The position numbers and the translations under genes were made by a program. Below are positions 1-64,000 of a DNA stretch of 64,000 nt, in pieces. Source of the DNA: an uncultured Candidatus Binatia bacterium (GTDB lineage Bacteria; Desulfobacterota; Binatia; Bin18); the NCBI GenBank assembly GCA_965200965.1, contig OZ241744.1, forward strand, positions 2,720,001 to 2,784,000, given 5' to 3'. Position 1 is the first letter of the stretch, and the number at the start of each line of letters is the position of its first letter. The notes beneath the pieces were generated by a model. That model worked only from the letters and a program-made list of their open reading frames with translations. It ran no database searches and had not been told where the DNA came from.

Positions 1-711
1 AAGGGAGTGCCCGTGCGTAGCCTCTACCAGTTTCGCGTACTGCTGAAGTTTTGCGATGAGATCGGGTTCCATCTTGCCGAGGAATTTTACTGGTATAATC
101 CCTCTAAGCTGCCAAGCCCCATTGAGTGGGTGAACAAGCGAAAGATTCGGGCAAAGGACGCGGTCAACACGATCTGGTGGCTGTCCAAAACCCCCTGGCC
201 GAAAGCGAATATCTCAAACGTCCTCGCCCCGTACTCGGACAGGATGAAGCAACTGATTAAGGCCCCCGACAAGTTTTACCAGCCCAAGCTGCGGCCGTCC
301 GGGCATGACATCAGCAAGAGATTTGCGAAAGATAATGGGGGCGCGATACCGTCTAATCTGCTGTCCTTTCCTAACTCGGAGTCGAATGGGCATTACTTGG
401 CCCGCTGCAAGGCGGTCGGATCGAAGGGGCATCCCGCACGCTTCCCCGCCAAACTGCCCGAGTTCTTCATCCGGTTCCTGACAGACCCCGGCGATATGGT
501 GCTCGACATCTTCGCCGGGTCGAATACGACTGGTGAGGTCGCAGAACGAGAGGGACGGCGTTGGATGGCATTTGAGGAACGGCGCGACTATGTTGCCGCG
601 GCCGCAGTCAGGTTTCTCGAAGAGGAGGACGACTTGTCAGATGTGTTTACGCGTATCCAGAGCGGCGATCATGTCGTCTTAGCGAACCGGCAACGGCGGA
701 GGAGTCACTAA
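1..711 (+). CDS. Site-specific DNA methyltransferase, N4-cytosine/N6-adenine beta class (M.PvuII-like), 5'-truncated by window edge
   Basis: HPARFP motif and C-terminal SAM-binding motif VLDIFAGSNTTG; WYNPSKLPSPIEW typical of PvuII-like MTases. Confidence 0.85.
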   Translation, partial: KGVPVRSLYQFRVLLKFCDEIGFHLAEEFYWYNPSKLPSPIEWVNKRKIRAKDAVNTIWWLSKTPWPKANISNVLAPYSDRMKQLIKAPDKFYQPKLRPSGHDISKRFAKDNGGAIPSNLLSFPNSESNGHYLARCKAVGSKGHPARFPAKLPEFFIRFLTDPGDMVLDIFAGSNTTGEVAEREGRRWMAFEERRDYVAAAAVRFLEEEDDLSDVFTRIQSGDHVVLANRQRRRSH

Positions 712-776
712 GTTTGTGCTCTTGCCGTGGGTGCGAAAGTGGATTAGGCAGGAGGGGATATGAACAGGGAGTCATC

Positions 777-1445
777 ATGAATCTTCTTCACACCGTATAC
801 GAGCCGTCGGGCGATGGGCCACACCCGACCCTGCTGACCCTGCATGGCTGGGGCGCGAATGCGCTTGACCTCCTGGGCCTGGCCCCCCATCTGTGCGGTG
901 GCGCGTTTCTGGTCATCTGCCCCCAAGGCCCGATCCGGGTTCCCCTTGGCGGCGCAACGGTCGGCTACGGCTGGTTTCCCATTACCGGTGCCGGGCCGGT
1001 CAATGTGCCGGCTGTCCTTGAGGCCCGGGAGCAGGTCGAGGCGTTTCTGGCCGACGCGCTCCAACGCTATCCCATCGATCAAAAAAAGCTGGCTCTGCTC
1101 GGCTTCAGTCAAGGCGGGGTCATGGCCTACGGCCTGGGCCTGGGTGAGCCTGAACGCTACGCCGGCTTAGCCGCCCTGAGTTCGTGGTTGCCCAAAGACC
1201 TGCTGAGCATCTTTCCTGATGTCCCGGCCACCGAACAGCTGCCCGTCCTTGTCCAGCACGGCAGTCAGGACGAGCTGGTTGACGCCGGCCGCGCCCGCCA
1301 GTCGGTTGAACTCCTGCGCAACGTGCGGGTCCCTCTCACCTACCGCGAGTATGAGATGGGACATCAGATCAACGCTGAGAGCCTGCGCGACCTCTCGAAC
1401 TGGCTGCAAGAAAAGGTCGTATCGCCGATTCAACTGTCCTCCTGA
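777..1445 (+). CDS. Phospholipase/carboxylesterase (alpha/beta hydrolase)
   Basis: LHGWG, GFSQG nucleophile elbow, HGSQD and MGH triad motifs; ATG 777 after AGGGAG. Confidence 0.85.
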   Translation: MNLLHTVYEPSGDGPHPTLLTLHGWGANALDLLGLAPHLCGGAFLVICPQGPIRVPLGGATVGYGWFPITGAGPVNVPAVLEAREQVEAFLADALQRYPIDQKKLALLGFSQGGVMAYGLGLGEPERYAGLAALSSWLPKDLLSIFPDVPATEQLPVLVQHGSQDELVDAGRARQSVELLRNVRVPLTYREYEMGHQINAESLRDLSNWLQEKVVSPIQLSS

Positions 1446-2371
1446 GCCAGGAAATGTCTGAGTTCGCGCACAAACAACTCAAGCTGATCGTGATGCACCC
1501 AGTGACCGGCGTTGGGGATGGTCACGATGGTGGGCTGTCGAAAGACATTGGCCCGGCCGTCTTTTTCCGGGTCTGAGGCCCACGAGTCGGCCCCCCGCAG
1601 GAGCAGGGTTGGGCAGTCAATGCGCCCCCAGATATCCTGGGCATCGCTCACATTAAACCGATAGGGCGACTGGGCGCGCACATAGTTATCGAACTTCCAG
1701 GTATATGTGCCATCCTCATTCCGATTGGCCCCGTACAGGGTCAGATGATGGGCCTGCTCCTGGCTGAGCCGGGGGTTGGCCTCGCGCATACGCTCGACGG
1801 CCTCCTCCAGGGTTTTGTAGCGCCGCGGCAGCCGACTGGCAAAATCGCGCATCTGCGACACCCACACCCGCATCCGCTCCTGGGCGTTTTTGGGCTGTTC
1901 CGCAAGCATGTGGGGCGGCGGTCCCAGCCCTTCAATGGCGACGACTGTTTTGACCCGGTCGGGGTAGACCCCGGCGTACTGGAGCACAACCCCGCCGCCG
2001 AGCGAGTGGCCGACGAGCGTCACCGGACGGAATGTGTAATCAGATGGAACGGCCGGCGACACGTTCCGTCTTTCCGGAAGCCGGGCGGTCTGGGCCAACA
2101 ACTGGGCGATATCGACCACATGTTCAATCATAGAGTATTCGCTGCCACGCGCCCACTCTGAGTCGCCGTGTCCGCGCAGGTCCGGGGCGATGATGTGATA
2201 GTCCTCCCGAAAGGCTTGGGCGACCCAGTCCCAGTTCCGGCAATGGTCCCGCCCGCCATGAATAAGCGCCATCAGCGGCTTGTCTGGATTGCCCCAGTCA
2301 ACGTAGTGGAGTTTGAGGCGTTGGGAATAGAAGTAGTGTGAAGTCGGTCCGATAATCTGTTGCCCCGGCAT
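1430..2371 (-). CDS. Alpha/beta fold hydrolase
   Basis: IHGG, DLRGHGDS, GHSLGG, AGHWVH motifs; start chosen at MPGQQ. Confidence 0.85.
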   Translation of the reverse strand: MPGQQIIGPTSHYFYSQRLKLHYVDWGNPDKPLMALIHGGRDHCRNWDWVAQAFREDYHIIAPDLRGHGDSEWARGSEYSMIEHVVDIAQLLAQTARLPERRNVSPAVPSDYTFRPVTLVGHSLGGGVVLQYAGVYPDRVKTVVAIEGLGPPPHMLAEQPKNAQERMRVWVSQMRDFASRLPRRYKTLEEAVERMREANPRLSQEQAHHLTLYGANRNEDGTYTWKFDNYVRAQSPYRFNVSDAQDIWGRIDCPTLLLRGADSWASDPEKDGRANVFRQPTIVTIPNAGHWVHHDQLELFVRELRHFLAQEDS

Positions 2372-2552
2372 AGCGCTTTCTCTCTGGCCCGGATTGTAGA
2401 CAGGGACAAGGCTCTTCCGCAACGGGCAGAGATCACGAAACGACGGACAAGGAATGGTTTTTCCTGGCATTTCTGCGATAATACGCCCGTGCGGCGTTCG
2501 CACTGGGCCGCCCGACGGACAGGGTGCGACTATGGCAATTCCAGGTGAACAC

Positions 2553-3224
2553 ATGTGTACCACGGAGACAAAGGTATTCCCCTTGGAAGAGGAGTTTGAG
2601 CGACGCTATGAGGCCATGCCCACGGTGAAGAAGGCGGAACTGATTAGCGGAGTGGTATGCCGGGGCTCACCTGTTCGCTTCGAGAACCACGGCTCACCTC
2701 ACGCCGAGTTGCTGCCCTGGTTGGGGACGTATCGCGCGTTTACCCCCGGAGCCCGGCTGGGGGATAATGCGACCGTGCGGCTGGGTCTGGAGAGCGAGTT
2801 GCAGCCGGATGCCTTGCTGTGCATCGCCGTCGAGGCCGGTGGCAATTCGCGGATCAGTGAAGACGATTATGTGGAAGGCGCTCCTGAGCTGGTTGCCAAA
2901 ATCGCGGCTGGTAGTGCGTCGTATGATTTGCATGAGAAGATGGGCGTCTATCGCCGCAACGGGGTGCAGGAGTATCTGGTCTGTCGGGTAGATGATGGGC
3001 AGATTGACTGGTTCGTCCTCCAGGTCGGGATGTATACCAGACTGACGCCCGATGACGCTGGCGTTCTCTCCAGCCGGGTGTTTCCGAGCCTGTGTCCGGC
3101 CCGGTCGGCCCTGCTGGCGGGTGACATGGCTCGGGTCGTGCCCGAGTTGCAGAAAGGGCTGGGAAGGGCTGAGCACACCGGGTTTGTTGCCCGGCTGCGA
3201 CAGGCCGGACGGACGGAACATTGA
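2553..3224 (+). CDS. Uma2 (DUF820) family endonuclease-like protein, possibly degenerate
   Basis: EEFERRYEAMP..KKAELI.GVV, QPD, EGAPELVA, YRRNGVQEYLV; usual ExxS Glu reads K (VAKIA); start uncertain. Confidence 0.75.
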   Translation: MCTTETKVFPLEEEFERRYEAMPTVKKAELISGVVCRGSPVRFENHGSPHAELLPWLGTYRAFTPGARLGDNATVRLGLESELQPDALLCIAVEAGGNSRISEDDYVEGAPELVAKIAAGSASYDLHEKMGVYRRNGVQEYLVCRVDDGQIDWFVLQVGMYTRLTPDDAGVLSSRVFPSLCPARSALLAGDMARVVPELQKGLGRAEHTGFVARLRQAGRTEH

Positions 3225-3233
3225 ACCGACGCC

Positions 3234-4253
3234 ATGCTGGAAGTATTCATCCTCCTCAAACGCTTTGCCCAGACGCTCCGCAAGGACCGGCTGGACCGCG
3301 TTCTGCTCGCCCTGGTCATAATCACCCTGGCCGGAATGCTGGGCATTACCTACTTTGACTCGCTGCCGCTGGCCGACTCGCTGTGGTGGACGATTGTCAC
3401 CATTACCACCGTTGGCTATGGAGATATCTATCCGGCCTCTGTGGGCGGCAGGGTGGTCGGAGTGTTGCTGATGCTGTTCGGCATCGGCTTTCTGGGCCTG
3501 CTGACGGCGACCCTGGCCAGCAGCTTTGTTGAGGAACGACGGCAGGAGGAAAAAGGCGTGAATCCGGTACATGTCACACAGCATCTGCTGCTGTGCGGCT
3601 GGAGCCATAAGGCCGGGAAAATTATTGAAGAGATTCAGGCCGACGCCGCGGCCGATATCAGCGTGGTGGTCGTGATCGCCGACCTGGCGGAAAAACCGCT
3701 GGACGACGACCGGGTGTATTTTGTGCGGGGGCCAATCACCCAGGCAGCCCTGGAGAAGGCCAACGCCCGGTACGCCCGGGCGGCCATTGTCATGGCCGAT
3801 ACAAGCCTTGAACCCCATACCCAGGACGCCAAGACCATTCTCAATACGCTGACGATCAAGTCCACCTACCCGGACCTGTATACCACGGTTGAGCTGGTGG
3901 ACCGGGACAATGTTGAACACTGCCGGCTGACCAAGGCCGACGAGATTATTATTTCGGGCGAGATGAGCACCAATCTGCTGGTCCGGTCCAGCCTTGACCA
4001 CGGGGTGACACAGATTATTACCGAGTTGGTGAGCAGCCGGTTTGGGAGTGAAATCTATAAGATCGCACCGCCCCGGGACTGCCTTGGCCGGCCTTTCCTC
4101 GAGGCCCTGACCCGGCTCAAGACCGACCGCAATATCATCGCACTGGCGGTGGAGAGTGCCGCGCAAGGCCGCTTTCTTGCCAATCCGCCGAATAGCTATA
4201 TAATTGACACTGGCGATCGGCTCATTGTGGTTGGCAAAGATCGCCAAGCTTAG
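3234..4253 (+). CDS. Potassium channel (2-TM pore + RCK/TrkA domains)
   Basis: TTVGYGD selectivity filter; HLLLCGW Rossmann start of RCK. Confidence 0.9.
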   Translation: MLEVFILLKRFAQTLRKDRLDRVLLALVIITLAGMLGITYFDSLPLADSLWWTIVTITTVGYGDIYPASVGGRVVGVLLMLFGIGFLGLLTATLASSFVEERRQEEKGVNPVHVTQHLLLCGWSHKAGKIIEEIQADAAADISVVVVIADLAEKPLDDDRVYFVRGPITQAALEKANARYARAAIVMADTSLEPHTQDAKTILNTLTIKSTYPDLYTTVELVDRDNVEHCRLTKADEIIISGEMSTNLLVRSSLDHGVTQIITELVSSRFGSEIYKIAPPRDCLGRPFLEALTRLKTDRNIIALAVESAAQGRFLANPPNSYIIDTGDRLIVVGKDRQA

Positions 4254-4261
4254 GAGGAGAC

Positions 4262-4660
4262 ATGCCCGCAGACTATTTCGAGACGGTCAAGACCTTTCTG
4301 CTGGACTTAGGCTACGCGATTACCGAAGAGGACCCGGCCCAGGAGTTGGTGGTTGTCCAGGATGGAGAGAACGGCATTACCAATCTGATTGTGGACTGTG
4401 AAGACCCGATCCTCATCCTGGAGCAGATGATCCTGCCGGTGCCGAACAACCCGGGCCAGATGTTCCGGCGCCTGCTGCAAATGAACCGGACCCTGGTCCA
4501 CGGCGCGTTTGTGTTGAACGAAGCCGGTACGCTGGTCTTGTTTCGAGACACCTTGCGGCTGGAGAACCTGGACCTGAACGAACTCGAAGGCTCTATCGAA
4601 GCGCTCAGCTTGGCCCTGGCCGAAAACGCCGAGGAGTTGCTGGCCTTCAGCAAACAATAA
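4262..4660 (+). CDS. YbjN/CesT-like chaperone-fold protein
   Basis: LLQMNRTLVHGAFVL..FRDTL..ENLD motif; position directly before PspA. Confidence 0.7.
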   Translation: MPADYFETVKTFLLDLGYAITEEDPAQELVVVQDGENGITNLIVDCEDPILILEQMILPVPNNPGQMFRRLLQMNRTLVHGAFVLNEAGTLVLFRDTLRLENLDLNELEGSIEALSLALAENAEELLAFSKQ

Positions 4661-4672
4661 GGAGGAACCCCT

Positions 4673-5389
4673 ATGGCAAGTGTTTTTCAGCGACTATTCA
4701 AGTTTGGACAATCCGAGGCCCACGCCGTCCTGGACAAATTTGAAGACCCGATCAAAATGACCGAGCAGGGCATCCGTGACCTCAAGCGTGACCTTCAGTC
4801 CAGCATGGGCAGCCTGGCCGAGGTCAAAGCCATTGCCATCCGGCTCAGGCGAGACGCCGATGACAACAAGAGCATGGCCGCCGAGTACGAGCGCAAGGCC
4901 ATGCTGCTGCTCCAGAAGATGCAGAACGGCGCGCTTGACCAGGCCGAAGCCGAGCGTCTGGCCAGCGAAGCCCTGCGGCGCAAAGAAGAGTGTCTGGAAA
5001 AAACCACCCGCAGCCAGCAGGACTGGCAGGCCCAGGACAACATGGCCTCGCAGCTTCAGGGCAAAATCGAGAAGCTCAAGGCCACCGTCTCCAAATATGA
5101 GAACGACCTGGTCACCCTCAAAGCCCGGGCCAAAACAGCGGCGTCAACCAAGAAGATCAACCAGCAACTGTCCAAGATCGACTCATCCGGCACCATTGCC
5201 ATGCTGGAAAAGATGCGCACCAAGGTTGAGGAAGACGAGTCGCTGGCCCAGGCCTACGGCTCTCTGGCCGACGCCGACCAGACCATTGAGGAGGAGATTG
5301 ACACCGCACTGACCTCCAACACCGCGCCGGTGACCAACAACGCCCTGGCCGACCTGAAGGCCAAAATGGGCCTTACCGCCAGCCCATAG
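4673..5389 (+). CDS. PspA/IM30 family protein
   Basis: N-terminal amphipathic helix, EDPIKMTEQ.IRD motif, long coiled coil, C-terminal LADLKAKM. Confidence 0.9.
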   Translation: MASVFQRLFKFGQSEAHAVLDKFEDPIKMTEQGIRDLKRDLQSSMGSLAEVKAIAIRLRRDADDNKSMAAEYERKAMLLLQKMQNGALDQAEAERLASEALRRKEECLEKTTRSQQDWQAQDNMASQLQGKIEKLKATVSKYENDLVTLKARAKTAASTKKINQQLSKIDSSGTIAMLEKMRTKVEEDESLAQAYGSLADADQTIEEEIDTALTSNTAPVTNNALADLKAKMGLTASP

Positions 5390-5402
5390 CAGGAGCACCC
5401 CG

Positions 5403-5948
5403 ATGGCCTTGCGCACCTGGTTGAAGGGATTGTTTGCCGACACAGAGCCGGAGGTGGGCCCGCTCACCCTCTCTCTGGCCGACTTGAAAAAAGGTTATCT
5501 GGTTGATTACGACCTCAAAACCTGGCAGGTCAACAGCCACAACCGCTATGACTTTGACGGCGACCAGGCCCAGGAATGGGAGCTCTTCTCGGGCGATGAC
5601 CGCTGCTATCTCAGCGTTGAGCGGGATGACGAGGACGAGTGGGCAATCAGCCGCAAAATTGCCTTCTCGGCCCTCGACCCGGCGGTCAAAGACCACCTGC
5701 TCCAGCACGACGACCCGCCCCAGACGATTGTCTACGACGGAACCCGCTACCGCCTCGAAGAGAGCGGGGCCGGCCATTTCTTTCCCGATGGCCGGCTCGC
5801 CGGCGACGAGATGATCTACTGGGACTACACCGACGAGACGGGTGAGCAACTGCTGACCATTGAGCAGTGGGACGAGGACGAGTTTGAAGCCTCGGTCGGC
5901 AAGACCGTCAACGAGTACGAGTTTCGTAACATCCTGGCCCCAGCATAA
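5403..5948 (+). CDS. DUF4178-domain protein
   Basis: Acidic beta-rich protein with W..EW and YWDY motifs; follows PspA as in known operons. Confidence 0.7.
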   Translation: MALRTWLKGLFADTEPEVGPLTLSLADLKKGYLVDYDLKTWQVNSHNRYDFDGDQAQEWELFSGDDRCYLSVERDDEDEWAISRKIAFSALDPAVKDHLLQHDDPPQTIVYDGTRYRLEESGAGHFFPDGRLAGDEMIYWDYTDETGEQLLTIEQWDEDEFEASVGKTVNEYEFRNILAPA

Positions 5949-5959
5949 GGAGTGACCGG

Positions 5960-6112
5960 GTGAAGGTCGAAGCGCAACCCAGCCTGCCGTCCGTCGTTCT
6001 GCACTGCGGTCCGCTGCTCCACAAGCTGAACGATCATGAATTCTTCGAGTTTTGCCAGCTCAACTCAGGGTGGCGCAAGGATATGCCGAATGAAGAAGAA
6101 GACCCTGCTTGA
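5960..6112 (+). pseudogene. N-terminal fragment of a Uma2-family gene
   Basis: AAGGAG RBS, GTG, then ...LNDHEFFEFCQLNSGWR (Uma2-like N-terminus); similarity stops at ~6076. Confidence 0.55.
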
Positions 6113-6953
6113 GCGGATTCTATGGCGATTGTGGAGAAAGATCTGTCATATGCGGCAGGTGGCCCTAGCGGCCCTGATTGTCGCCCCGGTCTTGGTGGCC
6201 TTGCAGTGTGTGGGGGTAGTCAAAGCGCAGGTAGGTTTTCCCCAGCACCAGAATCGCGTTGTCCGCTATGTGGACATTACTTGTCTGACCCCTAATGACG
6301 CGGGGACGGAAGCCCTCGCGCTTGAAGCTCTTGGCGGTATGCGTCCGCATGGTGCTACTGTCTTTTTCTATAACCGCCTGACCGGGGTTCGGAAGTACTG
6401 GGTTTTTTATGCCCCCTCCAATGAGTGGATAAAGGGCGTCAGCCGCTACTACGGCTACACTTCACCACTCTTCACAGTCAATTCACCCTACAGACCTCCC
6501 CTCAACATCAATGACCTAACACCTTGTAAAGGAGAGGCAGGCCGAAGCCTGGAAGTCCCTGCTGACGGCTCATTCCAGAGCGGCATGGGCTTCATCTCCG
6601 GCTGGGTCTGTGAGGGGAGCCGTGTTGAACTCCTCATAGACGACACAAGTCGGTTATCCGTTGCCACGGGGATTAGCCGGGATGACACCGAGGCGTTTTG
6701 CGGTCATACCCGTAACGGCTTCATCACGCAATTCAACTGGAACCTGATTGGGGAAGGCCAGCATACCGTCAGTTTGATTGTTGACGGGGAAACGCTTCAA
6801 ACCAACACCTTCACCGTCACCACCTTGGGGGAGGAGTTTGTCCGGGGAGCCTCTGGGGAGTGTACGATTACCGACTTCCCCAGCACGGGGGAAACAGCCA
6901 CCTTCAGGTGGCAAGAACCCGTGCTGGGGCTTGTGTTGACCGAAACTGAATAG
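6090..6953 (+). CDS. Hypothetical exported protein with C-terminal Cys-containing beta domain
   Basis: Hydrophobic signal/TM segment; C-terminal SGMGFISGWVC..R.DT...CG...NGF...FNWNL.G.G.H segment. Confidence 0.6.
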   Translation: MKKKTLLERILWRLWRKICHMRQVALAALIVAPVLVALQCVGVVKAQVGFPQHQNRVVRYVDITCLTPNDAGTEALALEALGGMRPHGATVFFYNRLTGVRKYWVFYAPSNEWIKGVSRYYGYTSPLFTVNSPYRPPLNINDLTPCKGEAGRSLEVPADGSFQSGMGFISGWVCEGSRVELLIDDTSRLSVATGISRDDTEAFCGHTRNGFITQFNWNLIGEGQHTVSLIVDGETLQTNTFTVTTLGEEFVRGASGECTITDFPSTGETATFRWQEPVLGLVLTETE

Positions 6954-6961
6954 GGGGAACT

Positions 6962-7117
6962 ATGACGGATGAACTGGCCAAACTCCGGGCCGAAAATGAG
7001 CGACTCCGGGAGGAACTGGAAATCATGGCCGACGAGGTGGGGAGGTGGGCCGGGGATTTTCAACACCGGGCCAAGCTCTTGCTGGCAACCCTGAACAAGC
7101 CTGCCGAGACCGAGTAG
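6962..7117 (+). CDS. Small hypothetical coiled-coil protein (51 aa)
   Basis: GGGGAA RBS; MTDELAKLRAENERLREELE...; tightly spaced between neighbours; below ORF-track cutoff. Confidence 0.45.
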   Translation: MTDELAKLRAENERLREELEIMADEVGRWAGDFQHRAKLLLATLNKPAETE

Positions 7118-7130
7118 CGGGGGAATCGTC

Positions 7131-7637
7131 ATGACCTGGCTAGCTCTGATTCTGGCCTGCCTCCTGGCGGGATGTACAATGCAGGACTGGCAACCCCCGC
7201 CAGTTGACCCCCCGGATTGGGAAGCTCTCACTAAGGGACAGCCGCCCGGCTTTGTCCTAACGGAGGCGTGTAAGGAGGCCGCCCTTCTCCCCCCGACTCC
7301 AGCCCATCCGGACGGACACTTTCCCAATCTTGAGTGTATGGCTTCCCAACCGAACCTTTCGGAATCAGGCAAGGAAAAGGTAATCGGTCATATGATTGGC
7401 GGACTGGAAAAATACCTTGCCGACAAAATAGAGATGTACAGAAAAAATGCCTTCAGATTAGACGCAATGGGCTTCAATAGTGACGCTGTACGCCGGCAAT
7501 GCGAGGGAGACTTCAGAGTAGTAGCCGAGACCCCACTACAGATTGACTTGTCTGCTTGGCCCCATGAACTGGCAGATAGGCTTGCCGTCAGGACTAGGGA
7601 AACAACTTTGCGGTTTATGCCGCAGTGTTGGTGGTAG
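7131..7637 (+). CDS. Hypothetical lipoprotein
   Basis: Signal peptide with lipobox LAGC. Confidence 0.6.
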   Translation: MTWLALILACLLAGCTMQDWQPPPVDPPDWEALTKGQPPGFVLTEACKEAALLPPTPAHPDGHFPNLECMASQPNLSESGKEKVIGHMIGGLEKYLADKIEMYRKNAFRLDAMGFNSDAVRRQCEGDFRVVAETPLQIDLSAWPHELADRLAVRTRETTLRFMPQCWW

Positions 7638-7646
7638 GGCCGCCAT

Positions 7647-7868
7647 ATGGATTTACTTGTCGGCCTGATTCCTGTCGTCTTCTTGCTCTTCCCCACGATT
7701 TGGCAACTGTCGGCCTAGCTGTGTCAACTGAAAATACTAGGCCGGGTTGTCTTGGTAGCGGCCTGCTGCCTGTTCCTTTGGAACTGGGAGTTTGCGTTTC
7801 CGGTCATCAGCCTACTACTGCGGCTCTTGGGCATTGACCCGAAACCCCAGATTGAGTTTCACCCCTGA
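7647..7868 (+). pseudogene. Small membrane protein interrupted by in-frame TAG (7716-7718)
   Basis: MDLLVGLIPVVFLLFPTIWQLSA*LCQLKILGRVVLVAACCLFLWNWEFAFPVISLLLRLLG...; hydrophobic on both sides of the stop. Confidence 0.4.
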
Positions 7869-7869
7869 C

Positions 7870-7903
7870 CCCGGCCTAGCTTAGGCCGGGCTAGCATAGT
7901 TTT
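7870..7903 (+). terminator. Hairpin after island operon
   Basis: cccggccta-gct-taggccggg stem followed shortly by a T run. Confidence 0.4.
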
Positions 7904-8259
7904 TCAGGAGAAAATTATTAGAGCGTTTATCGCTTCAAAGGCCAAGAAAAAAGATGGCCCTAGTAGGATGCTTGAGGGACCTGTAAAAGTCCGGTATTGG
8001 CCCAAATTGGGCTGAAAAGTCACTCTTGATATCCAGGCAGACTTGCTACACTGAGGGAAGAAGAAAGGAAAAGCCACTTGGCAGGCAAATACCAGGCGGC
8101 TTTGAATTGCCGGGTAATCCAAACCGCCCGGCTGACTCCCAGCAAGTGGAGGTCAGAGCGTTAATAGGAGTAACGCCATGTCCAGCAGTGTAACAGACAA
8201 GCATGGTATAAAGGTGGGGATAGTGCGCCTTGCGTGTCCCTCAGTCAGAACCCCTATTT

Positions 8260-8694
8260 TCAGGGCGTTTGCGGAATCCCCCGGTCTATGAGAGCCGCCA
8301 CCGTATCCCGTATCAGCCCCCGCATTTTTGGCCCGGGTGGAATGAGCAGGCCCCCAAACTCTCCCCATCTTGGGCAGTCTTGCCCCCCTGGTCGGATGTA
8401 GCCGAGTTCTTCCGGGCGCGTCACGTCGCGGCTGACTGTCCGCTCACAACACCCCAAGCCCTTGGCCAGCTTGGCCCGGCCAGGAAAGAACGAGGCTGAA
8501 CCCGTTGTCAGCTACCCCGAGAGCAAAGAAATACTCTGACCGGCGTAGGAGTTTACTGGCATAGCCGGGGATGTACTCGTCGGGCTGGAAAGGTTGGGCA
8601 GCGGTGTTGACAGTGTGGGATTTTGTGGCTGTGAGGAGCATACGCTTTTCCTTTCTGGCAAAGTGGGAATTGCTACATTCCTTTTGCCTTCCAC
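8260..8694 (-). pseudogene. Decayed winged-HTH (phage/plasmid replication-initiator-like) gene
   Basis: Two same-frame ORFs separated by TAG at 8512; FPGRAKLAKGLGCCERTVSRDVTRPEELGYI resembles an HTH_36-type motif. Confidence 0.4.
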
Positions 8695-8713
8695 AGGGGC
8701 AAGGAGTATGAAG

Positions 8714-8757
8714 AAGCCGCCGGGTTGCTAAGCCATGCATTACCGGCGGCTTTTTTT
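8714..8757 (+). terminator. Intrinsic terminator-like hairpin
   Basis: aagccgccgg...ccggcggctt followed by T tract. Confidence 0.4.
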
Positions 8758-8784
8758 GCCCCGTGGGCGGTCTAACCCGGCCAG

Positions 8785-9090
8785 CTAGCGTCGCCTTCAG
8801 ATAGGTGACCAAAAGCGGCTCAATCTCATAACACGTCACGGCAACTGCCTTTGGCTTTTTGCCAACTATACCTGTCCGTTCAAGGACGGCTGCTGAAAGG
8901 GACCCGACCCCAGCCCCGGGGTCGAGTAAGCGGATGTTATTGGAAAACCCCGCAAAGAGGTTCGCCATAAAGCGCCCAATTGGGGCCGGTGTCAGATATT
9001 GTCCCAAGCCCGAGCGCCGTTTTGGTCGAGTTTGAGAGACGCCTCAACGCGGTACAACTCAGCCGTATCGGCCAAGACGGCTTGATGCAT
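8785..9090 (-). pseudogene. Truncated, frameshifted Eco57I/BsuBI-type N6-adenine methyltransferase
   Basis: MHQAVLADTAELYRVEASLKLDQ / RRSGLGQYLTP (frameshift ~9022), LLDPGAGVGSL motif I, YEIE; no NPPY motif follows. Confidence 0.75.
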
Positions 9091-9092
9091 GG

Positions 9093-10622
9093 TCAATATA
9101 CCTCCCAGCGGCCGCGCTGGTAATAGTCGTGCAGGACCGGCCGGCTCCCGTTGTTGACGCTGATGTGCGCGCTGTCGTCAAAAATGCCCTTGCCAAAATG
9201 GGTCATGGACACCATCGCGTCCTGGTTCAGGAAGCGCGTCTCAACCCGATCAAAGGACAGCCCGACAATCGCCTGCTTGAGAGCGCTCTGTTCCATCAGG
9301 CCGGCGTCCACCCCCAGTACAAAGCCCCACTCGCCCATCGTCGGAATGTGGTTGTGATAGGCCAGCGGACTCAGGCCGGCCGCCTGGAGCGTCTTGTAGA
9401 TGCACACAAAGGCCCGGCGGGTAAAAAAGGGACTTGTCGCCTGGGTAACGAGCACCCCGCCGTGTTTGAGCTGTTTCTTGCACAGACGATAGAAATTGAG
9501 CGAGTACAGCCGGGCCAGCGCCACCGAGTTCGGATCCGGCAGGTCAACGATAATCACGTCAAACAGCCGCCCGTCCGTCTGTAAAAAGGCAAACGCATCG
9601 GCGTGGACAATCTCCACCCGGGGGTCGCTGAGGGCGTTGTTGTTGAGCCGGACGAGGACCGGATGCGACGCCGCCAGCTCGGTCATGGCCGGATCGAGGT
9701 CTACCAGGGTGAGGCGGCTGACCGCCCGGTATTTGAGGACTTCACGCGCCGCCAGCCCATCTCCCCCGCCCAGAATCAGCACCTCTTGACGATGGCCGGC
9801 CAGGCTCAGGGCTGGATGCACCAGGGGTTCGTGATAGCGTTCCTCGTCATAGCTGCTGAACTGCTGGTTGCCGTTGATGTACAGCCAGTAATCGTCCCGC
9901 CAGCGGGTCATCACCAGGCGTTGGTAGGGCGTCTGTTTGACCAGGATGACGGTATCTTTGTACAGCGTTTGCTCACCAAACAGGACAATCGGCTCGGCCC
10001 ATACTGCCAGGCTGACCAGGCCGACGCTTACCCCGGCCCACAGCCCGGACATCAGCCGCGGGCGGCTGAATAAGGGCCGAAAGCGAAAGACAAACACGGA
10101 CGCAACGGCAAAGTTCACCGCCCCCAGGGCGACCGGCGTATAGCTCAGGCCGAGATAGGGCAGGGCCACAAAGGCAAACACCAGGCCGCCCGCCAAAGCT
10201 CCGTAATAGTCTTTCTCCAGGACCGAGGAGATATTTACCCGCAACTCTTCGTAGCCGGCGTTGACGCGGGTGATGAGCGGGATTTCCATGCCGATCAACA
10301 CGCCAATGGCCATTGCCAGGGGATAAATCACGACCCCCACATTGTTCACAAAGGCCGACGCGGCATAGCTGGCCGCGGCCGCACTCGCGCACAAGATCGA
10401 CAGGCCGAACTCCAGCAGGGTAAAGGTATCAAGGAGGTCGGAGCGAAAGGCGCGGCTCAGACGGCTGCCCACGCCCATAGCGAACAGCATCAGCGACACC
10501 AGCAAGGTCCACTGGAGGGTGGCGTTGCCGAGGAAATAGCTGGCCAGGGTACACAGCACGAACTCGGCCACAAGACCCGCGCAGCCGGTGGCAAACAGGC
10601 ACAGCTTCAGAATGCGGTTCAT
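9093..10622 (-). CDS. speE: Membrane-anchored polyamine aminopropyltransferase (spermidine synthase-like)
   Basis: N-terminal multi-TM domain; YHEPLVHP, LILGGGDG, VDLD, DLPDP motifs. Confidence 0.9.
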   Translation of the reverse strand: MNRILKLCLFATGCAGLVAEFVLCTLASYFLGNATLQWTLLVSLMLFAMGVGSRLSRAFRSDLLDTFTLLEFGLSILCASAAAASYAASAFVNNVGVVIYPLAMAIGVLIGMEIPLITRVNAGYEELRVNISSVLEKDYYGALAGGLVFAFVALPYLGLSYTPVALGAVNFAVASVFVFRFRPLFSRPRLMSGLWAGVSVGLVSLAVWAEPIVLFGEQTLYKDTVILVKQTPYQRLVMTRWRDDYWLYINGNQQFSSYDEERYHEPLVHPALSLAGHRQEVLILGGGDGLAAREVLKYRAVSRLTLVDLDPAMTELAASHPVLVRLNNNALSDPRVEIVHADAFAFLQTDGRLFDVIIVDLPDPNSVALARLYSLNFYRLCKKQLKHGGVLVTQATSPFFTRRAFVCIYKTLQAAGLSPLAYHNHIPTMGEWGFVLGVDAGLMEQSALKQAIVGLSFDRVETRFLNQDAMVSMTHFGKGIFDDSAHISVNNGSRPVLHDYYQRGRWEVY

Positions 10623-10664
10623 CCTCTCTTCCTCATCGCCCGGTCAGGATGAACGACCTTGAGG

Positions 10665-11510
10665 CTAGACACACCAGATGATCAGGAAGGACGCACCGAT
10701 GTAGGAGAACATTTCCAGGCAGGCCACGCCGAGATGGGGCCGGTCCTGTTCAACGAGCTTGGCCGAGATACTCGTGCCGGGCAGCAGGACCTTGTCCGTT
10801 GCGAAACGCACCACCGGCAGGAAGACCAGCCCGACGAGGGCATAGCTGCCAAAGGCCATGAAGTTGCTCTGCCAGGAGAAGAAGTCCTCGCTGGCGGCAA
10901 AGCCCAGGATATTGCCCATAGCGATGAGCGCTCCGGCAAAGCTGACCCCGACCGCGACATTGTCGCGCTCAATCTCGGTATGAATGCTGTAGGGGGTGAT
11001 CCATTCGTACACCAGTCCGGTCAGCGCCAGGCCGAGTTGTCCCACGCCCCAAAAGGCCAGCGCGGTCCAGATCGTGCCGGTTTCACCCGACAGGGCACCG
11101 AACAGGATGAGACCGGTGGCGGTATACACTCCGGCTTCGGTTATGCCGGTGCCGGCGTTATGGTCGTGGATGATTTCCTTTTCGTTCTTGAACTGAAACA
11201 GAATGAGCGTGTCACTGACCACGGTTGAGATGTTGAGCAGCACGATGCCCAGGGGGCCGTACAGGAGGATATCGACCGCGTCTTCAACCAGACCGTGTGA
11301 CGGGCCGCTGAGCACCCCACCGATGGTAAACACCAGCCCCAGGTAATAGCCGACCAGGGCTAAAGCCAGGGCAACATTATCGTTGTCAATCAGCTCTTCT
11401 TTGACATGAAACCCGGGGTGCAGCAGGTCAAACACACGCTTGCCGAGCCAGAATAAGGCGTAGGCGCACAGGAGATAGAGGGGGGCCAGAATCAGGGTAT
11501 CGAGGGTCAT
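10665..11510 (-). CDS. DUF350-domain membrane protein (two repeats)
   Basis: Repeated E(L/I)..DN.A(L/V/G) motifs between TM helices. Confidence 0.75.
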   Translation of the reverse strand: MTLDTLILAPLYLLCAYALFWLGKRVFDLLHPGFHVKEELIDNDNVALALALVGYYLGLVFTIGGVLSGPSHGLVEDAVDILLYGPLGIVLLNISTVVSDTLILFQFKNEKEIIHDHNAGTGITEAGVYTATGLILFGALSGETGTIWTALAFWGVGQLGLALTGLVYEWITPYSIHTEIERDNVAVGVSFAGALIAMGNILGFAASEDFFSWQSNFMAFGSYALVGLVFLPVVRFATDKVLLPGTSISAKLVEQDRPHLGVACLEMFSYIGASFLIIWCV

Positions 11511-11515
11511 GGCGT

Positions 11516-12214
11516 TTATTTGCCAAAGCCGAAGCTGCGGGAGCGCATGGACGAGCCGCTGCTGCGCCCTATCCGGTTTTGGAACTTTTGGCGAAAGCGC
11601 TGCTGACTCGCTACTTCGCGTGCCTGGCGGCGGGCAAAAAAGCCCGGGTTGCGCTGTTTGGTGCGTGTGCCGTTGGTGCCGTACTCACGGCCGGTCGGAC
11701 CGTAGTAGGGACGGTTCTGGTTCCGGTAGCCCTGGTACTGGTTGTAATCGCGGCGAAAGATTGTGCCTCCGGCCAGACCGAGCACATCTCTGAGCAGCGC
11801 GTACTTGCCGTAAAACTCCCAGAAAGAGTTGCCGCTGCTATCGGTTCTCCACTGCCCGTACTGGGTGTTGCCAACATAGTGGTAGCCGGGCGGATGGGGG
11901 GTGGTATTTTCTTGTCCCGCGGTTTTTGAGGCGAGGCTCAGGCCGAGGAAGTTTTCATTCCGGCGGTAGACCTGCTCCGAGACCTCACGCCAGCCGCTTG
12001 ACCAGACCTGCTCGCCCTGCAAGACCTTGTATTTATGGTAATATGCAGGAAAGAAGGTACCCTCCTCGCGCATGTCTTCCAACACAATGGTGTACTCGGG
12101 CGCGTCTTGTAGTTGGGCCTTGAGCTGGTCAAGGGGGGAAGAGTGGGAGGAGCAGCCTGACAGCAGGCCGATCAGGAACAGGCCGAGAAGCGGTGTGGAA
12201 AAGAGATGACGCAT
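11516..12214 (-). CDS. Lipoprotein with Arg/Ser/Gly-rich tail
   Basis: Lipobox LSGC; PPGY.YVGN.QYG.W...SFWEFYG motif; first gene of the DUF350-speE unit. Confidence 0.7.
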   Translation of the reverse strand: MRHLFSTPLLGLFLIGLLSGCSSHSSPLDQLKAQLQDAPEYTIVLEDMREEGTFFPAYYHKYKVLQGEQVWSSGWREVSEQVYRRNENFLGLSLASKTAGQENTTPHPPGYHYVGNTQYGQWRTDSSGNSFWEFYGKYALLRDVLGLAGGTIFRRDYNQYQGYRNQNRPYYGPTGREYGTNGTRTKQRNPGFFARRQAREVASQQRFRQKFQNRIGRSSGSSMRSRSFGFGK

Positions 12215-12320
12215 TGTGTGCCCTTGTCACCAGCCACACTCAGGATGACCAAACTTGTGGCTGGCGTCAAGCTCACAGGATGAGGAAGGACGGCGCGGCA
12301 TTCCTCATCCTGCCAGGACT

Positions 12321-12671
12321 ATGTCCAGAATAGGCATCCACCTGCTGGCCGACCTGTACGGCGTAGACTTGGCTCTGCTGCGAGACGAGCGAGGGCTGCT
12401 GCGCGTCTTTCGCGCCGCGCTGACCGAGGCCGGTTTTCATGTGCTCGGCCACCTCAGCCACCGCTTTGCCGACGGCGGGCAAGGGGTGACCGGCCTGTTT
12501 CTGTTGTCCGTGTCGCACGCCACCTTTCACACCTTTCCTGAGCATGGCTATATGGCGGTGGATATTTTTTCGTGTGGAAGCGCCGACCCGTACGCGGCAC
12601 TCGGTGTCCTGACCGAGACGTTCAAGCCCCACACCGTGCGCACCCAGCAGGCCGACAGGGGGGAACGGTGA
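12321..12671 (+). CDS. speD: S-adenosylmethionine decarboxylase proenzyme (short class)
   Basis: G.HLLADLYG, GVTG, SH.TFHTFPE.GY..VDIFSCG; cleavage site reads VS rather than ES. Confidence 0.8.
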   Translation: MSRIGIHLLADLYGVDLALLRDERGLLRVFRAALTEAGFHVLGHLSHRFADGGQGVTGLFLLSVSHATFHTFPEHGYMAVDIFSCGSADPYAALGVLTETFKPHTVRTQQADRGER

Positions 12672-12709
12672 AGGATGCTCTCTGCTTGACGACGAGGCAT
12701 CTTCCGGCC

Positions 12710-13681
12710 CTATTCGGCTTTCAGCTTCCTGATCTCCTCGGTCAGCTCCGGGATGGCCTGGAACAGGTCGGCCACCAAACCGTAATCAGACACATTGAAG
12801 ATCGGGGCTTCGGGGTCTTTGTTGATCGAGACGATGACCTTGGAGTCTTTCATCCCCGCCAAGTGCTGAATGGCCCCCGAGATGCCGACCGCAAAATACA
12901 GCTCAGGCGCAACCACCTTGCCGGTCTGGCCAACTTGCAGGTCATTTGGCACAAAGCCGGCATCAACCGCCGCCCGGCTGGCCCCCATTGCCGCGCCCAT
13001 CGCGTCAACGAGGGGTTCCAGATACTCCTTGAAGTTCTCCCCTGACTTGAGGCCCCGGCCGCCGGAAATCACGATACTCGCGTCGGTCAGCGTCGGACGG
13101 TCAGAGGTGATCTCGCTAAAGTCAACGAAGCGCATCTGTTGGTCAGTAGCCTCGAAGCTCACCCCGGCCTGTTCAACCGGCGAGTGGTCGCCCGGCTGGG
13201 CCGCGTCAAACGCCGTGCCGCGCACAGACACGACCTGCACCGCTCCGGCCAGAGACACAGTCGCAATAGCGTTGCCGGCATACATCGGACGCTGAAACGT
13301 ACCGTCGTCGTTGATCGCGACGATGTCGCTGGCCATCCCCACCCCGAGCCGGGCGGCGACGCGGGGGAGCACATCCTTGCCCTGGGCGGTGGACGTGGCC
13401 AGCAGGAGCGACACCTCGTTGCGAGTGATGAGCTGTTTGAGGGCCGCGGCATAGGCATCGGCCAGATAGTTGGCCAGGGCCGGGTCGTCCGCGGCCAGCA
13501 CCTTGGCCGCGCCATAGCCAGCCGCTTCCTGGGCCACATCATCCACCCCATCGCCCAGGACTGCGATGAGCACCTGTCCGCCAAGTTTGCTGGCCGCCTC
13601 TTTGCCGGCCTGAATGGCGATCAGCGTACTCTTGGGTAATTGTCCATTTTTTGTTTCGGCATACACCAGTACATTTCCCAT
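12710..13681 (-). CDS. etfA: Electron transfer flavoprotein alpha subunit
   Basis: QVGQTGK, GISGAIQHLAGM, INKDPEAPIF. Confidence 0.95.
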   Translation of the reverse strand: MGNVLVYAETKNGQLPKSTLIAIQAGKEAASKLGGQVLIAVLGDGVDDVAQEAAGYGAAKVLAADDPALANYLADAYAAALKQLITRNEVSLLLATSTAQGKDVLPRVAARLGVGMASDIVAINDDGTFQRPMYAGNAIATVSLAGAVQVVSVRGTAFDAAQPGDHSPVEQAGVSFEATDQQMRFVDFSEITSDRPTLTDASIVISGGRGLKSGENFKEYLEPLVDAMGAAMGASRAAVDAGFVPNDLQVGQTGKVVAPELYFAVGISGAIQHLAGMKDSKVIVSINKDPEAPIFNVSDYGLVADLFQAIPELTEEIRKLKAE

Positions 13682-13709
13682 GACAGGCTCCTCAGAAGAT
13701 GAATCCGTC

Positions 13710-14465
13710 TCAGATCACTTTTGCTTCGGTGCGCAGCAGTTCAATGAGTTCCTGAACCGACCCGACGATCTGGCCGGCCTCCTTCTTGGGCGGCGGCTGG
13801 AGGGACTGCACGCTGAGGCACGGCGTGGTGTCCGCGCCGAGTTCGGCCAGCGCAATCTCGCTGATCTCTTTTTTGCGCGCCTTCATAATACCCGGCAGCG
13901 AGGCGTAGCGCGGCTCGTTGAGACGCAGGTCAGCGGTGACCAGACCCGGCAGGGCAAAGGCGACGGTTTCCAGGCCGCCGTCCACCTCGCGGACCACATC
14001 GACCGACTGGTGATCATCAGACAGCTTGACCTCAGAGGCAAATGTCGCCTGCGGCCAGCCCAGCAGGGCGGCCAGCATCTGTCCGGCCTGGTTCGAGTCG
14101 TCGTCAATCGCCTGTTTGCCCATGAGGACCAGGTCCGGGCTTTCGCTTTCGACCAGCTTGGCCAGCACCCGCGCCACGCCGAGCGGGTCAAGGTCCTGGT
14201 CGGCCAGCACCAGCACGGCCCGGTCGGCTCCCATCGCCAGCCCGGTCCGGAGTTGCTCGGTATTGACCTTGTGGCCAATGCTGGCCAGGATCACTTCACT
14301 GCCGCTGGCTTTTTCCTTGATCCGCAGCCCTTCCTCAATCGCGATCTCGTCAAAAGGGTTGATCACATACTTCACATGATCGGTGACAATTCCTGAGTTG
14401 TCGGCATTAACCCGAATCGTGGTCTCCGGGTCGGGTACCCGCTTGACTGTTACCAGTATTTTCAC
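13710..14465 (-). CDS. etfB: Electron transfer flavoprotein beta subunit
   Basis: VKRVPD, NPFDEIA, GKQAIDDD, NEPRY; GTG start after GGAGG. Confidence 0.95.
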   Translation of the reverse strand: MKILVTVKRVPDPETTIRVNADNSGIVTDHVKYVINPFDEIAIEEGLRIKEKASGSEVILASIGHKVNTEQLRTGLAMGADRAVLVLADQDLDPLGVARVLAKLVESESPDLVLMGKQAIDDDSNQAGQMLAALLGWPQATFASEVKLSDDHQSVDVVREVDGGLETVAFALPGLVTADLRLNEPRYASLPGIMKARKKEISEIALAELGADTTPCLSVQSLQPPPKKEAGQIVGSVQELIELLRTEAKVI

Positions 14466-15258
14466 GCTGCTTCCTCCTCTCCATGCCATGATAGCCGAGA
14501 CGGCTTGAGAGTTCGTGGCCGGCCTTGACAGCCAGCGGGATGATTTCGCGTTCCGCCCGCTCGGGGGGAATACGATAGGCCGGCCCACTCACCGCCAAAC
14601 TGCCGACAACAGTCCGCGTATAATTTTTGATCGGGACGGCAACGGTGCGCACATCGGCCATATATTCGCCGTTATCGACCGCGTAGCCCCTGGTGGCAAT
14701 CGCGCCCAGTTGCTCAAGAAGAACCGGCCGGTTGAGCATTGTCCGGTGGGTGTGCAGGCTCAACTCGTTGGACAAAACACGCTGGACCTCTTCGGCCGGC
14801 TCAAATGCCAGATGGACCTTGCCCAGCGCGGTGCAGTGCAGGGGCAGGTTTTCGCCGACCTGCGACGCAATCCGGACCGGATGGTCGGATTCCACCATAT
14901 CGAGCGGTACGACTTTGCCCTTGCGCATAACAGCCACATACGCGCTCTCGCGGCAGTCTCTGACGACATCGCTCATGATCGGCCGGGCTTGTTGCAGCAG
15001 ACCCATGTGCTGAATATAAGTCTGGCCCAACTGGAGGCACTTGGTTCCTAAACGGTAGTTCTCAGTTGCGCGGTTCTGCTCGATGTAGCCACGCGATTCC
15101 AGGCTTGCCAGAATACGGAAAACATTGTTTTTATGCAGACTCAGCCGTTTGCTCAGCTCAGTAACTCCCAGTTCCCCATCGTCATGGAACTGTTCCAGCA
15201 CATCCAAGGCGTGGGTCACGGCTTGGATGATGTAGTTACTCTTCTCACGGCGGACCAT
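14407..15258 (-). CDS. IclR family transcriptional regulator
   Basis: N-terminal HTH; LHCTALGK; RGYAVD.GE; 3' end overlaps etfB. Confidence 0.9.
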   Translation of the reverse strand: MVRREKSNYIIQAVTHALDVLEQFHDDGELGVTELSKRLSLHKNNVFRILASLESRGYIEQNRATENYRLGTKCLQLGQTYIQHMGLLQQARPIMSDVVRDCRESAYVAVMRKGKVVPLDMVESDHPVRIASQVGENLPLHCTALGKVHLAFEPAEEVQRVLSNELSLHTHRTMLNRPVLLEQLGAIATRGYAVDNGEYMADVRTVAVPIKNYTRTVVGSLAVSGPAYRIPPERAEREIIPLAVKAGHELSSRLGYHGMERRKQRENTGNSQAGTRPGDHDSG

Positions 15259-15394
15259 GCTTCCTCCCTGAAGACGATTCATCCTTGCACTGCCAGGCTC
15301 TGAGCAAATGATGTTCTAATCCAGTGGATGCAATGTTGTCAACACGGCTTGTCCAGCGGCGCATCCCGGCCGGGTTCTGAGCGGGAGAAACACA

Positions 15395-16153
15395 ATGGGC
15401 GCTGATACAGCTTTTGATATTCTCAATCCGACCGGGCGTTTTCCGCTATTGCTGACCTGTGAACACGCCTCGTGTCGGGTGCCGGCCGAATACCGCGATC
15501 TGGGCCTGAGCGAGGCCGAGCTCGGCCAACATATCGGCTGGGATATTGGTGCCCGGGCCGTCCTTGAGGCCGTTGTCCAGCGACTGGACGCGCCGGCGGT
15601 CTGCTCGGGCTATTCGCGTCTGCTCATTGACTGCAACCGTGATCTGCACGCCCAGGACCTGATTGTGGCCCACAGCGACGGCACCCCCATCCCCGGCAAC
15701 CGCCACCTCTCGGCAGCCGAGCGACACCAACGTATCACCCGGTTTTACCAGCCCTACCACGACGCGATTGATGCGACCCTGCGTCGGCTGCTGGCCAGAC
15801 GCGCCGCTGTACGGCCGTCTCTCCTCAGCCTGCACAGTTTTACGCCGGCGCTGCGCGGCCAGGCCGAGCACGCGCGCGCTTTTGACATTGGGATTCTGTT
15901 TGATCGCTACCAGGACTTGGCCGTCGACCTTGCTCAGCGGCTGCGTCGGACGGGCTATCGGGTCCGCTCTAATGAGCCGTACTCCGGCTATGAGGGGCTG
16001 ATTTTCAGCGCCCACAGTCATGGCCGGCGGCATCGGCTTGTGTATCTGGAGCTGGAAATGAATAATAGCCTGCTCAGGCAGTCCGACAGCATTGGCCGGA
16101 TGGCCGAGGCCATCAGCCGGGCCTGCGCCGGGCTGTTTACCGCTGACAGCTGA
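15395..16153 (+). CDS. N-formylglutamate amidohydrolase
   Basis: CEHAS, HIGWDIGA, SRLLIDCNR, SLHSFTP, NEPYSG. Confidence 0.9.
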   Translation: MGADTAFDILNPTGRFPLLLTCEHASCRVPAEYRDLGLSEAELGQHIGWDIGARAVLEAVVQRLDAPAVCSGYSRLLIDCNRDLHAQDLIVAHSDGTPIPGNRHLSAAERHQRITRFYQPYHDAIDATLRRLLARRAAVRPSLLSLHSFTPALRGQAEHARAFDIGILFDRYQDLAVDLAQRLRRTGYRVRSNEPYSGYEGLIFSAHSHGRRHRLVYLELEMNNSLLRQSDSIGRMAEAISRACAGLFTADS

Positions 16154-16169
16154 GCAAAAAGGGGAGCGT

Positions 16170-17090
16170 ATGCGTATTATTCTGATTGGCCAAGCCGCGT
16201 TTGCCGAAAAAACGCTCGAGAAGTTAGTGGACAAAGGCGAAGAGGTGGTTGCCGTCTTTTGCCCGCCGGATGTGGCCGAAGGGAGGTTCGACCCGGTCAA
16301 ACAACAGGCGATTGAGTTCGGCATCCCCGTCCACCAACACAAGTCAATGAAGCGGGAGCAGGCCGAGGTGGTCAGGAAGTTTGAGGGCCTGGACGCCGAG
16401 TTGGCGATTCTGGCCTTTGTGACCCAGATTGTACCGCCGGCCGTCTTTCGTGCTCCCAAGTGGGGGAGTATCTGTTTTCATCCTTCGCTGTTGCCCAAAT
16501 ACCGCGGTCGGAGCGCGATGAACTGGACCTTGATTAACGGCGAAACCACGACCGGCCTGACCCTGTTCTGGGTTGATGAAGGGATTGATACCGGACCGAT
16601 TCTGTTGCAGAAAGCAGTCGCGGTTGATCCCGACGATACTACCGGCACGCTCTATTTCAACAAGATATTTGCGCTCGGCGTGGAGACCATTGCCGAGTCG
16701 GTTGAGCTCATCAAGGCCGGCAACCCGCCCCGGCTGGTGCAGGACGAGTCCCAGGCAAACTATGATCCGCCGTGCGGCGATGAACACGGACAGATTGACT
16801 GGTCCAAGCCGGCCCAGCAGATTTACAATCAGGTCCGGGGCTGTGACCCACAGCCCGGCGCGCACACCGCCTGGCGGGGACACATGATCCGCCTGTACGA
16901 CTGTCGGCTCCAGCCGGCCAGCGGCACGGGTGTCAGCGGACAGGTGATTGAAGTCGGTCAGGAAACTGTCAGCATTGCCGCTTCCGGGGGCACACTGGTG
17001 GCCAGGAAAATGCGCGCTCACGGCAAAAAGCTGGCCGCCGCAGAGGTGGCCAGGCAAAGCGGCTTTGGGGTTGGGGACAGGCTGGGATGA
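16170..17090 (+). CDS. Formyltransferase (Fmt-like fold)
   Basis: HPSLLPKYRG, GIDTGPI, C-terminal RG.DP.PGA domain. Confidence 0.85.
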   Translation: MRIILIGQAAFAEKTLEKLVDKGEEVVAVFCPPDVAEGRFDPVKQQAIEFGIPVHQHKSMKREQAEVVRKFEGLDAELAILAFVTQIVPPAVFRAPKWGSICFHPSLLPKYRGRSAMNWTLINGETTTGLTLFWVDEGIDTGPILLQKAVAVDPDDTTGTLYFNKIFALGVETIAESVELIKAGNPPRLVQDESQANYDPPCGDEHGQIDWSKPAQQIYNQVRGCDPQPGAHTAWRGHMIRLYDCRLQPASGTGVSGQVIEVGQETVSIAASGGTLVARKMRAHGKKLAAAEVARQSGFGVGDRLG

Positions 17091-17132
17091 CCCTGAACGC
17101 GGGATGCAGAGTGAACGATGCTGCCCTTCGGA

Positions 17133-17696
17133 TCAGGAAGCGATCATGTCGTCAAGAGGCTCCAGTTCAATCAACACCTGGCCCACCTCAACCGGCTCTC
17201 CGGGCGCGACGTGAATCGTTTTCACCCTGGCCTTTCCTTCGCTGACCAGGGTGTTTTCCATTTTCATGGCTTCGAGCACCAGCAAGCTCTGGCCGGCTTG
17301 GACCTCATCGCCCGCTTCAACCCGTACTTCAAGGATTTTGCCCGGCATGGGAGAGCGGATGTCGGGCTCCCAGCCGCCGGCCTGGCTTTTGCGCCGGCGG
17401 GCGTCTTGGGCTGTGCGAAATTCGTACACCCGGCCCTCAATGGCGACCAGAATGCGGTCGCCGTGGGTGGCAACATGGGCCTGGACCGCTCGGCCGTCAA
17501 GCAAAGTGGACGATGAGTTCTTCTTGCTCAGATGGTCAGCATCGTCCGCCTTGACCAGGAGCGTGACCGCTCCGTCGCGGACCGAGATCCGCCGCGCCTG
17601 CCCGGTCTGCCCGTTCAGGCTGAACTCGAACAGGTCTCCGCTTTGGGTGTAGTCAAGGACCAGCGCCTCGTCCTGGGCGTACAGGGTGGTCTTCAT
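17133..17696 (-). CDS. Biotin carboxyl carrier protein
   Basis: SPMPG and EAMKM biotinylation motif. Confidence 0.9.
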   Translation of the reverse strand: MKTTLYAQDEALVLDYTQSGDLFEFSLNGQTGQARRISVRDGAVTLLVKADDADHLSKKNSSSTLLDGRAVQAHVATHGDRILVAIEGRVYEFRTAQDARRRKSQAGGWEPDIRSPMPGKILEVRVEAGDEVQAGQSLLVLEAMKMENTLVSEGKARVKTIHVAPGEPVEVGQVLIELEPLDDMIAS

Positions 17697-17699
17697 CGG

Positions 17700-19184
17700 C
17701 TACTGTCCTACACGCCAGCCGCCGAGCTGGGTCCAGGGGCTGGGTGGGGGGGTGTGGGCATGCGTCGCCTCGGCCGGCCCAGGCCGGCCGAGGGCCGCGG
17801 CCAGGGCGGCGACCGACCGATGGGTGCCCGTATCCGGTTGCCAGTTCTGGAAGTAGTCGGTCAGAAAGCCGGTATGGGTGTGTCCGGCAATAAACGCCGG
17901 ATGGGCCAACAGGTCAAGCAGAAACGGCCCGTTTGTGATCGGGCCAAGTACCACGCACTGGCGCAGGGCGGCCTGCATGCGGTGGCGTGCCTGCTCGCGA
18001 TCTTGCCCCCAGGTTGAGAGCTTGGCAATCAGCGGATCGTAATACACGCTGACCTGGCTCTCCAACTCCACCCCCGCATCAACCCGCACGCCGGGTCCGC
18101 TCGGTGGCTGCCAGGCCAGGACCGGACCCGGAGCGGGCAGGAAGCCGTTGGCCGGGTCTTCGGCGTACAGCCGACACTCACAGGCGTGGCCGCTGGGCTG
18201 CACCTCGTCCTGACCGAAGCCGATCGCCTCGCCGGCGGCAATGCGGATCTGCTCGCGGACAAGGTCAAGGCCGGTGACTAACTCCGTAATCGGGTGTTCA
18301 ACCTGGAGTCGAGCGTTGACCTCCAGGAAGTAAAAACGGTCCTGCCTGTCAAGGATGAACTCTACGGTGCCGGCGTTGTAATAGCCCGCGGCTCGGGCTA
18401 CAGCCAGGGCGGCCCGGGTCATCTCATCCCGCAACTGCTCCGACACGGCGGGCGAGGGCGTTTCTTCAAAGATTTTCTGATAGCGACGCTGAATTGAGCA
18501 TTCCCGCTCGCCGAGGTGGATCAGGGTCCCGTGCTGGTCGCCCAGCACTTGGACCTCAACATGGTGGGGTTTTTCCAGGTAGTGCTCAATATAGACCGTG
18601 CCCTCGCCAAAGGCTGCGGCCGCTTCACGCTGAGCGGCTGCCAGCGCCTCGTCCAGATCGTCCTGGCTGCGGACAATGCGCATACCTTTGCCACCGCCCC
18701 CGGCCGCGGCTTTAATCAGCAGCGGATAGCCGAGCGCGGCCACCTGTTCTTTGAGCATCGCCGGCTCGGCGGACGGCTGTTCCAGCGCAGGAATAACCGG
18801 CACGCCGAGCGCGGCCACGGTCTGGCGGGCAAAAATTTTATTGCCAACGGCCGACAGGGATTGCGGAGCCGGGCCGATAAAGGTCAAGCCGGCCTCATGC
18901 ACCTGTTTGGCAAACGCGGCGTTTTCCGAAAGAAAACCGTAGCCGGGATGAATCGCCTGGGCCCCGGTTTGGCGGGCCGCGGCAAGAATCGCCCCGCCGT
19001 TCAGATAACTGTCGGTCGCCGGTGCCGGGCCGATGCACACCGCCTCGTCAGCCGCGTACAGGTGCGGAGAAGACAGGTCGGCTTCGGAATACACCGCAAC
19101 GGTCGCGATCCCCATCTCGCGGCAGCTGCGGGCGACGCGGACGGCAATTTCCCCGCGATTGGCAATCAGAATCTTTCTGAACAT
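17700..19184 (-). CDS. Biotin carboxylase subunit of an acyl-CoA carboxylase
   Basis: IANRGEIA, HPGYGFLSEN, GGGGKGMR, RECSIQRR, RLQVEH. Confidence 0.95.
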   Translation of the reverse strand: MFRKILIANRGEIAVRVARSCREMGIATVAVYSEADLSSPHLYAADEAVCIGPAPATDSYLNGGAILAAARQTGAQAIHPGYGFLSENAAFAKQVHEAGLTFIGPAPQSLSAVGNKIFARQTVAALGVPVIPALEQPSAEPAMLKEQVAALGYPLLIKAAAGGGGKGMRIVRSQDDLDEALAAAQREAAAAFGEGTVYIEHYLEKPHHVEVQVLGDQHGTLIHLGERECSIQRRYQKIFEETPSPAVSEQLRDEMTRAALAVARAAGYYNAGTVEFILDRQDRFYFLEVNARLQVEHPITELVTGLDLVREQIRIAAGEAIGFGQDEVQPSGHACECRLYAEDPANGFLPAPGPVLAWQPPSGPGVRVDAGVELESQVSVYYDPLIAKLSTWGQDREQARHRMQAALRQCVVLGPITNGPFLLDLLAHPAFIAGHTHTGFLTDYFQNWQPDTGTHRSVAALAAALGRPGPAEATHAHTPPPSPWTQLGGWRVGQ

Positions 19185-19187
19185 GAC

Positions 19188-20195
19188 CTACTGGACCTTC
19201 TGGTACTTGCGATAGTCGTAGCCGGTCGCCATGGCCAGCAGCAGCTTGTCCATACCGCCCGGACGCTCGCGGCGTAAGATGTGCAAGCGGTCCAGAAACT
19301 CGTGATAGTCCTTGTGGACCGGCCGCTTCCGGTTCGTGCTGCCCAAGACAACATGTTGCAGCCGGGTGACAGTGAAACGCAGGGCAGAAAACCGCAACTC
19401 ATTGGGAAAGGCGTCCCACTCGACCAGAGATAAGGTCCGAACTTCCTGATAGCCGTCAATCAGGGCGCTGAAGCGATCGAGATGATAGCGGCCATCCAGG
19501 TAACACAGCGCGTTGACCGCTGTGGCCACATCGGCGATCAGTTTTCCCTGGCCGGCGGCCTCAAAATCAAGGACACCGGACACTTTTTTGCCGCGGAAGA
19601 GCAGGTTGTCGGCAAACAGGCCGCCATGAATAATGCCGCTTGGCAGCCGCTCCTCGAGATACTCTTCATGGTGGGCCAGCTCGTCGTCGAGGGTGTGTTT
19701 GAGTTGTTTCAGATGGGCCGGGAGGCGCATGTGGAGGTAGAGGTCTCGAATCCGGGCAAAGCTGAAGCGGTTCTCCAGGCTGGGTTTATAGTCTTGTCCG
19801 GCTAGGTGGAGGCGGCTGAGGGTTTTGCCAACCTGGTACATATGCTCGGGACTCATTTGCTCCGCGGTGCGCTCTTTGCCAGACAGAGCAGCATACACGG
19901 ACACCGCTTTGCCTTTGTCCTCACGCAGCAGCTGTCCGTTGTGGTCGGCAATCGGCCGCGGACAGGCGATGCCCTTGGTCCGCAGAAAGGCTAACAGTTC
20001 AATCTCGCGTCGCACCTGCTCGGCGTCCTTGAGCTCGTCGATCTTGAGCAAGAACTTCCCCTTGCCGGATTCGAGACGGTAGGAGGTATGGACAGACCCG
20101 GCCGCAACGCCGCTGTAGGCGGACAACTCGCCCAACTGATAGGGTTTGAGGAGGCGCTCCAGCGTTCTTCGATTGAGGACGGTATAGACCGCCAT
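19188..20195 (-). CDS. Homoserine kinase type II (APH/choline-kinase fold), catalytic Asp substituted
   Basis: MAVYT start, LP.GIIHGGLF.DN (normally H-x-D-LF), LDFE, ALRF..TRL. Confidence 0.75.
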   Translation of the reverse strand: MAVYTVLNRRTLERLLKPYQLGELSAYSGVAAGSVHTSYRLESGKGKFLLKIDELKDAEQVRREIELLAFLRTKGIACPRPIADHNGQLLREDKGKAVSVYAALSGKERTAEQMSPEHMYQVGKTLSRLHLAGQDYKPSLENRFSFARIRDLYLHMRLPAHLKQLKHTLDDELAHHEEYLEERLPSGIIHGGLFADNLLFRGKKVSGVLDFEAAGQGKLIADVATAVNALCYLDGRYHLDRFSALIDGYQEVRTLSLVEWDAFPNELRFSALRFTVTRLQHVVLGSTNRKRPVHKDYHEFLDRLHILRRERPGGMDKLLLAMATGYDYRKYQKVQ

Positions 20196-20301
20196 GATTC
20201 CGTCCCGAACATGTGCGTTGCTGCGAACCCGAGGGCCACAGGCTGACCCAGCCTACTCCCTGGCCCCCGATGTGTCAAGAAAAATGCCGGGCCGCGGCGG
20301 T

Positions 20302-22056
20302 CTACCAGCCCATGACATACGACGGCATACGCTTGCTCTGCTCACCGCGCAGGTCTGCCCCGCCCTTGACAATGCCGCGCTTGAGGTCAACGCAGATGCC
20401 AAGCACATCGCCCTCGCTCCAGTCTTCCTTGATCTCAAGGTGGTGGCCCCGGGCCTCAAGCTGCTGGCGGACCCGGTCTGGGATACGGCCTTCGAGCCGC
20501 AGCAGGCCGGGGACGGCGTTATGCGGGAAGAAGCTCGACGGAAAATGGGCCGAGGAGAAGCGCGGGGCTTCAATCGCCTCCTGGACCTCCATGCCGAAAT
20601 CGACCACATTCAGGAAGAATTGCAGGGTCCACTGATCCTGCTGGTCGCCCCCGGGCGTGCCAAAGACCATACACGGCTCACCGTTGCGCAGCACCAGGCT
20701 CGGCGTCAGGGTTGTGCGCGGTTGTTTGCCCGGAACCAGGGCGTTGGGATGGCGCGGGTCAAGAAAGAAGGTCTGAACCCGGGTGCCCAGCGGGAAACCA
20801 AGGCCGTCAATCACCGGCGAAGACGGAATCCAGGCCCCACTGGGGGTAAACGAGGCCATATTGCGCTGGGCATCGACCACCGTCACATACACCGTCCCTG
20901 GCCCCCAGTTCCGTGCGGCAAAAATCTCCTCCCCTTCCAGCAACGCCCCCCCGGTGTGGGGATTACCCGGACGTTGATCGTGGGAGGCGTGGTGGGGATC
21001 GATCAGGATGCGCCGTTGCGCCGCGTACTCTTTGGACAGCAGGCTCTTGAGCGGGACATCGACACACTTCGGGTCGCCGTAATACTGCTCGCGGTCGGCA
21101 AAGGCCAGCTTCAGGCTTTCGACTACCGTATGGATGTAGTCGGCGCTGTTATGGCCGAGGCTGTTGAGGTCATAGCCCTCCAGCAGGGCCAGTTGTTGCA
21201 GGAACACCGGCCCCTGGCTCCACGGCCCGCATTTATACACCTCGTAGCCGCGGTAGGTATACGAGACCGGCTCCTCAACCGTGGCGCGAAACCCGGCCAG
21301 GTCGTGGGCGCGCAGCGGCCCGCCGTGGGCTCTGCTGTGCTCCTCAATGATCTGCGCAATCTCCCCGCGGTAAAAGGCGTCCCGGGCCGCTTCCAGACCG
21401 GCCTCACGCCCCTGTCCCTGGGCGTTCTGCTCGGCGTCCATCAAGCGCCGGAAGGTCCGGCCCAGGTCTGGATTTTTGAGGATGTCCCCCACATCGGGCA
21501 GCCGGCCCTGGGGCAAATAGACCTTGGCCGAAGACGGCCACTGGCTACGAAACCGTTTGGCATTGCCGGCAATCGAGAAATCCATCCGCATATACGCCGG
21601 GGCAGGCCCGCGTAGCGCGTGATGGAGCGGAAAGCCGCCCTCGGCCAACTCCAGGGCCGGTTCCACAACCTGGCGGAAGCTCAGCGTGCCAAAGCGCCGC
21701 AGGACTCCAAGCAGCGCATCAGGTGCGCCGCACGCGCCGGCAGCCTCAACCCCGTTGAACGGAATAAGCGGCATATCGCGCTCCTGAAACCACTCAATCG
21801 TTGCCGCCCGGGGCGCAACGGTATTGCCGTTAATCGCCGCCACGCGCTTGTCAGCCGCGCTATATACCAGGGCCGAAATCTCCCCGCCAAACGTGTGCAT
21901 ATGCGGATTCAGCACGCCCTCGGCCAGAGTGGCCGCTACCGCGGCGTCAAACGCATTGCCGCCGGCCTGCAAGAGGCGCAGCCCGGCCTGGGTTGACAGA
22001 TAATGTTCGGTGGCAACCATGCCCCGCGTTCCCATCAGGGTTGGACGATAGGCCAT
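20302..22056 (-). CDS. Gamma-glutamyltransferase family protein
   Basis: GGNAFDAAVA, KLAFADR..YYGDP, GT nucleophile, PGKQPRTTL, GTPGGD. Confidence 0.9.
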   Translation of the reverse strand: MAYRPTLMGTRGMVATEHYLSTQAGLRLLQAGGNAFDAAVAATLAEGVLNPHMHTFGGEISALVYSAADKRVAAINGNTVAPRAATIEWFQERDMPLIPFNGVEAAGACGAPDALLGVLRRFGTLSFRQVVEPALELAEGGFPLHHALRGPAPAYMRMDFSIAGNAKRFRSQWPSSAKVYLPQGRLPDVGDILKNPDLGRTFRRLMDAEQNAQGQGREAGLEAARDAFYRGEIAQIIEEHSRAHGGPLRAHDLAGFRATVEEPVSYTYRGYEVYKCGPWSQGPVFLQQLALLEGYDLNSLGHNSADYIHTVVESLKLAFADREQYYGDPKCVDVPLKSLLSKEYAAQRRILIDPHHASHDQRPGNPHTGGALLEGEEIFAARNWGPGTVYVTVVDAQRNMASFTPSGAWIPSSPVIDGLGFPLGTRVQTFFLDPRHPNALVPGKQPRTTLTPSLVLRNGEPCMVFGTPGGDQQDQWTLQFFLNVVDFGMEVQEAIEAPRFSSAHFPSSFFPHNAVPGLLRLEGRIPDRVRQQLEARGHHLEIKEDWSEGDVLGICVDLKRGIVKGGADLRGEQSKRMPSYVMGW

Positions 22057-22082
22057 AGATGTCCTCCTTAAAAAGACGCCGG

Positions 22083-23388
22083 TCAGACCGATACCTCGTC
22101 TGGTCGGATAATACCGTGGTTCGCCAAGTGGCTCCGTATGGCTACCTGTGAGAGACCAAAATGCGCGGCCGCCTCGTTGGTGGTATCAGGCGAAAAGTCG
22201 CCGTTGAGAAAAGACTGAAGGCTTGACAGGGGCGCGAGAAACTCGGCGGCGAAAGAACGTTGGACCTTCTGGCGGTATGTTTTTGAGTCCGAAACGGGCA
22301 GCCACCTGTCTTCGGCCGGCGCAAATATCCCCTCAGCAATAAAACGGGCCGCTTCAAAGCGTCGCCCCTCGCGGTGGGGTTTCCGAAAATGCAGACTGAC
22401 CTCGCTTGGCCCAGCCCGACGGACCGCAAACCCGATGGGCGGGCGGTCCGGGCTGCTGTCGTGCTCAGGAAAAATTGATGTGCCGAAGAATTGGTCCAGG
22501 TCTCTGTCGTCGAGCCGGGAGTCTCCAAGGCTGGCCGCGGCCCGCAGCCGCTTCGCTGCGTTCCGGCCAAGATGCCAGGGTGGACCGGGTGCATTCAGAG
22601 TGTACTCCGCCCTGACCCGTTCGATCTCCTCCGCCATTCTGGCCTGCACCCCATCAGTTGTCGATATGTCTTTCAGTTTCTGAACCGTGCCGGCTGCCTC
22701 TCTTCGGCCACCCAGAGCCGCAATCTCGGCGATTGCCCCCCGTCCGGCTGTTGAAAACATGGATATCAGACTGCCAATAAGCTCGCCTGGGGCCTCGTCG
22801 GGGTCAAAGCCCAGCAGCGCTTCTATTTTGCGATACTCGGACAGGTCCGTGTCGGCTCTTTCGGTCCGCACCTCTGCCCACAACTCGGCTAGCCCGGAAC
22901 TGTTCCGACCAAAAACGCGAAGCCGCTCAATCACAAGGTGGACGAATCCGTCAACGACCTTTTCAAATTCTGTGGCTCCAATACTGGCTTGGAGAGCGGA
23001 CAGGTAGCGTATCAGTTCGGAATCCGAGCAGACGGTTGGGACGCAGCGGACCTCAATGGAGTTTCCGTCGGACCCGAAAGAGACCGCCGGCCAGATGAAC
23101 CCGTGGCCGGCGGCCGGCATCTCGGTGGGCCATACGCCATGATGTCGGCCGCCTGGCCCCGCTGGGCATGCCCTCCCACCGGAGTCTCCACCAGGAAGAG
23201 GCGAACCACAGGGCCAGCGGCAAAGCCGAAAGCCTGACGGTCGGACGAACGGAACGAGACCCGATATCCTCAATTTCCATGACGGTCCCATTAAGCTTAA
23301 TGCCTATCTCGGCCATAGTCGCGGCGATGTCGTCCCGTTCAAATTCGCCCGGAATCCAATTCGCTTGTATCTCGAAATTCGGTGGCAT
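22083..23388 (-). pseudogene. ImmA/IrrE-like-domain protein split by a +1 frameshift (~23124)
   Basis: WFASSWWRLRWE...WRMAH in one frame continues as EMPAAGHGFIWP in another; C-terminal RRFEAAR and QRSFAAEFLAP. Confidence 0.6.
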
Positions 23389-23392
23389 GGGG

Positions 23393-23809
23393 TCATTTCC
23401 AGAAGTCGAGAATGCGCGCTCTCATCGGATCGTCTGCCTGGAGCGGATAGCCGTGATAGGTGCCGCTCTCCTGGTTTTCCAGCACTGCTTCAAGAACATT
23501 GCCCTGTATAACAGCCCAGACATTTTGTGGCCAGCCGTTCCGCCACTGCTCGCTGACAGCGCCACGGCGGATTCCTTCTTCCAGCAGACCTTGCGCTTCT
23601 GCCTGGGAGAAAATACCACTGCCATCGCACAAGGTCTTGTCGGGCCTGGGCTGGCTCCGCGACTCCAGACCAAAATCGCCCGGATTGCGTTTGTGCAGGG
23701 GGCTTCCGGTATAGCGTGCGCCTTGCGCCACGCTGGCAAGAGCCTGTCTGTCGCCCGCATACAGGCGGCGTTTCGGGTTTCCGGTTCGGCGGACTGGTTG
23801 TGAAGGCAA
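23393..23809 (-). CDS. Small hypothetical protein, possible nuclease toxin
   Basis: AGGAG RBS + TTG; Y.GSPLHK, RPDKTLCD, WPQNVWAV, E..LEN, YHGYP; stop 4 nt before partner gene. Confidence 0.6.
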   Translation of the reverse strand: MPSQPVRRTGNPKRRLYAGDRQALASVAQGARYTGSPLHKRNPGDFGLESRSQPRPDKTLCDGSGIFSQAEAQGLLEEGIRRGAVSEQWRNGWPQNVWAVIQGNVLEAVLENQESGTYHGYPLQADDPMRARILDFWK

Positions 23810-23819
23810 GGCTGGCTCC

Positions 23820-25298
23820 TTATTGCTGGGGCAACACTTCAGAACGGCCGGCCTGCTCAGCGCAACTGTGGGTCCACAGCAGTTTCCTTTCGGGTCGGGT
23901 GGTCTGATAGTCGGGCAGGGTGGTTTCCTGCATGAAAAATATCTGGAAGCGAGCGAGCGGCTGCCCCCGCGCGTCCCAGACCCGGCACACCCAGCCGGCA
24001 AAGGCCCCCAGGGCGGCTTTCCGGTTCTTTTGTCCAGGGTACATATTTTCCATGAATTTCCACCACCGATCGTGAGGATACCAGACCCGGAGCTCGGCCG
24101 GCTTCTCCCAGCCCACCGGGCCGGCGGTCCACACATCAACGACCCGGCCATCAGCCAGCCGGCCGGGCATCACGAACCAGCCGTCATCCATAAGCGGCCA
24201 CGGGGAAAACATGTTCCAGTGCTGGTCAATGCGCAGCACATAGCCGACCGGGCTGGCCCACCAGGGGAAAATCCGGCGTACAGCCGAGGTGGCCTCCAGG
24301 CCGCGCAGGTTCCACAAGGCGATATACACCACAAAGAAGGCCGCCGCGACCTGAGCCGGCCTTGAAGTGCGCACGGCCGGCCCCGGCCGGCCGTGCCCCC
24401 ACACCAGCCCCGGCACAAAGACCAGCCAACTGACCATGCTGACATACGGAAACAGGCCGATATCCGTGCAGGCGGCAATGCCCAGATGAAAGCCGAAAAA
24501 CGTGCCAATCACAGCCAGACGCAGCTGCGGGGTAAAAAACGGCACAAAGGCCAGGCACGGGCCCAGGAACTCCAGGACAATAACCGCCCGGCTCAGCAGG
24601 GCCGTCAGGGCAGGCAACCCGAGCACCCAGCGGCCAAACGGGGTGACAATATGGTCAATGTTCAGGGTGCGGTACACCGCACTGGCCTCGCCCCACCACA
24701 CGTCCCACGATTTCAGGCCAGCCGTACACCAGTACACCGTGCAGACCTGGAGCAGCAGGCCGGCCGCGCCCACCGAGCACACGCTGGTCGGCAGCCGCTC
24801 AATATGGGGCCCCTCGTCCCCGGCCCGCCGGATCAGGCTGTCGAGCGACCAACGCGCCCCCAAAGGAACAAACAGGCTCCAGAACAGCAACACACACAGC
24901 AGTTCGTCGCTGCCGTGCAGCACCCTCGGGTTTCTGGCCTGGAGCGAGATCAGCAACAACCATGAAGCGCAGGTGGCCATCGGCGTGCGAAAGCCAACCA
25001 CCAGGCCACAGGCAACAACACCGGCGATGATGAAGAGCGTCGCCTGCCAGAAGGCCGAGCCGCTGACCAGATGCAGCGAGAACAGGGACAGCGGACGGGT
25101 AAAATGGGCGGCCAGTACATCGCGGGGCAGTACGCCCCAGTCGGTATAATGGGCCGCCAAGTCCTGGCTTCTGACCCACAGGTCAGCCAGCAGCAGACCG
25201 CCGAGAGCTATCCGAAACACGGCCAATGATCGCAGGTCAATACTGAACAGCCGCCTGGCCACACGCGATCTCCCACAGGACACAAGACTATAGGCCAA
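23820..25298 (-). CDS. HTTM-domain membrane protein
   Basis: DLRSLAVFRIALG, RNP, PLG.RWSLD, Q.W.MF motifs; multi-TM. Confidence 0.8.
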   Translation of the reverse strand: MAYSLVSCGRSRVARRLFSIDLRSLAVFRIALGGLLLADLWVRSQDLAAHYTDWGVLPRDVLAAHFTRPLSLFSLHLVSGSAFWQATLFIIAGVVACGLVVGFRTPMATCASWLLLISLQARNPRVLHGSDELLCVLLFWSLFVPLGARWSLDSLIRRAGDEGPHIERLPTSVCSVGAAGLLLQVCTVYWCTAGLKSWDVWWGEASAVYRTLNIDHIVTPFGRWVLGLPALTALLSRAVIVLEFLGPCLAFVPFFTPQLRLAVIGTFFGFHLGIAACTDIGLFPYVSMVSWLVFVPGLVWGHGRPGPAVRTSRPAQVAAAFFVVYIALWNLRGLEATSAVRRIFPWWASPVGYVLRIDQHWNMFSPWPLMDDGWFVMPGRLADGRVVDVWTAGPVGWEKPAELRVWYPHDRWWKFMENMYPGQKNRKAALGAFAGWVCRVWDARGQPLARFQIFFMQETTLPDYQTTRPERKLLWTHSCAEQAGRSEVLPQQ

Positions 25299-25433
25299 AA
25301 GAGAAACGGGAATAAAGCCTGACCGGCAGGGATTGACTCAAGCATGACTACGCTCCCGTCCAATCCGGGCCGTGATCCCCCTTCGTGATACCCATCCCCC
25401 GATCTGTCATCACACCAACAAGGAGGATTCCCC

Positions 25434-26828
25434 ATGTCTTTTTCCCGTTTCACCAGCGTGGGACTCGCTGGTGCGCTTGCGCTTCTGGCAGTGCCCGCCT
25501 TGGCCGAACTCAAGCCGGGCGATACGCTTGACCAATCAAACTGCGAGCAGGCCCGCAGTATGCTGCCGGACTTTGTGACTGAAAAGTTCTGTGCCGGCGA
25601 CTATGCCGCGGAGATCATTGAGGTCACAGACGAGCAGTTCCAGTACAGCGCCAAGTTCAAATCCGGCTCCGAGGCCAACGGCGGCAAATACTATGTGACC
25701 GACTCGGGCCACATGTACGAGACGGCCAGCCAGAGCTGGCCAAAGTTCTGGTACGGCTTTCCGTTTCCGGGTCTCAGCGCCTCGCTGTCCCCAGACAGCT
25801 GGCAAGACGAACTGGCCAAGGATCGCACCATCCCCTACAAAATCATGTACAACCACCAGGTCGCGCGATTTCAGATCGACGACGTGTACTGGTTCCTGTC
25901 CATCAAATGGTATACGCCGCAGGGGTTTGACCGTTCGGTCGAATTCGGTGCCTACGCCACCTGGTATATCGGGCGGCACTCCGGTCCGATCGACAACCCG
26001 GACGAAACCTACCTCAAAGACATCATCTTCGGGGTGGCTCCCTACGACGTGGTAGGGGTCTCGACCCTCGAATACTGGTTCACCGACCCCGAGAAATGGC
26101 AGTCCATCTGGGCCTTTGTTCCCACCATCCGCCGGGTGCGGCGGCTGACCGCCTCAAACTCGTCCGAAGGGCTGTTCGGCTCCATCATCGCCCGTGACGA
26201 TCCCTACGGCTGGGCCGGGAAAATCCAGTATATGAACTGGAACCTGATCGGCATCCAGGACATGCTCGTGCCCATTGCGCCGACCGGCATCGAAAAGCCC
26301 ATGCTGCCGGGTCCTCCCTCGCCGAAAAAACTGCCCTCCAACGATGCCAATATCGCCAACAAGGGCCAGATTCCGCAGGGTCAGGTCGCCCGCATCACCT
26401 GGTCGCCCGAAGAGCGGGTCATGCACGGCTATGAAACCCCGGGCTGGACCGGCAAAGCCTGGGCACCGACCAACCTCAAACTGGCCAAACGGACCTGCTG
26501 GGTGGTTGAAGCAACGCCCAAAGACCCCTACTATGCCTATGGCCGGCGGATTCTGTATATCGACAAACACGCCTACTGGGCCTACTGGACGACGCTGTAC
26601 GACCGGGCCGGCGAATACTGGAAGACCATCATCTGGATGGACAAAATGGGCTACACGCCGGATCGGGATATGACCGTCCGTCACCCCTTCTGGGGCGTGG
26701 GCGAGGATGTCCGCCAGAACCGGGGCAGCGTCTTTGACGTGCAGTCCAAGGGCTACTACACCGAGTACGAGTTGGGCTTTCCCGATTCCACCTATACCAC
26801 CAGCAACTTGGCCGCCTTGGGAAAATAA
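25434..26828 (+). CDS. DUF1329-family exported protein
   Basis: Signal peptide; G.PFP, W.FVP.IRRVRR, VVEATPKD, YDRAGEYWK. Confidence 0.8.
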   Translation: MSFSRFTSVGLAGALALLAVPALAELKPGDTLDQSNCEQARSMLPDFVTEKFCAGDYAAEIIEVTDEQFQYSAKFKSGSEANGGKYYVTDSGHMYETASQSWPKFWYGFPFPGLSASLSPDSWQDELAKDRTIPYKIMYNHQVARFQIDDVYWFLSIKWYTPQGFDRSVEFGAYATWYIGRHSGPIDNPDETYLKDIIFGVAPYDVVGVSTLEYWFTDPEKWQSIWAFVPTIRRVRRLTASNSSEGLFGSIIARDDPYGWAGKIQYMNWNLIGIQDMLVPIAPTGIEKPMLPGPPSPKKLPSNDANIANKGQIPQGQVARITWSPEERVMHGYETPGWTGKAWAPTNLKLAKRTCWVVEATPKDPYYAYGRRILYIDKHAYWAYWTTLYDRAGEYWKTIIWMDKMGYTPDRDMTVRHPFWGVGEDVRQNRGSVFDVQSKGYYTEYELGFPDSTYTTSNLAALGK

Positions 26829-26853
26829 GAGCCTCCGCCTGACTTCCACTGGG

Positions 26854-26886
26854 AAAAGGGGTGGGGTATTCCACCCCTTTTTTCTT
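26854..26886 (+). terminator. Intrinsic terminator
   Basis: aaaaggggtgg-ggtatt-ccacccctttt followed by further Ts. Confidence 0.75.
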
Positions 26887-26960
26887 GTGCAGTCCCCAGG
26901 GGCGTGGCATTGATTTTCCGGCCCCTGCTCTCCACAATGACACGATGGTGAGGAAACCCC

Positions 26961-27407
26961 GTGCTTGAAACCGGCCTGCTGCTGACTGGCTGCACGCTGT
27001 TCGGGGCCGCGGCCGTGTATGACCTGCGCTTCCGCTCCATCCCCGACCGGGTGCCGGCCGGGCTGCTGGCCGTGTTTGGCGTGTATGCCGGCGTCGCCGA
27101 CCAAGGCCCCCTGCTGTGGGCACATCTGGCCACCGCCGTGGTCCTGCTGCTGGTCGGCTTTGGCCTGTTTGCCGCAGGCGCACTCGGCGGCGGCGACGGC
27201 AAGCTGCTGGCCGGTGCCGGCCTGTGGGTCGGCCCGCTCGATATCAGTCTGTTTCTGGCCGGCCTTGGCCTGCTCAGCCTTGGCCTTGGCCTGCTCAGCC
27301 TGCTGCCGCTGGCCGCCACCCGCCGGCTGCGGTCCAACCTGCCGCTGGCCGTTGCCATTGCCCCGCCGGCCATTGTCGTGCTGAGTTCACGCGCATGTTC
27401 CGCCTGA
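26961..27407 (+). CDS. cpaA: Flp prepilin peptidase (A24 family, CpaA/TadV)
   Basis: YDL..R.IP and GGGDGKL aspartate motifs; hydrophobic; adjacent to cpaB. Confidence 0.85.
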   Translation: MLETGLLLTGCTLFGAAAVYDLRFRSIPDRVPAGLLAVFGVYAGVADQGPLLWAHLATAVVLLLVGFGLFAAGALGGGDGKLLAGAGLWVGPLDISLFLAGLGLLSLGLGLLSLLPLAATRRLRSNLPLAVAIAPPAIVVLSSRACSA

Positions 27408-27414
27408 CACGCCT

Positions 27415-28287
27415 ATGCGACGCTATCGTTCCGTGCTGCTGATTGTGCTGCTGGGGATCGTCCCGGTCATCGCCCTGGTGATCAGCGTGTGGCTGTACTT
27501 TGGCGAACGGCCGGCCGAGCCGCCGGCCGAGCAGGTCGTGGAAGCACAGCCACCCCCGCCGGCCGAACCGCCGCCCCCGCCGGTTGATGTGTGGGCGGCG
27601 GACCGCAACCTGGAGGTCGGCGCACTGCTGACTGCCACCGATATCGTCGCCGTACCGATCGAGGCCGCGGCCGTCCGTTCGGATCACCTGCGCCGTGACC
27701 AGACCAGCCTGTCGGAGCTGGTCGGCTCGGTGGTGCGCAAGCAACTGCTGGCCGGTCAGCCGCTCACCTGGACGCAGCTGGTGCGGTCCGGCCAGGACGG
27801 GTTTCTGGCCGCGGCGCTCGCGCCCAACCGCCGGGCCGTGACCATTACGGTCAACCAGGAGACGAGTCACGCCGGCCTCATCTCGCCGGGCGACCGGGTC
27901 GATGTCATCTTCACCATGCAGACCGATAGAGCCAACCCGCTCAGCGCCGTCAGCCGGACGGTCCTGGAAAATATCCGGGTGGTGGCCGTCAACCGGCGGG
28001 TGGAGCCTGTTGCCGGCGAGGCCCAGCCCCAGGACGGCGAAGGCGGCCGGCGGGATGCCAGCCAGACGGTGACGCTCGAAGTCCTGCCCCTGGAGGCCGA
28101 CCGGCTGGTGCTGGCCACCAGCCAGGGGAGCCTGTCGCTGGCGCTGCGCCCGCTCAGCCGGTCCGGCCGCTCAGGCCGCCGTCCACAGAGCGGCGTCGCC
28201 ATGCTCCTGCCCTCCGAGCAAGAGGAACCGGTCCGTGTTCAGGTCTACCGCGGTGCCAGCCGGGAAGAGGTGCTGCTGGCCGAATAG
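27415..28287 (+). CDS. cpaB: Flp pilus assembly protein CpaB/RcpC
   Basis: N-terminal TM, SAF domain, RAVTI, PGDRVDVI, VTLEV, LSLALR. Confidence 0.9.
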   Translation: MRRYRSVLLIVLLGIVPVIALVISVWLYFGERPAEPPAEQVVEAQPPPPAEPPPPPVDVWAADRNLEVGALLTATDIVAVPIEAAAVRSDHLRRDQTSLSELVGSVVRKQLLAGQPLTWTQLVRSGQDGFLAAALAPNRRAVTITVNQETSHAGLISPGDRVDVIFTMQTDRANPLSAVSRTVLENIRVVAVNRRVEPVAGEAQPQDGEGGRRDASQTVTLEVLPLEADRLVLATSQGSLSLALRPLSRSGRSGRRPQSGVAMLLPSEQEEPVRVQVYRGASREEVLLAE

Positions 28288-28296
28288 ACCGCCGGC

Positions 28297-29259
28297 CTAG
28301 CCGTTCAAGCTGCGCAGGGCCTCAAGGGCCATCAGGGCACCCGGCCCGGCAACCAGCAGAATCGTGCCCGGCGTCACCAGCAGCAGCATGGGCATACTCA
28401 TCAGCACCGGCAGGCGCTCAATCTGGGCGGCGATGCGGGCCGCCCGCTGGAGGCGCTCGCTGGCGGCAATGTTCTGCATGGACTGGGTGAGCGGTGTGCC
28501 ATAGCGCTCGCCCTGCACAATGGCGGTGGCCAGGTCGCGCAGCCCCTCTATTTCGGTCCGGGCGTACAGGTCATTCAGGACGGTCTTGCGGTCAGCCCCA
28601 ATGCGGAGTTCGGCCTCAACCTGGCTGAACTCCCGGGCCAGGTCGGGGGTCAGCGACCCGAGCTCCTGGGCAACCCTGGTCAGCGAGCGATCAAAGGTCA
28701 GGCTGGATTCCAGGCACAGGGTCAGCAGGTCAAGGGCGTCGGGCAGGGCGGCGACCATTCTGCGGTGCCGGCGGGCGACCAGATAGCGCAGGCCCATCTC
28801 GGGCAGCATCCCGCCGATCACCGCCCCAAACAGCCCGGCCATGATAATCAGCAGGGTATAACTCCCCAGCAACTCACTGTGTGCCGCCCAGAAGCCGGTC
28901 AGCAGGCCGCCGGCCAGGGTGACGACGAGCTTGATGGCCATGAACACCGACAGGGCGTCGGCCTGTCGGAAATCGGCCTTGCCGAGGAGGCGGCGCAGTT
29001 TTTCCCGCTCGTCAATCCCGACCGGGACCAGCATGGAGGTAGACTTGAGGACGCCAAACAAGACCTTCAGGTGCAGGGGGCGGCCCGAGGCTGTGCCGCG
29101 GGCGCGGGTCCTGGGTTCATCATGGACCGCCCGGGCCCGGGTCCGTACCCGCCTCAGCCGACGGTCAAGCACCTTGCTCCGGTGGACCTCCTGCCACGCC
29201 AGACGGCCTGAGACCGCCATAACAGGCAGGCCAACACCAAGGATCAGCAGGATGAACAT
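28297..29259 (-). CDS. tadC: Tad pilus inner-membrane platform TadC
   Basis: T2SSF domain LPDALDLL..CLES, Q.ERYGT; ATG after GGAGGAG. Confidence 0.85.
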   Translation of the reverse strand: MFILLILGVGLPVMAVSGRLAWQEVHRSKVLDRRLRRVRTRARAVHDEPRTRARGTASGRPLHLKVLFGVLKSTSMLVPVGIDEREKLRRLLGKADFRQADALSVFMAIKLVVTLAGGLLTGFWAAHSELLGSYTLLIIMAGLFGAVIGGMLPEMGLRYLVARRHRRMVAALPDALDLLTLCLESSLTFDRSLTRVAQELGSLTPDLAREFSQVEAELRIGADRKTVLNDLYARTEIEGLRDLATAIVQGERYGTPLTQSMQNIAASERLQRAARIAAQIERLPVLMSMPMLLLVTPGTILLVAGPGALMALEALRSLNG

Positions 29260-29328
29260 AGGGGGCTCCTCCGTCTCGGGAGTGAAGGTATCGCCGTCCT
29301 CTCGATCTGGCGACAGGTTCACTCCTTC

Positions 29329-30360
29329 TCAGCGGACGACGCGGGCGGCCAGGCTGCGGGCTACGATCAGCCCAAGGACGACACCGCCAATGCCGTAGCG
29401 TAGCAGGCTGGTGCCCGAGTCGGTAGAGAACAGGATTTCGACCGCCTCCGGGTTGGTGAGATGCTGAAAGGCCAGTACCGCGACCGGAATCGCGGCGATA
29501 ATCATCAGGGTCAGCCGGGTCTGGGCGGTGGCGCTCTGGGCCTTGAGGGTGGTTTCACGGCGGGCGCGCAGGGTGGCCGACAGATTGCCGAGCGTGCCCG
29601 AGATCGCCCCGCCGGTCGTCCGTTGCAGGCACACCGCGGAGGCAAACAGGGTAAACTCGGAGATGCGCACCCGGGCCGCAGTGCCACGGATGACGGTCTC
29701 TGGGTCAAGGCCAGCGTCTGTGCCTTCCTTGATTGAGCCCAACACCTTGCTGACCGGCGGCTGGACCTCATCGGCTACCGCGGCGATGGCTTCTGTTGAG
29801 GGCAGGCCGGCCCGCATCAGGCGCACCACATGGTCTACGGCCTCGGGGAAGAGCCGCAGAAACTCGGCCCGCCGGCGGGAGTCCTGGAGGGCCAACACGG
29901 CATAGCTGGCCGCCAGCCAGCTGAGCAGGGCCAGCGCCACGCCCGAGGCCAGTCCAAAGCGGGTGAAGAGTGCCACGATACAGACCACGAGGCCGGCCAG
30001 TCCGGCCAGGCCGAGCGCTTTGGGCAGGGCTTTGTCGGCCTCCAGCATGGAGAACTTGTGCTCAATCCGGTCCAGCAGCCAGGAGTTGGCCCGCTGCTGG
30101 CGGAAGACGCTGATCTCGACCGGGGCCTCACCGTCGGCTTGGGCCTCACCGCTCAGCGGGGCGGCCACCCGCCGCAGCCGGCGGTCAAGGGCTTTGCGCT
30201 CATTGCGGCTATCGAGCCACAGGATGACGCCGAGGGCGACGACGAGCAGGGCGGTCAGCCCGCTGATCAGCGCCAGCATCAGGCTGCCGGCCATCGCCAG
30301 GACGACCACGAGCGGGATCAGCACGCCCACCACACAGGCGACAAGCACCACCGGGGTCAT
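29329..30360 (-). CDS. tadB: Tad pilus inner-membrane platform TadB
   Basis: FPEAVD..VR..RAG, QRTTGG; ATGA overlap with ATPase stop. Confidence 0.85.
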   Translation of the reverse strand: MTPVVLVACVVGVLIPLVVVLAMAGSLMLALISGLTALLVVALGVILWLDSRNERKALDRRLRRVAAPLSGEAQADGEAPVEISVFRQQRANSWLLDRIEHKFSMLEADKALPKALGLAGLAGLVVCIVALFTRFGLASGVALALLSWLAASYAVLALQDSRRRAEFLRLFPEAVDHVVRLMRAGLPSTEAIAAVADEVQPPVSKVLGSIKEGTDAGLDPETVIRGTAARVRISEFTLFASAVCLQRTTGGAISGTLGNLSATLRARRETTLKAQSATAQTRLTLMIIAAIPVAVLAFQHLTNPEAVEILFSTDSGTSLLRYGIGGVVLGLIVARSLAARVVR

Positions 30361-31772
30361 GCCGCAACCTCCACCTTGGCTCCGCTCTCCTGGAGCACTT
30401 CCATCAGTTCGGCCCGCAGGCCGGCGGCCTCCACCGCTTCCATCCACGAGGGCTGACGGCCCGCGCCCTCAAACACATGCGCCTCGCCCGGCCTCCGCCG
30501 CCACATCTCTTCGGTCGTGACGATCTCGCCTTCCAGCCCGGCCACATCGGTGATGCTGGTCACACAGCGGTGGCCGGAGCGCAGCCGGGCCATCTGGACG
30601 ATGATATCAAGGGCCGACACAATCTGTCGTCGGATGGCCATCAGCGGCATGTTGCTGGCGGTCATCATCAGCATATTCTCCAGCCGCATCAGCGCGTCAC
30701 GGGGGTTGTTGGCGTGGACGGTACACATGGAGCCGGGGTGGCCGGTGTTCATCGCCTGCAACATTTCGTTGGCTTCTTCGCCCCGGACTTCACCGACAAT
30801 GATCCGGTCGGGCCGCATCCGCAGGGCGTTAATCAGCAACTCCCGGATCGTGACCTCGCCCGTGCCCTCGGCGCTCATGGTGCGCGTTTCCAGCCGGACG
30901 ACATGCGGCTGCTGGAGTTGGAGTTCGGCCGAGTCTTCGATGGTCACGAGCCGATCGGTATGGCTGATCTCGCGCGACAGGGCGTTCATGAAGGTCGTCT
31001 TGCCGGCCCCGGTACCGCCGGCAATCAGGATGTTCAGCCGGGCTTTGACGCACAGCTGGAGCAGTGTAGCCATGACGGGGGTGAAGGTATGACGGGCGGC
31101 CATTTCTTCGAGGCCGATGCCCTTGACCACAAAGCGGCGGATGGAGATGGCCGCCCCGTCAAGGGCCAGCGGCGGAATAATGATATTGACCCGGCTGCCG
31201 TCGGGCAGGCGAGCATCCACCATCGGGCTGGCCTCGTCTACCCGTCGGCCAACCCAGCCGGCGATGCGCTGGGCAATGTTCAGCAGGTGTTGCTCGTCGC
31301 GGAAGCGGATGTCTACCGGCTCCAGCTTGCCCCGGCGTTCGACATAGACCGACTTGGTGCCGTTGACCAGGATGTCGGAGATATGCGGGTCATTGAACAG
31401 CGGCTCCAGCGGGCCAAGCCCCTTGATGTCGTCTACCAGCCGGCTGACGACCTTCTGGCGGTCAAGCGGGGTCAACTCCGCGGCAGGGGAGTCATCCTGA
31501 TCGAGAAAGGCCCGGAGTTGGACGGCGAGCGCGTCACGGTCCAGTTCAGCGGCCTTGGCCATATCGAGGTTCTGGACAATGACCGGGTGTAACTCCGCGG
31601 CCTTGTCGGCGATCAGGCTCGAGTCGGTTGAGGTGCGGACCGGGGCGATGGATTCGACCGGCTCGGCGACTGCCGGCGCGTCCCCGCGGTCCTGGACCGG
31701 CTCAGCGCTTTTGTGTTCCCGGGCCTGTTCCGAGGCCGTCTTGGGCCGGCGTCCAAAAAGGCTGCGTGCCAT
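30357..31772 (-). CDS. cpaF: Tad pilus assembly ATPase CpaF/TadA
   Basis: Walker [38 protein letters not shown]. Confidence 0.95.
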
Positions 31773-31799
31773 TGTCTCTCCTTGCTGAGTGGTTCAATT

Positions 31800-31837
31800 C
31801 CCTCCCCCCGTGAGGGGGAGGGCTGGGGAGGGGGGTC
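31800..31837. repeat. REP-like palindromic element
   Basis: ccctccccc-cgtga-gggggaggg hairpin plus ctggggaggggg tail; related copies inside the secretin gene. Confidence 0.6.
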
Positions 31838-31846
31838 TTCAAACAC

Positions 31847-32986
31847 TCATCCCTCATCCCTCTCTTGCGCCAGCGACACCGCCTGGCGCGTCAGACTGCT
31901 GACAAACTGCTCAAGGGCCGCGCGATACTTCTTGCTCAGGTTGCGCTCTGGCCAGCCGTGATTGGTCGCCGCCGGCAGGGCCGGTTCAAACGGAATCGTC
32001 ACATCGGGGTTGCGGCCGGCCAGGGCGTAGCGGATTTCGTCGCCGGCCAGAGCGCTTTTCCTGGCCCGGGTGTGGCTCTCGACCAGGATGACTGAGCGGT
32101 CCTTGCCCAGCAGGGCCAGGCGGTGGACGGCCCGGTTGAGGCTGACCAGGGTCGGTTCATAGACCAGGACCCGCTCGTCGGCGTGCTCAAAGAGCGAGAC
32201 CAGGGTATCGGTATCGGTCATGCCGTCTACAATAACGAGGTGCGAGCGGTTGGCAAGCTGTTCGGTCAGCCATTGGACTGCCCCCGCGGCCGGCTGCGGG
32301 GGCAGGCTGTCGCCGGCCCGGTAGCCGTAGACCGAGATGCGGGGCGAGGCCGCGGTCCGCACGCCGTCAATCAGGTCGGGGTTCGGCTCGGCGCTGGCGG
32401 CGTTGTCAAGCACTTCTTCGAGACCCCGGGCCGGCTCAACATCGAGCATCAGCGGCAGCGCCCCGGAGGTCCGCTCCAGGTCAAGCGCCGACACATAGCT
32501 GCCCTGGCTGGCCGCGGTCCGGGTCGTCACCGCGGCCAGGGTGGTGGCCCCGCTGCCGCCGCATCCGGCAAAGGCGATGACCCGTCCGGCGTACAAGCGG
32601 GTCGGGCCGTCGTCGCTTTTGAGGGCGGTTGTCATCGCGTCGTGAATATCGCTGACCGTGACCGGCTTGGGCAGGTAGTCGCTGACCCCGTAGGCCAGCA
32701 GTTCGCGGGTGAAGCGGGCCGTGTCGTTGGAGCTGATAGCCACTACCAGGGTACCCAGTTCCACCACGCCGGCCAGTTCGTGGATACGCCCGGCCGGAAA
32801 CTCGCTGCCGTCGAGATCAACAAAGATCAAGCGGGGTGAAACCGAGTTGGCCAGGGTCTTGATGGCCGTAACAATATCGCCGCGCTGCACCTGTGCGCCG
32901 CGGCCGGCCAGGGCCTCGTTCAGCACCTTTTCGGTGGCCGGGTCTCCGGCAAAGGCGCGGATTTCGTTGTTGTCGGGTGCTTCCAT
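31847..32986 (-). CDS. cpaE: CpaE/TadZ-like pilus localisation protein (receiver-like + MinD-like)
   Basis: Receiver-like N-terminus (GVSDYLPKP); degenerate Walker A GGSGATT; position before cpaF. Confidence 0.8.
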   Translation of the reverse strand: MEAPDNNEIRAFAGDPATEKVLNEALAGRGAQVQRGDIVTAIKTLANSVSPRLIFVDLDGSEFPAGRIHELAGVVELGTLVVAISSNDTARFTRELLAYGVSDYLPKPVTVSDIHDAMTTALKSDDGPTRLYAGRVIAFAGCGGSGATTLAAVTTRTAASQGSYVSALDLERTSGALPLMLDVEPARGLEEVLDNAASAEPNPDLIDGVRTAASPRISVYGYRAGDSLPPQPAAGAVQWLTEQLANRSHLVIVDGMTDTDTLVSLFEHADERVLVYEPTLVSLNRAVHRLALLGKDRSVILVESHTRARKSALAGDEIRYALAGRNPDVTIPFEPALPAATNHGWPERNLSKKYRAALEQFVSSLTRQAVSLAQERDEG

Positions 32987-33014
32987 ATCAGGATTCGCCG
33001 GCTGCCGGGCTTAT

Positions 33015-33368
33015 TCAGGATGACTGGCCGGTGCGCTCAATCAGAGCGCGCAGAGCGGTCATGGTTTCATCGTGTCGTCTTGTGTCCTCCTCGTGCTGTC
33101 GTTGCAGAGCGGTCATGGTTTCATCGTGTCGTCTTGTGTCCTCGTGGTGCTGCTTGTCCATGGCGGTCATGGTGGCTTCATGTTGCTTGTCCATGGCGGT
33201 CATGGTTTCGTGATGCTGCTTGTCACGGTGGTCGGCAGAGCGGCGCATGAGTTGGAGACCCCCGGCCAGGATGAGGGTCTGGCTGAGGCTGATGAGCAGG
33301 GCGGAGATGTCCACCCAAGTGGGCTGGCTGAGGCGGTCAATGGCTTCGATGATGCCCTGGTATTCCAT
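33015..33368 (-). CDS. Array copy 8: TM + His/Met-rich coiled-coil protein (117 aa)
   Basis: MEYQGII...; modules 11,11,7,11,7; ends LIERTGQSS. Confidence 0.75.
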   Translation of the reverse strand: MEYQGIIEAIDRLSQPTWVDISALLISLSQTLILAGGLQLMRRSADHRDKQHHETMTAMDKQHEATMTAMDKQHHEDTRRHDETMTALQRQHEEDTRRHDETMTALRALIERTGQSS

Positions 33369-33405
33369 AGGCTGGTGCTCCCTTGCAAGCGGCAAGCTGC
33401 CGGGC

Positions 33406-33741
33406 TTAGTGAGGGGACTGGCCGGTGCGCTCAATCAGGGCGCGCAAGGCGGTCATGGTTTCGTGGTGTCGCCTTGTGTCCTCCTCGTGCTGTCGTTCCA
33501 TCGCGGTCATGGTGGCTTCGTGCTGTCGTTCCATGGCGGTCATGGTGGCTTCATGTTGCTTGTCCATGGCGGTCATGGTTTCGTGATGCTGCTTGTCACG
33601 GTGGTCGGCAGAGCGGCGCATGAGTTGGAGACCCCAGGCCAGGATGAGGGTCTGGCTGAGGCTGATGAGCAGGGCGGAGATATCCACCCAAGTGGGCTGG
33701 CTGAGGCGGTCAATGGCTTCGATGATGCCCTGGTATTCCAC
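33406..33741 (-). CDS. Array copy 7 (111 aa)
   Basis: GTG start; modules 11,11,11,7; ILAWGL variant. Confidence 0.75.
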   Translation of the reverse strand: MEYQGIIEAIDRLSQPTWVDISALLISLSQTLILAWGLQLMRRSADHRDKQHHETMTAMDKQHEATMTAMERQHEATMTAMERQHEEDTRRHHETMTALRALIERTGQSPH

Positions 33742-33778
33742 AGGCTGGTGCTCCCTTGCAAGCGGCAAGTTGCCGGGC

Positions 33779-34147
33779 TTAGTGAGGGGACTGGCCGGTG
33801 CGCTCGATCAGGGCGCGCAAGGCGGTCATGGTTTGGTCATGGCGTCTTGTGGCCTCTTCGTGCTGCTTGTCCATCGCGGTCATGGCCTCTTCGTGCTGCT
33901 TGTCCATCGCGGTCATGGCCTCTTCGTGCTGCTTGTCCATCGCGGTCATGGTGGCTTCGTGCTGTCGTTCCATCACGGTCATGGTGGCTTCGTGCTGCTT
34001 GTCGCGGTGGTCGGCAGAGCGGCGCATGAGTTGGAGACCCCCGGCCAGGATGAGGGTCTGGCTGAGGCTGATGAGCAGGGCGGAGATGTCCACCCAAGTG
34101 GGCTGGCTGAGGCGGTCAATGGCTTCGATGATGCCCTGGTATTCCAT
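33779..34147 (-). CDS. Array copy 6 (122 aa)
   Basis: ATG start; modules 11,11,11,11,7. Confidence 0.75.
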   Translation of the reverse strand: MEYQGIIEAIDRLSQPTWVDISALLISLSQTLILAGGLQLMRRSADHRDKQHEATMTVMERQHEATMTAMDKQHEEAMTAMDKQHEEAMTAMDKQHEEATRRHDQTMTALRALIERTGQSPH

Positions 34148-34184
34148 AGGCTGGTGCTCCCTTGCAAGCGGCAAGCTGCCGGGC

Positions 34185-34562
34185 TTAGTGAGGGGACTGG
34201 CCGGTGCGCTCAATCAGGGCGCGCAAGGCGGTCATGGTTTCGTGGTGTCGCCTTGTGTCCTCCTCGTGCTGTCGTTCCATCGCGGTCATGGTTTGGTCAT
34301 GGCGTCTTGTATCCTCCTCGTGCTGTCGTTCCATCGCGGTCATGGTTTCATCGTGTCGTCTTGTGGCCTCGTGGTGCTGCTTGTCCATCGCGGTCATGGT
34401 TTCGTGATGCTGCTTGTCGCGGTGGTCGGCAGAGCGGCGCATGAGTTGGAGGCCCCCGGCCAGGATGAGGGTCTGGCTGAGGCTGATGAGCAGGGCGGAG
34501 ATATCCACCCAAGTGGGCTGGCTGAGGCGGTCAATGGCTTCGATGATGCCCTGGTATTCCAC
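34185..34562 (-). CDS. Array copy 5 (125 aa)
   Basis: GTG start; modules 11,7,11,7,11,7. Confidence 0.75.
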   Translation of the reverse strand: MEYQGIIEAIDRLSQPTWVDISALLISLSQTLILAGGLQLMRRSADHRDKQHHETMTAMDKQHHEATRRHDETMTAMERQHEEDTRRHDQTMTAMERQHEEDTRRHHETMTALRALIERTGQSPH

Positions 34563-34600
34563 AGGCTGGTGCTCCCTTGGCAAGCGGCAAGTTGCCGGGC

Positions 34601-34969
34601 TTAGTGAGGGGACTGGCCGGTGCGCTCGATCAGGGCGCGCAGGGCGGTCATGGTTTGGTCATGGCGTCTTGTGGCCTCTTCGTGCTGCTTGTCCATCGCG
34701 GTCATGGCCTCTTCGTGCTGCTTGTCCATCGCGGTCATGGTGGCTTCGTGCTGTCGTTCCATCACGGTCATGGTGGCTTCGTGCTGTCGTTCCATCACGG
34801 TCATGGTGGCTTCGTGCTGCTTGTCGCGGTGGTCGGCAGAGCGGCGCATGAGTTGGAGACCCCCGGCCAGGATGAGGGTCTGGCTGAGGCTGATGAGCAG
34901 GGCGGAGATGTCCACCCAAGTGGGCTGGCTGAGGCGGTCAATGGCTTCGATGATGCCCTGGTATTCCAT
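34601..34969 (-). CDS. Array copy 4 (122 aa)
   Basis: ATG start; modules 11,11,11,11,7. Confidence 0.75.
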   Translation of the reverse strand: MEYQGIIEAIDRLSQPTWVDISALLISLSQTLILAGGLQLMRRSADHRDKQHEATMTVMERQHEATMTVMERQHEATMTAMDKQHEEAMTAMDKQHEEATRRHDQTMTALRALIERTGQSPH

Positions 34970-35006
34970 AGGCTGGTGCTCCCTTGCAAGCGGCAAGCTG
35001 CCGGGC

Positions 35007-35330
35007 TTAGTGAGGGGACTGGCCGGTGCGCTCAATCAGGGCGCGCAAGGCGGTCATGGTTTCGTGGTGTCGCCTTGTGTCCTCCTCGTGCTGTCGTTCC
35101 ATCGCGGTCATGGTTTGGTCATGGCGTCTTGTGTCCTCCTCGTGCTGTCGTTCCATCACGGTCATGGTGGCTTCGTGCTGCTTGTCGCGGTGGTCGGCAG
35201 AGCGGCGCATGAGTTGGAGGCCCCAGGCCAGGATGAGGGTCTGGCTGAGGCTGATGAGCAGGGCGGAGATATCCACCCAAGTGGGCTGGCTGAGGCGGTC
35301 AATGGCTTCGATGATGCCCTGGTATTCCAT
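35007..35330 (-). CDS. Array copy 3 (107 aa)
   Basis: ATG start; modules 11,7,11,7; ILAWGL variant. Confidence 0.75.
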   Translation of the reverse strand: MEYQGIIEAIDRLSQPTWVDISALLISLSQTLILAWGLQLMRRSADHRDKQHEATMTVMERQHEEDTRRHDQTMTAMERQHEEDTRRHHETMTALRALIERTGQSPH

Positions 35331-35368
35331 AGGCTGGTGCTCCCTTGGCAAGCGGCAAGTTGGCGGGC

Positions 35369-35779
35369 TTAGTGAGGGGACTGGCCGGTGCGCTCAATCA
35401 GAGCGCGCAGAGCGGTCATGGTTTCATCGTGTCGCCTTGTGTCCTCTTCGTGCTGTCGTTCCATCGCGGTCATGGTTTCGTGGTGTCGTCTTGTGTCCTC
35501 TTCGTGCTGTCGTTGCATCGCGGTCATGGTTTCATCGTGTCGTCTTGTGTCCTCGTGGTGTTGCTTGTCCATGGCGGTCATGGTGGCTTCATGTTGCTTG
35601 TCCATGGCGGTCATGGTTTCGTGATGCTGCTTGTCGCGGTGGTCGGCAGAGCGGCGCATGAGTTGGAGGCCCCCGGCCAGGATGAGGGTCTGGCTGAGGC
35701 TGATGAGCAGGGCGGAGATGTCCACCCAAGTGGGCTGGCTGAGGCGGTCAATGGCTTCGATGATGCCCTGGTATTCCAT
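35369..35779 (-). CDS. Array copy 2 (136 aa)
   Basis: ATG start; modules 11,11,7,11,7,11,7. Confidence 0.75.
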   Translation of the reverse strand: MEYQGIIEAIDRLSQPTWVDISALLISLSQTLILAGGLQLMRRSADHRDKQHHETMTAMDKQHEATMTAMDKQHHEDTRRHDETMTAMQRQHEEDTRRHHETMTAMERQHEEDTRRHDETMTALRALIERTGQSPH

Positions 35780-35817
35780 AGGCTGGTGCTCCCTTGGCAA
35801 GCGGCAAGCTGCCGGGC

Positions 35818-36153
35818 TTAGTGAGGGGACTGGCCGGTGCGCTCAATCAGGGCGCGCAAGGCGGTCATGGTTTCGTGGTGTCGCCTTGTATCCTCCTCGT
35901 GCTGTCGTTCCATGGCGGTCATGGTGGCTTCATGTTGCTTGTCCATGGCGGTCATGGTGGCTTCGTGCTGTTTGTCCATGGCGGTCATGGTTTCGTGATG
36001 CTGCTTGTCGCGGTGGTCGGCAGAGCGGCGCATGAGTTGGAGGCCCCCGGCCAGGATGAGGGTCTGGCTGAGGCTGATGAGCAGGGCGGAGATGTCCACC
36101 CAAGTGGGCTGGCTGAGGCGGTCAATGGCTTCGATGATGCCCTGGTATTCCAC
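35818..36153 (-). CDS. Array copy 1 (111 aa)
   Basis: GTG start, different upstream sequence without a clear RBS; modules 11,11,11,7. Confidence 0.7.
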   Translation of the reverse strand: MEYQGIIEAIDRLSQPTWVDISALLISLSQTLILAGGLQLMRRSADHRDKQHHETMTAMDKQHEATMTAMDKQHEATMTAMERQHEEDTRRHHETMTALRALIERTGQSPH

Positions 36154-36182
36154 AGGCGGTGATGTTTGTGTGGAGCGGCCGG

Positions 36183-36479
36183 CTACTCAGTGACGATGGT
36201 TGTGACAGCCGGCAGTTCCTTCACTTCGTCGTCGGACCAGCGGGTGTAGGCCCCGGAGGTTGAGCCGTGGGCGTCTCTGGGCCGCTGGCCGGCGGCCTTC
36301 ATGTTTGTGGTGTACACGGTATCGGCGGCGTCAAGCTGGGTGCGGGCTTCTTTGAGCCCGGCCAGGGCGGCGCGGGTTGATGGGAGGGCGGTGCGGTCTA
36401 CGGCCATCGGCAGCACGGCGCAGCCGGCAGCAGCGAGGCTCAGACACAGGGCCAGGGTTGTGGATGTCGTTTGTCTCAT
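36183..36479 (-). CDS. Small lipoprotein downstream of the secretin
   Basis: MRQTTSTTLALCLSLAAAGC lipobox; occupies the position where CpaD-like genes usually lie. Confidence 0.6.
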   Translation of the reverse strand: MRQTTSTTLALCLSLAAAGCAVLPMAVDRTALPSTRAALAGLKEARTQLDAADTVYTTNMKAAGQRPRDAHGSTSGAYTRWSDDEVKELPAVTTIVTE

Positions 36480-36529
36480 GGCGGCACGCTCCACTGCAAT
36501 GCCCACCATATCACAAAGCACCCGCCGGG

Positions 36530-39174
36530 TTAATAATAATAGCCACGCAGGCGGCGGCCAGGGCTGGGCTGGTCGCGGTTGTTGTCCACAGGAGGAAACG
36601 TTTCATCTCGTCCTTGCGGGATGGTGGCGGCGTCGGTCAGCCGGGCGGTGACGACAATAATCAGTTCGGTGGCACTGGAGCGGACCGAGCGGGTGCCGAA
36701 CAGCAGGTTGACGATTGGGATGTCTTTGAGGAGTGGCACTCCGCTTTCGCGCGATTCGCTCTGGTCACGGTACAGGCCGGCGATGACGATGGACTCGCCG
36801 TTGCCGACCTCGACGGTGGTCTCGGCCCGGCGGCCGTCAATGACCGGGATATCTACTCCCGCGGCCCGCAGGGCTTCGGTCTCGGAGCGTTGCGAGACCT
36901 CGGAGCGGACGGTCAGCACAATCCGCCCGCTGTCTACCACGGTCGGCACAAAGTCGAGCAGGACGCCGAACTTCTTATAGGTGAAGATGATCGCCCCGTC
37001 CTCAAAGCCGGCCGGCAGCGGAAACTCGCCGCCGGAAAAGAAGCTGGCGGTTTCGCCCGATACCGCGGTCAGGCTGGGCCGGGCCAGGACGCTGACGAGG
37101 CCGGCGGTGGCCAGGGCGTCGAGCATGGCGGTGACCCGCGTACTGCCGTCGATAACCTGGTTCGTGAAAATCCCCGAGGCCGCGCCACCGGGCAGAGCCG
37201 TCCGCAAGAACTCGCTGGCCTCTTCATCAAGGAAGTCGCGTCCGATGAAGAGGTTTGTCTGGCCCCCACCGGCGTGGGTGTCAACGATCTCCCAGTTGAT
37301 GCCCAGGGCTTCGCTGACGCTGCGGTTCATCTCGGCGATCTGGACCTCGAGGTTGACCTGCTGTGCGCCGGAGACGATGAGGCGGTTGGTGACGGGAACC
37401 TCGCTCGGCAGGGCGGCCACGGCCAGCCGCACGGCCAAGTCGGCCTGGGCTGAGGAGGCGACTGTGCCGCTGAGTTCAACGCCTTGGCTGAGCTGCCGGA
37501 CGGAGATCCCTTTGAGGGCTTCTGCGCCCTCCAGGGCGGTCTGGACCGGGCCGACATCAATCACCGTGGCCACCGTCCAGGCGGCCAGCATCTCGCCGGC
37601 GGCGTCAAGTACGGCGACTGAGGTGCGGCCAATGGCTTTGCCGACGAGGTGCAGGACGCCGGAGGAAACGAGGCTGACATCGGCGATGTCGGGGTTGCCG
37701 ATGAAGACGGAGCCGGCCGGCGCGTCAAGGCGCAGCAGGCGGCTGTGGCCGAGGGGCAGGGTCAGGAGGGGGGCGGTGTGGGGCGGTGCGGGCTCTTCCT
37801 TCCCCTCCGGGGGGGAGGGAAGAAAAGGTGGCTGGGGCGGGCTGCCTGTGGGCGTGGGGCTGGCGGTTTGTGTTCCTCTGTCTGAGGGGGAGGAAGTGGG
37901 GGTGCGTGGCGTTGTACCGGGGGTCTGTGCTCCCTCTCCCCTTGGGGTTTGGGGTGAGGGGTCTTCGGGAGAAGGAACACCTGGGCGGTCCTGGCTGCCT
38001 GGGTCTACAGGAGGAGCGGTAGTGGTTTGCGCGGTTTGTGTGGGAGCGGGTGTCCCCGCTGCCTCTCCCTCTGAGGGGAGGGAAGGAGAGGCGGTTGCGG
38101 CTCGGCGGTGGTCTTTGCGCAGGTCAAGGACAATTTTGGTCATGCCGCCCTGGCGCAGGGGGAAGGTGCGCAGGTGGTAGTCGCCGGTGAGGGTGGCGGT
38201 GAAGGTGCGGCCGTCGGGGTCAAGGACGGCTTGGCTGATGTATGCGCCGAGGTGGTGGCGGATTGGCGCAAAGTCGGTGTGCATCTGCCGGCCAAACTCC
38301 ACGGTGAGGAGTCTGGCGTCCAGGCTGGCGGTGTAGCTGACGGTCTGGGGCCAGTCAAAGACGATGCGGCCGTAGTCGTTATGCGCCCAGGCACGGGTGA
38401 TGACTTGCTCGGCGGCAGCCCCCTCCGCCCGGCCCTCCGCCTCTGGGGGGGCGGTCTGGTCCGGGTCTTGCTCCCTCTCCCCTTGGGGGCTGGGGTGAGG
38501 GGTTGGGGTGGGCTGTGTGGGAGCGGGTGTTCCCGCTGCCTCCTCCTCTGAGGGGAGGGAACGAGAGGCGGCTGTGGCTCGGCGGTGGTCTTTGCGCAGG
38601 TCGAGGACAATTTTGGTCATGCCGCCTTGGCGCAGGGGGAAGGTGCGCAGGTGGTAGTCGCCGGTGAGGGTGGCGGTGAAGGTGCGGCCGTCGGGGTCAA
38701 GGACGGCTTGGCTGATGTATGCGCCGAGGTGGTGGCGGATTGGCGCAAAGTCGGTGTGCATCTGCCGGTCAAACTCCACGGTGAGGAGTCTGGCGTCCAG
38801 GCTGGCGGTGTAGCTGACGGTCTGGGGCCAGTCAAAGACGATGCGGCCGTAGTCGTCGTGCACCCAGGCACGGGTGATGACTTGCTCGGCGGCTGTCCCC
38901 TCTGTCTGGCCCTCCGCCTCTGGGGGGGCAGGAACGGGAAGGTGTGGCCCGCTGTCTGGGGGGGGGGTGGTCCGGGTCTTGCTCCCTCTCCCCTGTGGGG
39001 GTTGGTGTGGGCTGTGTCGGAGCGGGTGTCCCCCCTGCCTTCCCCCTCCAGGGGGGAGGGGATATGTGGCTGCCCGGTCGGCTCGGGGTCTGCCGGCTGG
39101 GCGTTGGCAGTCTTGTTGCCCCCTCCCATCCACAGCAAGAGGGCAACAAGGATTCCACATAGGAGTTTGGGCAC
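36530..39174 (-). CDS. cpaC: Tad secretin CpaC/RcpA with long duplicated N-terminal extension; frameshifted near the 5' end
   Basis: GNPDIADV N-domain, QVNLEVQIAE, SGETASF.SGGEFP, PLLKDIPIV.LLF; signal peptide (GTG 39174) lies in another frame. Confidence 0.85.
38035..38930 (-). repeat. 477-bp-period tandem duplication inside the secretin gene
   Basis: Near-identical AAEQVITRAW.H.DYGRIVFDW...KIVLDLRKDHRRA blocks (e.g. 38101 vs 38578). Confidence 0.9.
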
Positions 39175-39250
39175 TGGCTGTAGCGTATCACATACTGATG
39201 GATAACTACAGCCTGATGCGCGATCAGGCAACGACGGCCCGGACCGCTGT

Positions 39251-39511
39251 TCAGGATGAGTTGCCGGTTGAGTTGCCGGTTGAGTTGCCGGTTGAGTTGC
39301 CACCTTGGTCTCTCGCGGCTGTCACCCCTGCGGCCATATCAGCCCGGAGGCGTGTGAGTGAGTCTACGATTTCCTGCCTAAAGGCTGCCACCGCGGCCCC
39401 GAGACCAAGGGCGACCGCGCCGACCAGCATGGCGTATTCCAGGGCGGAGACAGCCTTGGTGTTGCGGAGATAACGACGGGCGGTTCTGGCGTAGTGTCTG
39501 ATGCGGGTCAT
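39251..39511 (-). CDS. flp: Flp family type IVb pilin with (GNST)n tail
   Basis: Basic leader, A-VSAL-EY Flp motif, hydrophobic helix; GGAG RBS. Confidence 0.85.
   Translation of the reverse strand: MTRIRHYARTARRYLRNTKAVSALEYAMLVGAVALGLGAAVAAFRQEIVDSLTRLRADMAAGVTAARDQGGNSTGNSTGNSTGNSS
39257..39301. repeat. 12-bp tandem repeat (tgagttgccggt x3.75)
   Basis: Directly visible; encodes GNST repeats at the pilin C-terminus. Confidence 0.9.
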
Positions 39512-39585
39512 GCTTCTTCTCCTTTCCTTACAGAGCGGTGAATACATCATGTAGGGCCTTACATTGCAATTGGGGGCTGTCCCGT

Positions 39586-40077
39586 CTAGTTCAGGCTGGA
39601 TTGTGCAGCAGGGTCGGTGCGTTCAATGAGGACGCGGAGGGCCTCGCCTTGCTGGCGGAGGGCCTCGCCTTGCTGGCGGAGGGCCTCGCCTTGCTGGTGG
39701 AAGGCTTCACCTTGCTGATGGACTGCATCGCGGAAGGCTTCGCCCTGCTGGCGGAGGGCCTCGCCTTGCTGGCGGAGGGCTTCCATTGTCTCGGCGTGCC
39801 GGCGGGCATCGGCCTCCCCTTGGCGGGCAGATTCCTCCCCTTGGTGGGCGAAGGCGGCCATGACTTCCTCGTGCCGCTTTTGGTGCTCTTTCCCTCGTTT
39901 GTCGCTATCCCGGAGCATGTTCCGAATGCCTGACCAGATAATGGCGCATTGGGTGAGGCCGATCACGCCGGTGACGATGATCGAGACGACTTCTGTCCAC
40001 TTTGGCTCGTTGGCCGCCTGTTGGGCGGCCAACATGGCCTGCTGGAAGGCGAGTGTGGCGGTTTCAAACTCGGTCAT
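39586..40077 (-). CDS. TM + QQGEALR heptad coiled-coil protein (copy B)
   Basis: GAGAGG RBS; TM VVSIIVTGVIGLTQCAIIWSGI; 21-bp repeats; ends ALRVLIERT. Confidence 0.75.
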   Translation of the reverse strand: MTEFETATLAFQQAMLAAQQAANEPKWTEVVSIIVTGVIGLTQCAIIWSGIRNMLRDSDKRGKEHQKRHEEVMAAFAHQGEESARQGEADARRHAETMEALRQQGEALRQQGEAFRDAVHQQGEAFHQQGEALRQQGEALRQQGEALRVLIERTDPAAQSSLN

Positions 40078-40089
40078 GGCCTCTCTTCT

Positions 40090-40130
40090 AAACGACGGGC
40101 GGTTTTGGCGCAGCGTCTGATGTGGGTCAT
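40090..40130 (-). pseudogene. Relic 5' end of a second flp pilin gene
   Basis: GGAGAAGC-ATG then MTHIRRCAKTARR versus flp MTRIRHYARTARR; upstream sequence also similar. Confidence 0.7.
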
Positions 40131-40184
40131 GCTTCTCCTCTCAAAGAACTGTGATCATAATCATATGGGGCCTTACATTACAAA

Positions 40185-40676
40185 CTAGTTCAGGCTGGAT
40201 TGTGCAGCAGGGTCGGTGCGTTCAATGAGGACGCGGAGGGCCTCGCCTTGCTGGCGGAGGGCTTCGCCTTGCTGGCGGAAGGCTTCACCCTGTTGGCGGA
40301 AGGCTTCACCTTGCTGATGGACTGCATCGCGGAAGGCTTCGCCCTGCTGGCGGAGGGCCTCGCCTTGCTGGCGGAGGGCTTCGCCTTGCTGGCGGAGGGC
40401 TTCCATTGTCTCGGCGTGCCGGCGGGCATCGGCCTCCCCCTGGCGGGCGAAGGCGGCCATGACTTCCTCGTGCCGCTTTTGGTGCTCTTTCCCTCGTTTG
40501 TCGCTATCCCGGAGCATGTTCCGAATGCCTGACCAGATAATGGCGCATTGGGTGAGGCCGATCACGCCGGTGACGATGATCGAGACGACTTCTGTCCACT
40601 TTGGCTCGTTGGCCGCCTGCTGGGCGGCTAACATGGCCTGCTGGAAGGCGAGTGTGGCGGTTTCAAACTCGGTCAT
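40185..40676 (-). CDS. TM + QQGEALR heptad coiled-coil protein (copy A)
   Basis: Near-identical to 39586-40077 (599-bp offset) with a different heptad arrangement. Confidence 0.75.
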   Translation of the reverse strand: MTEFETATLAFQQAMLAAQQAANEPKWTEVVSIIVTGVIGLTQCAIIWSGIRNMLRDSDKRGKEHQKRHEEVMAAFARQGEADARRHAETMEALRQQGEALRQQGEALRQQGEAFRDAVHQQGEAFRQQGEAFRQQGEALRQQGEALRVLIERTDPAAQSSLN

Positions 40677-40686
40677 GGCCTCTCTT

Positions 40687-42195
40687 CTAGTAGATGCGGC
40701 GGAAGCGTTTCAACTGCTGGGCGATGGAGCGAAAGGCGTCCTTCAGGGTCTCGGGCGTGGCGTTGTTGACAAAGACATAGGTTCCGTCCGGGTCATCGGC
40801 CGCACTGGAACACTGGGTCAGGGAGTTTTTCAGGCTCGCCGAAACGGTGGGCATGGCGGCAATGGCAAATATCTTGATGCCGGCGTTCTTGGCCGCGGTA
40901 CACGCCCTGTTCCGATGGCCGGCATGACGGGTATCCGCGCCATCGGTGAGCAGGACCAGGGCTTTTTGCACGGCCTCGTTGGCCGGGTCGGCCGGGTGGG
41001 TCCCGCCGCCCCATACGGACCGCCAGGAGGGGGCGAGCAGGCGGTGTGCCCAGGTCACGCCAACCGCGGAATAGGTGTCGCTGCCGGCCGCCTGCAAGCC
41101 GTTGATCGCTGTCCGTATCGCGCCGGTATCGGTGGTCAGCGGTATGATCGGGGGCGGGGGGAGCCCGCAGGTATATTGGATATCGTCATTGCTCAGCTTT
41201 GCAACGCCCGTACCCGGTGTACCGTGATAACACCAGTCCTGCCCCTTTGGGGGAGCGACACACTCGAAAGAGCCGTAAAAGTGTTGCAGGTTCGGCGGCA
41301 CATTGTAGAACTCCATTGTAAACGGTGTGTCCGCCGGCGGGGCGGAAGAAAAGGCCGGCGGGTTGCTGCCGGAGGTGGAACGCTGCTCAACACAGCCCTT
41401 CCAGGCCTGGGGCTTGGTGGCCGGGAGCGTCTGCCACTCGCCGGGGGCGTAAGTTTTCCTCCAGTTGGTGCCCACGGTCCAGTAGGGCTTGGGATACCAG
41501 CGTTGGGTTGGGTAGACCGCCCAGCCGTTGTTTTCCCAGTGTGTTCGCTCGGTGGGGCCTAAGCGGACCTGTTCATCCCAGGGAACGAGTCCGATTGCCG
41601 CGGAGCCGTCACCGCTGGCGTTCAGGATGTTGACGAGTTCCAGGGCGGCCCCTTTGACGACCGTCAGGAGCGAATCGGTACTCCCAGACAGGCGGCTCAT
41701 TGAGCTGGTGACATCAATAGCCAGGGCAACCTCGGTCAGGCGTTCGAGCTGCTCAAAGCCGCTGCGGGTCTCTGAGGTGGCGGCGATATTGCCCCAGAGC
41801 CAGCGGCCAAAGACGGCACCGCCAAGGTCGGCCTTGGCGTGGACGCCGACCGTGCCGGCGGTGCAGTTGGGGGTGAGGGTGACTTCCAGGGTTTCGTCGG
41901 CTCGGTCGCGTTTGCCCGCGGGCAGGTTGGACAGGATGTAGCGTCTGGCTATGGGGCTGAGGGCGGCGTTGAGTTGGGCGTCGGTCATGGTGGTGCAACT
42001 GAGGCTTTCCATCTCGTTCATCAGAGCGACACCGGCCGAGTCGGAGGCAACCTGGAGCAGGTCACGCTGCCAGGTAAGCTGGTGGTGGTCGCCGACGAGG
42101 GCGATGCCGGCCAGGCTCAGCATGGTGAACATGCCGGCGGTGAGGGTGGTGGCGACGGCGGCGGTGCTGTGCAGAAATGCTGTGAGGTGTGTCAT
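40687..42195 (-). CDS. TadG-like pseudopilin with vWA domain
   Basis: N-terminal pilin-like TM and LQ.A.DSA motif; MIDAS DVTSS; LLTDG. Confidence 0.8.
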   Translation of the reverse strand: MTHLTAFLHSTAAVATTLTAGMFTMLSLAGIALVGDHHQLTWQRDLLQVASDSAGVALMNEMESLSCTTMTDAQLNAALSPIARRYILSNLPAGKRDRADETLEVTLTPNCTAGTVGVHAKADLGGAVFGRWLWGNIAATSETRSGFEQLERLTEVALAIDVTSSMSRLSGSTDSLLTVVKGAALELVNILNASGDGSAAIGLVPWDEQVRLGPTERTHWENNGWAVYPTQRWYPKPYWTVGTNWRKTYAPGEWQTLPATKPQAWKGCVEQRSTSGSNPPAFSSAPPADTPFTMEFYNVPPNLQHFYGSFECVAPPKGQDWCYHGTPGTGVAKLSNDDIQYTCGLPPPPIIPLTTDTGAIRTAINGLQAAGSDTYSAVGVTWAHRLLAPSWRSVWGGGTHPADPANEAVQKALVLLTDGADTRHAGHRNRACTAAKNAGIKIFAIAAMPTVSASLKNSLTQCSSAADDPDGTYVFVNNATPETLKDAFRSIAQQLKRFRRIY

Positions 42196-42272
42196 GGGCT
42201 TCTATCCGCAATCCGGGTGGTGTTGGATGACGCCTGGCTCATCCGGCCTGGGCGCATCGTCGGCATTGCATG

Positions 42273-42803
42273 TCAGGCCGGGGCCGGGGGTACGATGTCG
42301 TCACGGACCGGCAGGATGTGGTGCTGGTAGACGAGTTCGTCGCCCTGGCGGACGCACACTTCGGCGACGATGACGACTTCATCAACAGTCATGGTGAACT
42401 CGGTCGGCAGGCTGGCGTCGGACCCGGCTGGGCCGACTTTGCCGCAGCTGGCAATGCCGGTGTCGCTGGCGGCGTCCCGGCCAAACAGGTCGGTTCTGGC
42501 CCACAGCACGGTTGGGGCGTCGTCCGCGGTCGCCTTGTGGACCGCGGAGGTCACGAAGGCGGCCAGCCGGGGGCTGATCTGCTTGTTGTACAGGAACTGC
42601 CCCAGGTCCCGGATGTAGTTGGCGACTGGCGCGGCTTCCTGGCTGGCGTATTCGGCCATGGTGACCGCCGAGCGGGTGGTTTTGGCCTGGGCCGAGGACA
42701 GCCGGTACAGGTCAAAGCCGGCCACCGAAACGGCGAGCAGGACCACCGTGCCAATCGCGCACTCCAGGGCGGCCGAGCCGCGGGTCCACTTGGTCGTTTT
42801 CAT
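42273..42803 (-). CDS. TadE/TadF-like pseudopilin
   Basis: RGSAALE cleavage motif followed by a hydrophobic helix. Confidence 0.75.
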   Translation of the reverse strand: MKTTKWTRGSAALECAIGTVVLLAVSVAGFDLYRLSSAQAKTTRSAVTMAEYASQEAAPVANYIRDLGQFLYNKQISPRLAAFVTSAVHKATADDAPTVLWARTDLFGRDAASDTGIASCGKVGPAGSDASLPTEFTMTVDEVVIVAEVCVRQGDELVYQHHILPVRDDIVPPAPA

Positions 42804-43351
42804 CAGGCTTCCTCCTGGAGACGTTCGTTGCGCATGACGGCCAGGACGGTCAGGCCGCTCTCGCCCACGAGGCGCTGCTGGGCGCGGGCCAGGGCGGTCT
42901 GGGGCGTGAGGACCATGGTGACAACCACCATGTCCTTGGCGTCGCCGCCGAGGCCGGCGTTGGTGCCCTGCGATTCGGTCCCGGCCAGCATATCAGACGG
43001 GTTGTCGTAGACCTTGACCTCAATGTTCAGGCAGAAGTCCGACGGGCTTTCGCCTTCCGGCACGGTGCAGGTCCCGGTGCTGCCGGCCAGGTTAAAGTCA
43101 ATGGTCTGGCCAATCTCGGTCTTGATCGCCTCCAGGCATTGGGACTTCAGCGCCGCGGCGCTGCTGGCCGCGCTGTCGGCCAGGGCGTTGGAACGGACGA
43201 CCCGGTTGGCGGCCCGCTGGAGCAGGTCGCCGACGAGCAGGGTGTTGGTAATCTCAATCACGCCGGCCAGGGTGAGGATCAGGAACGACGCGGCCATGGC
43301 GCTCTCCAGGACGACGGAGGCGCGCTTGTCTCGGAGAAAGTGTTTCATCAT
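42803..43351 (-). CDS. TadE-like pseudopilin
   Basis: FLRDKRASVVLE leader, hydrophobic helix, C-terminal MRNE. Confidence 0.75.
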   Translation of the reverse strand: MMKHFLRDKRASVVLESAMAASFLILTLAGVIEITNTLLVGDLLQRAANRVVRSNALADSAASSAAALKSQCLEAIKTEIGQTIDFNLAGSTGTCTVPEGESPSDFCLNIEVKVYDNPSDMLAGTESQGTNAGLGGDAKDMVVVTMVLTPQTALARAQQRLVGESGLTVLAVMRNERLQEEA

Positions 43352-43373
43352 TATCCTTCTGGTCGTCCGCGGG

Positions 43374-45062
43374 CTACTGGCCGGGCAGGGCAATTCTTAC
43401 CATTGTGCCCTGCCCGGGCAGGGATCTGAGAGAGATGCTGCCCTCGTATTTCTGCACAACATGTTGGGCTGTCGTGAGGCCCATGCCTTTTGCATCAGGC
43501 CTGGAGGTGTAGAACGGCTCAAACACCTTTTTTCGATGCTCGGCCTCAATGCCGTCTCCATTGTCGGCGATGATGATGAGCACCGTGTCATCCTCACGTT
43601 TGGTCTCGATGCGGATGAGGCTGTTCTTCTTGCTCCGGTGCTCAAGGGCGTACAGCGAGTTGTCAAGAACGCTGGTGACAATCAGCCCGATGTCGGCCTT
43701 GGCAGCCAGGACCTTGGGCAGCGGGTTCAACTCCTTGACGACGACCGCGGCCGTTTCGGCCTTGGTGCTTTCTACGGCCTCATCGATGCAGTCGTTGATG
43801 TTCAGCCGCTCCCGGGCGTTGTCCCCGGTCTGGAACAGCGACGGCAGGCGGTCGGCGACCTCGACAATATCGCCGGCCTGGGCACGGATGCTTGAGAGCA
43901 GCGCGGCCGCGGTTTTGAGCTCTTCGTCGGCCACCGGCGGCGAGCCGGCTTCGTTCGAGCGCAGCTTGGCCTGCACATCGTCAAGAATGTCCAGGTTGCC
44001 GGTGATGTGCTCTCCGCAGGAGGCCAACTGCCGGGCGACGACCTCCAGCCCGGCCCGCTGCGCCACGCCCTCCGCGGCGCGGTCGGGGCCGACGGTCTGT
44101 TGGTCGGCCTCCAGGGTCGCGATCAGATTGTCCAGCCCGTTGGACTGTCTGCGCCTGGACCGCTGGGCCAGCCCGGCCACCGGGCTGGAACCGGGGATAT
44201 CCGCCGGCGCTTCCTGGGGCGCGTTCTTGGGCAGGCGCAGGGCAATGGCCAGCCACATCAGCCACAGCGCCCCGCCCGAGGCCAGGATGCCGTTTTCGTA
44301 GTAGTCAACCAGAACCTCTTTGCGGTCGGCCTCGGCTTTTAGGTTGGCGCTCAGGCTCTCGCCATAGTCGCTGATGGTGCTGGATGTGGCCTCCTGAAAG
44401 AACGCCTCGGTCGGTTCGTATTTGTCGAGCAGCACGAGGCCGTGGCCAACAAGATTCTGGGCCGGGCTGGTCAGCACCGGGTAACGGGCGGTGATGCGAT
44501 TGCCCACCTGGACAAGTACGCGCGTCAGGCGTTCTTTTTCCGGTGGGGTCGGGGTGGTGATATAGGCGGTGATATCGTTGGTGACGGTCGAAACGCTGCG
44601 GACGAACGACGCGTTGCCGTTTCTCTGTCGTATCTGGTTGATGAGGGTGCTGGAGGCCTGCGGCAGGTAGCGGATGGAATTGCGCAGAACGGCATAGCCG
44701 GTCTTGAAGCGCTCTACTCTCTCTTCCTTGGCATCAATGGCGGTCAGGTAGGCGTTGAGATCATAGCGCATCCGTTCTGGCAGGTCAGGGATGGTCCGCA
44801 TGGTGTCCGACAGCTCGGCCTTGAGGCGTTCTATCCGGGGGATGAAGGAAATGAGGCCGTCAAAGTCAGACAGCGGGTCCGCTCGGACCCGGGCGGCCTC
44901 AACGCTCCACTGGGATTCAATCTGGTTGATCCGCTGAATAAGGGAAATGGCGAGCCGATGGTTGGCCGGCTGATTGGTGCGGGCCATCCAGTACAACCCC
45001 GCCGCGATGGTCACGAGAAACAGCGAGAAAAAGACGCCGATGGTGAGTGATCTGGATCGCAT
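43374..45062 (-). CDS. Membrane sensor with DAHL-type periplasmic domain and HATPase_c domain
   Basis: Two TMs; KEERVERFK..YAVLRNS.RYLP (DAHL-like); N box, DNG.GI, FEPF, GMGL; no recognisable H-box. Confidence 0.75.
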   Translation of the reverse strand: MRSRSLTIGVFFSLFLVTIAAGLYWMARTNQPANHRLAISLIQRINQIESQWSVEAARVRADPLSDFDGLISFIPRIERLKAELSDTMRTIPDLPERMRYDLNAYLTAIDAKEERVERFKTGYAVLRNSIRYLPQASSTLINQIRQRNGNASFVRSVSTVTNDITAYITTPTPPEKERLTRVLVQVGNRITARYPVLTSPAQNLVGHGLVLLDKYEPTEAFFQEATSSTISDYGESLSANLKAEADRKEVLVDYYENGILASGGALWLMWLAIALRLPKNAPQEAPADIPGSSPVAGLAQRSRRRQSNGLDNLIATLEADQQTVGPDRAAEGVAQRAGLEVVARQLASCGEHITGNLDILDDVQAKLRSNEAGSPPVADEELKTAAALLSSIRAQAGDIVEVADRLPSLFQTGDNARERLNINDCIDEAVESTKAETAAVVVKELNPLPKVLAAKADIGLIVTSVLDNSLYALEHRSKKNSLIRIETKREDDTVLIIIADNGDGIEAEHRKKVFEPFYTSRPDAKGMGLTTAQHVVQKYEGSISLRSLPGQGTMVRIALPGQ

Positions 45063-45101
45063 AGGCTGACTCCTGCGTCGGACACTTCGTCTTTGCGGGG
45101 A

Positions 45102-46196
45102 CTAGTTGCCGCTCTGGGCGAAAGCCCGTTCCGGGCTGACCAGGCCGCCCCTGCCACGGCTGCCCTGGACCTGTTTCACCGCGGCCGGCTCCTCAACCTC
45201 TTGCTGGAAATCGGGGTCTACCGGCTCTCCGGCCAGGGTTTTGATGAAGGCCACAATGGCATCCTTATCCTCATCCGGGGCTTCGCGTCCCAACTGAAAC
45301 TCGAACATCGCGTCAACCGCATCGCGCAAGGTCTCGGCGCTGCCGTCGTGCAGATAGGGGGCGGTGTGGGCTGCCATGCGTAGGCTGGGGACCTTGAAGG
45401 CGTGACGGTCGGCAATGTTGCCGGTGACATTGAAGCGGCCAAGGTCGGCTTCGGTGATATTGCCCCGCTTTTTGAAATACTCGTTGATGACGCCGAAGAC
45501 CTGGAACATATTCCCGCCCACGGCCGCCCCCTGGTGGCACGACACACAGCCGTAGCGTTTGAACAGCATATAGCCGTGTTCCTCCTCCTCGGTAATGGCC
45601 GAGGAGTCGCCTGTGAGCCAGCGGTCAAAGCGGCTGTTGTGTGTGGTCAGGGAGCGGACAAATTCGGCGATAGCGTCTTTGACGGTGGTGCGGGTGATAC
45701 TGTCCTCGCCATACACCTCCGAGAACAGGCGGGGATAGTCCTCGTCCTGAAAAAGTTTGGTGAGCACATCGGGCCAGATGCTTCCCATCTCAATGTTGCT
45801 CTGTATCGGTCCGTCAGCCTGGTCTTCCAGCGTCTCCGCCCGTCCGTCCCAGAACTGTTTGAAATTGAAATTGGCGTTGAGCACAGTGGGCGCGTTCACC
45901 GCGCCGAGCTTGCCCTGAATCCCGACCGAAACCTGCCTGCCGTCGTCGCCACCGGCCCTGAGATGGTGGCAACTGGCGCACGAAACAGAGTTGTCGTTTG
46001 ACAAGCGCACATCGTGGAACAGCCGCTTGCCCAGGCCGGCTTTGGCCACATCAACCTCAATGGCCGGCATTGGCTTGATCGGCTCTGCTGCCGCGGCCTG
46101 TCCAGAGCCGAGGCAGACCACACCGGCTATTCCCAAGCCCGCCAGCCGGCGGCGGAGCCGAGCCGGTTTCCTTGCGCTCTTTTGAGCTGTGTTCAT
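45102..46196 (-). CDS. Di-heme cytochrome c peroxidase/MauG family protein
   Basis: CASCH and CVSCH, LGKRLF.D.RLS, QFWDGRA, FKVPSLR, APYLHDG. Confidence 0.9.
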   Translation of the reverse strand: MNTAQKSARKPARLRRRLAGLGIAGVVCLGSGQAAAAEPIKPMPAIEVDVAKAGLGKRLFHDVRLSNDNSVSCASCHHLRAGGDDGRQVSVGIQGKLGAVNAPTVLNANFNFKQFWDGRAETLEDQADGPIQSNIEMGSIWPDVLTKLFQDEDYPRLFSEVYGEDSITRTTVKDAIAEFVRSLTTHNSRFDRWLTGDSSAITEEEEHGYMLFKRYGCVSCHQGAAVGGNMFQVFGVINEYFKKRGNITEADLGRFNVTGNIADRHAFKVPSLRMAAHTAPYLHDGSAETLRDAVDAMFEFQLGREAPDEDKDAIVAFIKTLAGEPVDPDFQQEVEEPAAVKQVQGSRGRGGLVSPERAFAQSGN

Positions 46197-46909
46197 GGTT
46201 CCTTTATTCCCCTGTTCCCCGGGGTCCTGTTTGCGATGAATTCGGCCAACTCGGCCCTATCACCCGCCATCCAATAGGAGGCCTTGTGACTGGCATACAG
46301 CCGTTTGGCTTCTTCCAGGCCGCCCGACTCAACCAGCATCCGCACCAGATTGGCCGTGATCATGGGATGCGAAGCCAAGGCCAGGGCCGTGTCATAACGC
46401 TCCTTCGCCTGCGCCCAGTCACCCTCAAGGCTTGCCACAACGGCCAGACCGTTAGACACCCAGGACGCCACCCTGCCTGAAGACGCCGCGGCCTCTCCAT
46501 CAGCGATCGCCGCGGCGGCCAGGAAGCAGGTCTTGGCCTGAGCGAGGTCTTCCCGCCCCAGGGCTGCCCGCCCGGCCCCGAGCAGGGCTTCGGCCTTGAG
46601 GGCGTCGGTTGTGGCCAGTTCGCCGGCCTCGGCGAACAGGGCGTCCGCGGTGCTGAAGTTGCCCGCATGCAGGGCCAGATAGCCCAGCCCGAGTTTCGGC
46701 TCCGGCGCGGTGGGGAAGGTACGGGAGAGGTTTTCGTACAGCCGCCCCGCGGCGGCCGGCTGGCCAGTTTCAATAGCCGCGGCAGACACCTTCAGGCTGC
46801 TGTTCAACATCTCCTGTTGGGCCGGACCGAGTTGCGCCTCGCCCGAGAGCTGGCTACACGCACCCAGCACTACCGTGAGGCCCGCTGTCATGAACTGACC
46901 AGGCTTCAT
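46193..46909 (-). CDS. TPR lipoprotein, TadD/pilotin-like
   Basis: Lipobox LGAC; TPR-like helices; first gene of the Tad transcription unit. Confidence 0.7.
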   Translation of the reverse strand: MKPGQFMTAGLTVVLGACSQLSGEAQLGPAQQEMLNSSLKVSAAAIETGQPAAAGRLYENLSRTFPTAPEPKLGLGYLALHAGNFSTADALFAEAGELATTDALKAEALLGAGRAALGREDLAQAKTCFLAAAAIADGEAAASSGRVASWVSNGLAVVASLEGDWAQAKERYDTALALASHPMITANLVRMLVESGGLEEAKRLYASHKASYWMAGDRAELAEFIANRTPGNRGIKEP

Positions 46910-46937
46910 TCTGACCCTCCCATATGTTGCAATCCTG

Positions 46938-47055
46938 CATACCATCAGTCTGTATGTCAAGCCCTCTTCGGATTTATGGCTTGACATACAGACTGAAAGT
47001 ATGGCATAGGAGCGTCATACAATAATTCCGGGGAGTCAAACAGACAGACTGTATG
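46938..47055. promoter_or_regulatory. Divergent promoters with TetR-type operators
   Basis: Perfect 19-bp inverted repeat 46945-46963/46978-46996, each arm containing TTGACA; CATAC-N9-GTATG palindromes; third related site 47037-47055. Confidence 0.65.
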
Positions 47056-47066
47056 CGAAAAATTGA

Positions 47067-47081
47067 GGGGGGGGGGGGGGG
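47067..47081 (+). repeat. G15 homopolymer
   Basis: Directly visible. Confidence 0.9.
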
Positions 47082-47085
47082 TAAT

Positions 47086-47262
47086 GTGGCTTCTCCCCTT
47101 TCAAAAGCAGACCGGGCCAGGCAGACCCGGGCCGCCCTGATCGCCGCCGCGCGTGGGTTGTTTGCCGAGCAGGGGTATGCCAACACCTCAACCGGAGACA
47201 TTGTTCACCGTGTCGGCGTGACCCGGGGTGCGCTCTCCCATCATTCCGAGGGGAGGCTCTGA
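47086..47262 (+). pseudogene. HTH-only partial duplicate of the downstream TetR gene
   Basis: TRAALIAAARGLFAEQGYANTS...GVTRGAL matches the downstream TetR N-terminus, then stops. Confidence 0.7.
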
Positions 47263-47268
47263 GGGGAG

Positions 47269-47904
47269 ATGGACCCCACACGCTCAAAAGCCGAACAATC
47301 CGCCACCACCCGGGCCGCCCTGATCGCCGCCGCCAAAGCGCTGTTTATCGAGCGGGGGTACGCGAATACGTCTACCGAAGCCATTGTCGAGCGTGCGGGG
47401 GTGACCCGGGGCGCACTCTACCATCAGTTCAAGGACAAAGCCGACCTGTTCAAAGCCGTGTCCGATGAGGTCAGAGCCTCTCTGGCCCAGACGCTTTCCA
47501 AGCGTGTACAGGAGGTTGAGGGCGATCGCTGGCAGCGGTTTCTCGTGACCGCCTCCTCAAGCTTTCTGGACATCGTGAGTGAACCGAGCGTGCAGCGTAT
47601 TATCTATATTGACGGCCCGGCGATTCTGGGCCGCGCCCTGTCGCCCGAGAACAGCGACTCGCCGGCCCTGCTTGTCATGCGTGAGGAGTTGGAGGTGCTG
47701 ATGGCCGAGGGCTGGATTGAAGAGCAGCCGCTCGAATCCCTGTGCCGCCTGCTCTGGGGCGTGTTCTTTGAGGCCGGTATCTACATCGCCAACGCGGACA
47801 ACGTCGAGGTCGCCAAGCGGGAAATCAGACCTGTCCTTGAGTGCCTGCTCGGAGGAATGCGGATCAAGCCCGGCCCTCAGCATCTCTCCAAAAAGGCCGA
47901 GTAG
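47269..47904 (+). CDS. TetR/AcrR family regulator
   Basis: LF.ERGY..TS...I..RAGVTRGALYH.F.DK. Confidence 0.9.
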   Translation: MDPTRSKAEQSATTRAALIAAAKALFIERGYANTSTEAIVERAGVTRGALYHQFKDKADLFKAVSDEVRASLAQTLSKRVQEVEGDRWQRFLVTASSSFLDIVSEPSVQRIIYIDGPAILGRALSPENSDSPALLVMREELEVLMAEGWIEEQPLESLCRLLWGVFFEAGIYIANADNVEVAKREIRPVLECLLGGMRIKPGPQHLSKKAE

Positions 47905-47934
47905 TTGGGGCGCGATGAGTGGCTGGCCCCGATG

Positions 47935-48540
47935 CTATGTGGCCGGGTCGTTTTGCGGCCCCCGGTTCTCAATCACCTGATCGATAAGCCCATAGTCAAC
48001 CGCCTGCTGGGGACTGAAAAAGAAGTCCCGGTCGGTGTCTTTTTCGATCGTCTTCAGCGGCTGGCCGGTGTGCTGAGCCAGGATAGCGTTCAACTGCCCC
48101 CGGATGCGCAACACTTCTCTGGCCTGGATTTCGATATCGCTGGTCTGGCCTTCCGCCCCGCCCAGCGGCTGGTGAATCATCACCCGGGCGTGGGGCAGGG
48201 CCAAGCGTTTGCCTTTGGCCCCAGCGGCCAAGAGCAGTGCCCCCATACTGGTGGCCTGGCCGACACACAGGGTCGAGACCGCCGGCTTGATGTATTGCAC
48301 GGTGTCATAAATCGCCAGCCCGGCAGTGACCGAACCCCCCGGCGAGTTGATATAAAGATGAATATCTTTCTCCGGGTCTTCCGACTCTAGGAACAGCAGT
48401 TGGGCTGTGACGAGGGCGGCCCCCTCGTCGCCCACCGCGGAGCCCAGAAACACAATTCGATCTCTCAGCAGCCGGGAGTACAGATCATACGCCCGCTCGC
48501 CTCTGCCAGTCTGCTCAACAACGGTTGGGATAAAGTTCAT
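47935..48540 (-). CDS. clpP: ATP-dependent Clp protease proteolytic subunit
   Basis: [33 protein letters not shown]. Confidence 0.95.
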
Positions 48541-48672
48541 AGTGTCCCAGAATAGTCTTTTCCCGCCCGTCCAGCAAGACGAAGCTGAAGCGGTGTTGCT
48601 CTTCCCAGACACATTCGAGCGGCATATGTGCTACGATGTCCGGTAAATATTCCTGGACAGGAGGAAAGCCTT

Positions 48673-49173
48673 ATGCCAGTCAAAGCCGGTTGGGAAGGTC
48701 GGTATTATGAAGATTTTGAGGTCGGCGATGTGTACCGCTGTCGGCTCGGTCGGACAGTGACCGAAAACGATAACATCTGGTTCACCCTGCTGACCAACAA
48801 CACCAACCAGATACATTTCAACACCGAGTACGGCAAACAGACCGAGTTCGGTCAGTGTCTGATCAACAGCGTCCTGACCCTGGCGATTGTTGCCGGGCTC
48901 GGCGTGGCCGATGTGAGCGAGCATGGTTTTAACCTGGGCTGGGATAACGTCACCCTGCCCAACCCGGTGTTTGCCGGCGACACCCTGTACTCCGAATCCG
49001 AAGTCCTGGACAAGCGCGAGTCCCAGTCCAAACCCCAGTGGGGTATTGTCAAGGTCGAAACGCGCGGGGTCAAACAGGACGGCAGTCTCGTGTGTCAATA
49101 CACGCGCAATGTCATGGTCTGGAAAAAGGCCCACGCGCCCACGCGCGACCTCTTCCCTGAACCACACGCCTGA
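48673..49173 (+). CDS. MaoC family dehydratase
   Basis: YYEDFEVG, RTVTE.DN, NLGW, PVFAGDTL. Confidence 0.85.
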   Translation: MPVKAGWEGRYYEDFEVGDVYRCRLGRTVTENDNIWFTLLTNNTNQIHFNTEYGKQTEFGQCLINSVLTLAIVAGLGVADVSEHGFNLGWDNVTLPNPVFAGDTLYSESEVLDKRESQSKPQWGIVKVETRGVKQDGSLVCQYTRNVMVWKKAHAPTRDLFPEPHA

Positions 49174-49185
49174 CAGCGTGCCGTC

Positions 49186-50322
49186 ATGGAATGCCAGCGC
49201 CATTTATTTACCCTGCCCGAGGATCAGCACTACCTCAACTGCGCGTACATGTCCCCGCTGCTGAAATCGGTCGAAGCGGCCGGCATTGCCGGGCTGCGGC
49301 GCAAGGGCAACCCGGCCGGGCTTGTTGCGGACGATTTCTTTGCCGACACACATGCCTTGCGCCGCGGCTTTGCCCGCCTTGTCCATACCCAGCCCGGGCG
49401 GGTCGCGCTGGTGCCGGCCGTGAGTTATGGCATGGCCATTGCCAGTCACAATACGCCGCTCCGGCCTGAGCACAATGTGGTCATCCCCGGTGAGGAGTTT
49501 CCGAGCAATGTCTATGCCTGGATGGCGCAGTGCCAGCGCACTGGAGCGCGCCTGCGTTGTGTTGCGCGTCCAGACCGGGACTCACCCGACAGTTGGACAG
49601 TCCGTCTCCTTGACGCCATAGACCGCCACACCGCAGTCGTGACCCTCAGCACGGTCCATTGGACGGATGGTACGCCGTTTGACACCGCCCGGATTGGACG
49701 CCGGGCGCGCGAAGTCGGAGCGCTGTTCGTTGTCGATGGCACACAGTCAATCGGGGCCGTGGCGTTTGACTGTGCCGCGGTGCAACCGGACCTCCTGGTC
49801 TGCGCCGGCTATAAGTGGCTGCTCGGCCCCTACCAGTACGGTTTTGCGGTGGTGGGCGACCGCCTGCTTGACGCCGAGCCGTTTGAACACAACTGGATTA
49901 CCCGCAGAAACAGCCACGACTTCAGCGCCCTGGTTCACTATCAGTCCGAGTTTCAGCCTGGGGCGCAGCGCTTTGACGCCGGCGAGCGGTCCAACTTCAT
50001 TCTGGTGCCCATGCTGCTCACAGCACTCCAACAGCTCGAGCGCTGGGGCGTGGCCAATATCCAGACCTACTGCGCCCGGCTGAGCGAGGGCTTGGCCGAG
50101 GCGCTGGCCGACAGTCCGTATGCGCTGACCGCCGAGCGCTCGGCCCACCTGTTTGGCGTGCGGCTGCCCGAGGCCGGGCCTCTCCCGGCCATTCTTGCCG
50201 AACTGCGCCGGCGACAGGTGCATGTGTCCCAGCGTGGCAACGCAATCCGCGTATCGCCCCATGTCTACAATCGGCCCGAGGATATTGAGGCGCTGGCCGA
50301 GACCCTGCGCCGGGCGCTCTAG
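49186..50322 (+). CDS. Aminotransferase class V PLP enzyme
   Basis: YLN.A..SP, EFPSN, VDGTQS.G, GYKWLLGP, IRVSPH.YN. Confidence 0.9.
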   Translation: MECQRHLFTLPEDQHYLNCAYMSPLLKSVEAAGIAGLRRKGNPAGLVADDFFADTHALRRGFARLVHTQPGRVALVPAVSYGMAIASHNTPLRPEHNVVIPGEEFPSNVYAWMAQCQRTGARLRCVARPDRDSPDSWTVRLLDAIDRHTAVVTLSTVHWTDGTPFDTARIGRRAREVGALFVVDGTQSIGAVAFDCAAVQPDLLVCAGYKWLLGPYQYGFAVVGDRLLDAEPFEHNWITRRNSHDFSALVHYQSEFQPGAQRFDAGERSNFILVPMLLTALQQLERWGVANIQTYCARLSEGLAEALADSPYALTAERSAHLFGVRLPEAGPLPAILAELRRRQVHVSQRGNAIRVSPHVYNRPEDIEALAETLRRAL

Positions 50323-50996
50323 GCCGGCCTGCGCGTGTAGCCGGGTGGTCTGGCAAATGGGGTACCGTAGGCGTTGCGCCAACTGACCTCTTCCACCGGC
50401 CTGCGGCTGACCGGCCCAAAGCGGCCTCGTGGGTAGCCGATTGGAATCAGCGCATAGGTGGTAATCGTGTCCGGCAACTCAAGGATTCTTTTCATGTCGG
50501 CTTCATACTGGGTCGTCACCGAGGTCAGCGTTGCACCTAAGCCCAGGGCCCGGCAGGCCAGCAGGATATTTTGTACCGCGGGGTAGATACTGCCGCCGAT
50601 AATCCGAATGAAGTGTTCGGCGTTGGGGCCTGTCTTGCGCGCGGTGTGCAGCCGACGCTCGCGTAAACACGCGGCGAGCAGGACCGGGGCTTCGGCCAGG
50701 TGCTCGGCCAGATGGGAGGCGGCGCGGACATTTTTATCGCTCTCGGGCGTCAGTCCGGCCGCTGCATACTGTTTGAGAGCAATCTGCCAGCCGTGTTGAT
50801 ACAGTTCGGCAATCTGCCGTTTGCGGCCCGGGTCAGTCACCACCACAAACCGCCAGGCCTGGACGCCGCCACCGCTCGGGGCCTGGGTGCCGGCTTCGAG
50901 GATGCGGTAGATCAGCGCGTCTGGAACGGGGTCGGGCTTGAGGCGTCTCATGCTGCGACAGGTGTACATGATGTCAAACAACTCGTGTTCGGCCAT
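50319..50996 (-). CDS. Nitroreductase family protein
   Basis: RSMRRL.PDPVP, APSGG..Q.W.F, QNILLA.RALGLG, IPIGYP. Confidence 0.9.
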   Translation of the reverse strand: MAEHELFDIMYTCRSMRRLKPDPVPDALIYRILEAGTQAPSGGGVQAWRFVVVTDPGRKRQIAELYQHGWQIALKQYAAAGLTPESDKNVRAASHLAEHLAEAPVLLAACLRERRLHTARKTGPNAEHFIRIIGGSIYPAVQNILLACRALGLGATLTSVTTQYEADMKRILELPDTITTYALIPIGYPRGRFGPVSRRPVEEVSWRNAYGTPFARPPGYTRRPA

Positions 50997-51011
50997 GCGG
51001 GCTGCTCCTTG

Positions 51012-51725
51012 CTAATGAATCCGGTACGCCACCAGGCGGGTCACGCTTTTTTGCGCCGCGCCTTCGCTGCTGATAGCTTTGACCAAGCCGACTCCCCGGG
51101 CGTACCACTCGGTATGCCGCAGCGCAAACTCCGCGTCTTTTTTGCGCGGGTCTGGTACCGCGCTGATGGTCAGCGTCTCTACCCTGAGACAGTTGCGAAA
51201 GGTCCCGGCCGGCACCGCTATCACGCTCGGATCAATCCAGGCGGTGGCCGACGAGCGGCTCGTCCCGCCGCTGGCCATGATCCAGGTGTCGAGCTTCATG
51301 CGCCAGCGGGTTCGGTGGACAAACGGACTGGGCATGACCTGGTCAAGCCCCTGACCCAGCCGGGTGTCCCAGACGCGGTCGCCCTGAGAGTCCAGCCACG
51401 GATAGCGGTATAAAAACCCGTTCCTGCGAAAATAGGCGACCGTGCTTCTGGCCTCAGGCGCACGCGGAGTGAGCGGTTCGTAGTCTTCGGCCACCACATA
51501 GGACGGCTGGCCGAACAGCGGCCAGTTGTCTTTAATGACGGTCTCCGTCATGGAGTAGTGATAGTCTCCGCCCGAGAACCTGACCTCGTGCGTCCAGGTG
51601 TTGTGCATGGCCAGGGGGAAGAAGTCGGCCGCCCTGAGCCGATCTCTGGTCAGTGGGGAGAAGAGCGTGGCGAGTGAGCAGACAATGCCGACGGCTGTGG
51701 TCACCCCGAGAAGCCCTTTCTCCAT
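51012..51725 (-). CDS. Hypothetical exported beta-rich protein
   Basis: N-terminal hydrophobic segment; FPL...N.W, VPAGTF..C, WYARGVGLVK motifs. Confidence 0.6.
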   Translation of the reverse strand: MEKGLLGVTTAVGIVCSLATLFSPLTRDRLRAADFFPLAMHNTWTHEVRFSGGDYHYSMTETVIKDNWPLFGQPSYVVAEDYEPLTPRAPEARSTVAYFRRNGFLYRYPWLDSQGDRVWDTRLGQGLDQVMPSPFVHRTRWRMKLDTWIMASGGTSRSSATAWIDPSVIAVPAGTFRNCLRVETLTISAVPDPRKKDAEFALRHTEWYARGVGLVKAISSEGAAQKSVTRLVAYRIH

Positions 51726-51803
51726 GCCCCCAGCATATACTGTTTGTCCTCCGGTGGCGCAAGCAGTTTCACAAACGGCCGGCTGAGGGGTCTTTCTCTC
51801 TAC

Positions 51804-52376
51804 ATGGCGACACACACCGAGCAGCAGGCCCGGTCTCTCCCTTTTACCGCGTTGGTGCAGCGTCACCAGGGGGCGGTGTATGGCTATCTGCTGCGCTTTA
51901 CCCGGGACCCGCACGACGCCCAAGACCTCTTTCAAGAGACATTCTTCCGCGCCTACCGGGCCTATGCCCGAGCCCCACGGCCGCGGGACGGCTTGGACCA
52001 TCGGGCCTGGGTGATGCGGATCGCCATCAATGTGTCCAGGAACTATGCGCGCGACCGCCAACGCCGGGGCCGGGTGGTGGTGGCCGGGAGCCGTGAGCCG
52101 GCCCAAGACGCCGCCCTGCCGCTCGGAAACGGGGCAGGTATGGAGGAAACCGTGGCCGCCAAGGAGACAACCCGGACCTTACTGGCCGCTATTGAAGCCC
52201 TGCCCTTCCGGCAGCGCGCCGCCCTTGTCCAACGCCAGTTCGAGGGCCTGGACTATCGCACAATCGCCGACAATCTGGCGTGTTCCCAAGACACCGCGCG
52301 GGCGCATGTCTATCAGGCGCTCCGCAAGCTGCGGCTGGCCCTCGCCCCACGGGACGCCAGTACCCGGGAGGACTAG
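51804..52376 (+). CDS. ECF RNA polymerase sigma factor
   Basis: DAQDLFQETF region 2; LP.RQR, Y..IA region 4. Confidence 0.9.
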   Translation: MATHTEQQARSLPFTALVQRHQGAVYGYLLRFTRDPHDAQDLFQETFFRAYRAYARAPRPRDGLDHRAWVMRIAINVSRNYARDRQRRGRVVVAGSREPAQDAALPLGNGAGMEETVAAKETTRTLLAAIEALPFRQRAALVQRQFEGLDYRTIADNLACSQDTARAHVYQALRKLRLALAPRDASTRED

Positions 52377-52379
52377 GCT

Positions 52380-53396
52380 ATGGCAAAAACATGCGGGTTT
52401 TCAGAACGTCGGCTCATTGCTGAGGCCTTCAGCGAGGCCACCGCTGAGCTGAGTCAACAGGTACGCCGGCATGTGGCCGGCTGCTCTCGGTGTAGCGAAC
52501 GGCTGGAACAGTATCGGACGCTGCGCGCCCGCTTCAAGGACTGGCCCGCCCCTGCACAGGAGGCTGAGGGCCTGCGGCACGCCCGGCGGGCGCTTGAGGC
52601 GCGGCTGGGCGAGGTGCAGCGTCCACGTTTGCGCGTCCAGTTGTGGCACTCCCCGGTCGGAGATATTCTGATCGGGGCGACCGACAAAGGGGTGGTTTGT
52701 GTTGAGTTCCAGCGCCCCGATCAGACGCAGCGTTTTCACCAATCGCAAGGAAGACACGACGTGTTATCGTCACCACAGCTCGCGCGCCTCGAGCCTGAAC
52801 TGACGCCTGAGCAGGCTGGGCCGGATACCGCCGCCCTCGTCCAACAGCTCGACGAGTATTTTGCCGGAACACGTCGGACGCTTGACTGGACGCTGGATGA
52901 TCGATTGATGCGCAGCGACTTTCAGCGGCAGGTGCTGCGGGCCACCACAGCTATTCCCTACGGCACGGTTATGAGTTATCAGGGTCTGGCCGATGTCATC
53001 GGACAGCCGGCCGCGGTCCGCGCCGTCGCCCAAGCCCTGCGTCACAACCCGGTTCCTCTCCATATTCCGTGTCATCGGGTGTTGGGCAGCGATGGGCGCT
53101 TGACCGGCTATGCCGGCAACCTGGTTGATATCAAACGCGATATCCTTGAGACGGAGGGGGTTCCGGTCAGACACACCAGGCGGGGCCTGGCCATTGCCAC
53201 CGCCCTGCTGTATGTGGGCTGGCGTTCCCGCTCCCGCCTGTGTCGGCCTGACTGTTCCAGCCTGCAAGGGCAAACCGCCGGCGAGCGGGTGTGGATTCCC
53301 TCTCAGGCTCGCGCCCGAGAACTCGGCTACCAGCCCTGCTCCCGGTGTCATCCCGAGCTGCGCCCCCTGGACGAGGAGCGGGCCGGCCTTATCTGA
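52380..53396 (+). CDS. Zinc-finger anti-sigma / O6-methylguanine-DNA methyltransferase / Ada-type Zn-domain fusion
   Basis: N-terminal HxxxCxxC; central IPYG..SY and PCHRV; C-terminal CRPDC...GY.PCSRC.P. Confidence 0.8.
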   Translation: MAKTCGFSERRLIAEAFSEATAELSQQVRRHVAGCSRCSERLEQYRTLRARFKDWPAPAQEAEGLRHARRALEARLGEVQRPRLRVQLWHSPVGDILIGATDKGVVCVEFQRPDQTQRFHQSQGRHDVLSSPQLARLEPELTPEQAGPDTAALVQQLDEYFAGTRRTLDWTLDDRLMRSDFQRQVLRATTAIPYGTVMSYQGLADVIGQPAAVRAVAQALRHNPVPLHIPCHRVLGSDGRLTGYAGNLVDIKRDILETEGVPVRHTRRGLAIATALLYVGWRSRSRLCRPDCSSLQGQTAGERVWIPSQARARELGYQPCSRCHPELRPLDEERAGLI

Positions 53397-53399
53397 GTC

Positions 53400-53864
53400 A
53401 TGGAGACAGCAGCAGACCTGAGGCGCGCCGGTCTTCCGGCCTTTTCTGCTGCGGTCTACCGTCTGGTCGCCCGCGTTCCCAAGGGCAAGGTCGTGACCTA
53501 TGGGCAGGTGGCGGCTCTGCTGGGGGTGCCGCGCGCGCCTCGGGCGGTCGGGACCGCCCTGCGCCGTCTGCCCCCTCCGCTGTCCCGCACCGTTCCCTGG
53601 CAACGGGTCATCAGCGCCTCGGGCGGCATCAGCATTCGCGGCGACCTGATTCGGGCCGAACAGCAACGGTGGCTGCTTGAAGACGAGGGCATTGAGTTTG
53701 GTCGCCACGGCAAGGTTGATCTTGACACATATCGCTGGTCCGGTCCCAAGCGGTGGACCCCGCCCAAGTGGAAGACCCCGCTCTCTCGGGGCTCAGGCGC
53801 AGGGTCCCGACGGATTGGCGGGATTCCATACACCGATGCGCCCCGGCAGGGGGGCGTGCCTTGA
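53400..53864 (+). CDS. Alkyltransferase-like (ATL) protein
   Basis: VP.GKV.TYGQVA, RAVG, PWQRV (Trp in place of the catalytic Cys). Confidence 0.85.
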   Translation: METAADLRRAGLPAFSAAVYRLVARVPKGKVVTYGQVAALLGVPRAPRAVGTALRRLPPPLSRTVPWQRVISASGGISIRGDLIRAEQQRWLLEDEGIEFGRHGKVDLDTYRWSGPKRWTPPKWKTPLSRGSGAGSRRIGGIPYTDAPRQGGVP

Positions 53865-53928
53865 CTGTGCCCCGCCGGGTAGGGGAAAACATCAGAGCAG
53901 CGTTGCATATTCTGGTAAGGAGGAACTC

Positions 53929-55587
53929 ATGGCCAGCATCCGCGGGGAACAGATCATTGGGCAGGCGTTTAAGAACGAAGGCGTTGAGACGATTTTCTTC
54001 ATGATGGGCGGCCCTACCTCAGGAACGGCCGCCTCGTGCCTCGCCCACGGTATGGAGGGCATTTATGTCCGCCATGAACAAGCCGCGGCCATGATGGCCC
54101 ACGCCTATGCCCGCGTTACCGGGAAACCCGGCATCTGCATTACCCCGTCGGGACCGGGCACGGCCAATGCCGTCACCGGCCTGGCCAACGCCTGGGCCGA
54201 CTCCGCGCCGATTGTGGCGATTGGAGGCGCTGCGCCGATGCGGGCCACTACCTTGGATGCGTTCCAGGAGATGGACCAGGTGGCGATGATGAAACCGGTG
54301 GTCAAAGCCGCCTACCGGGTTGATATGGTCCAGCGGATTCCTGAGTATGTCAGCATCGCCTTTCGGGAGGCGATGGACGGCAAAAAGGGGCCGGTCTATC
54401 TGGACCTGCCCGGTGACATCCTGGCCGGCAAGGTGGAAGAGGACAGCCTGTACTGGCCGCGCCAGTATCGGGTTGAGAGCCGGCCGGCCGGAGACCCGGC
54501 ACTGATCCGGCGGGCGGTTGCGCTGCTCCGTCAGGCCGCCAGGCCGATCATTGTCACCGGCAGCGGTGTGCTGTGGGCCGACGCCAGCCGGGAGTTGCGG
54601 CAGTTTGTCGAGACCACCGGCATTCCGTTCTACACCACCCCGCAGGGGCGGGGTGTGGTCCCCGAAGATCACCCCCGGGCGTTTCCGGCCGCGCGCTCTC
54701 TGGCGTTTCGGGAAGCCGACCTGGTGCTCGTCATCGGGGCCCGTGCCAACTCCATGCTGTCTTTTCTGCGGCCGCCGCGTTTTTCCCCCGAGGCCAAGTT
54801 CATTAACATCAATCTCGACGGCCGCTCTATCGGCCATAACCGGGGGGTGGAGGTCGGGATTCCTGGCGATGCCAAGCTGGTACTCCAGCAGCTGACCGAA
54901 GAGGCGAGCGGAAAATTCGACGGGGCGCAGGAGACGGCCTGGGTCGCCCAGCTCGCGGCCAAGCAACGCTCCAACGAGGAACGCTCCGCCCCGCTGCTGC
55001 ACTCTGAAGCCGTGCCGGTGCATCCTTTGCGCCTGTGTCGGGAACTGCGTGAAGTCATCAGCCGCGACACAATTCTGGTGGTGGACGGACACGAAATCCT
55101 CAACTTTGCCCGCCAGTCAATTCCCATTTATGACATCGGGACCAGCCTGAACGCCGGCCCCCACGGCTGCATGGGCGTAGGTGTCCCGTTCGGCATTGGG
55201 GCCAAGGCGGCCCGACCGGACAAGCCGGTCCTGGTGTTGTCCGGGGATGGGGCGTTTGGCTGGAACGGCATGGAAATGGACTCGGCGATTCGCCATAACT
55301 TGCCGATTGTGGTCGTGGTGTCCAACAATGCCGGGTTCACCTCGCGCCAGACCGGCCGGGCCACCGCCAGCAACCTGGGCATGGGCAATGTCGGGCGTGA
55401 ACTCGGCCACCAGCGCTATGACAAAGTTGTTGAGGCGCTGGGCGGCTACGGCGAGTTTGTCGAGAACCCGGCCGATATCCGGGCCGCCCTTGAACGCGCC
55501 ATAGCGAGCGGTAAGCCGGCCCTGGTCAATGTGTGTACCGACCCGGAAGCGCAGGCCACCACCGATATGGGATTCGGCGGCTACTGA
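53929..55587 (+). CDS. Thiamine-diphosphate enzyme (oxalyl-CoA decarboxylase/2-hydroxyacyl-CoA lyase-like)
   Basis: RHEQAA, SGPG, AFQE, GCMGVG, GDG...NN motif. Confidence 0.85.
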   Translation: MASIRGEQIIGQAFKNEGVETIFFMMGGPTSGTAASCLAHGMEGIYVRHEQAAAMMAHAYARVTGKPGICITPSGPGTANAVTGLANAWADSAPIVAIGGAAPMRATTLDAFQEMDQVAMMKPVVKAAYRVDMVQRIPEYVSIAFREAMDGKKGPVYLDLPGDILAGKVEEDSLYWPRQYRVESRPAGDPALIRRAVALLRQAARPIIVTGSGVLWADASRELRQFVETTGIPFYTTPQGRGVVPEDHPRAFPAARSLAFREADLVLVIGARANSMLSFLRPPRFSPEAKFININLDGRSIGHNRGVEVGIPGDAKLVLQQLTEEASGKFDGAQETAWVAQLAAKQRSNEERSAPLLHSEAVPVHPLRLCRELREVISRDTILVVDGHEILNFARQSIPIYDIGTSLNAGPHGCMGVGVPFGIGAKAARPDKPVLVLSGDGAFGWNGMEMDSAIRHNLPIVVVVSNNAGFTSRQTGRATASNLGMGNVGRELGHQRYDKVVEALGGYGEFVENPADIRAALERAIASGKPALVNVCTDPEAQATTDMGFGGY

Positions 55588-55639
55588 GATCCGTGCGGCC
55601 GGACGTTCCGAAGCCGGACATTCCGAAGAGGAGAGCGGT

Positions 55640-56215
55640 TTGCACAAGCCAGCTATTCAGTATCCGTGCCAGTGGCATTACAAAATCATCGGGGTCGACC
55701 GACAGCGCATCATGGACACCATCCCGACCCTTTTTGCGCAGCGTGACTATCGCTTGAGCGAGTCAAACCGCAGCAAAACCGGCAAATACACCTCGTTTCA
55801 TTTCTCACTCCACGTCCACAGCGAAGAGGAGCGCAATGTGATATGCACCGCCCTCAAGAGCATCCCGACGGTCAAAATCGTCTTCCAGGAAGGGTTCAGG
55901 GCGGTGCTATGCGCAGCGAACGAAGCGCCACGGTTTGCCGCTCGGGTCCGGCCGGCGGAAAATCCGGCCCGACCCGAAACCGCACCTCGTTCTTGCCGGC
56001 CACGACCCAATCAGGCTTCAGCCATAGCTCATACTCCCGCCAGCCCCGGTACAGCAACTGGCGGCCGACCACATGGCCGTTTATCAGGACGGTCAGCGGA
56101 TAACATGTTTCGGTCCGGGTATGGACAAAGGGGCGGGCGGCAAAGCGCAGCAGGTAGATGTCGGGCCGCGGCAGGGAGAACGTCAGCCCGGCCTCGCCCC
56201 GTTTCATCCAGATAA
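55640..56215 (+). CDS. DUF493/YbeD-family protein with apparent stop-loss extension
   Basis: I.YPC.W.YKIIG, S.TGKY.S, VKIVF; homology should end ~55885. Confidence 0.65.
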   Translation: MHKPAIQYPCQWHYKIIGVDRQRIMDTIPTLFAQRDYRLSESNRSKTGKYTSFHFSLHVHSEEERNVICTALKSIPTVKIVFQEGFRAVLCAANEAPRFAARVRPAENPARPETAPRSCRPRPNQASAIAHTPASPGTATGGRPHGRLSGRSADNMFRSGYGQRGGRQSAAGRCRAAAGRTSARPRPVSSR

Positions 56216-57017
56216 TCGGCCCGGCCGGCTCCCGGTCGCGTGCCCCCCAGGCACCGGCAAAGCTGAGGTGCTGGGTCGGTCTGCCAAAAGAGATGTGGAC
56301 CAGGGCGGCGTTCTCGACCGCCCGCGCCGAGGGCAGGGTCAGGCGGGTGTGGGGAAAGAGCAGGAAGGTCGAATAGCACACCAGCAGACCGAGACCCCAG
56401 ACCAGGCCGGACCGGGACACAGGCAGACGGGCCGGACGAGAGAGGCCGAAGCTGAGCCAGGCGGCACTCAGCAACACCGTACACGACACGTCGAGCAGCC
56501 AGTGATGGCCGAGGTAGACGCGCTGCCAGATGATCAGGGCCGACAGGGCGGCGCACAGCCCGGTGCCGCTGTGGCGCAGCCAGGCGTTCCAGCCGGAGCG
56601 CTGGCCGAGAAAAATGAATACGCCGCTGATCAACAGAGCGGTGCTGATATGGCCGCTGGGAAAGCTGTTACCGACCAGGCTCGGGGTCAGGACGCTGGGT
56701 CGGGCACGCTCCAGGCCGGTTTTAAGCAGCTCGCATAAAAACACGCCCCCGCCAGTCACCCACCCGGCCCGCCACGCCTCGGCCCACTGACGACGGACGG
56801 CCAAGGCCACAAGGGGCAGGCTGCCAAGGAGGAGAAGACCCACGAGCGGCGCTTGTTTGAGAAAGGTCGCCAGAGAATCGGCCCGGCACGAGCGCAGGGT
56901 CTGCACCCACCGGTAGGTCGCGGTATCCAGGCCGATCAGCCACGGCAGCCCCACGAGTTCGCACACGGCGAGCCCCAGGCAGATGAGCGAGAAGCGGGTC
57001 GCAGAGTGAGGTGTCAC
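55896..57017 (-). CDS. PAP2-family phosphatase with C-terminal beta domain
   Basis: K....R.RP, SFPSGH, RVYLG.HW..DV. Confidence 0.85.
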   Translation of the reverse strand: MTPHSATRFSLICLGLAVCELVGLPWLIGLDTATYRWVQTLRSCRADSLATFLKQAPLVGLLLLGSLPLVALAVRRQWAEAWRAGWVTGGGVFLCELLKTGLERARPSVLTPSLVGNSFPSGHISTALLISGVFIFLGQRSGWNAWLRHSGTGLCAALSALIIWQRVYLGHHWLLDVSCTVLLSAAWLSFGLSRPARLPVSRSGLVWGLGLLVCYSTFLLFPHTRLTLPSARAVENAALVHISFGRPTQHLSFAGAWGARDREPAGPIIWMKRGEAGLTFSLPRPDIYLLRFAARPFVHTRTETCYPLTVLINGHVVGRQLLYRGWREYELWLKPDWVVAGKNEVRFRVGPDFPPAGPERQTVALRSLRIAPP

Positions 57018-57337
57018 CGGTCCGAAAAAGAGATCGGTGATCCAGGGCCTCGGCCCGTGCCCATTCCAGAGTATGACGTGGCCATTGCTTTGAGGAAGGC
57101 GGTATCGCTGACCCCGGCCGTCTCGTGGCGCATCTGCTCCGGCACGGCGCGTTCTGCTTTGAGCAGGAGGAGTGCTTCAAGTTGAGACATCATCACCGAC
57201 AGCTTTCTTACCACCACCGCCCGGCCCAAAGCAAGCTGCGGCGGGCTTGTGCCGGGTGCGCTCAGGTCAAGCAGGACAACCGCTGGCTGGCGTGCTAGTA
57301 TACCAGGCAGCGGTTTTTGGAAGGAGGGAAGTCTCTG

Positions 57338-58939
57338 ATGGGAGTTTCTGCCGCGGCCAGGCCCGCGCACCCGAAGACCAGGGCTGATACGCTGACCGTC
57401 ATCGTCTGGGCGCTGTTTCTCGGGGTCCTTTTCCTCTATGCGGTTGATAGCTTTGTGAAGACGCCCAACCGAGATTCGGGCGCTTTCCTGTACGTTGCCA
57501 AGGGCATACTGGAAGGGGAGACGCCGTATATCGACCGGTGGAGTCACAAGGGTCCGCTGCTCTACCTCATAAACGCTGCCGGGTTGCTTCTCTCCGAGGT
57601 GTGGGGGATCTGGCTGGTCCAACTCGGATTTCTGGTCGGGACCTGCCTGGCTGCCGGCAAACTGCTCAGAGCCTCATTCGGGACGCTTGCCACGCTCTTC
57701 TCGCTCACGATTCTGCTGGTCTATTTCGTCAAGTTTATACAGGGGGGCAACCTGACTGAACAGTACGCACTGGTGTTTCAGTTCCTGGCCTTGGGGCTGT
57801 TCGTCCGGGTGGAACAGCACGGCGAGCACTCGTCCTCCGCCTGGGTTCTGCTGACGCTGGGCGCACTCGGCGGCTTGGCGTTTCTGCTCCGTCCCAACCT
57901 GATAGGGATATGGGTCGGGATGGGCCTGTATTGGCTGGTGGAGAGGGACGACACGCTGCGCAAATGCGGCTGGGCCGCGGCTGGCGGGGGGGGGGTGCTG
58001 GCGGTTTTCGTTGCCTGGTTCGTGCTCGCCGGCGGGCTGTACGCCTTCTGGGATGCGGTTATCGTGTACAATGTGTACCATAGCGACGCTCCGCTTGGGA
58101 TCAAATACCGTGCTGCTCTCAAGACGCTTGAGCAGTTCTCTCCGTTGACATGGGTTGTGCTGCTCAGCTGGTCAATTGGCCTGTGGCAGATGGTGTCGGG
58201 GGAGTCGGTGAGCCGCGGCTTCGGGCCTCTTGGACGGCTGGCCGTTGTTCTGCTGCCGCTTGAGATCGTGTTCGCCAACCTGTCGGGTCGTTCCTCCTTG
58301 CGGTACGACCTCGCCTTGCTGCCAGTGGTCTGTCTGCTCTCGGCGCGTGCGGTCAGCCTGCTCCTTGACGAGCTCGGGGCACGGCTGCCCTGGATTCCGG
58401 TTGCGCTGTGTGTTGTCACGGGGGTCATATATGCGTCCGACAGGGGAGGAGATCTGATCCCTGACGATGTGGGGAAATATGGAAATTTGCGGGAATACAT
58501 AGAGCGCGAGACCCCTGTGATCCAGTATATCAGGGAACATACAACGGCGGGGGATACCATCCTGGTCTGGGGTGCGCGAGGCTGGTACTATGTCGGCTCC
58601 GGCCGGGATGCGCCCACGCGGTTCTTCTTCGGCTACCCGCTCGTTATGCAGGGCTACGCCAGCCCGGAACTGATCGCCGAGTTTACCGCCGATGTGATCG
58701 CGTCTCCTCCCGTGCTGATCGTTGAGACGCATAATGGTCGCCTGCCTCCCTTGCGCCTGACAGACGCGGAACGCAGGCAGTGGCGGCCACGGCATCCGCG
58801 CTACACCTACTATGCCCCCGATCAATTCCGGCCTTTCTTCGAGTTCGTGGAGGCCAGGTATATGCCGCCAAAGACGATGGGGAAATACGATATCTACCAC
58901 CTGCGTGGCCCCGCCTTGGATCGCGAGGAAGAGCGCTGA
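57338..58939 (+). CDS. GT-C fold (ArnT/PMT-like) membrane glycosyltransferase
   Basis: RDSG.F.Y....IL.G..PY.D.W.HKGP motif; many TMs. Confidence 0.7.
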   Translation: MGVSAAARPAHPKTRADTLTVIVWALFLGVLFLYAVDSFVKTPNRDSGAFLYVAKGILEGETPYIDRWSHKGPLLYLINAAGLLLSEVWGIWLVQLGFLVGTCLAAGKLLRASFGTLATLFSLTILLVYFVKFIQGGNLTEQYALVFQFLALGLFVRVEQHGEHSSSAWVLLTLGALGGLAFLLRPNLIGIWVGMGLYWLVERDDTLRKCGWAAAGGGGVLAVFVAWFVLAGGLYAFWDAVIVYNVYHSDAPLGIKYRAALKTLEQFSPLTWVVLLSWSIGLWQMVSGESVSRGFGPLGRLAVVLLPLEIVFANLSGRSSLRYDLALLPVVCLLSARAVSLLLDELGARLPWIPVALCVVTGVIYASDRGGDLIPDDVGKYGNLREYIERETPVIQYIREHTTAGDTILVWGARGWYYVGSGRDAPTRFFFGYPLVMQGYASPELIAEFTADVIASPPVLIVETHNGRLPPLRLTDAERRQWRPRHPRYTYYAPDQFRPFFEFVEARYMPPKTMGKYDIYHLRGPALDREEER

Positions 58940-58972
58940 CTCGCCTGTGAAGCCTGGCCCGGCCCGTGCGGC

Positions 58973-60310
58973 TCAGCCTGGCCGCGGCCCGAGCAGGGCG
59001 ATTTTGATATCCATGACATTGGTCCCGGTCGGGCCGGGCTGGAACAGGTCGCCGAGCGCGGCAAAGAACGGATAGGTGTCGTTGTTGTGCAGGGCCGCGG
59101 CGGGATCAAGTCCCTTGGCGTGCGCCCGGCTGACGCTCTCCCCATCAACATAGGCACCCGCGGCGTCGGTCGGGCCGTCTCTGCCGTCCGTTCCGGCACT
59201 GAGGAGCGTCCAGCCCGCTTCGCCCTGGAGTTGCCCGGCAACGACGAGGGCAAACTCCTGATTGCGCCCGCCCCGGCCCGTGCCGGTCAACCGGACGGTG
59301 GTTTCTCCGCCGGCCAGCAGACACACGGGGCTTTGGTCTTGTGCCAGCTGTGCCCGGACCTGCCGGGCAAAAGCGCCGGCCGCCCGGGTGGTATCGCCAG
59401 CCAGGGGTTCGGGCAGAAGGTGTGCGCGAAACCCCCGCTGCCGGGCGGCTGAGGCTGCCGCTTCAAGTGCCAGCCGGTTGGAGCCGAGCAGATAATTGTG
59501 GACCCGGGCAAAAATCGGGTCGTGCGGTTTGGGCGTCTCTTCCACGCCCCCCCGCATCCCGGCAGACAGATGCCGCTTGACCGCTGCCGGGCTGGTCGCC
59601 AACAGCTCATAGCGTTCCAGGATGCGCCACGCCGCGCCGAAGGTTGTGGGGTCGGCAACGGTCGGCCCTGAGCCGATTGTACTCAGGTCATCGCCAATCA
59701 CATCCGACAGAATAAAACTGAGCACCGTCGCCGGAGCCGCCCGGCGGGCCAACTGCCCGCCTTTGATCTGGGACAGGTGTTTGCGGACCGTGTTGATCTC
59801 CTGAATGTCTGCCCCACAGGCCAGGAGCAGGCGGTTCATCGTCAGCTTGTCTTTGAGCGACACACCCGGAACCGGCTTGGCGAGCAGACTCGAGGCTCCG
59901 CCGGTGAGGCAAACACAGATCAGCTCGGACGGGCCGCGCTCGGCCAGGAGGGCCGTCAGGTAGTGTCCACCGCGCAGACTGCCCGGGCCCGGCAGGGGAT
60001 GCTCTGCGGCGATAAGGCGCACGCGGTCAAGACTGAGAACGGCGTTCTGAGGCACCACGACGCCGCCGCCAATCAGGTGTTCGCCGAGCAGCGGGAGGAG
60101 GGCCTCGACCATGCGACCGGCACCTTTGCCCGCGCCAATGACAAGGGCGTTGTGGTCAAGGGGGAAGCGAGCCGTATCGGCCCCGACCCGGATGCTGAGT
60201 TGGCCCGGCTGCCTGCTGAGCGTCCGGTGAATAAGCCGGGCCGGATCAACGGCCGCGACCGCGGCAGCAAAAAGGGCATCCAGCGAGGCCCGCGTGAGGG
60301 AGGGGGACAT
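58973..60310 (-). CDS. Glycerate 2-kinase (MOFRL family)
   Basis: GAGK, HP.P, GGASSL, VRKHLS.IKGG, SDVIGD, GGRNQE, TDG.DG, TGTNVMD. Confidence 0.92.
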   Translation of the reverse strand: MSPSLTRASLDALFAAAVAAVDPARLIHRTLSRQPGQLSIRVGADTARFPLDHNALVIGAGKGAGRMVEALLPLLGEHLIGGGVVVPQNAVLSLDRVRLIAAEHPLPGPGSLRGGHYLTALLAERGPSELICVCLTGGASSLLAKPVPGVSLKDKLTMNRLLLACGADIQEINTVRKHLSQIKGGQLARRAAPATVLSFILSDVIGDDLSTIGSGPTVADPTTFGAAWRILERYELLATSPAAVKRHLSAGMRGGVEETPKPHDPIFARVHNYLLGSNRLALEAAASAARQRGFRAHLLPEPLAGDTTRAAGAFARQVRAQLAQDQSPVCLLAGGETTVRLTGTGRGGRNQEFALVVAGQLQGEAGWTLLSAGTDGRDGPTDAAGAYVDGESVSRAHAKGLDPAAALHNNDTYPFFAALGDLFQPGPTGTNVMDIKIALLGPRPG

Positions 60311-60345
60311 CAGGGGGAGGGGGAGAGGAGGAGGGGAAGATGCGC

Positions 60346-60771
60346 TCAGGTGCCGTCGTCGTCAAGATCGACCATTGAGCCACGTCGGCGGAGACGGTCG
60401 TCAGTGCTGCGGCGGTGCAGTCTGGCTTCTTTTTCGCGGTCGCTCTGGCAGGACACACACAGCCGGGTAAACGGCAGGGCTTTGAGCCGCTCGGGCGCGA
60501 TCTCTTCTTCGCACATGTCGCAGAGGCCGTAGTCACCGGATGCGAGGCGTTCAAGGGCGTCTTCAATTGCCTGGAGTTTCTCCCGGTCGCGATCGCTCAG
60601 GATCAGATGAATTTCCCGCTCGCGTTCTTCGCTGGCCAAGTCGTAGGTATCCATGCCTTCTTCGATTGTGCCTTCTTTGCCGACCCGAAACTCTTCGTCC
60701 AACTGCTCCAGGATGTGCTGTTTCTGGGCAGTCAGGGTGGTGTGCATTTTTTTCAGAAACGTTTTCCGCAT
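60346..60771 (-). CDS. DksA/TraR C4 zinc-finger protein
   Basis: D..D.A acidic tip; YG.CxxC...RL.A.P...LCxxC. Confidence 0.9.
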   Translation of the reverse strand: MRKTFLKKMHTTLTAQKQHILEQLDEEFRVGKEGTIEEGMDTYDLASEEREREIHLILSDRDREKLQAIEDALERLASGDYGLCDMCEEEIAPERLKALPFTRLCVSCQSDREKEARLHRRSTDDRLRRRGSMVDLDDDGT

Positions 60772-60882
60772 GTGACGTGCCCTCTACGCTGCGGTCTCTC
60801 AAGGCGAACCTGGTAAAGAACGCGGTCAGGCAAGGTGAACGATGCTATCGTCTTGATGAGGTAGTCATCATTGTTCACCGTG

Positions 60883-61291
60883 TCAACAGGTGGCCGGGCT
60901 GGCGAGCGGTCCAGGCAGGCGGCTGACATGCAGATCGTAGTCGGCGGTACCGACGATACGCACCGGCCCAATCTCGCCGCTGGCCGCCTGGGTCTCTTGG
61001 GGGAAGCAGGCCACCCCGTCAATATCGGGTGCCTGGCCGCGTGTGCGGCCCCACACCCTCCCCCGGTCGTCGGTGCCACACATCTCCAGCGGGCGTCAAT
61101 CCCGTCCCCGCTTTTTTCGCGGCGCATTGCCCGCAGCATCCGGTCGCTGACAGGTGTTGACCATCAGGATGCCGGTCGGTCCGGGTCAAGGCTCACGGTG
61201 TAGTCGGCCTGGGCCAGCAGGCCGACTACAACTCTCCATCAGCCAGGTTTTTGGGGCAGCCCAGGTTGACCATGTAGATGGTGGTGTCCAT
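60883..61291 (-). pseudogene. rimO: rimO relic with frameshifts and two large internal deletions
   Basis: NLGCPKNLAD, ILMVNTC, SDRMLRAMRR, then TRAM-like GRTRGQAPDIDG...VRI....YDL. Confidence 0.8.
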
Positions 61292-61297
61292 ACCGCT

Positions 61298-62197
61298 TTA
61301 CTCGTCTTCGTCCTTGTTCTCTTTGCGCTGTTGCAGGAAGCGTTGGAGCGCGTCTTCTATGTCATGGCCGTTGGCGTGGCCGTTGCCATTGCCTTTGGGC
61401 GCGGTAGTGAGTTCGACCCCTTCCTCCTGGTCACGTTCTTCGAGTTGCTTGACATAGGCGGCCATATTGGGATTCTCGGCCACGGCTTGGGCAACCTTGG
61501 CCTCAAAATCAAACGCCTGGGTGCTCAGCTCGGCGGTCTCGATACTGAACTGGAGGAAAGACTCGAGCCGTTCGACCAGGGCCAGGGCGGCCTTGGGGTT
61601 GGGTGCGGCCGAGATATAATGGGGAACATTGGCCCAAAAGCTGGCCGAGGTGACGCCGGCCTGACGACAGGTGTCGTTAAACACGCCGACAATGCCGGTC
61701 GGGCCTTCGTAGCGGGACGGCGTGACCTGAATCTGGCTGGCCAGGGTCGGATCGCTCGAGAAGCCCACTACCCGGACCGGGCGCGAATAGGCCACATCGG
61801 CCAGCAGCGCGCCAAGGGTGATGACCAGATTCACCCCGCACTGTTTGGCCAAGTCGAGGATCACGGCCGAATAGGTCTTCCACTTCAGCTGCGGCTCAAT
61901 CCCGACCCCCAGCACCAGGTTGCGCCGCAGGGCGGGGATGGTGGAGTAAAAAAAGTCGTTGGCCGGCCACTTGATCTCCCGGGATACGCCTTGTCTGAGA
62001 CGCACCTGGGGGCGGGTTTCGGAAAAATCATAGAACTCCTCGGGGTCAATCCCGGCAAACTTGCGGGCGTGCAGCCCTTTGACCAGGAACTCGGCGGCGT
62101 GGGTGGCCGCATTCCCGGCGTCGTTCCAGCCGGCAAAGGCAATGATCAGGACCGGGTCGCTGAGTGTGGGGAGTTCGTGTATCTGTAATGCGCTCAT
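61298..62197 (-). CDS. PAC2 (proteasome assembly chaperone) family protein
   Basis: F.GWNDAG.AA, FYDF...RP, EP...W, WA.VPHY...PNPKA. Confidence 0.85.
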   Translation of the reverse strand: MSALQIHELPTLSDPVLIIAFAGWNDAGNAATHAAEFLVKGLHARKFAGIDPEEFYDFSETRPQVRLRQGVSREIKWPANDFFYSTIPALRRNLVLGVGIEPQLKWKTYSAVILDLAKQCGVNLVITLGALLADVAYSRPVRVVGFSSDPTLASQIQVTPSRYEGPTGIVGVFNDTCRQAGVTSASFWANVPHYISAAPNPKAALALVERLESFLQFSIETAELSTQAFDFEAKVAQAVAENPNMAAYVKQLEERDQEEGVELTTAPKGNGNGHANGHDIEDALQRFLQQRKENKDEDE

Positions 62198-62301
62198 CAC
62201 CTTCCCCCTCTTTCGGAGCTGCGAGAAGGGAGCTCGTCTTGCCTTCCTCTCGACCGGATAAGACGATTCCCCTTTCAAGACTGGTCAAGCGTCGCAGGAG
62301 T

Positions 62302-62691
62302 CTACCTGCTTCCCGGACTGTTGCCAAGGGATTCGAGCCAGGGCCGGTTGTCTTTGGAAAAATATCCCCCCAGCACAAGCAGCACGAGGACGACAAGCCC
62401 AACGACGATTGGGCGCACAAACGGCCGAGACGCTTGCCTCGGCACGCCTTCCACGGTCGTTGTTTTTGGGATATCAGCCAGGGAGCGGGCTACGGTTTCG
62501 GCCGGGTCCAGGTCAGGAAGCCTTGCGTAGGCACGCAGGAAGGGGACCAGATACAGGCTATCGGCTGGCAGGCGCGGATCGCCCTGCCCCTCTGACAGGT
62601 CTGGGATATGCGTCTGCCGGCACACCTCTTGGGGCGACAGCCCCCGCTCTTCTCGTTTTTGCCTGAGTTGTGTGGCGAGTTCTCCGGCCAT
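62302..62691 (-). CDS. RodZ-like HTH membrane protein, short/degenerate
   Basis: LRQKREERGLS, FLRAYA, single C-terminal TM. Confidence 0.6.
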   Translation of the reverse strand: MAGELATQLRQKREERGLSPQEVCRQTHIPDLSEGQGDPRLPADSLYLVPFLRAYARLPDLDPAETVARSLADIPKTTTVEGVPRQASRPFVRPIVVGLVVLVLLVLGGYFSKDNRPWLESLGNSPGSR

Positions 62692-62748
62692 ATCGCGTGC
62701 TTTCTGCCCGGTTCAGGCGTGGCAAAGGGAAGCGTGAGTTCGCAAAGG

Positions 62749-63847
62749 TCAGGATGTGTGACGGTGGAGGAGATGGGCCTCAATGAAAGGGTCGATATCG
62801 CCGTCGAGCACCGCGTCTGTATTGCCGACCTCAACCCCGGTCCGGTGATCTTTCACCATCCGGTAGGGATGCAGGACATAGGAGCGAATCTGGCTGCCCC
62901 AGGCAATATCCTTTTTGCTCTTTTCCAGGTCCTCCATCCGCTCTTTGTGTTTCTCCAGTTCATGCTCATACAGGCGGGCGCGCAAAATTTTCAGCGCCAT
63001 TGTCCGGTTGCGATGTTGGGAGCGCTCATTTTGGCAGGTGACGACAATGCCGCTCGGCAGGTGGGTCAGGCGGACGGCTGAGTCGGTCTTATTGACATGC
63101 TGGCCACCGGCTCCGCTGGCCCGGTAGGTGTCTACGCGAAGATCCTCGGGGCGCAGATCAATCTCAACGCTGTCGTCAATCTCTGGATAGACGAACAGCG
63201 AGGCAAAAGACGTATGGCGCCGGGCATTGCCGTCAAAGGGAGAAATGCGGACGAGGCGGTGAATCCCCGCTTCGGTGCGCAGATAGCCATACGCATACGC
63301 GCCCTCTACGGTGAAGGTGGCGTTCTTCAGCCCACCTCCTTCTGCCGGCAGGTACTCAACAAGGTCGGTAGTAAAGCCGCGCCGCTCTGCCCAGCGCAGG
63401 TAGAGGCGGAGCAACATATCGGCCCAGTCCTGGGCTTCGAGTCCTCCGGCACCGGGATGCAGACTTACGATGGCATTGTGGCTGTCGTGCTCACCGCTGA
63501 GGAGGTGGCGCATTTCGGCCGTGCTGACGGCCTGCTCAAGCTCGGCCAGCGCGCGTTCGACCTCACTGGCCGCCTCGGCGTCGCCCGCCTCGGCCATGTC
63601 AAAGAAGACCACGGCATCGGCGAGGGCCTGCTGGTGCTTTTTCCAGGCGTCAACCGTCTCACGCAGCGCGGCGCGTTCTTTGAGGACGGCCTGGGCTCTG
63701 TCTTGATCGTGCCAGAAGTCATTGGCGGCGGTGAGTTCTTCGAGCCTGGCGGCGCGGGCCTCTTTGACGGCAATGTCAAAGATGCCTCCCGAGTTTGTCC
63801 ACCTGGGTCTGGAGTGCAGTCAGTTTTTCCTTGAGCTCGGCCAGCAT
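62749..63847 (-). CDS. prfB: Peptide chain release factor 2 with programmed +1 frameshift
   Basis: SPF and GGQ motifs; MLAELKEK...GRHL then GGGAGG-cat-CTT TGA C slip site (63775-63781). Confidence 0.95.
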
Positions 63848-64000
63848 ACGCCTCCCTGTGACAGAGAGGAATCGGCTTGTCTTCCTCTCTGGTGACGATG
63901 GTAGTACACACCCCCCAGCATACCCAGACAGCCGAGGGAACACAAGTGGGCAAATACATCCCCGTATCGGGTATAAAAGCTGCGCACCCGGGGCCAGGTG
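63820..64000 (-). CDS. lnt: Apolipoprotein N-acyltransferase, C-terminal end (partial)
   Basis: SFYTRYGDVFA followed by a TM segment; lnt-prfB synteny. Confidence 0.65.
   Translation of the reverse strand, partial: TWPRVRSFYTRYGDVFAHLCSLGCLGMLGGVYYHRHQRGRQADSSLSQGGVCWPSSRKN

Follow-up and report, generated by a model that had tools for sequence, protein, structure and literature searches.

What are eight small, variable genes doing in the middle of a Tad pilus operon? We addressed this question in a 64,000-nucleotide stretch (the window) of the genome of an uncultured Candidatus Binatia bacterium, hereafter G000. A first, sequence-only reading had proposed a repertoire of variant proteins co-expressed with the pilus (as an accessory component, length variants or anti-phage decoys) or a self-amplifying gene family.

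An array inside a Tad operon

The array and its surroundings are organized as follows:

26961..28287, plus strand, cpaA prepilin peptidase (PF01478) and cpaB (PF16976), convergent
28297..31772, minus strand, cpaF ATPase (PF00437), tadB and tadC (both PF00482)
31847..32986, minus strand, cpaE/tadZ-like gene directly downstream of the array, with a weak receiver-domain match; named by its position before the ATPase
33015..33368, minus strand, array gene 8, 117 aa, modules 11+18+18; with a C-terminal end of its own, 28 nt ahead of cpaE
33406..33741, minus strand, array gene 7, 111 aa, GTG start, modules 11+11+18; W36 variant
33779..34147, minus strand, array gene 6, 122 aa, modules 11+11+11+18; first 153 nt the same as those of gene 4
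34185..34562, minus strand, array gene 5, 125 aa, GTG start, modules 18+18+18
34601..34969, minus strand, array gene 4, 122 aa, modules 11+11+11+18
35007..35330, minus strand, array gene 3, 107 aa, modules 18+18; W36 variant
35369..35779, minus strand, array gene 2, 136 aa, modules 11+18+18+18
35780..35817, minus strand, first of seven intergenic spacers of 37-38 nt, each with an AGGGAG Shine-Dalgarno-like site
35818..36153, minus strand, array gene 1, 111 aa, GTG start, modules 11+11+18; without the AGGGAG spacer
36183..36479, minus strand, lipoprotein-like gene after the secretin, 98 aa; assigned to CpaD/RcpB from its position alone and unmatched in Pfam
36530..39160, minus strand, secretin RcpA/CpaC (PF00263, PF13629)
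39586..40077, minus strand, second site of the same family, copy b, 163 aa, of a subfamily other than the array's
40185..40676, minus strand, second site, copy a, 163 aa, between a tadG-like gene and flp

Re-analysis of the open reading frames recovered exactly eight intact, co-directional genes, running from 36153 down to 33015 and encoding 111, 136, 107, 122, 125, 122, 111 and 117 residues, as the sequence-only reading had described. The seven spacers all carry AGGGAG nine bases 5' of the start codon, while the sequence upstream of array gene 1 is different and lacks this site, again in agreement with that reading. Each protein consists of a constant part followed by 11a + 18b residues, made up of 11- and 18-residue modules. 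Over its first 153 nt the constant part differs by 0-5 bases among the eight copies; the only amino-acid change in these 51 codons, which start with ATG or GTG, is the G/W polymorphism at residue 36, and all eight proteins terminate in LRALIERT, so that the shared N-terminus and constant end were correctly recognized. The middles are indeed distinct in all eight, with module counts equal for copies 1 and 7 and for copies 4 and 6. The length changes keep the reading frame, as had been noted, but this is weak evidence of selection because repeat units of 33 and 54 nt keep the frame automatically. A scan for promoters and terminators found none within the array on the coding strand, with counts close to chance, and an Rfam scan over 26000-47000 gave no match.

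The position inside a Tad operon is supported by Pfam matches of the peptidase, CpaB, secretin, ATPase and platform genes. As for the proposed placement between a secretin-associated lipoprotein and cpaE, the gene order holds and the 98-aa gene has a lipobox-like LAAAGC, but its identity as CpaD/RcpB comes from position only. The window shares with the canonical Tad/Cpa cluster (cpaB-C-D-E-F-G-H) the peptidase, CpaB, the secretin, the ATPase, two platform proteins and a Flp-like pilin. In the Sinorhizobium meliloti cluster, as far as it is described in PMC10934763, cpaE1 directly follows cpaD1, whereas in the window eight extra genes intervene at this point and two more precede flp. No Tad family was among the Pfam or NCBIfam matches for the array proteins or for 104 members of their family.

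Predicted rods and their likeness to known proteins

The sequence-only reading had proposed one transmembrane (TM) segment followed by a cytoplasmic coiled coil, and both residue composition and structure models agree. The K+R count is higher after the TM segment than before it in 101 of 102 family members (positive-inside), which points to an N-terminus outside and a coiled coil and C-terminus in the cytoplasm. With 11- and 18-residue repeats and a module period of 3.6 residues, the array proteins conform to the hendecad and 18-over-5 coiled coils as defined in the relevant part of PMC4786415 (about 3.6 residues per turn). AlphaFold2 modelled the single chain as a helix over residues 18-107 (mean pLDDT 85.4, pTM 0.50), and the three-copy model, a parallel homo-oligomer, scored 0.69 against 0.00 for the best control, with contact agreement of at least 90% and partner pLDDT of at least 81 in the runs. 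Among solved homodimers 20 of 30 attained the mark, and among single chains 1 of 23, counts that apply only roughly to the three-copy model. The proteins are thus predicted to form one long helix and to assemble into parallel rods of about 9-14 nm, with a self-assembly face carrying the conserved Q30, G37, M41 and R48, the repeat His/Met and the ALxALIERT end. A Foldseek search gave no match, which is uninformative because the model is one helix.

Each array protein contains 8-13 His and 7-11 Met, the modelled interface of the three-copy bundle includes the repeat His and Met, and family members share a conserved RHxExM motif. Presumably these repeats resemble SilE-type His/Met motifs. Transition metals could be bound by the His/Met layers in the core of the rods, with copy number and length setting a storage capacity. 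However, some subfamilies have His-free QQGEAL or RQGQAL heptads, metal-handling neighbours never recur, and buried polar layers are described as common in metal-free coiled coils in the portion of PMC13580157 concerned; we regard metal storage as improbable.

The family is unnamed, and searches of Pfam, NCBIfam, PHROGs, PADLOC and PDB gave no significant match, only weak coiled-coil or TM ones (a single match in PDB by sequence, E 0.82). The Pfam family Tir_receptor_C (E 5e-5 to 2e-3, below its cut-off) was rejected as compositional. Our literature search found no description of the family, which a 2023 hendecad survey in J Struct Biol may cover.

Several known families are comparable in architecture. 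The membrane anchor is C-terminal in DUF1640 proteins and in the Borrelia Bdr proteins, whose repeat number varies. DUF1640/CCDC90-like proteins (PF07798) are presented in the section of PMC4786415 that treats them as membrane proteins with a coiled-coil stalk, found in prokaryotes and mitochondria. Their genes adjoin some family members, and in G000 a three-gene array consists of genes of varying length that are DUF1640-like by appearance. In contrast, no PF07798 match is listed for the array proteins or the 104 members, the array TM segment is N-terminal and without a head domain, and the ATK-x-D/E beta-layer motif, as given in that section (PMC4786415), is absent from the eight translations. 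Bdr proteins form an inner-membrane multigene family of unknown function, according to the passages of PMC10016077 on them; they differ in having no sequence match in our scans and in being encoded on cp32 episomes. Mycoplasma MPN010/DUF16, a coiled coil whose function is given as unknown in the corresponding lines of PMC4786415, differs from the array proteins, which carry a TM anchor; DUF16 matches in 4 of 104 members, and in one heptad-type member at E 0.002, are weak and far from significant.

Among named Atlas clusters the closest are BhlA/UviB holin-like (163-167 shared features; score 0.85-0.87, below 0.9, a lead only). BhlA-family proteins (PF10960, TCDB 1.E.27) are small with one N-terminal TM segment, to judge from the description in PMC9527704, as are the array proteins, and G000 has one family member between hsdM and hsdS and another between type III mod and res. 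The rods could therefore be holin-like or anti-phage membrane effectors beside phage receptors and restriction genes. However, the array proteins depart from BhlA/UviB in their long stalk of His/Met repeats, in being present in many copies per genome and in lacking an HMM match: PF10960 has 0 matches in G000 and is outside the top 25 Pfam families of the 104 members. No endolysin or bacteriocin neighbour was noticed near family members, and among 73 Pfam-scanned neighbours (a subset of all) there was no endolysin, bacteriocin or prophage linkage. A search of phage records and viral contigs with one family member gave no match, and the family alignment lacks a stretch of sufficient conservation for scanning viral sequences; each PADLOC model matches at most 8 of the 104 members (best E 2e-4). 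PADLOC matches among neighbours (9/110 vs 4/78 controls, p=0.56) leave the idea of anti-phage decoys unsupported, and we consider a holin or anti-phage role distinctly unlikely. Enrichment in defence islands was rejected at this sampled size.

Two amplifications at one site, within a scattered family

The family comprises 650 clusters at 50% identity. G000 carries 26 family ORFs spread over its genome, and three Binatia genera have 5-25 matches per genome; two named matches fall outside, in a Nitrospinae bin and a Defluviicoccus bin. Arrays of four genes from a second subfamily occur in G000 and in a sister Binatia species (G007), at non-orthologous, non-pilus sites. Both the genome-wide copies and these arrays support the amplifying gene family that had been offered as an alternative. 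Other membrane and coiled-coil genes of G000 are also arrayed, in sets of 3, 4, 12 and 13.

The neighbours of 130 family loci fall into 184 groups, 147 of them confined to one genome. They are more often accessory than controls, with a G000 orthologue for 43/110 vs 48/78 (p=0.003). Co-orientation with the upstream gene (98/128) did not exceed its baseline in G000, 0.705 (p=0.15). We found no cassette end around 139 family genes, since the enriched 8-mers were only ribosome-binding-like words and duplicated copies.

At 15 orthologous loci upstream of cpaE, the gene is intact in five, decayed in two, cut to five codons in one and undetected in seven, and the site is held by two different subfamilies across relatives. 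G007 has five copies at this same site. There the 5' end of cpaE and the 3' end of the lipoprotein gene are part of the repeat unit, while the G000 unit has the 37-38-nt spacer, and because the duplication breakpoints differ, amplification happened twice. Two sister species have thus amplified the gene separately, and other relatives have lost it from this site or carry it there in decayed form. Between G000 and G007, dS of the constant part is 0.16-0.32, similar to that of flanking genes (0.19-0.26), and dN/dS is 0.31-0.65.

Near-identical repeats could in principle reflect an assembly artefact that multiplied one or two genes. The copies, however, each combine substitutions and modules differently, and further variants come from other assemblies: same-subfamily proteins with other module counts occur in six entries on 607-1535 bp contigs and on one contig of 3,603,827 bp. 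Because of these variants and the sister-species array, with its different repeat unit, an artefact is highly improbable.

A partial link to Tad pili

Tad clusters contain 10 family sites where 0.51 would be expected under random placement (135 sites in 11 genomes, hand-counted and non-independent); when separate lineages alone are counted, P(5 or more) is about 2e-4. The insertions occupy three different gaps of the cluster. Trees built on 84-85 columns reject the Tad-linked members as a single clade (AU p=0.0007 with 8 rows, 0.039 with 5), and in the FastTree result a group of 21 with weak support (86) gathers 8 of the 9 Tad rows.

The excess of sites and the use of several gaps would fit a dispensable pilus accessory, recruited several times, in which rods of graded length would space, position or tune the CpaE/CpaF motor at the inner-membrane platform. 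The two subfamilies and two separate amplifications at the cpaE site also favour it, as does a constraint on the array genes resembling that on tadB/tadC. Against it, a pilus-specific clade is absent, other neighbour groups also recur in 4-5 genomes, no family ORF was detected in the 20 kb around cpaE in G002, G036 and G024, G004 has a family pseudogene beside an otherwise unbroken gene set, and the insertions in G031 and at the second locus of G006 are on the opposite strand. We hold this role to be a minority possibility. A mobile rod cassette captured repeatedly by pilus operons, with the array as a recombination-shuffled, length-graded repertoire that is produced alongside the pilus motor and tunes pilus assembly or obstructs pilus-dependent phage entry, appears unlikely.

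Looking for homologues and their neighbourhoods, the check suggested for the pilus role, gave a mixed answer: the family occupies many unrelated sites, non-pilus ones among them, and Tad clusters nevertheless hold far more of its sites than expected under random placement. The link of the family to the pilus is partial. A pilus-specific repertoire fits poorly with the 26 ORFs across G000, the decay, deletion or lack of detection before cpaE at 10 of 15 orthologous loci, the four-gene arrays elsewhere, or the 7-25 family matches in five near-complete genomes (G005, G014, G027, G033, G034) without a match to this cpaE query (cpaE alone being searched).

Because the family is scattered through these genomes, the array is likely an amplified passenger and not a dedicated pilus part. 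On balance, we lean towards an amplified member of a scattered membrane-rod family that probably rides on the Tad transcript and is not a required component of the pilus. The family would consist of mobile, membrane-anchored rods that ride on operons and undergo birth and death. A single gene may have stood before cpaE in the common ancestor of the G000 and G007 species; illegitimate recombination would have produced the first duplication, and copy number would then have shifted, and modules been reshuffled, by unequal exchange between the repeats of 33 and 54 nt. Every copy would be translated from its own ribosome-binding site. The weakest steps are that the product may be a non-enzymatic, membrane-tethered spacer or scaffold, and that the benefit of the rods may be set by dose or length variety and not by the neighbouring genes. 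The two amplifications and two subfamilies at the cpaE site could also reflect selection tied to the pilus, counter to a passenger.

G000 and G007 offer a clear natural case in which one gene was amplified repeatedly at one site, with module shuffling. Membrane-anchored coiled coils of variable length are kept by these bacteria in many copies and in several unrelated families. If the rods act on the pilus, they would be a new variable accessory of Tad pili, and capture of a mobile cassette, if true, would mean a variable accessory layer not known from any model organism. If they do not, the array would be an entry to why these bacteria keep many-copy, variable-length membrane coiled coils.

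The array and its pilus cluster

The genome carrying the array (G000) is a single contig of 3,620,516 bp, of which the window covers C1:2,720,001-2,784,000. The sequence-only reading had described eight co-directional ORFs with AGGGAG ahead of seven of them; we recovered the ORFs exactly, with the lengths it listed, and AGGGAG is present in each of the seven spacers of 37-38 nt. The array is real, and it is extremely improbable that it is an artefact. The window holds members of two subfamilies:

Window 36153 down to 33015, minus strand: eight array ORFs of 111, 136, 107, 122, 125, 122, 111 and 117 aa
Window 39586-40676, minus strand: two 163-aa family members that lie between a tadG-like gene and flp and belong to another subfamily, whose heptad repeats read QQGEAL

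In G007, a sister species of the same genus, only fragments are found at the site matching the second of these. Around the array, Pfam identifies a Tad cluster encoding a secretin, an ATPase, two platform proteins, CpaB, a prepilin peptidase and a weak Flp match; the names cpaE, tadE/F/G and CpaD come from position and from weak or absent Pfam matches. In Sinorhizobium meliloti, according to the part of the source consulted, cpaE1 directly follows cpaD1 (PMC10934763), whereas here eight genes separate the lipoprotein gene from cpaE.

Several other features of the cluster deserve mention. The lipoprotein gene after the secretin (window 36183-36479, minus) has a dN/dS of ~1.08 between G000 and G007 (96 codons), far above other tad genes. 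In the secretin (window 36530-39160, minus) the N-terminal domain is duplicated internally (477 bp), and the proline-rich linkers contain four times a short motif of which the genome has 116 copies, an arrangement that may reflect in-frame insertions of a repeat element. The tail of the ORF for the Flp-like pilin is encoded by a perfect tandem repeat of 12 bp (3.8 copies, window 39257-39301). At the head of the cluster lie a di-haem cytochrome c peroxidase and a DAHL-domain histidine kinase (window 43374-46196, minus), a pair that remains with the Tad cluster in most relatives fetched and whose possible role is redox-sensing control of the pilus.

Protein anatomy and family

Each array gene consists of a constant part that is 71 aa long, or 70 aa in the last gene, followed by a variable number of 11-residue modules and then of 18-residue modules; the copies differ at 0-5 bases across the first 153 nt. 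His, Met, Leu and Ile recur with a period of 3.6 in the longest copy, and 11/3 and 18/5 are known non-heptad coiled-coil periods (PMC4786415, in the portion consulted). AlphaFold2, with a 104-row alignment, gave a short helix (residues 4-12) and a single helix (18-107), with a mean pLDDT of 85.4 and a pTM of 0.50. Of the 102 members with the motif (104 rows less two that lack it), 101 have more frequent lysine and arginine after the transmembrane segment than ahead of it. This predicts a cytoplasmic rod, in agreement with the placement that the sequence-only reading had drawn from basic residues. The model is that of an N-out, C-in parallel rod, whose predicted length, taking 0.15 nm per residue, is ~9.3-13.7 nm.

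Modelled as three copies, the protein scored 0.69, and the best control 0.00. Of solved homodimers 20 of 30 reach the mark, as does one of 23 single chains; these counts apply only roughly here. At least 90% of contacts agree between runs, with a partner pLDDT of at least 81. In the modelled bundle the chains run parallel and in register; the near-invariant family residues, M1 aside, map to the interface of at least one modelled copy. The three-copy model supports self-binding of the array proteins, with a copy number that three chains do not fix. The most likely function is that of a spacer or scaffold, non-enzymatic and tethered to the membrane, acting independently of its neighbours; a metal store seems very unlikely.

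The family is undescribed at family level. We found no description in the literature searched, the part of PMC13580157 consulted contains none of the terms 'histidine', 'transmembrane' or 'DUF', and searches of Pfam, NCBIfam, PHROGs, PADLOC and PDB returned no family name or significant assignment. It resembles the DUF1640/CCDC90-like proteins and, from the text consulted, Borrelia Bdr (PMC10016077), likewise multigene families of membrane-anchored coiled coils whose function is unknown, but is a member of none of the families tested. Members are dispersed: G000 has 26 family ORFs at E <=0.01 by profile search, at ~14 hand-counted sites. A search of 1.84 billion representatives gave 650 matches at E <=0.001 and 198 at 1e-10; of the named records, an uncultured Candidatus Binatia bin comes closest, and two named protein-search matches are a Nitrospinae bin and a Defluviicoccus bin. 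A single-query search found the family in 17 of 61 related genomes (3 of 33 genera), and a profile search of genomes sampled from the phylum, scoring at most 18 candidates per genome, in at least 2 of 251, G000 counted.

Pilus and defence neighbourhoods

The sequence-only reading had offered either a repertoire of variants co-expressed with the pilus or a self-amplifying cassette family; an amplifying gene family is supported, a pilus-specific repertoire is not. Tad spans of 15 kb hold ten family sites against 0.51 expected (135 sites, 11 genomes; hand-counted, non-independent sites from two different profiles, the expectation being that of random placement), and even five separate events would be improbable by chance (P ~2e-4). 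Family insertions use three different gaps of the cluster, and the cpaE site is occupied by two subfamilies, as might suit a recruited pilus accessory; two insertions are oriented against the cluster, a pattern better suited to a hotspot than to co-expression. Orthologues of the array's cpaE occur in 13 of 61 genomes, at 15 loci. An intact family gene lies directly upstream at five (G000, G007, G001, G031 and the first G006 locus), and loss is frequent: the gene is decayed at both G004 loci, and five codons of it are left at the second G006 locus, where cpaE almost matches the G001 copy. At seven loci it was undetected, with no family ORF within the 20 kb fetched from G002, G036 and G024. Five genomes (97-100% complete) without a match to this cpaE, the sole pilus query used for them, give 7-25 family matches, which are not copy numbers. 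At two Tad loci (L063 of G037, L064 of G020) the cpaE gene is broken across two frames, as is cpaF in G020, possibly through decay or assembly error.

Trees were built from 129 of 148 proteins, with repeats removed and 19 excluded for want of the anchor motif. In the FastTree tree, eight of nine Tad rows fall in a single group of 21 rows with weak support (86). With IQ-TREE on 45 of the 129 (9 Tad, 12 near, 24 random, five poorly aligned or long rows being kept out of the random pool), the Tad label needs seven changes, and the AU test rejects a single Tad clade (p=0.0007 for the eight co-oriented rows, 0.039 for the five before cpaE). In the neighbourhood analysis, which the sequence-only reading had suggested, 147 of the 184 neighbour groups at 130 of 150 loci with a called member are from single genomes. 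Family arrays also occur at non-pilus sites. In that sample cpaE recurs in four genomes, as do two other genes, hydantoinase B in five and a dehydrogenase group in seven. Recruitment as a pilus accessory is unlikely, and the array genes most likely form no dedicated part of the pilus.

A holin-like or anti-phage effector is less probable still. Single family genes of G000 do sit in restriction-modification operons, between hsdM and hsdS (L005:5648-5824) and between type III mod and res (L009:5841-6206), and the nearest named Atlas clusters are BhlA/UviB holin-like (0.85-0.87, 163-167 shared features), a lead only; BhlA proteins have a single transmembrane segment (PMC9527704, part consulted). 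Against this, PF10960 matches nothing in G000, one member searched against phage records and viral contigs had no match, and PADLOC matches are not enriched among family neighbours (9/110 against 4/78 in evenly spread 5-kb control pieces, p=0.56, four genomes), a result that lends no support to the earlier anti-phage suggestion. Family neighbours are more often accessory, with a G000 orthologue for 43/110 against 48/78 controls (p=0.003). One neighbour in G035 (L116:2-1276) matches a Cas13a model (E 1e-69).

Repeated amplification

Amplification has occurred twice at the cpaE site. G007 carries five copies there (L001; 107, 136, 93, 125 and 82 aa), and its repeat unit fuses ~50 cpaE codons to the final 22 of the lipoprotein gene, which is why four truncated cpaE starts lie inside the array; the unit in the window, in contrast, holds no piece of either gene. 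The G007 junction also creates 75-aa chimeric ORFs joining a cpaE start to a lipoprotein end (L001:9187-9414, 9737-9964, 10383-10610), probably by-products. Over the constant part, 63 codons compared in 40 non-independent pairs, the synonymous distance between the two genomes comes to 0.16-0.32, and seven flanking genes give 0.19-0.26; dN/dS in the constant part is 0.31-0.65 against 0.12-0.46 in six tad genes. From these sequences we infer a single ancestral gene at the site, moderately constrained and amplified twice. Close relatives add further module counts, known from protein records alone: proteins of 140, 107 and 89 aa (3,603,827-bp contig) and six variants on short contigs.

The first duplication may have arisen through illegitimate recombination, with later unequal exchange among 33- and 54-nt repeats. 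Every copy would be translated from its own ribosome-binding site on the operon transcript; we found no terminator-like site on the coding strand inside the array. No shared flanking element that might account for the arrival of single genes at new sites was found around family genes.

A second subfamily forms four-gene arrays at different, non-pilus sites in G000 (2,176-2,178 kb; L008:5405-7405) and G007 (C1:200,500-205,400; L095), the latter with a repeat unit that takes in the 5' end of a Schlafen/AlbA_2 gene. G000 also keeps two tandem arrays, 12 and 13 genes long, in which near-identical genes encode ~800-aa membrane proteins (C1:271,736-303,105 and 1,131,749-1,165,140; part in L097), one with a PMT_2 glycosyltransferase-like match, and sets of four, three and two genes for other small coiled-coil-like proteins, including:

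G000:C1:2,391,270-2,393,429 (L096): four-gene coiled-coil-like array, no Pfam match
G000:C1:2,995,044-2,996,537: three-gene array of DUF1640-looking genes (116, 156 and 149 aa)

An eight-copy array is thus in keeping with the habits of this genome, and it is a neat case of repeated gene amplification.
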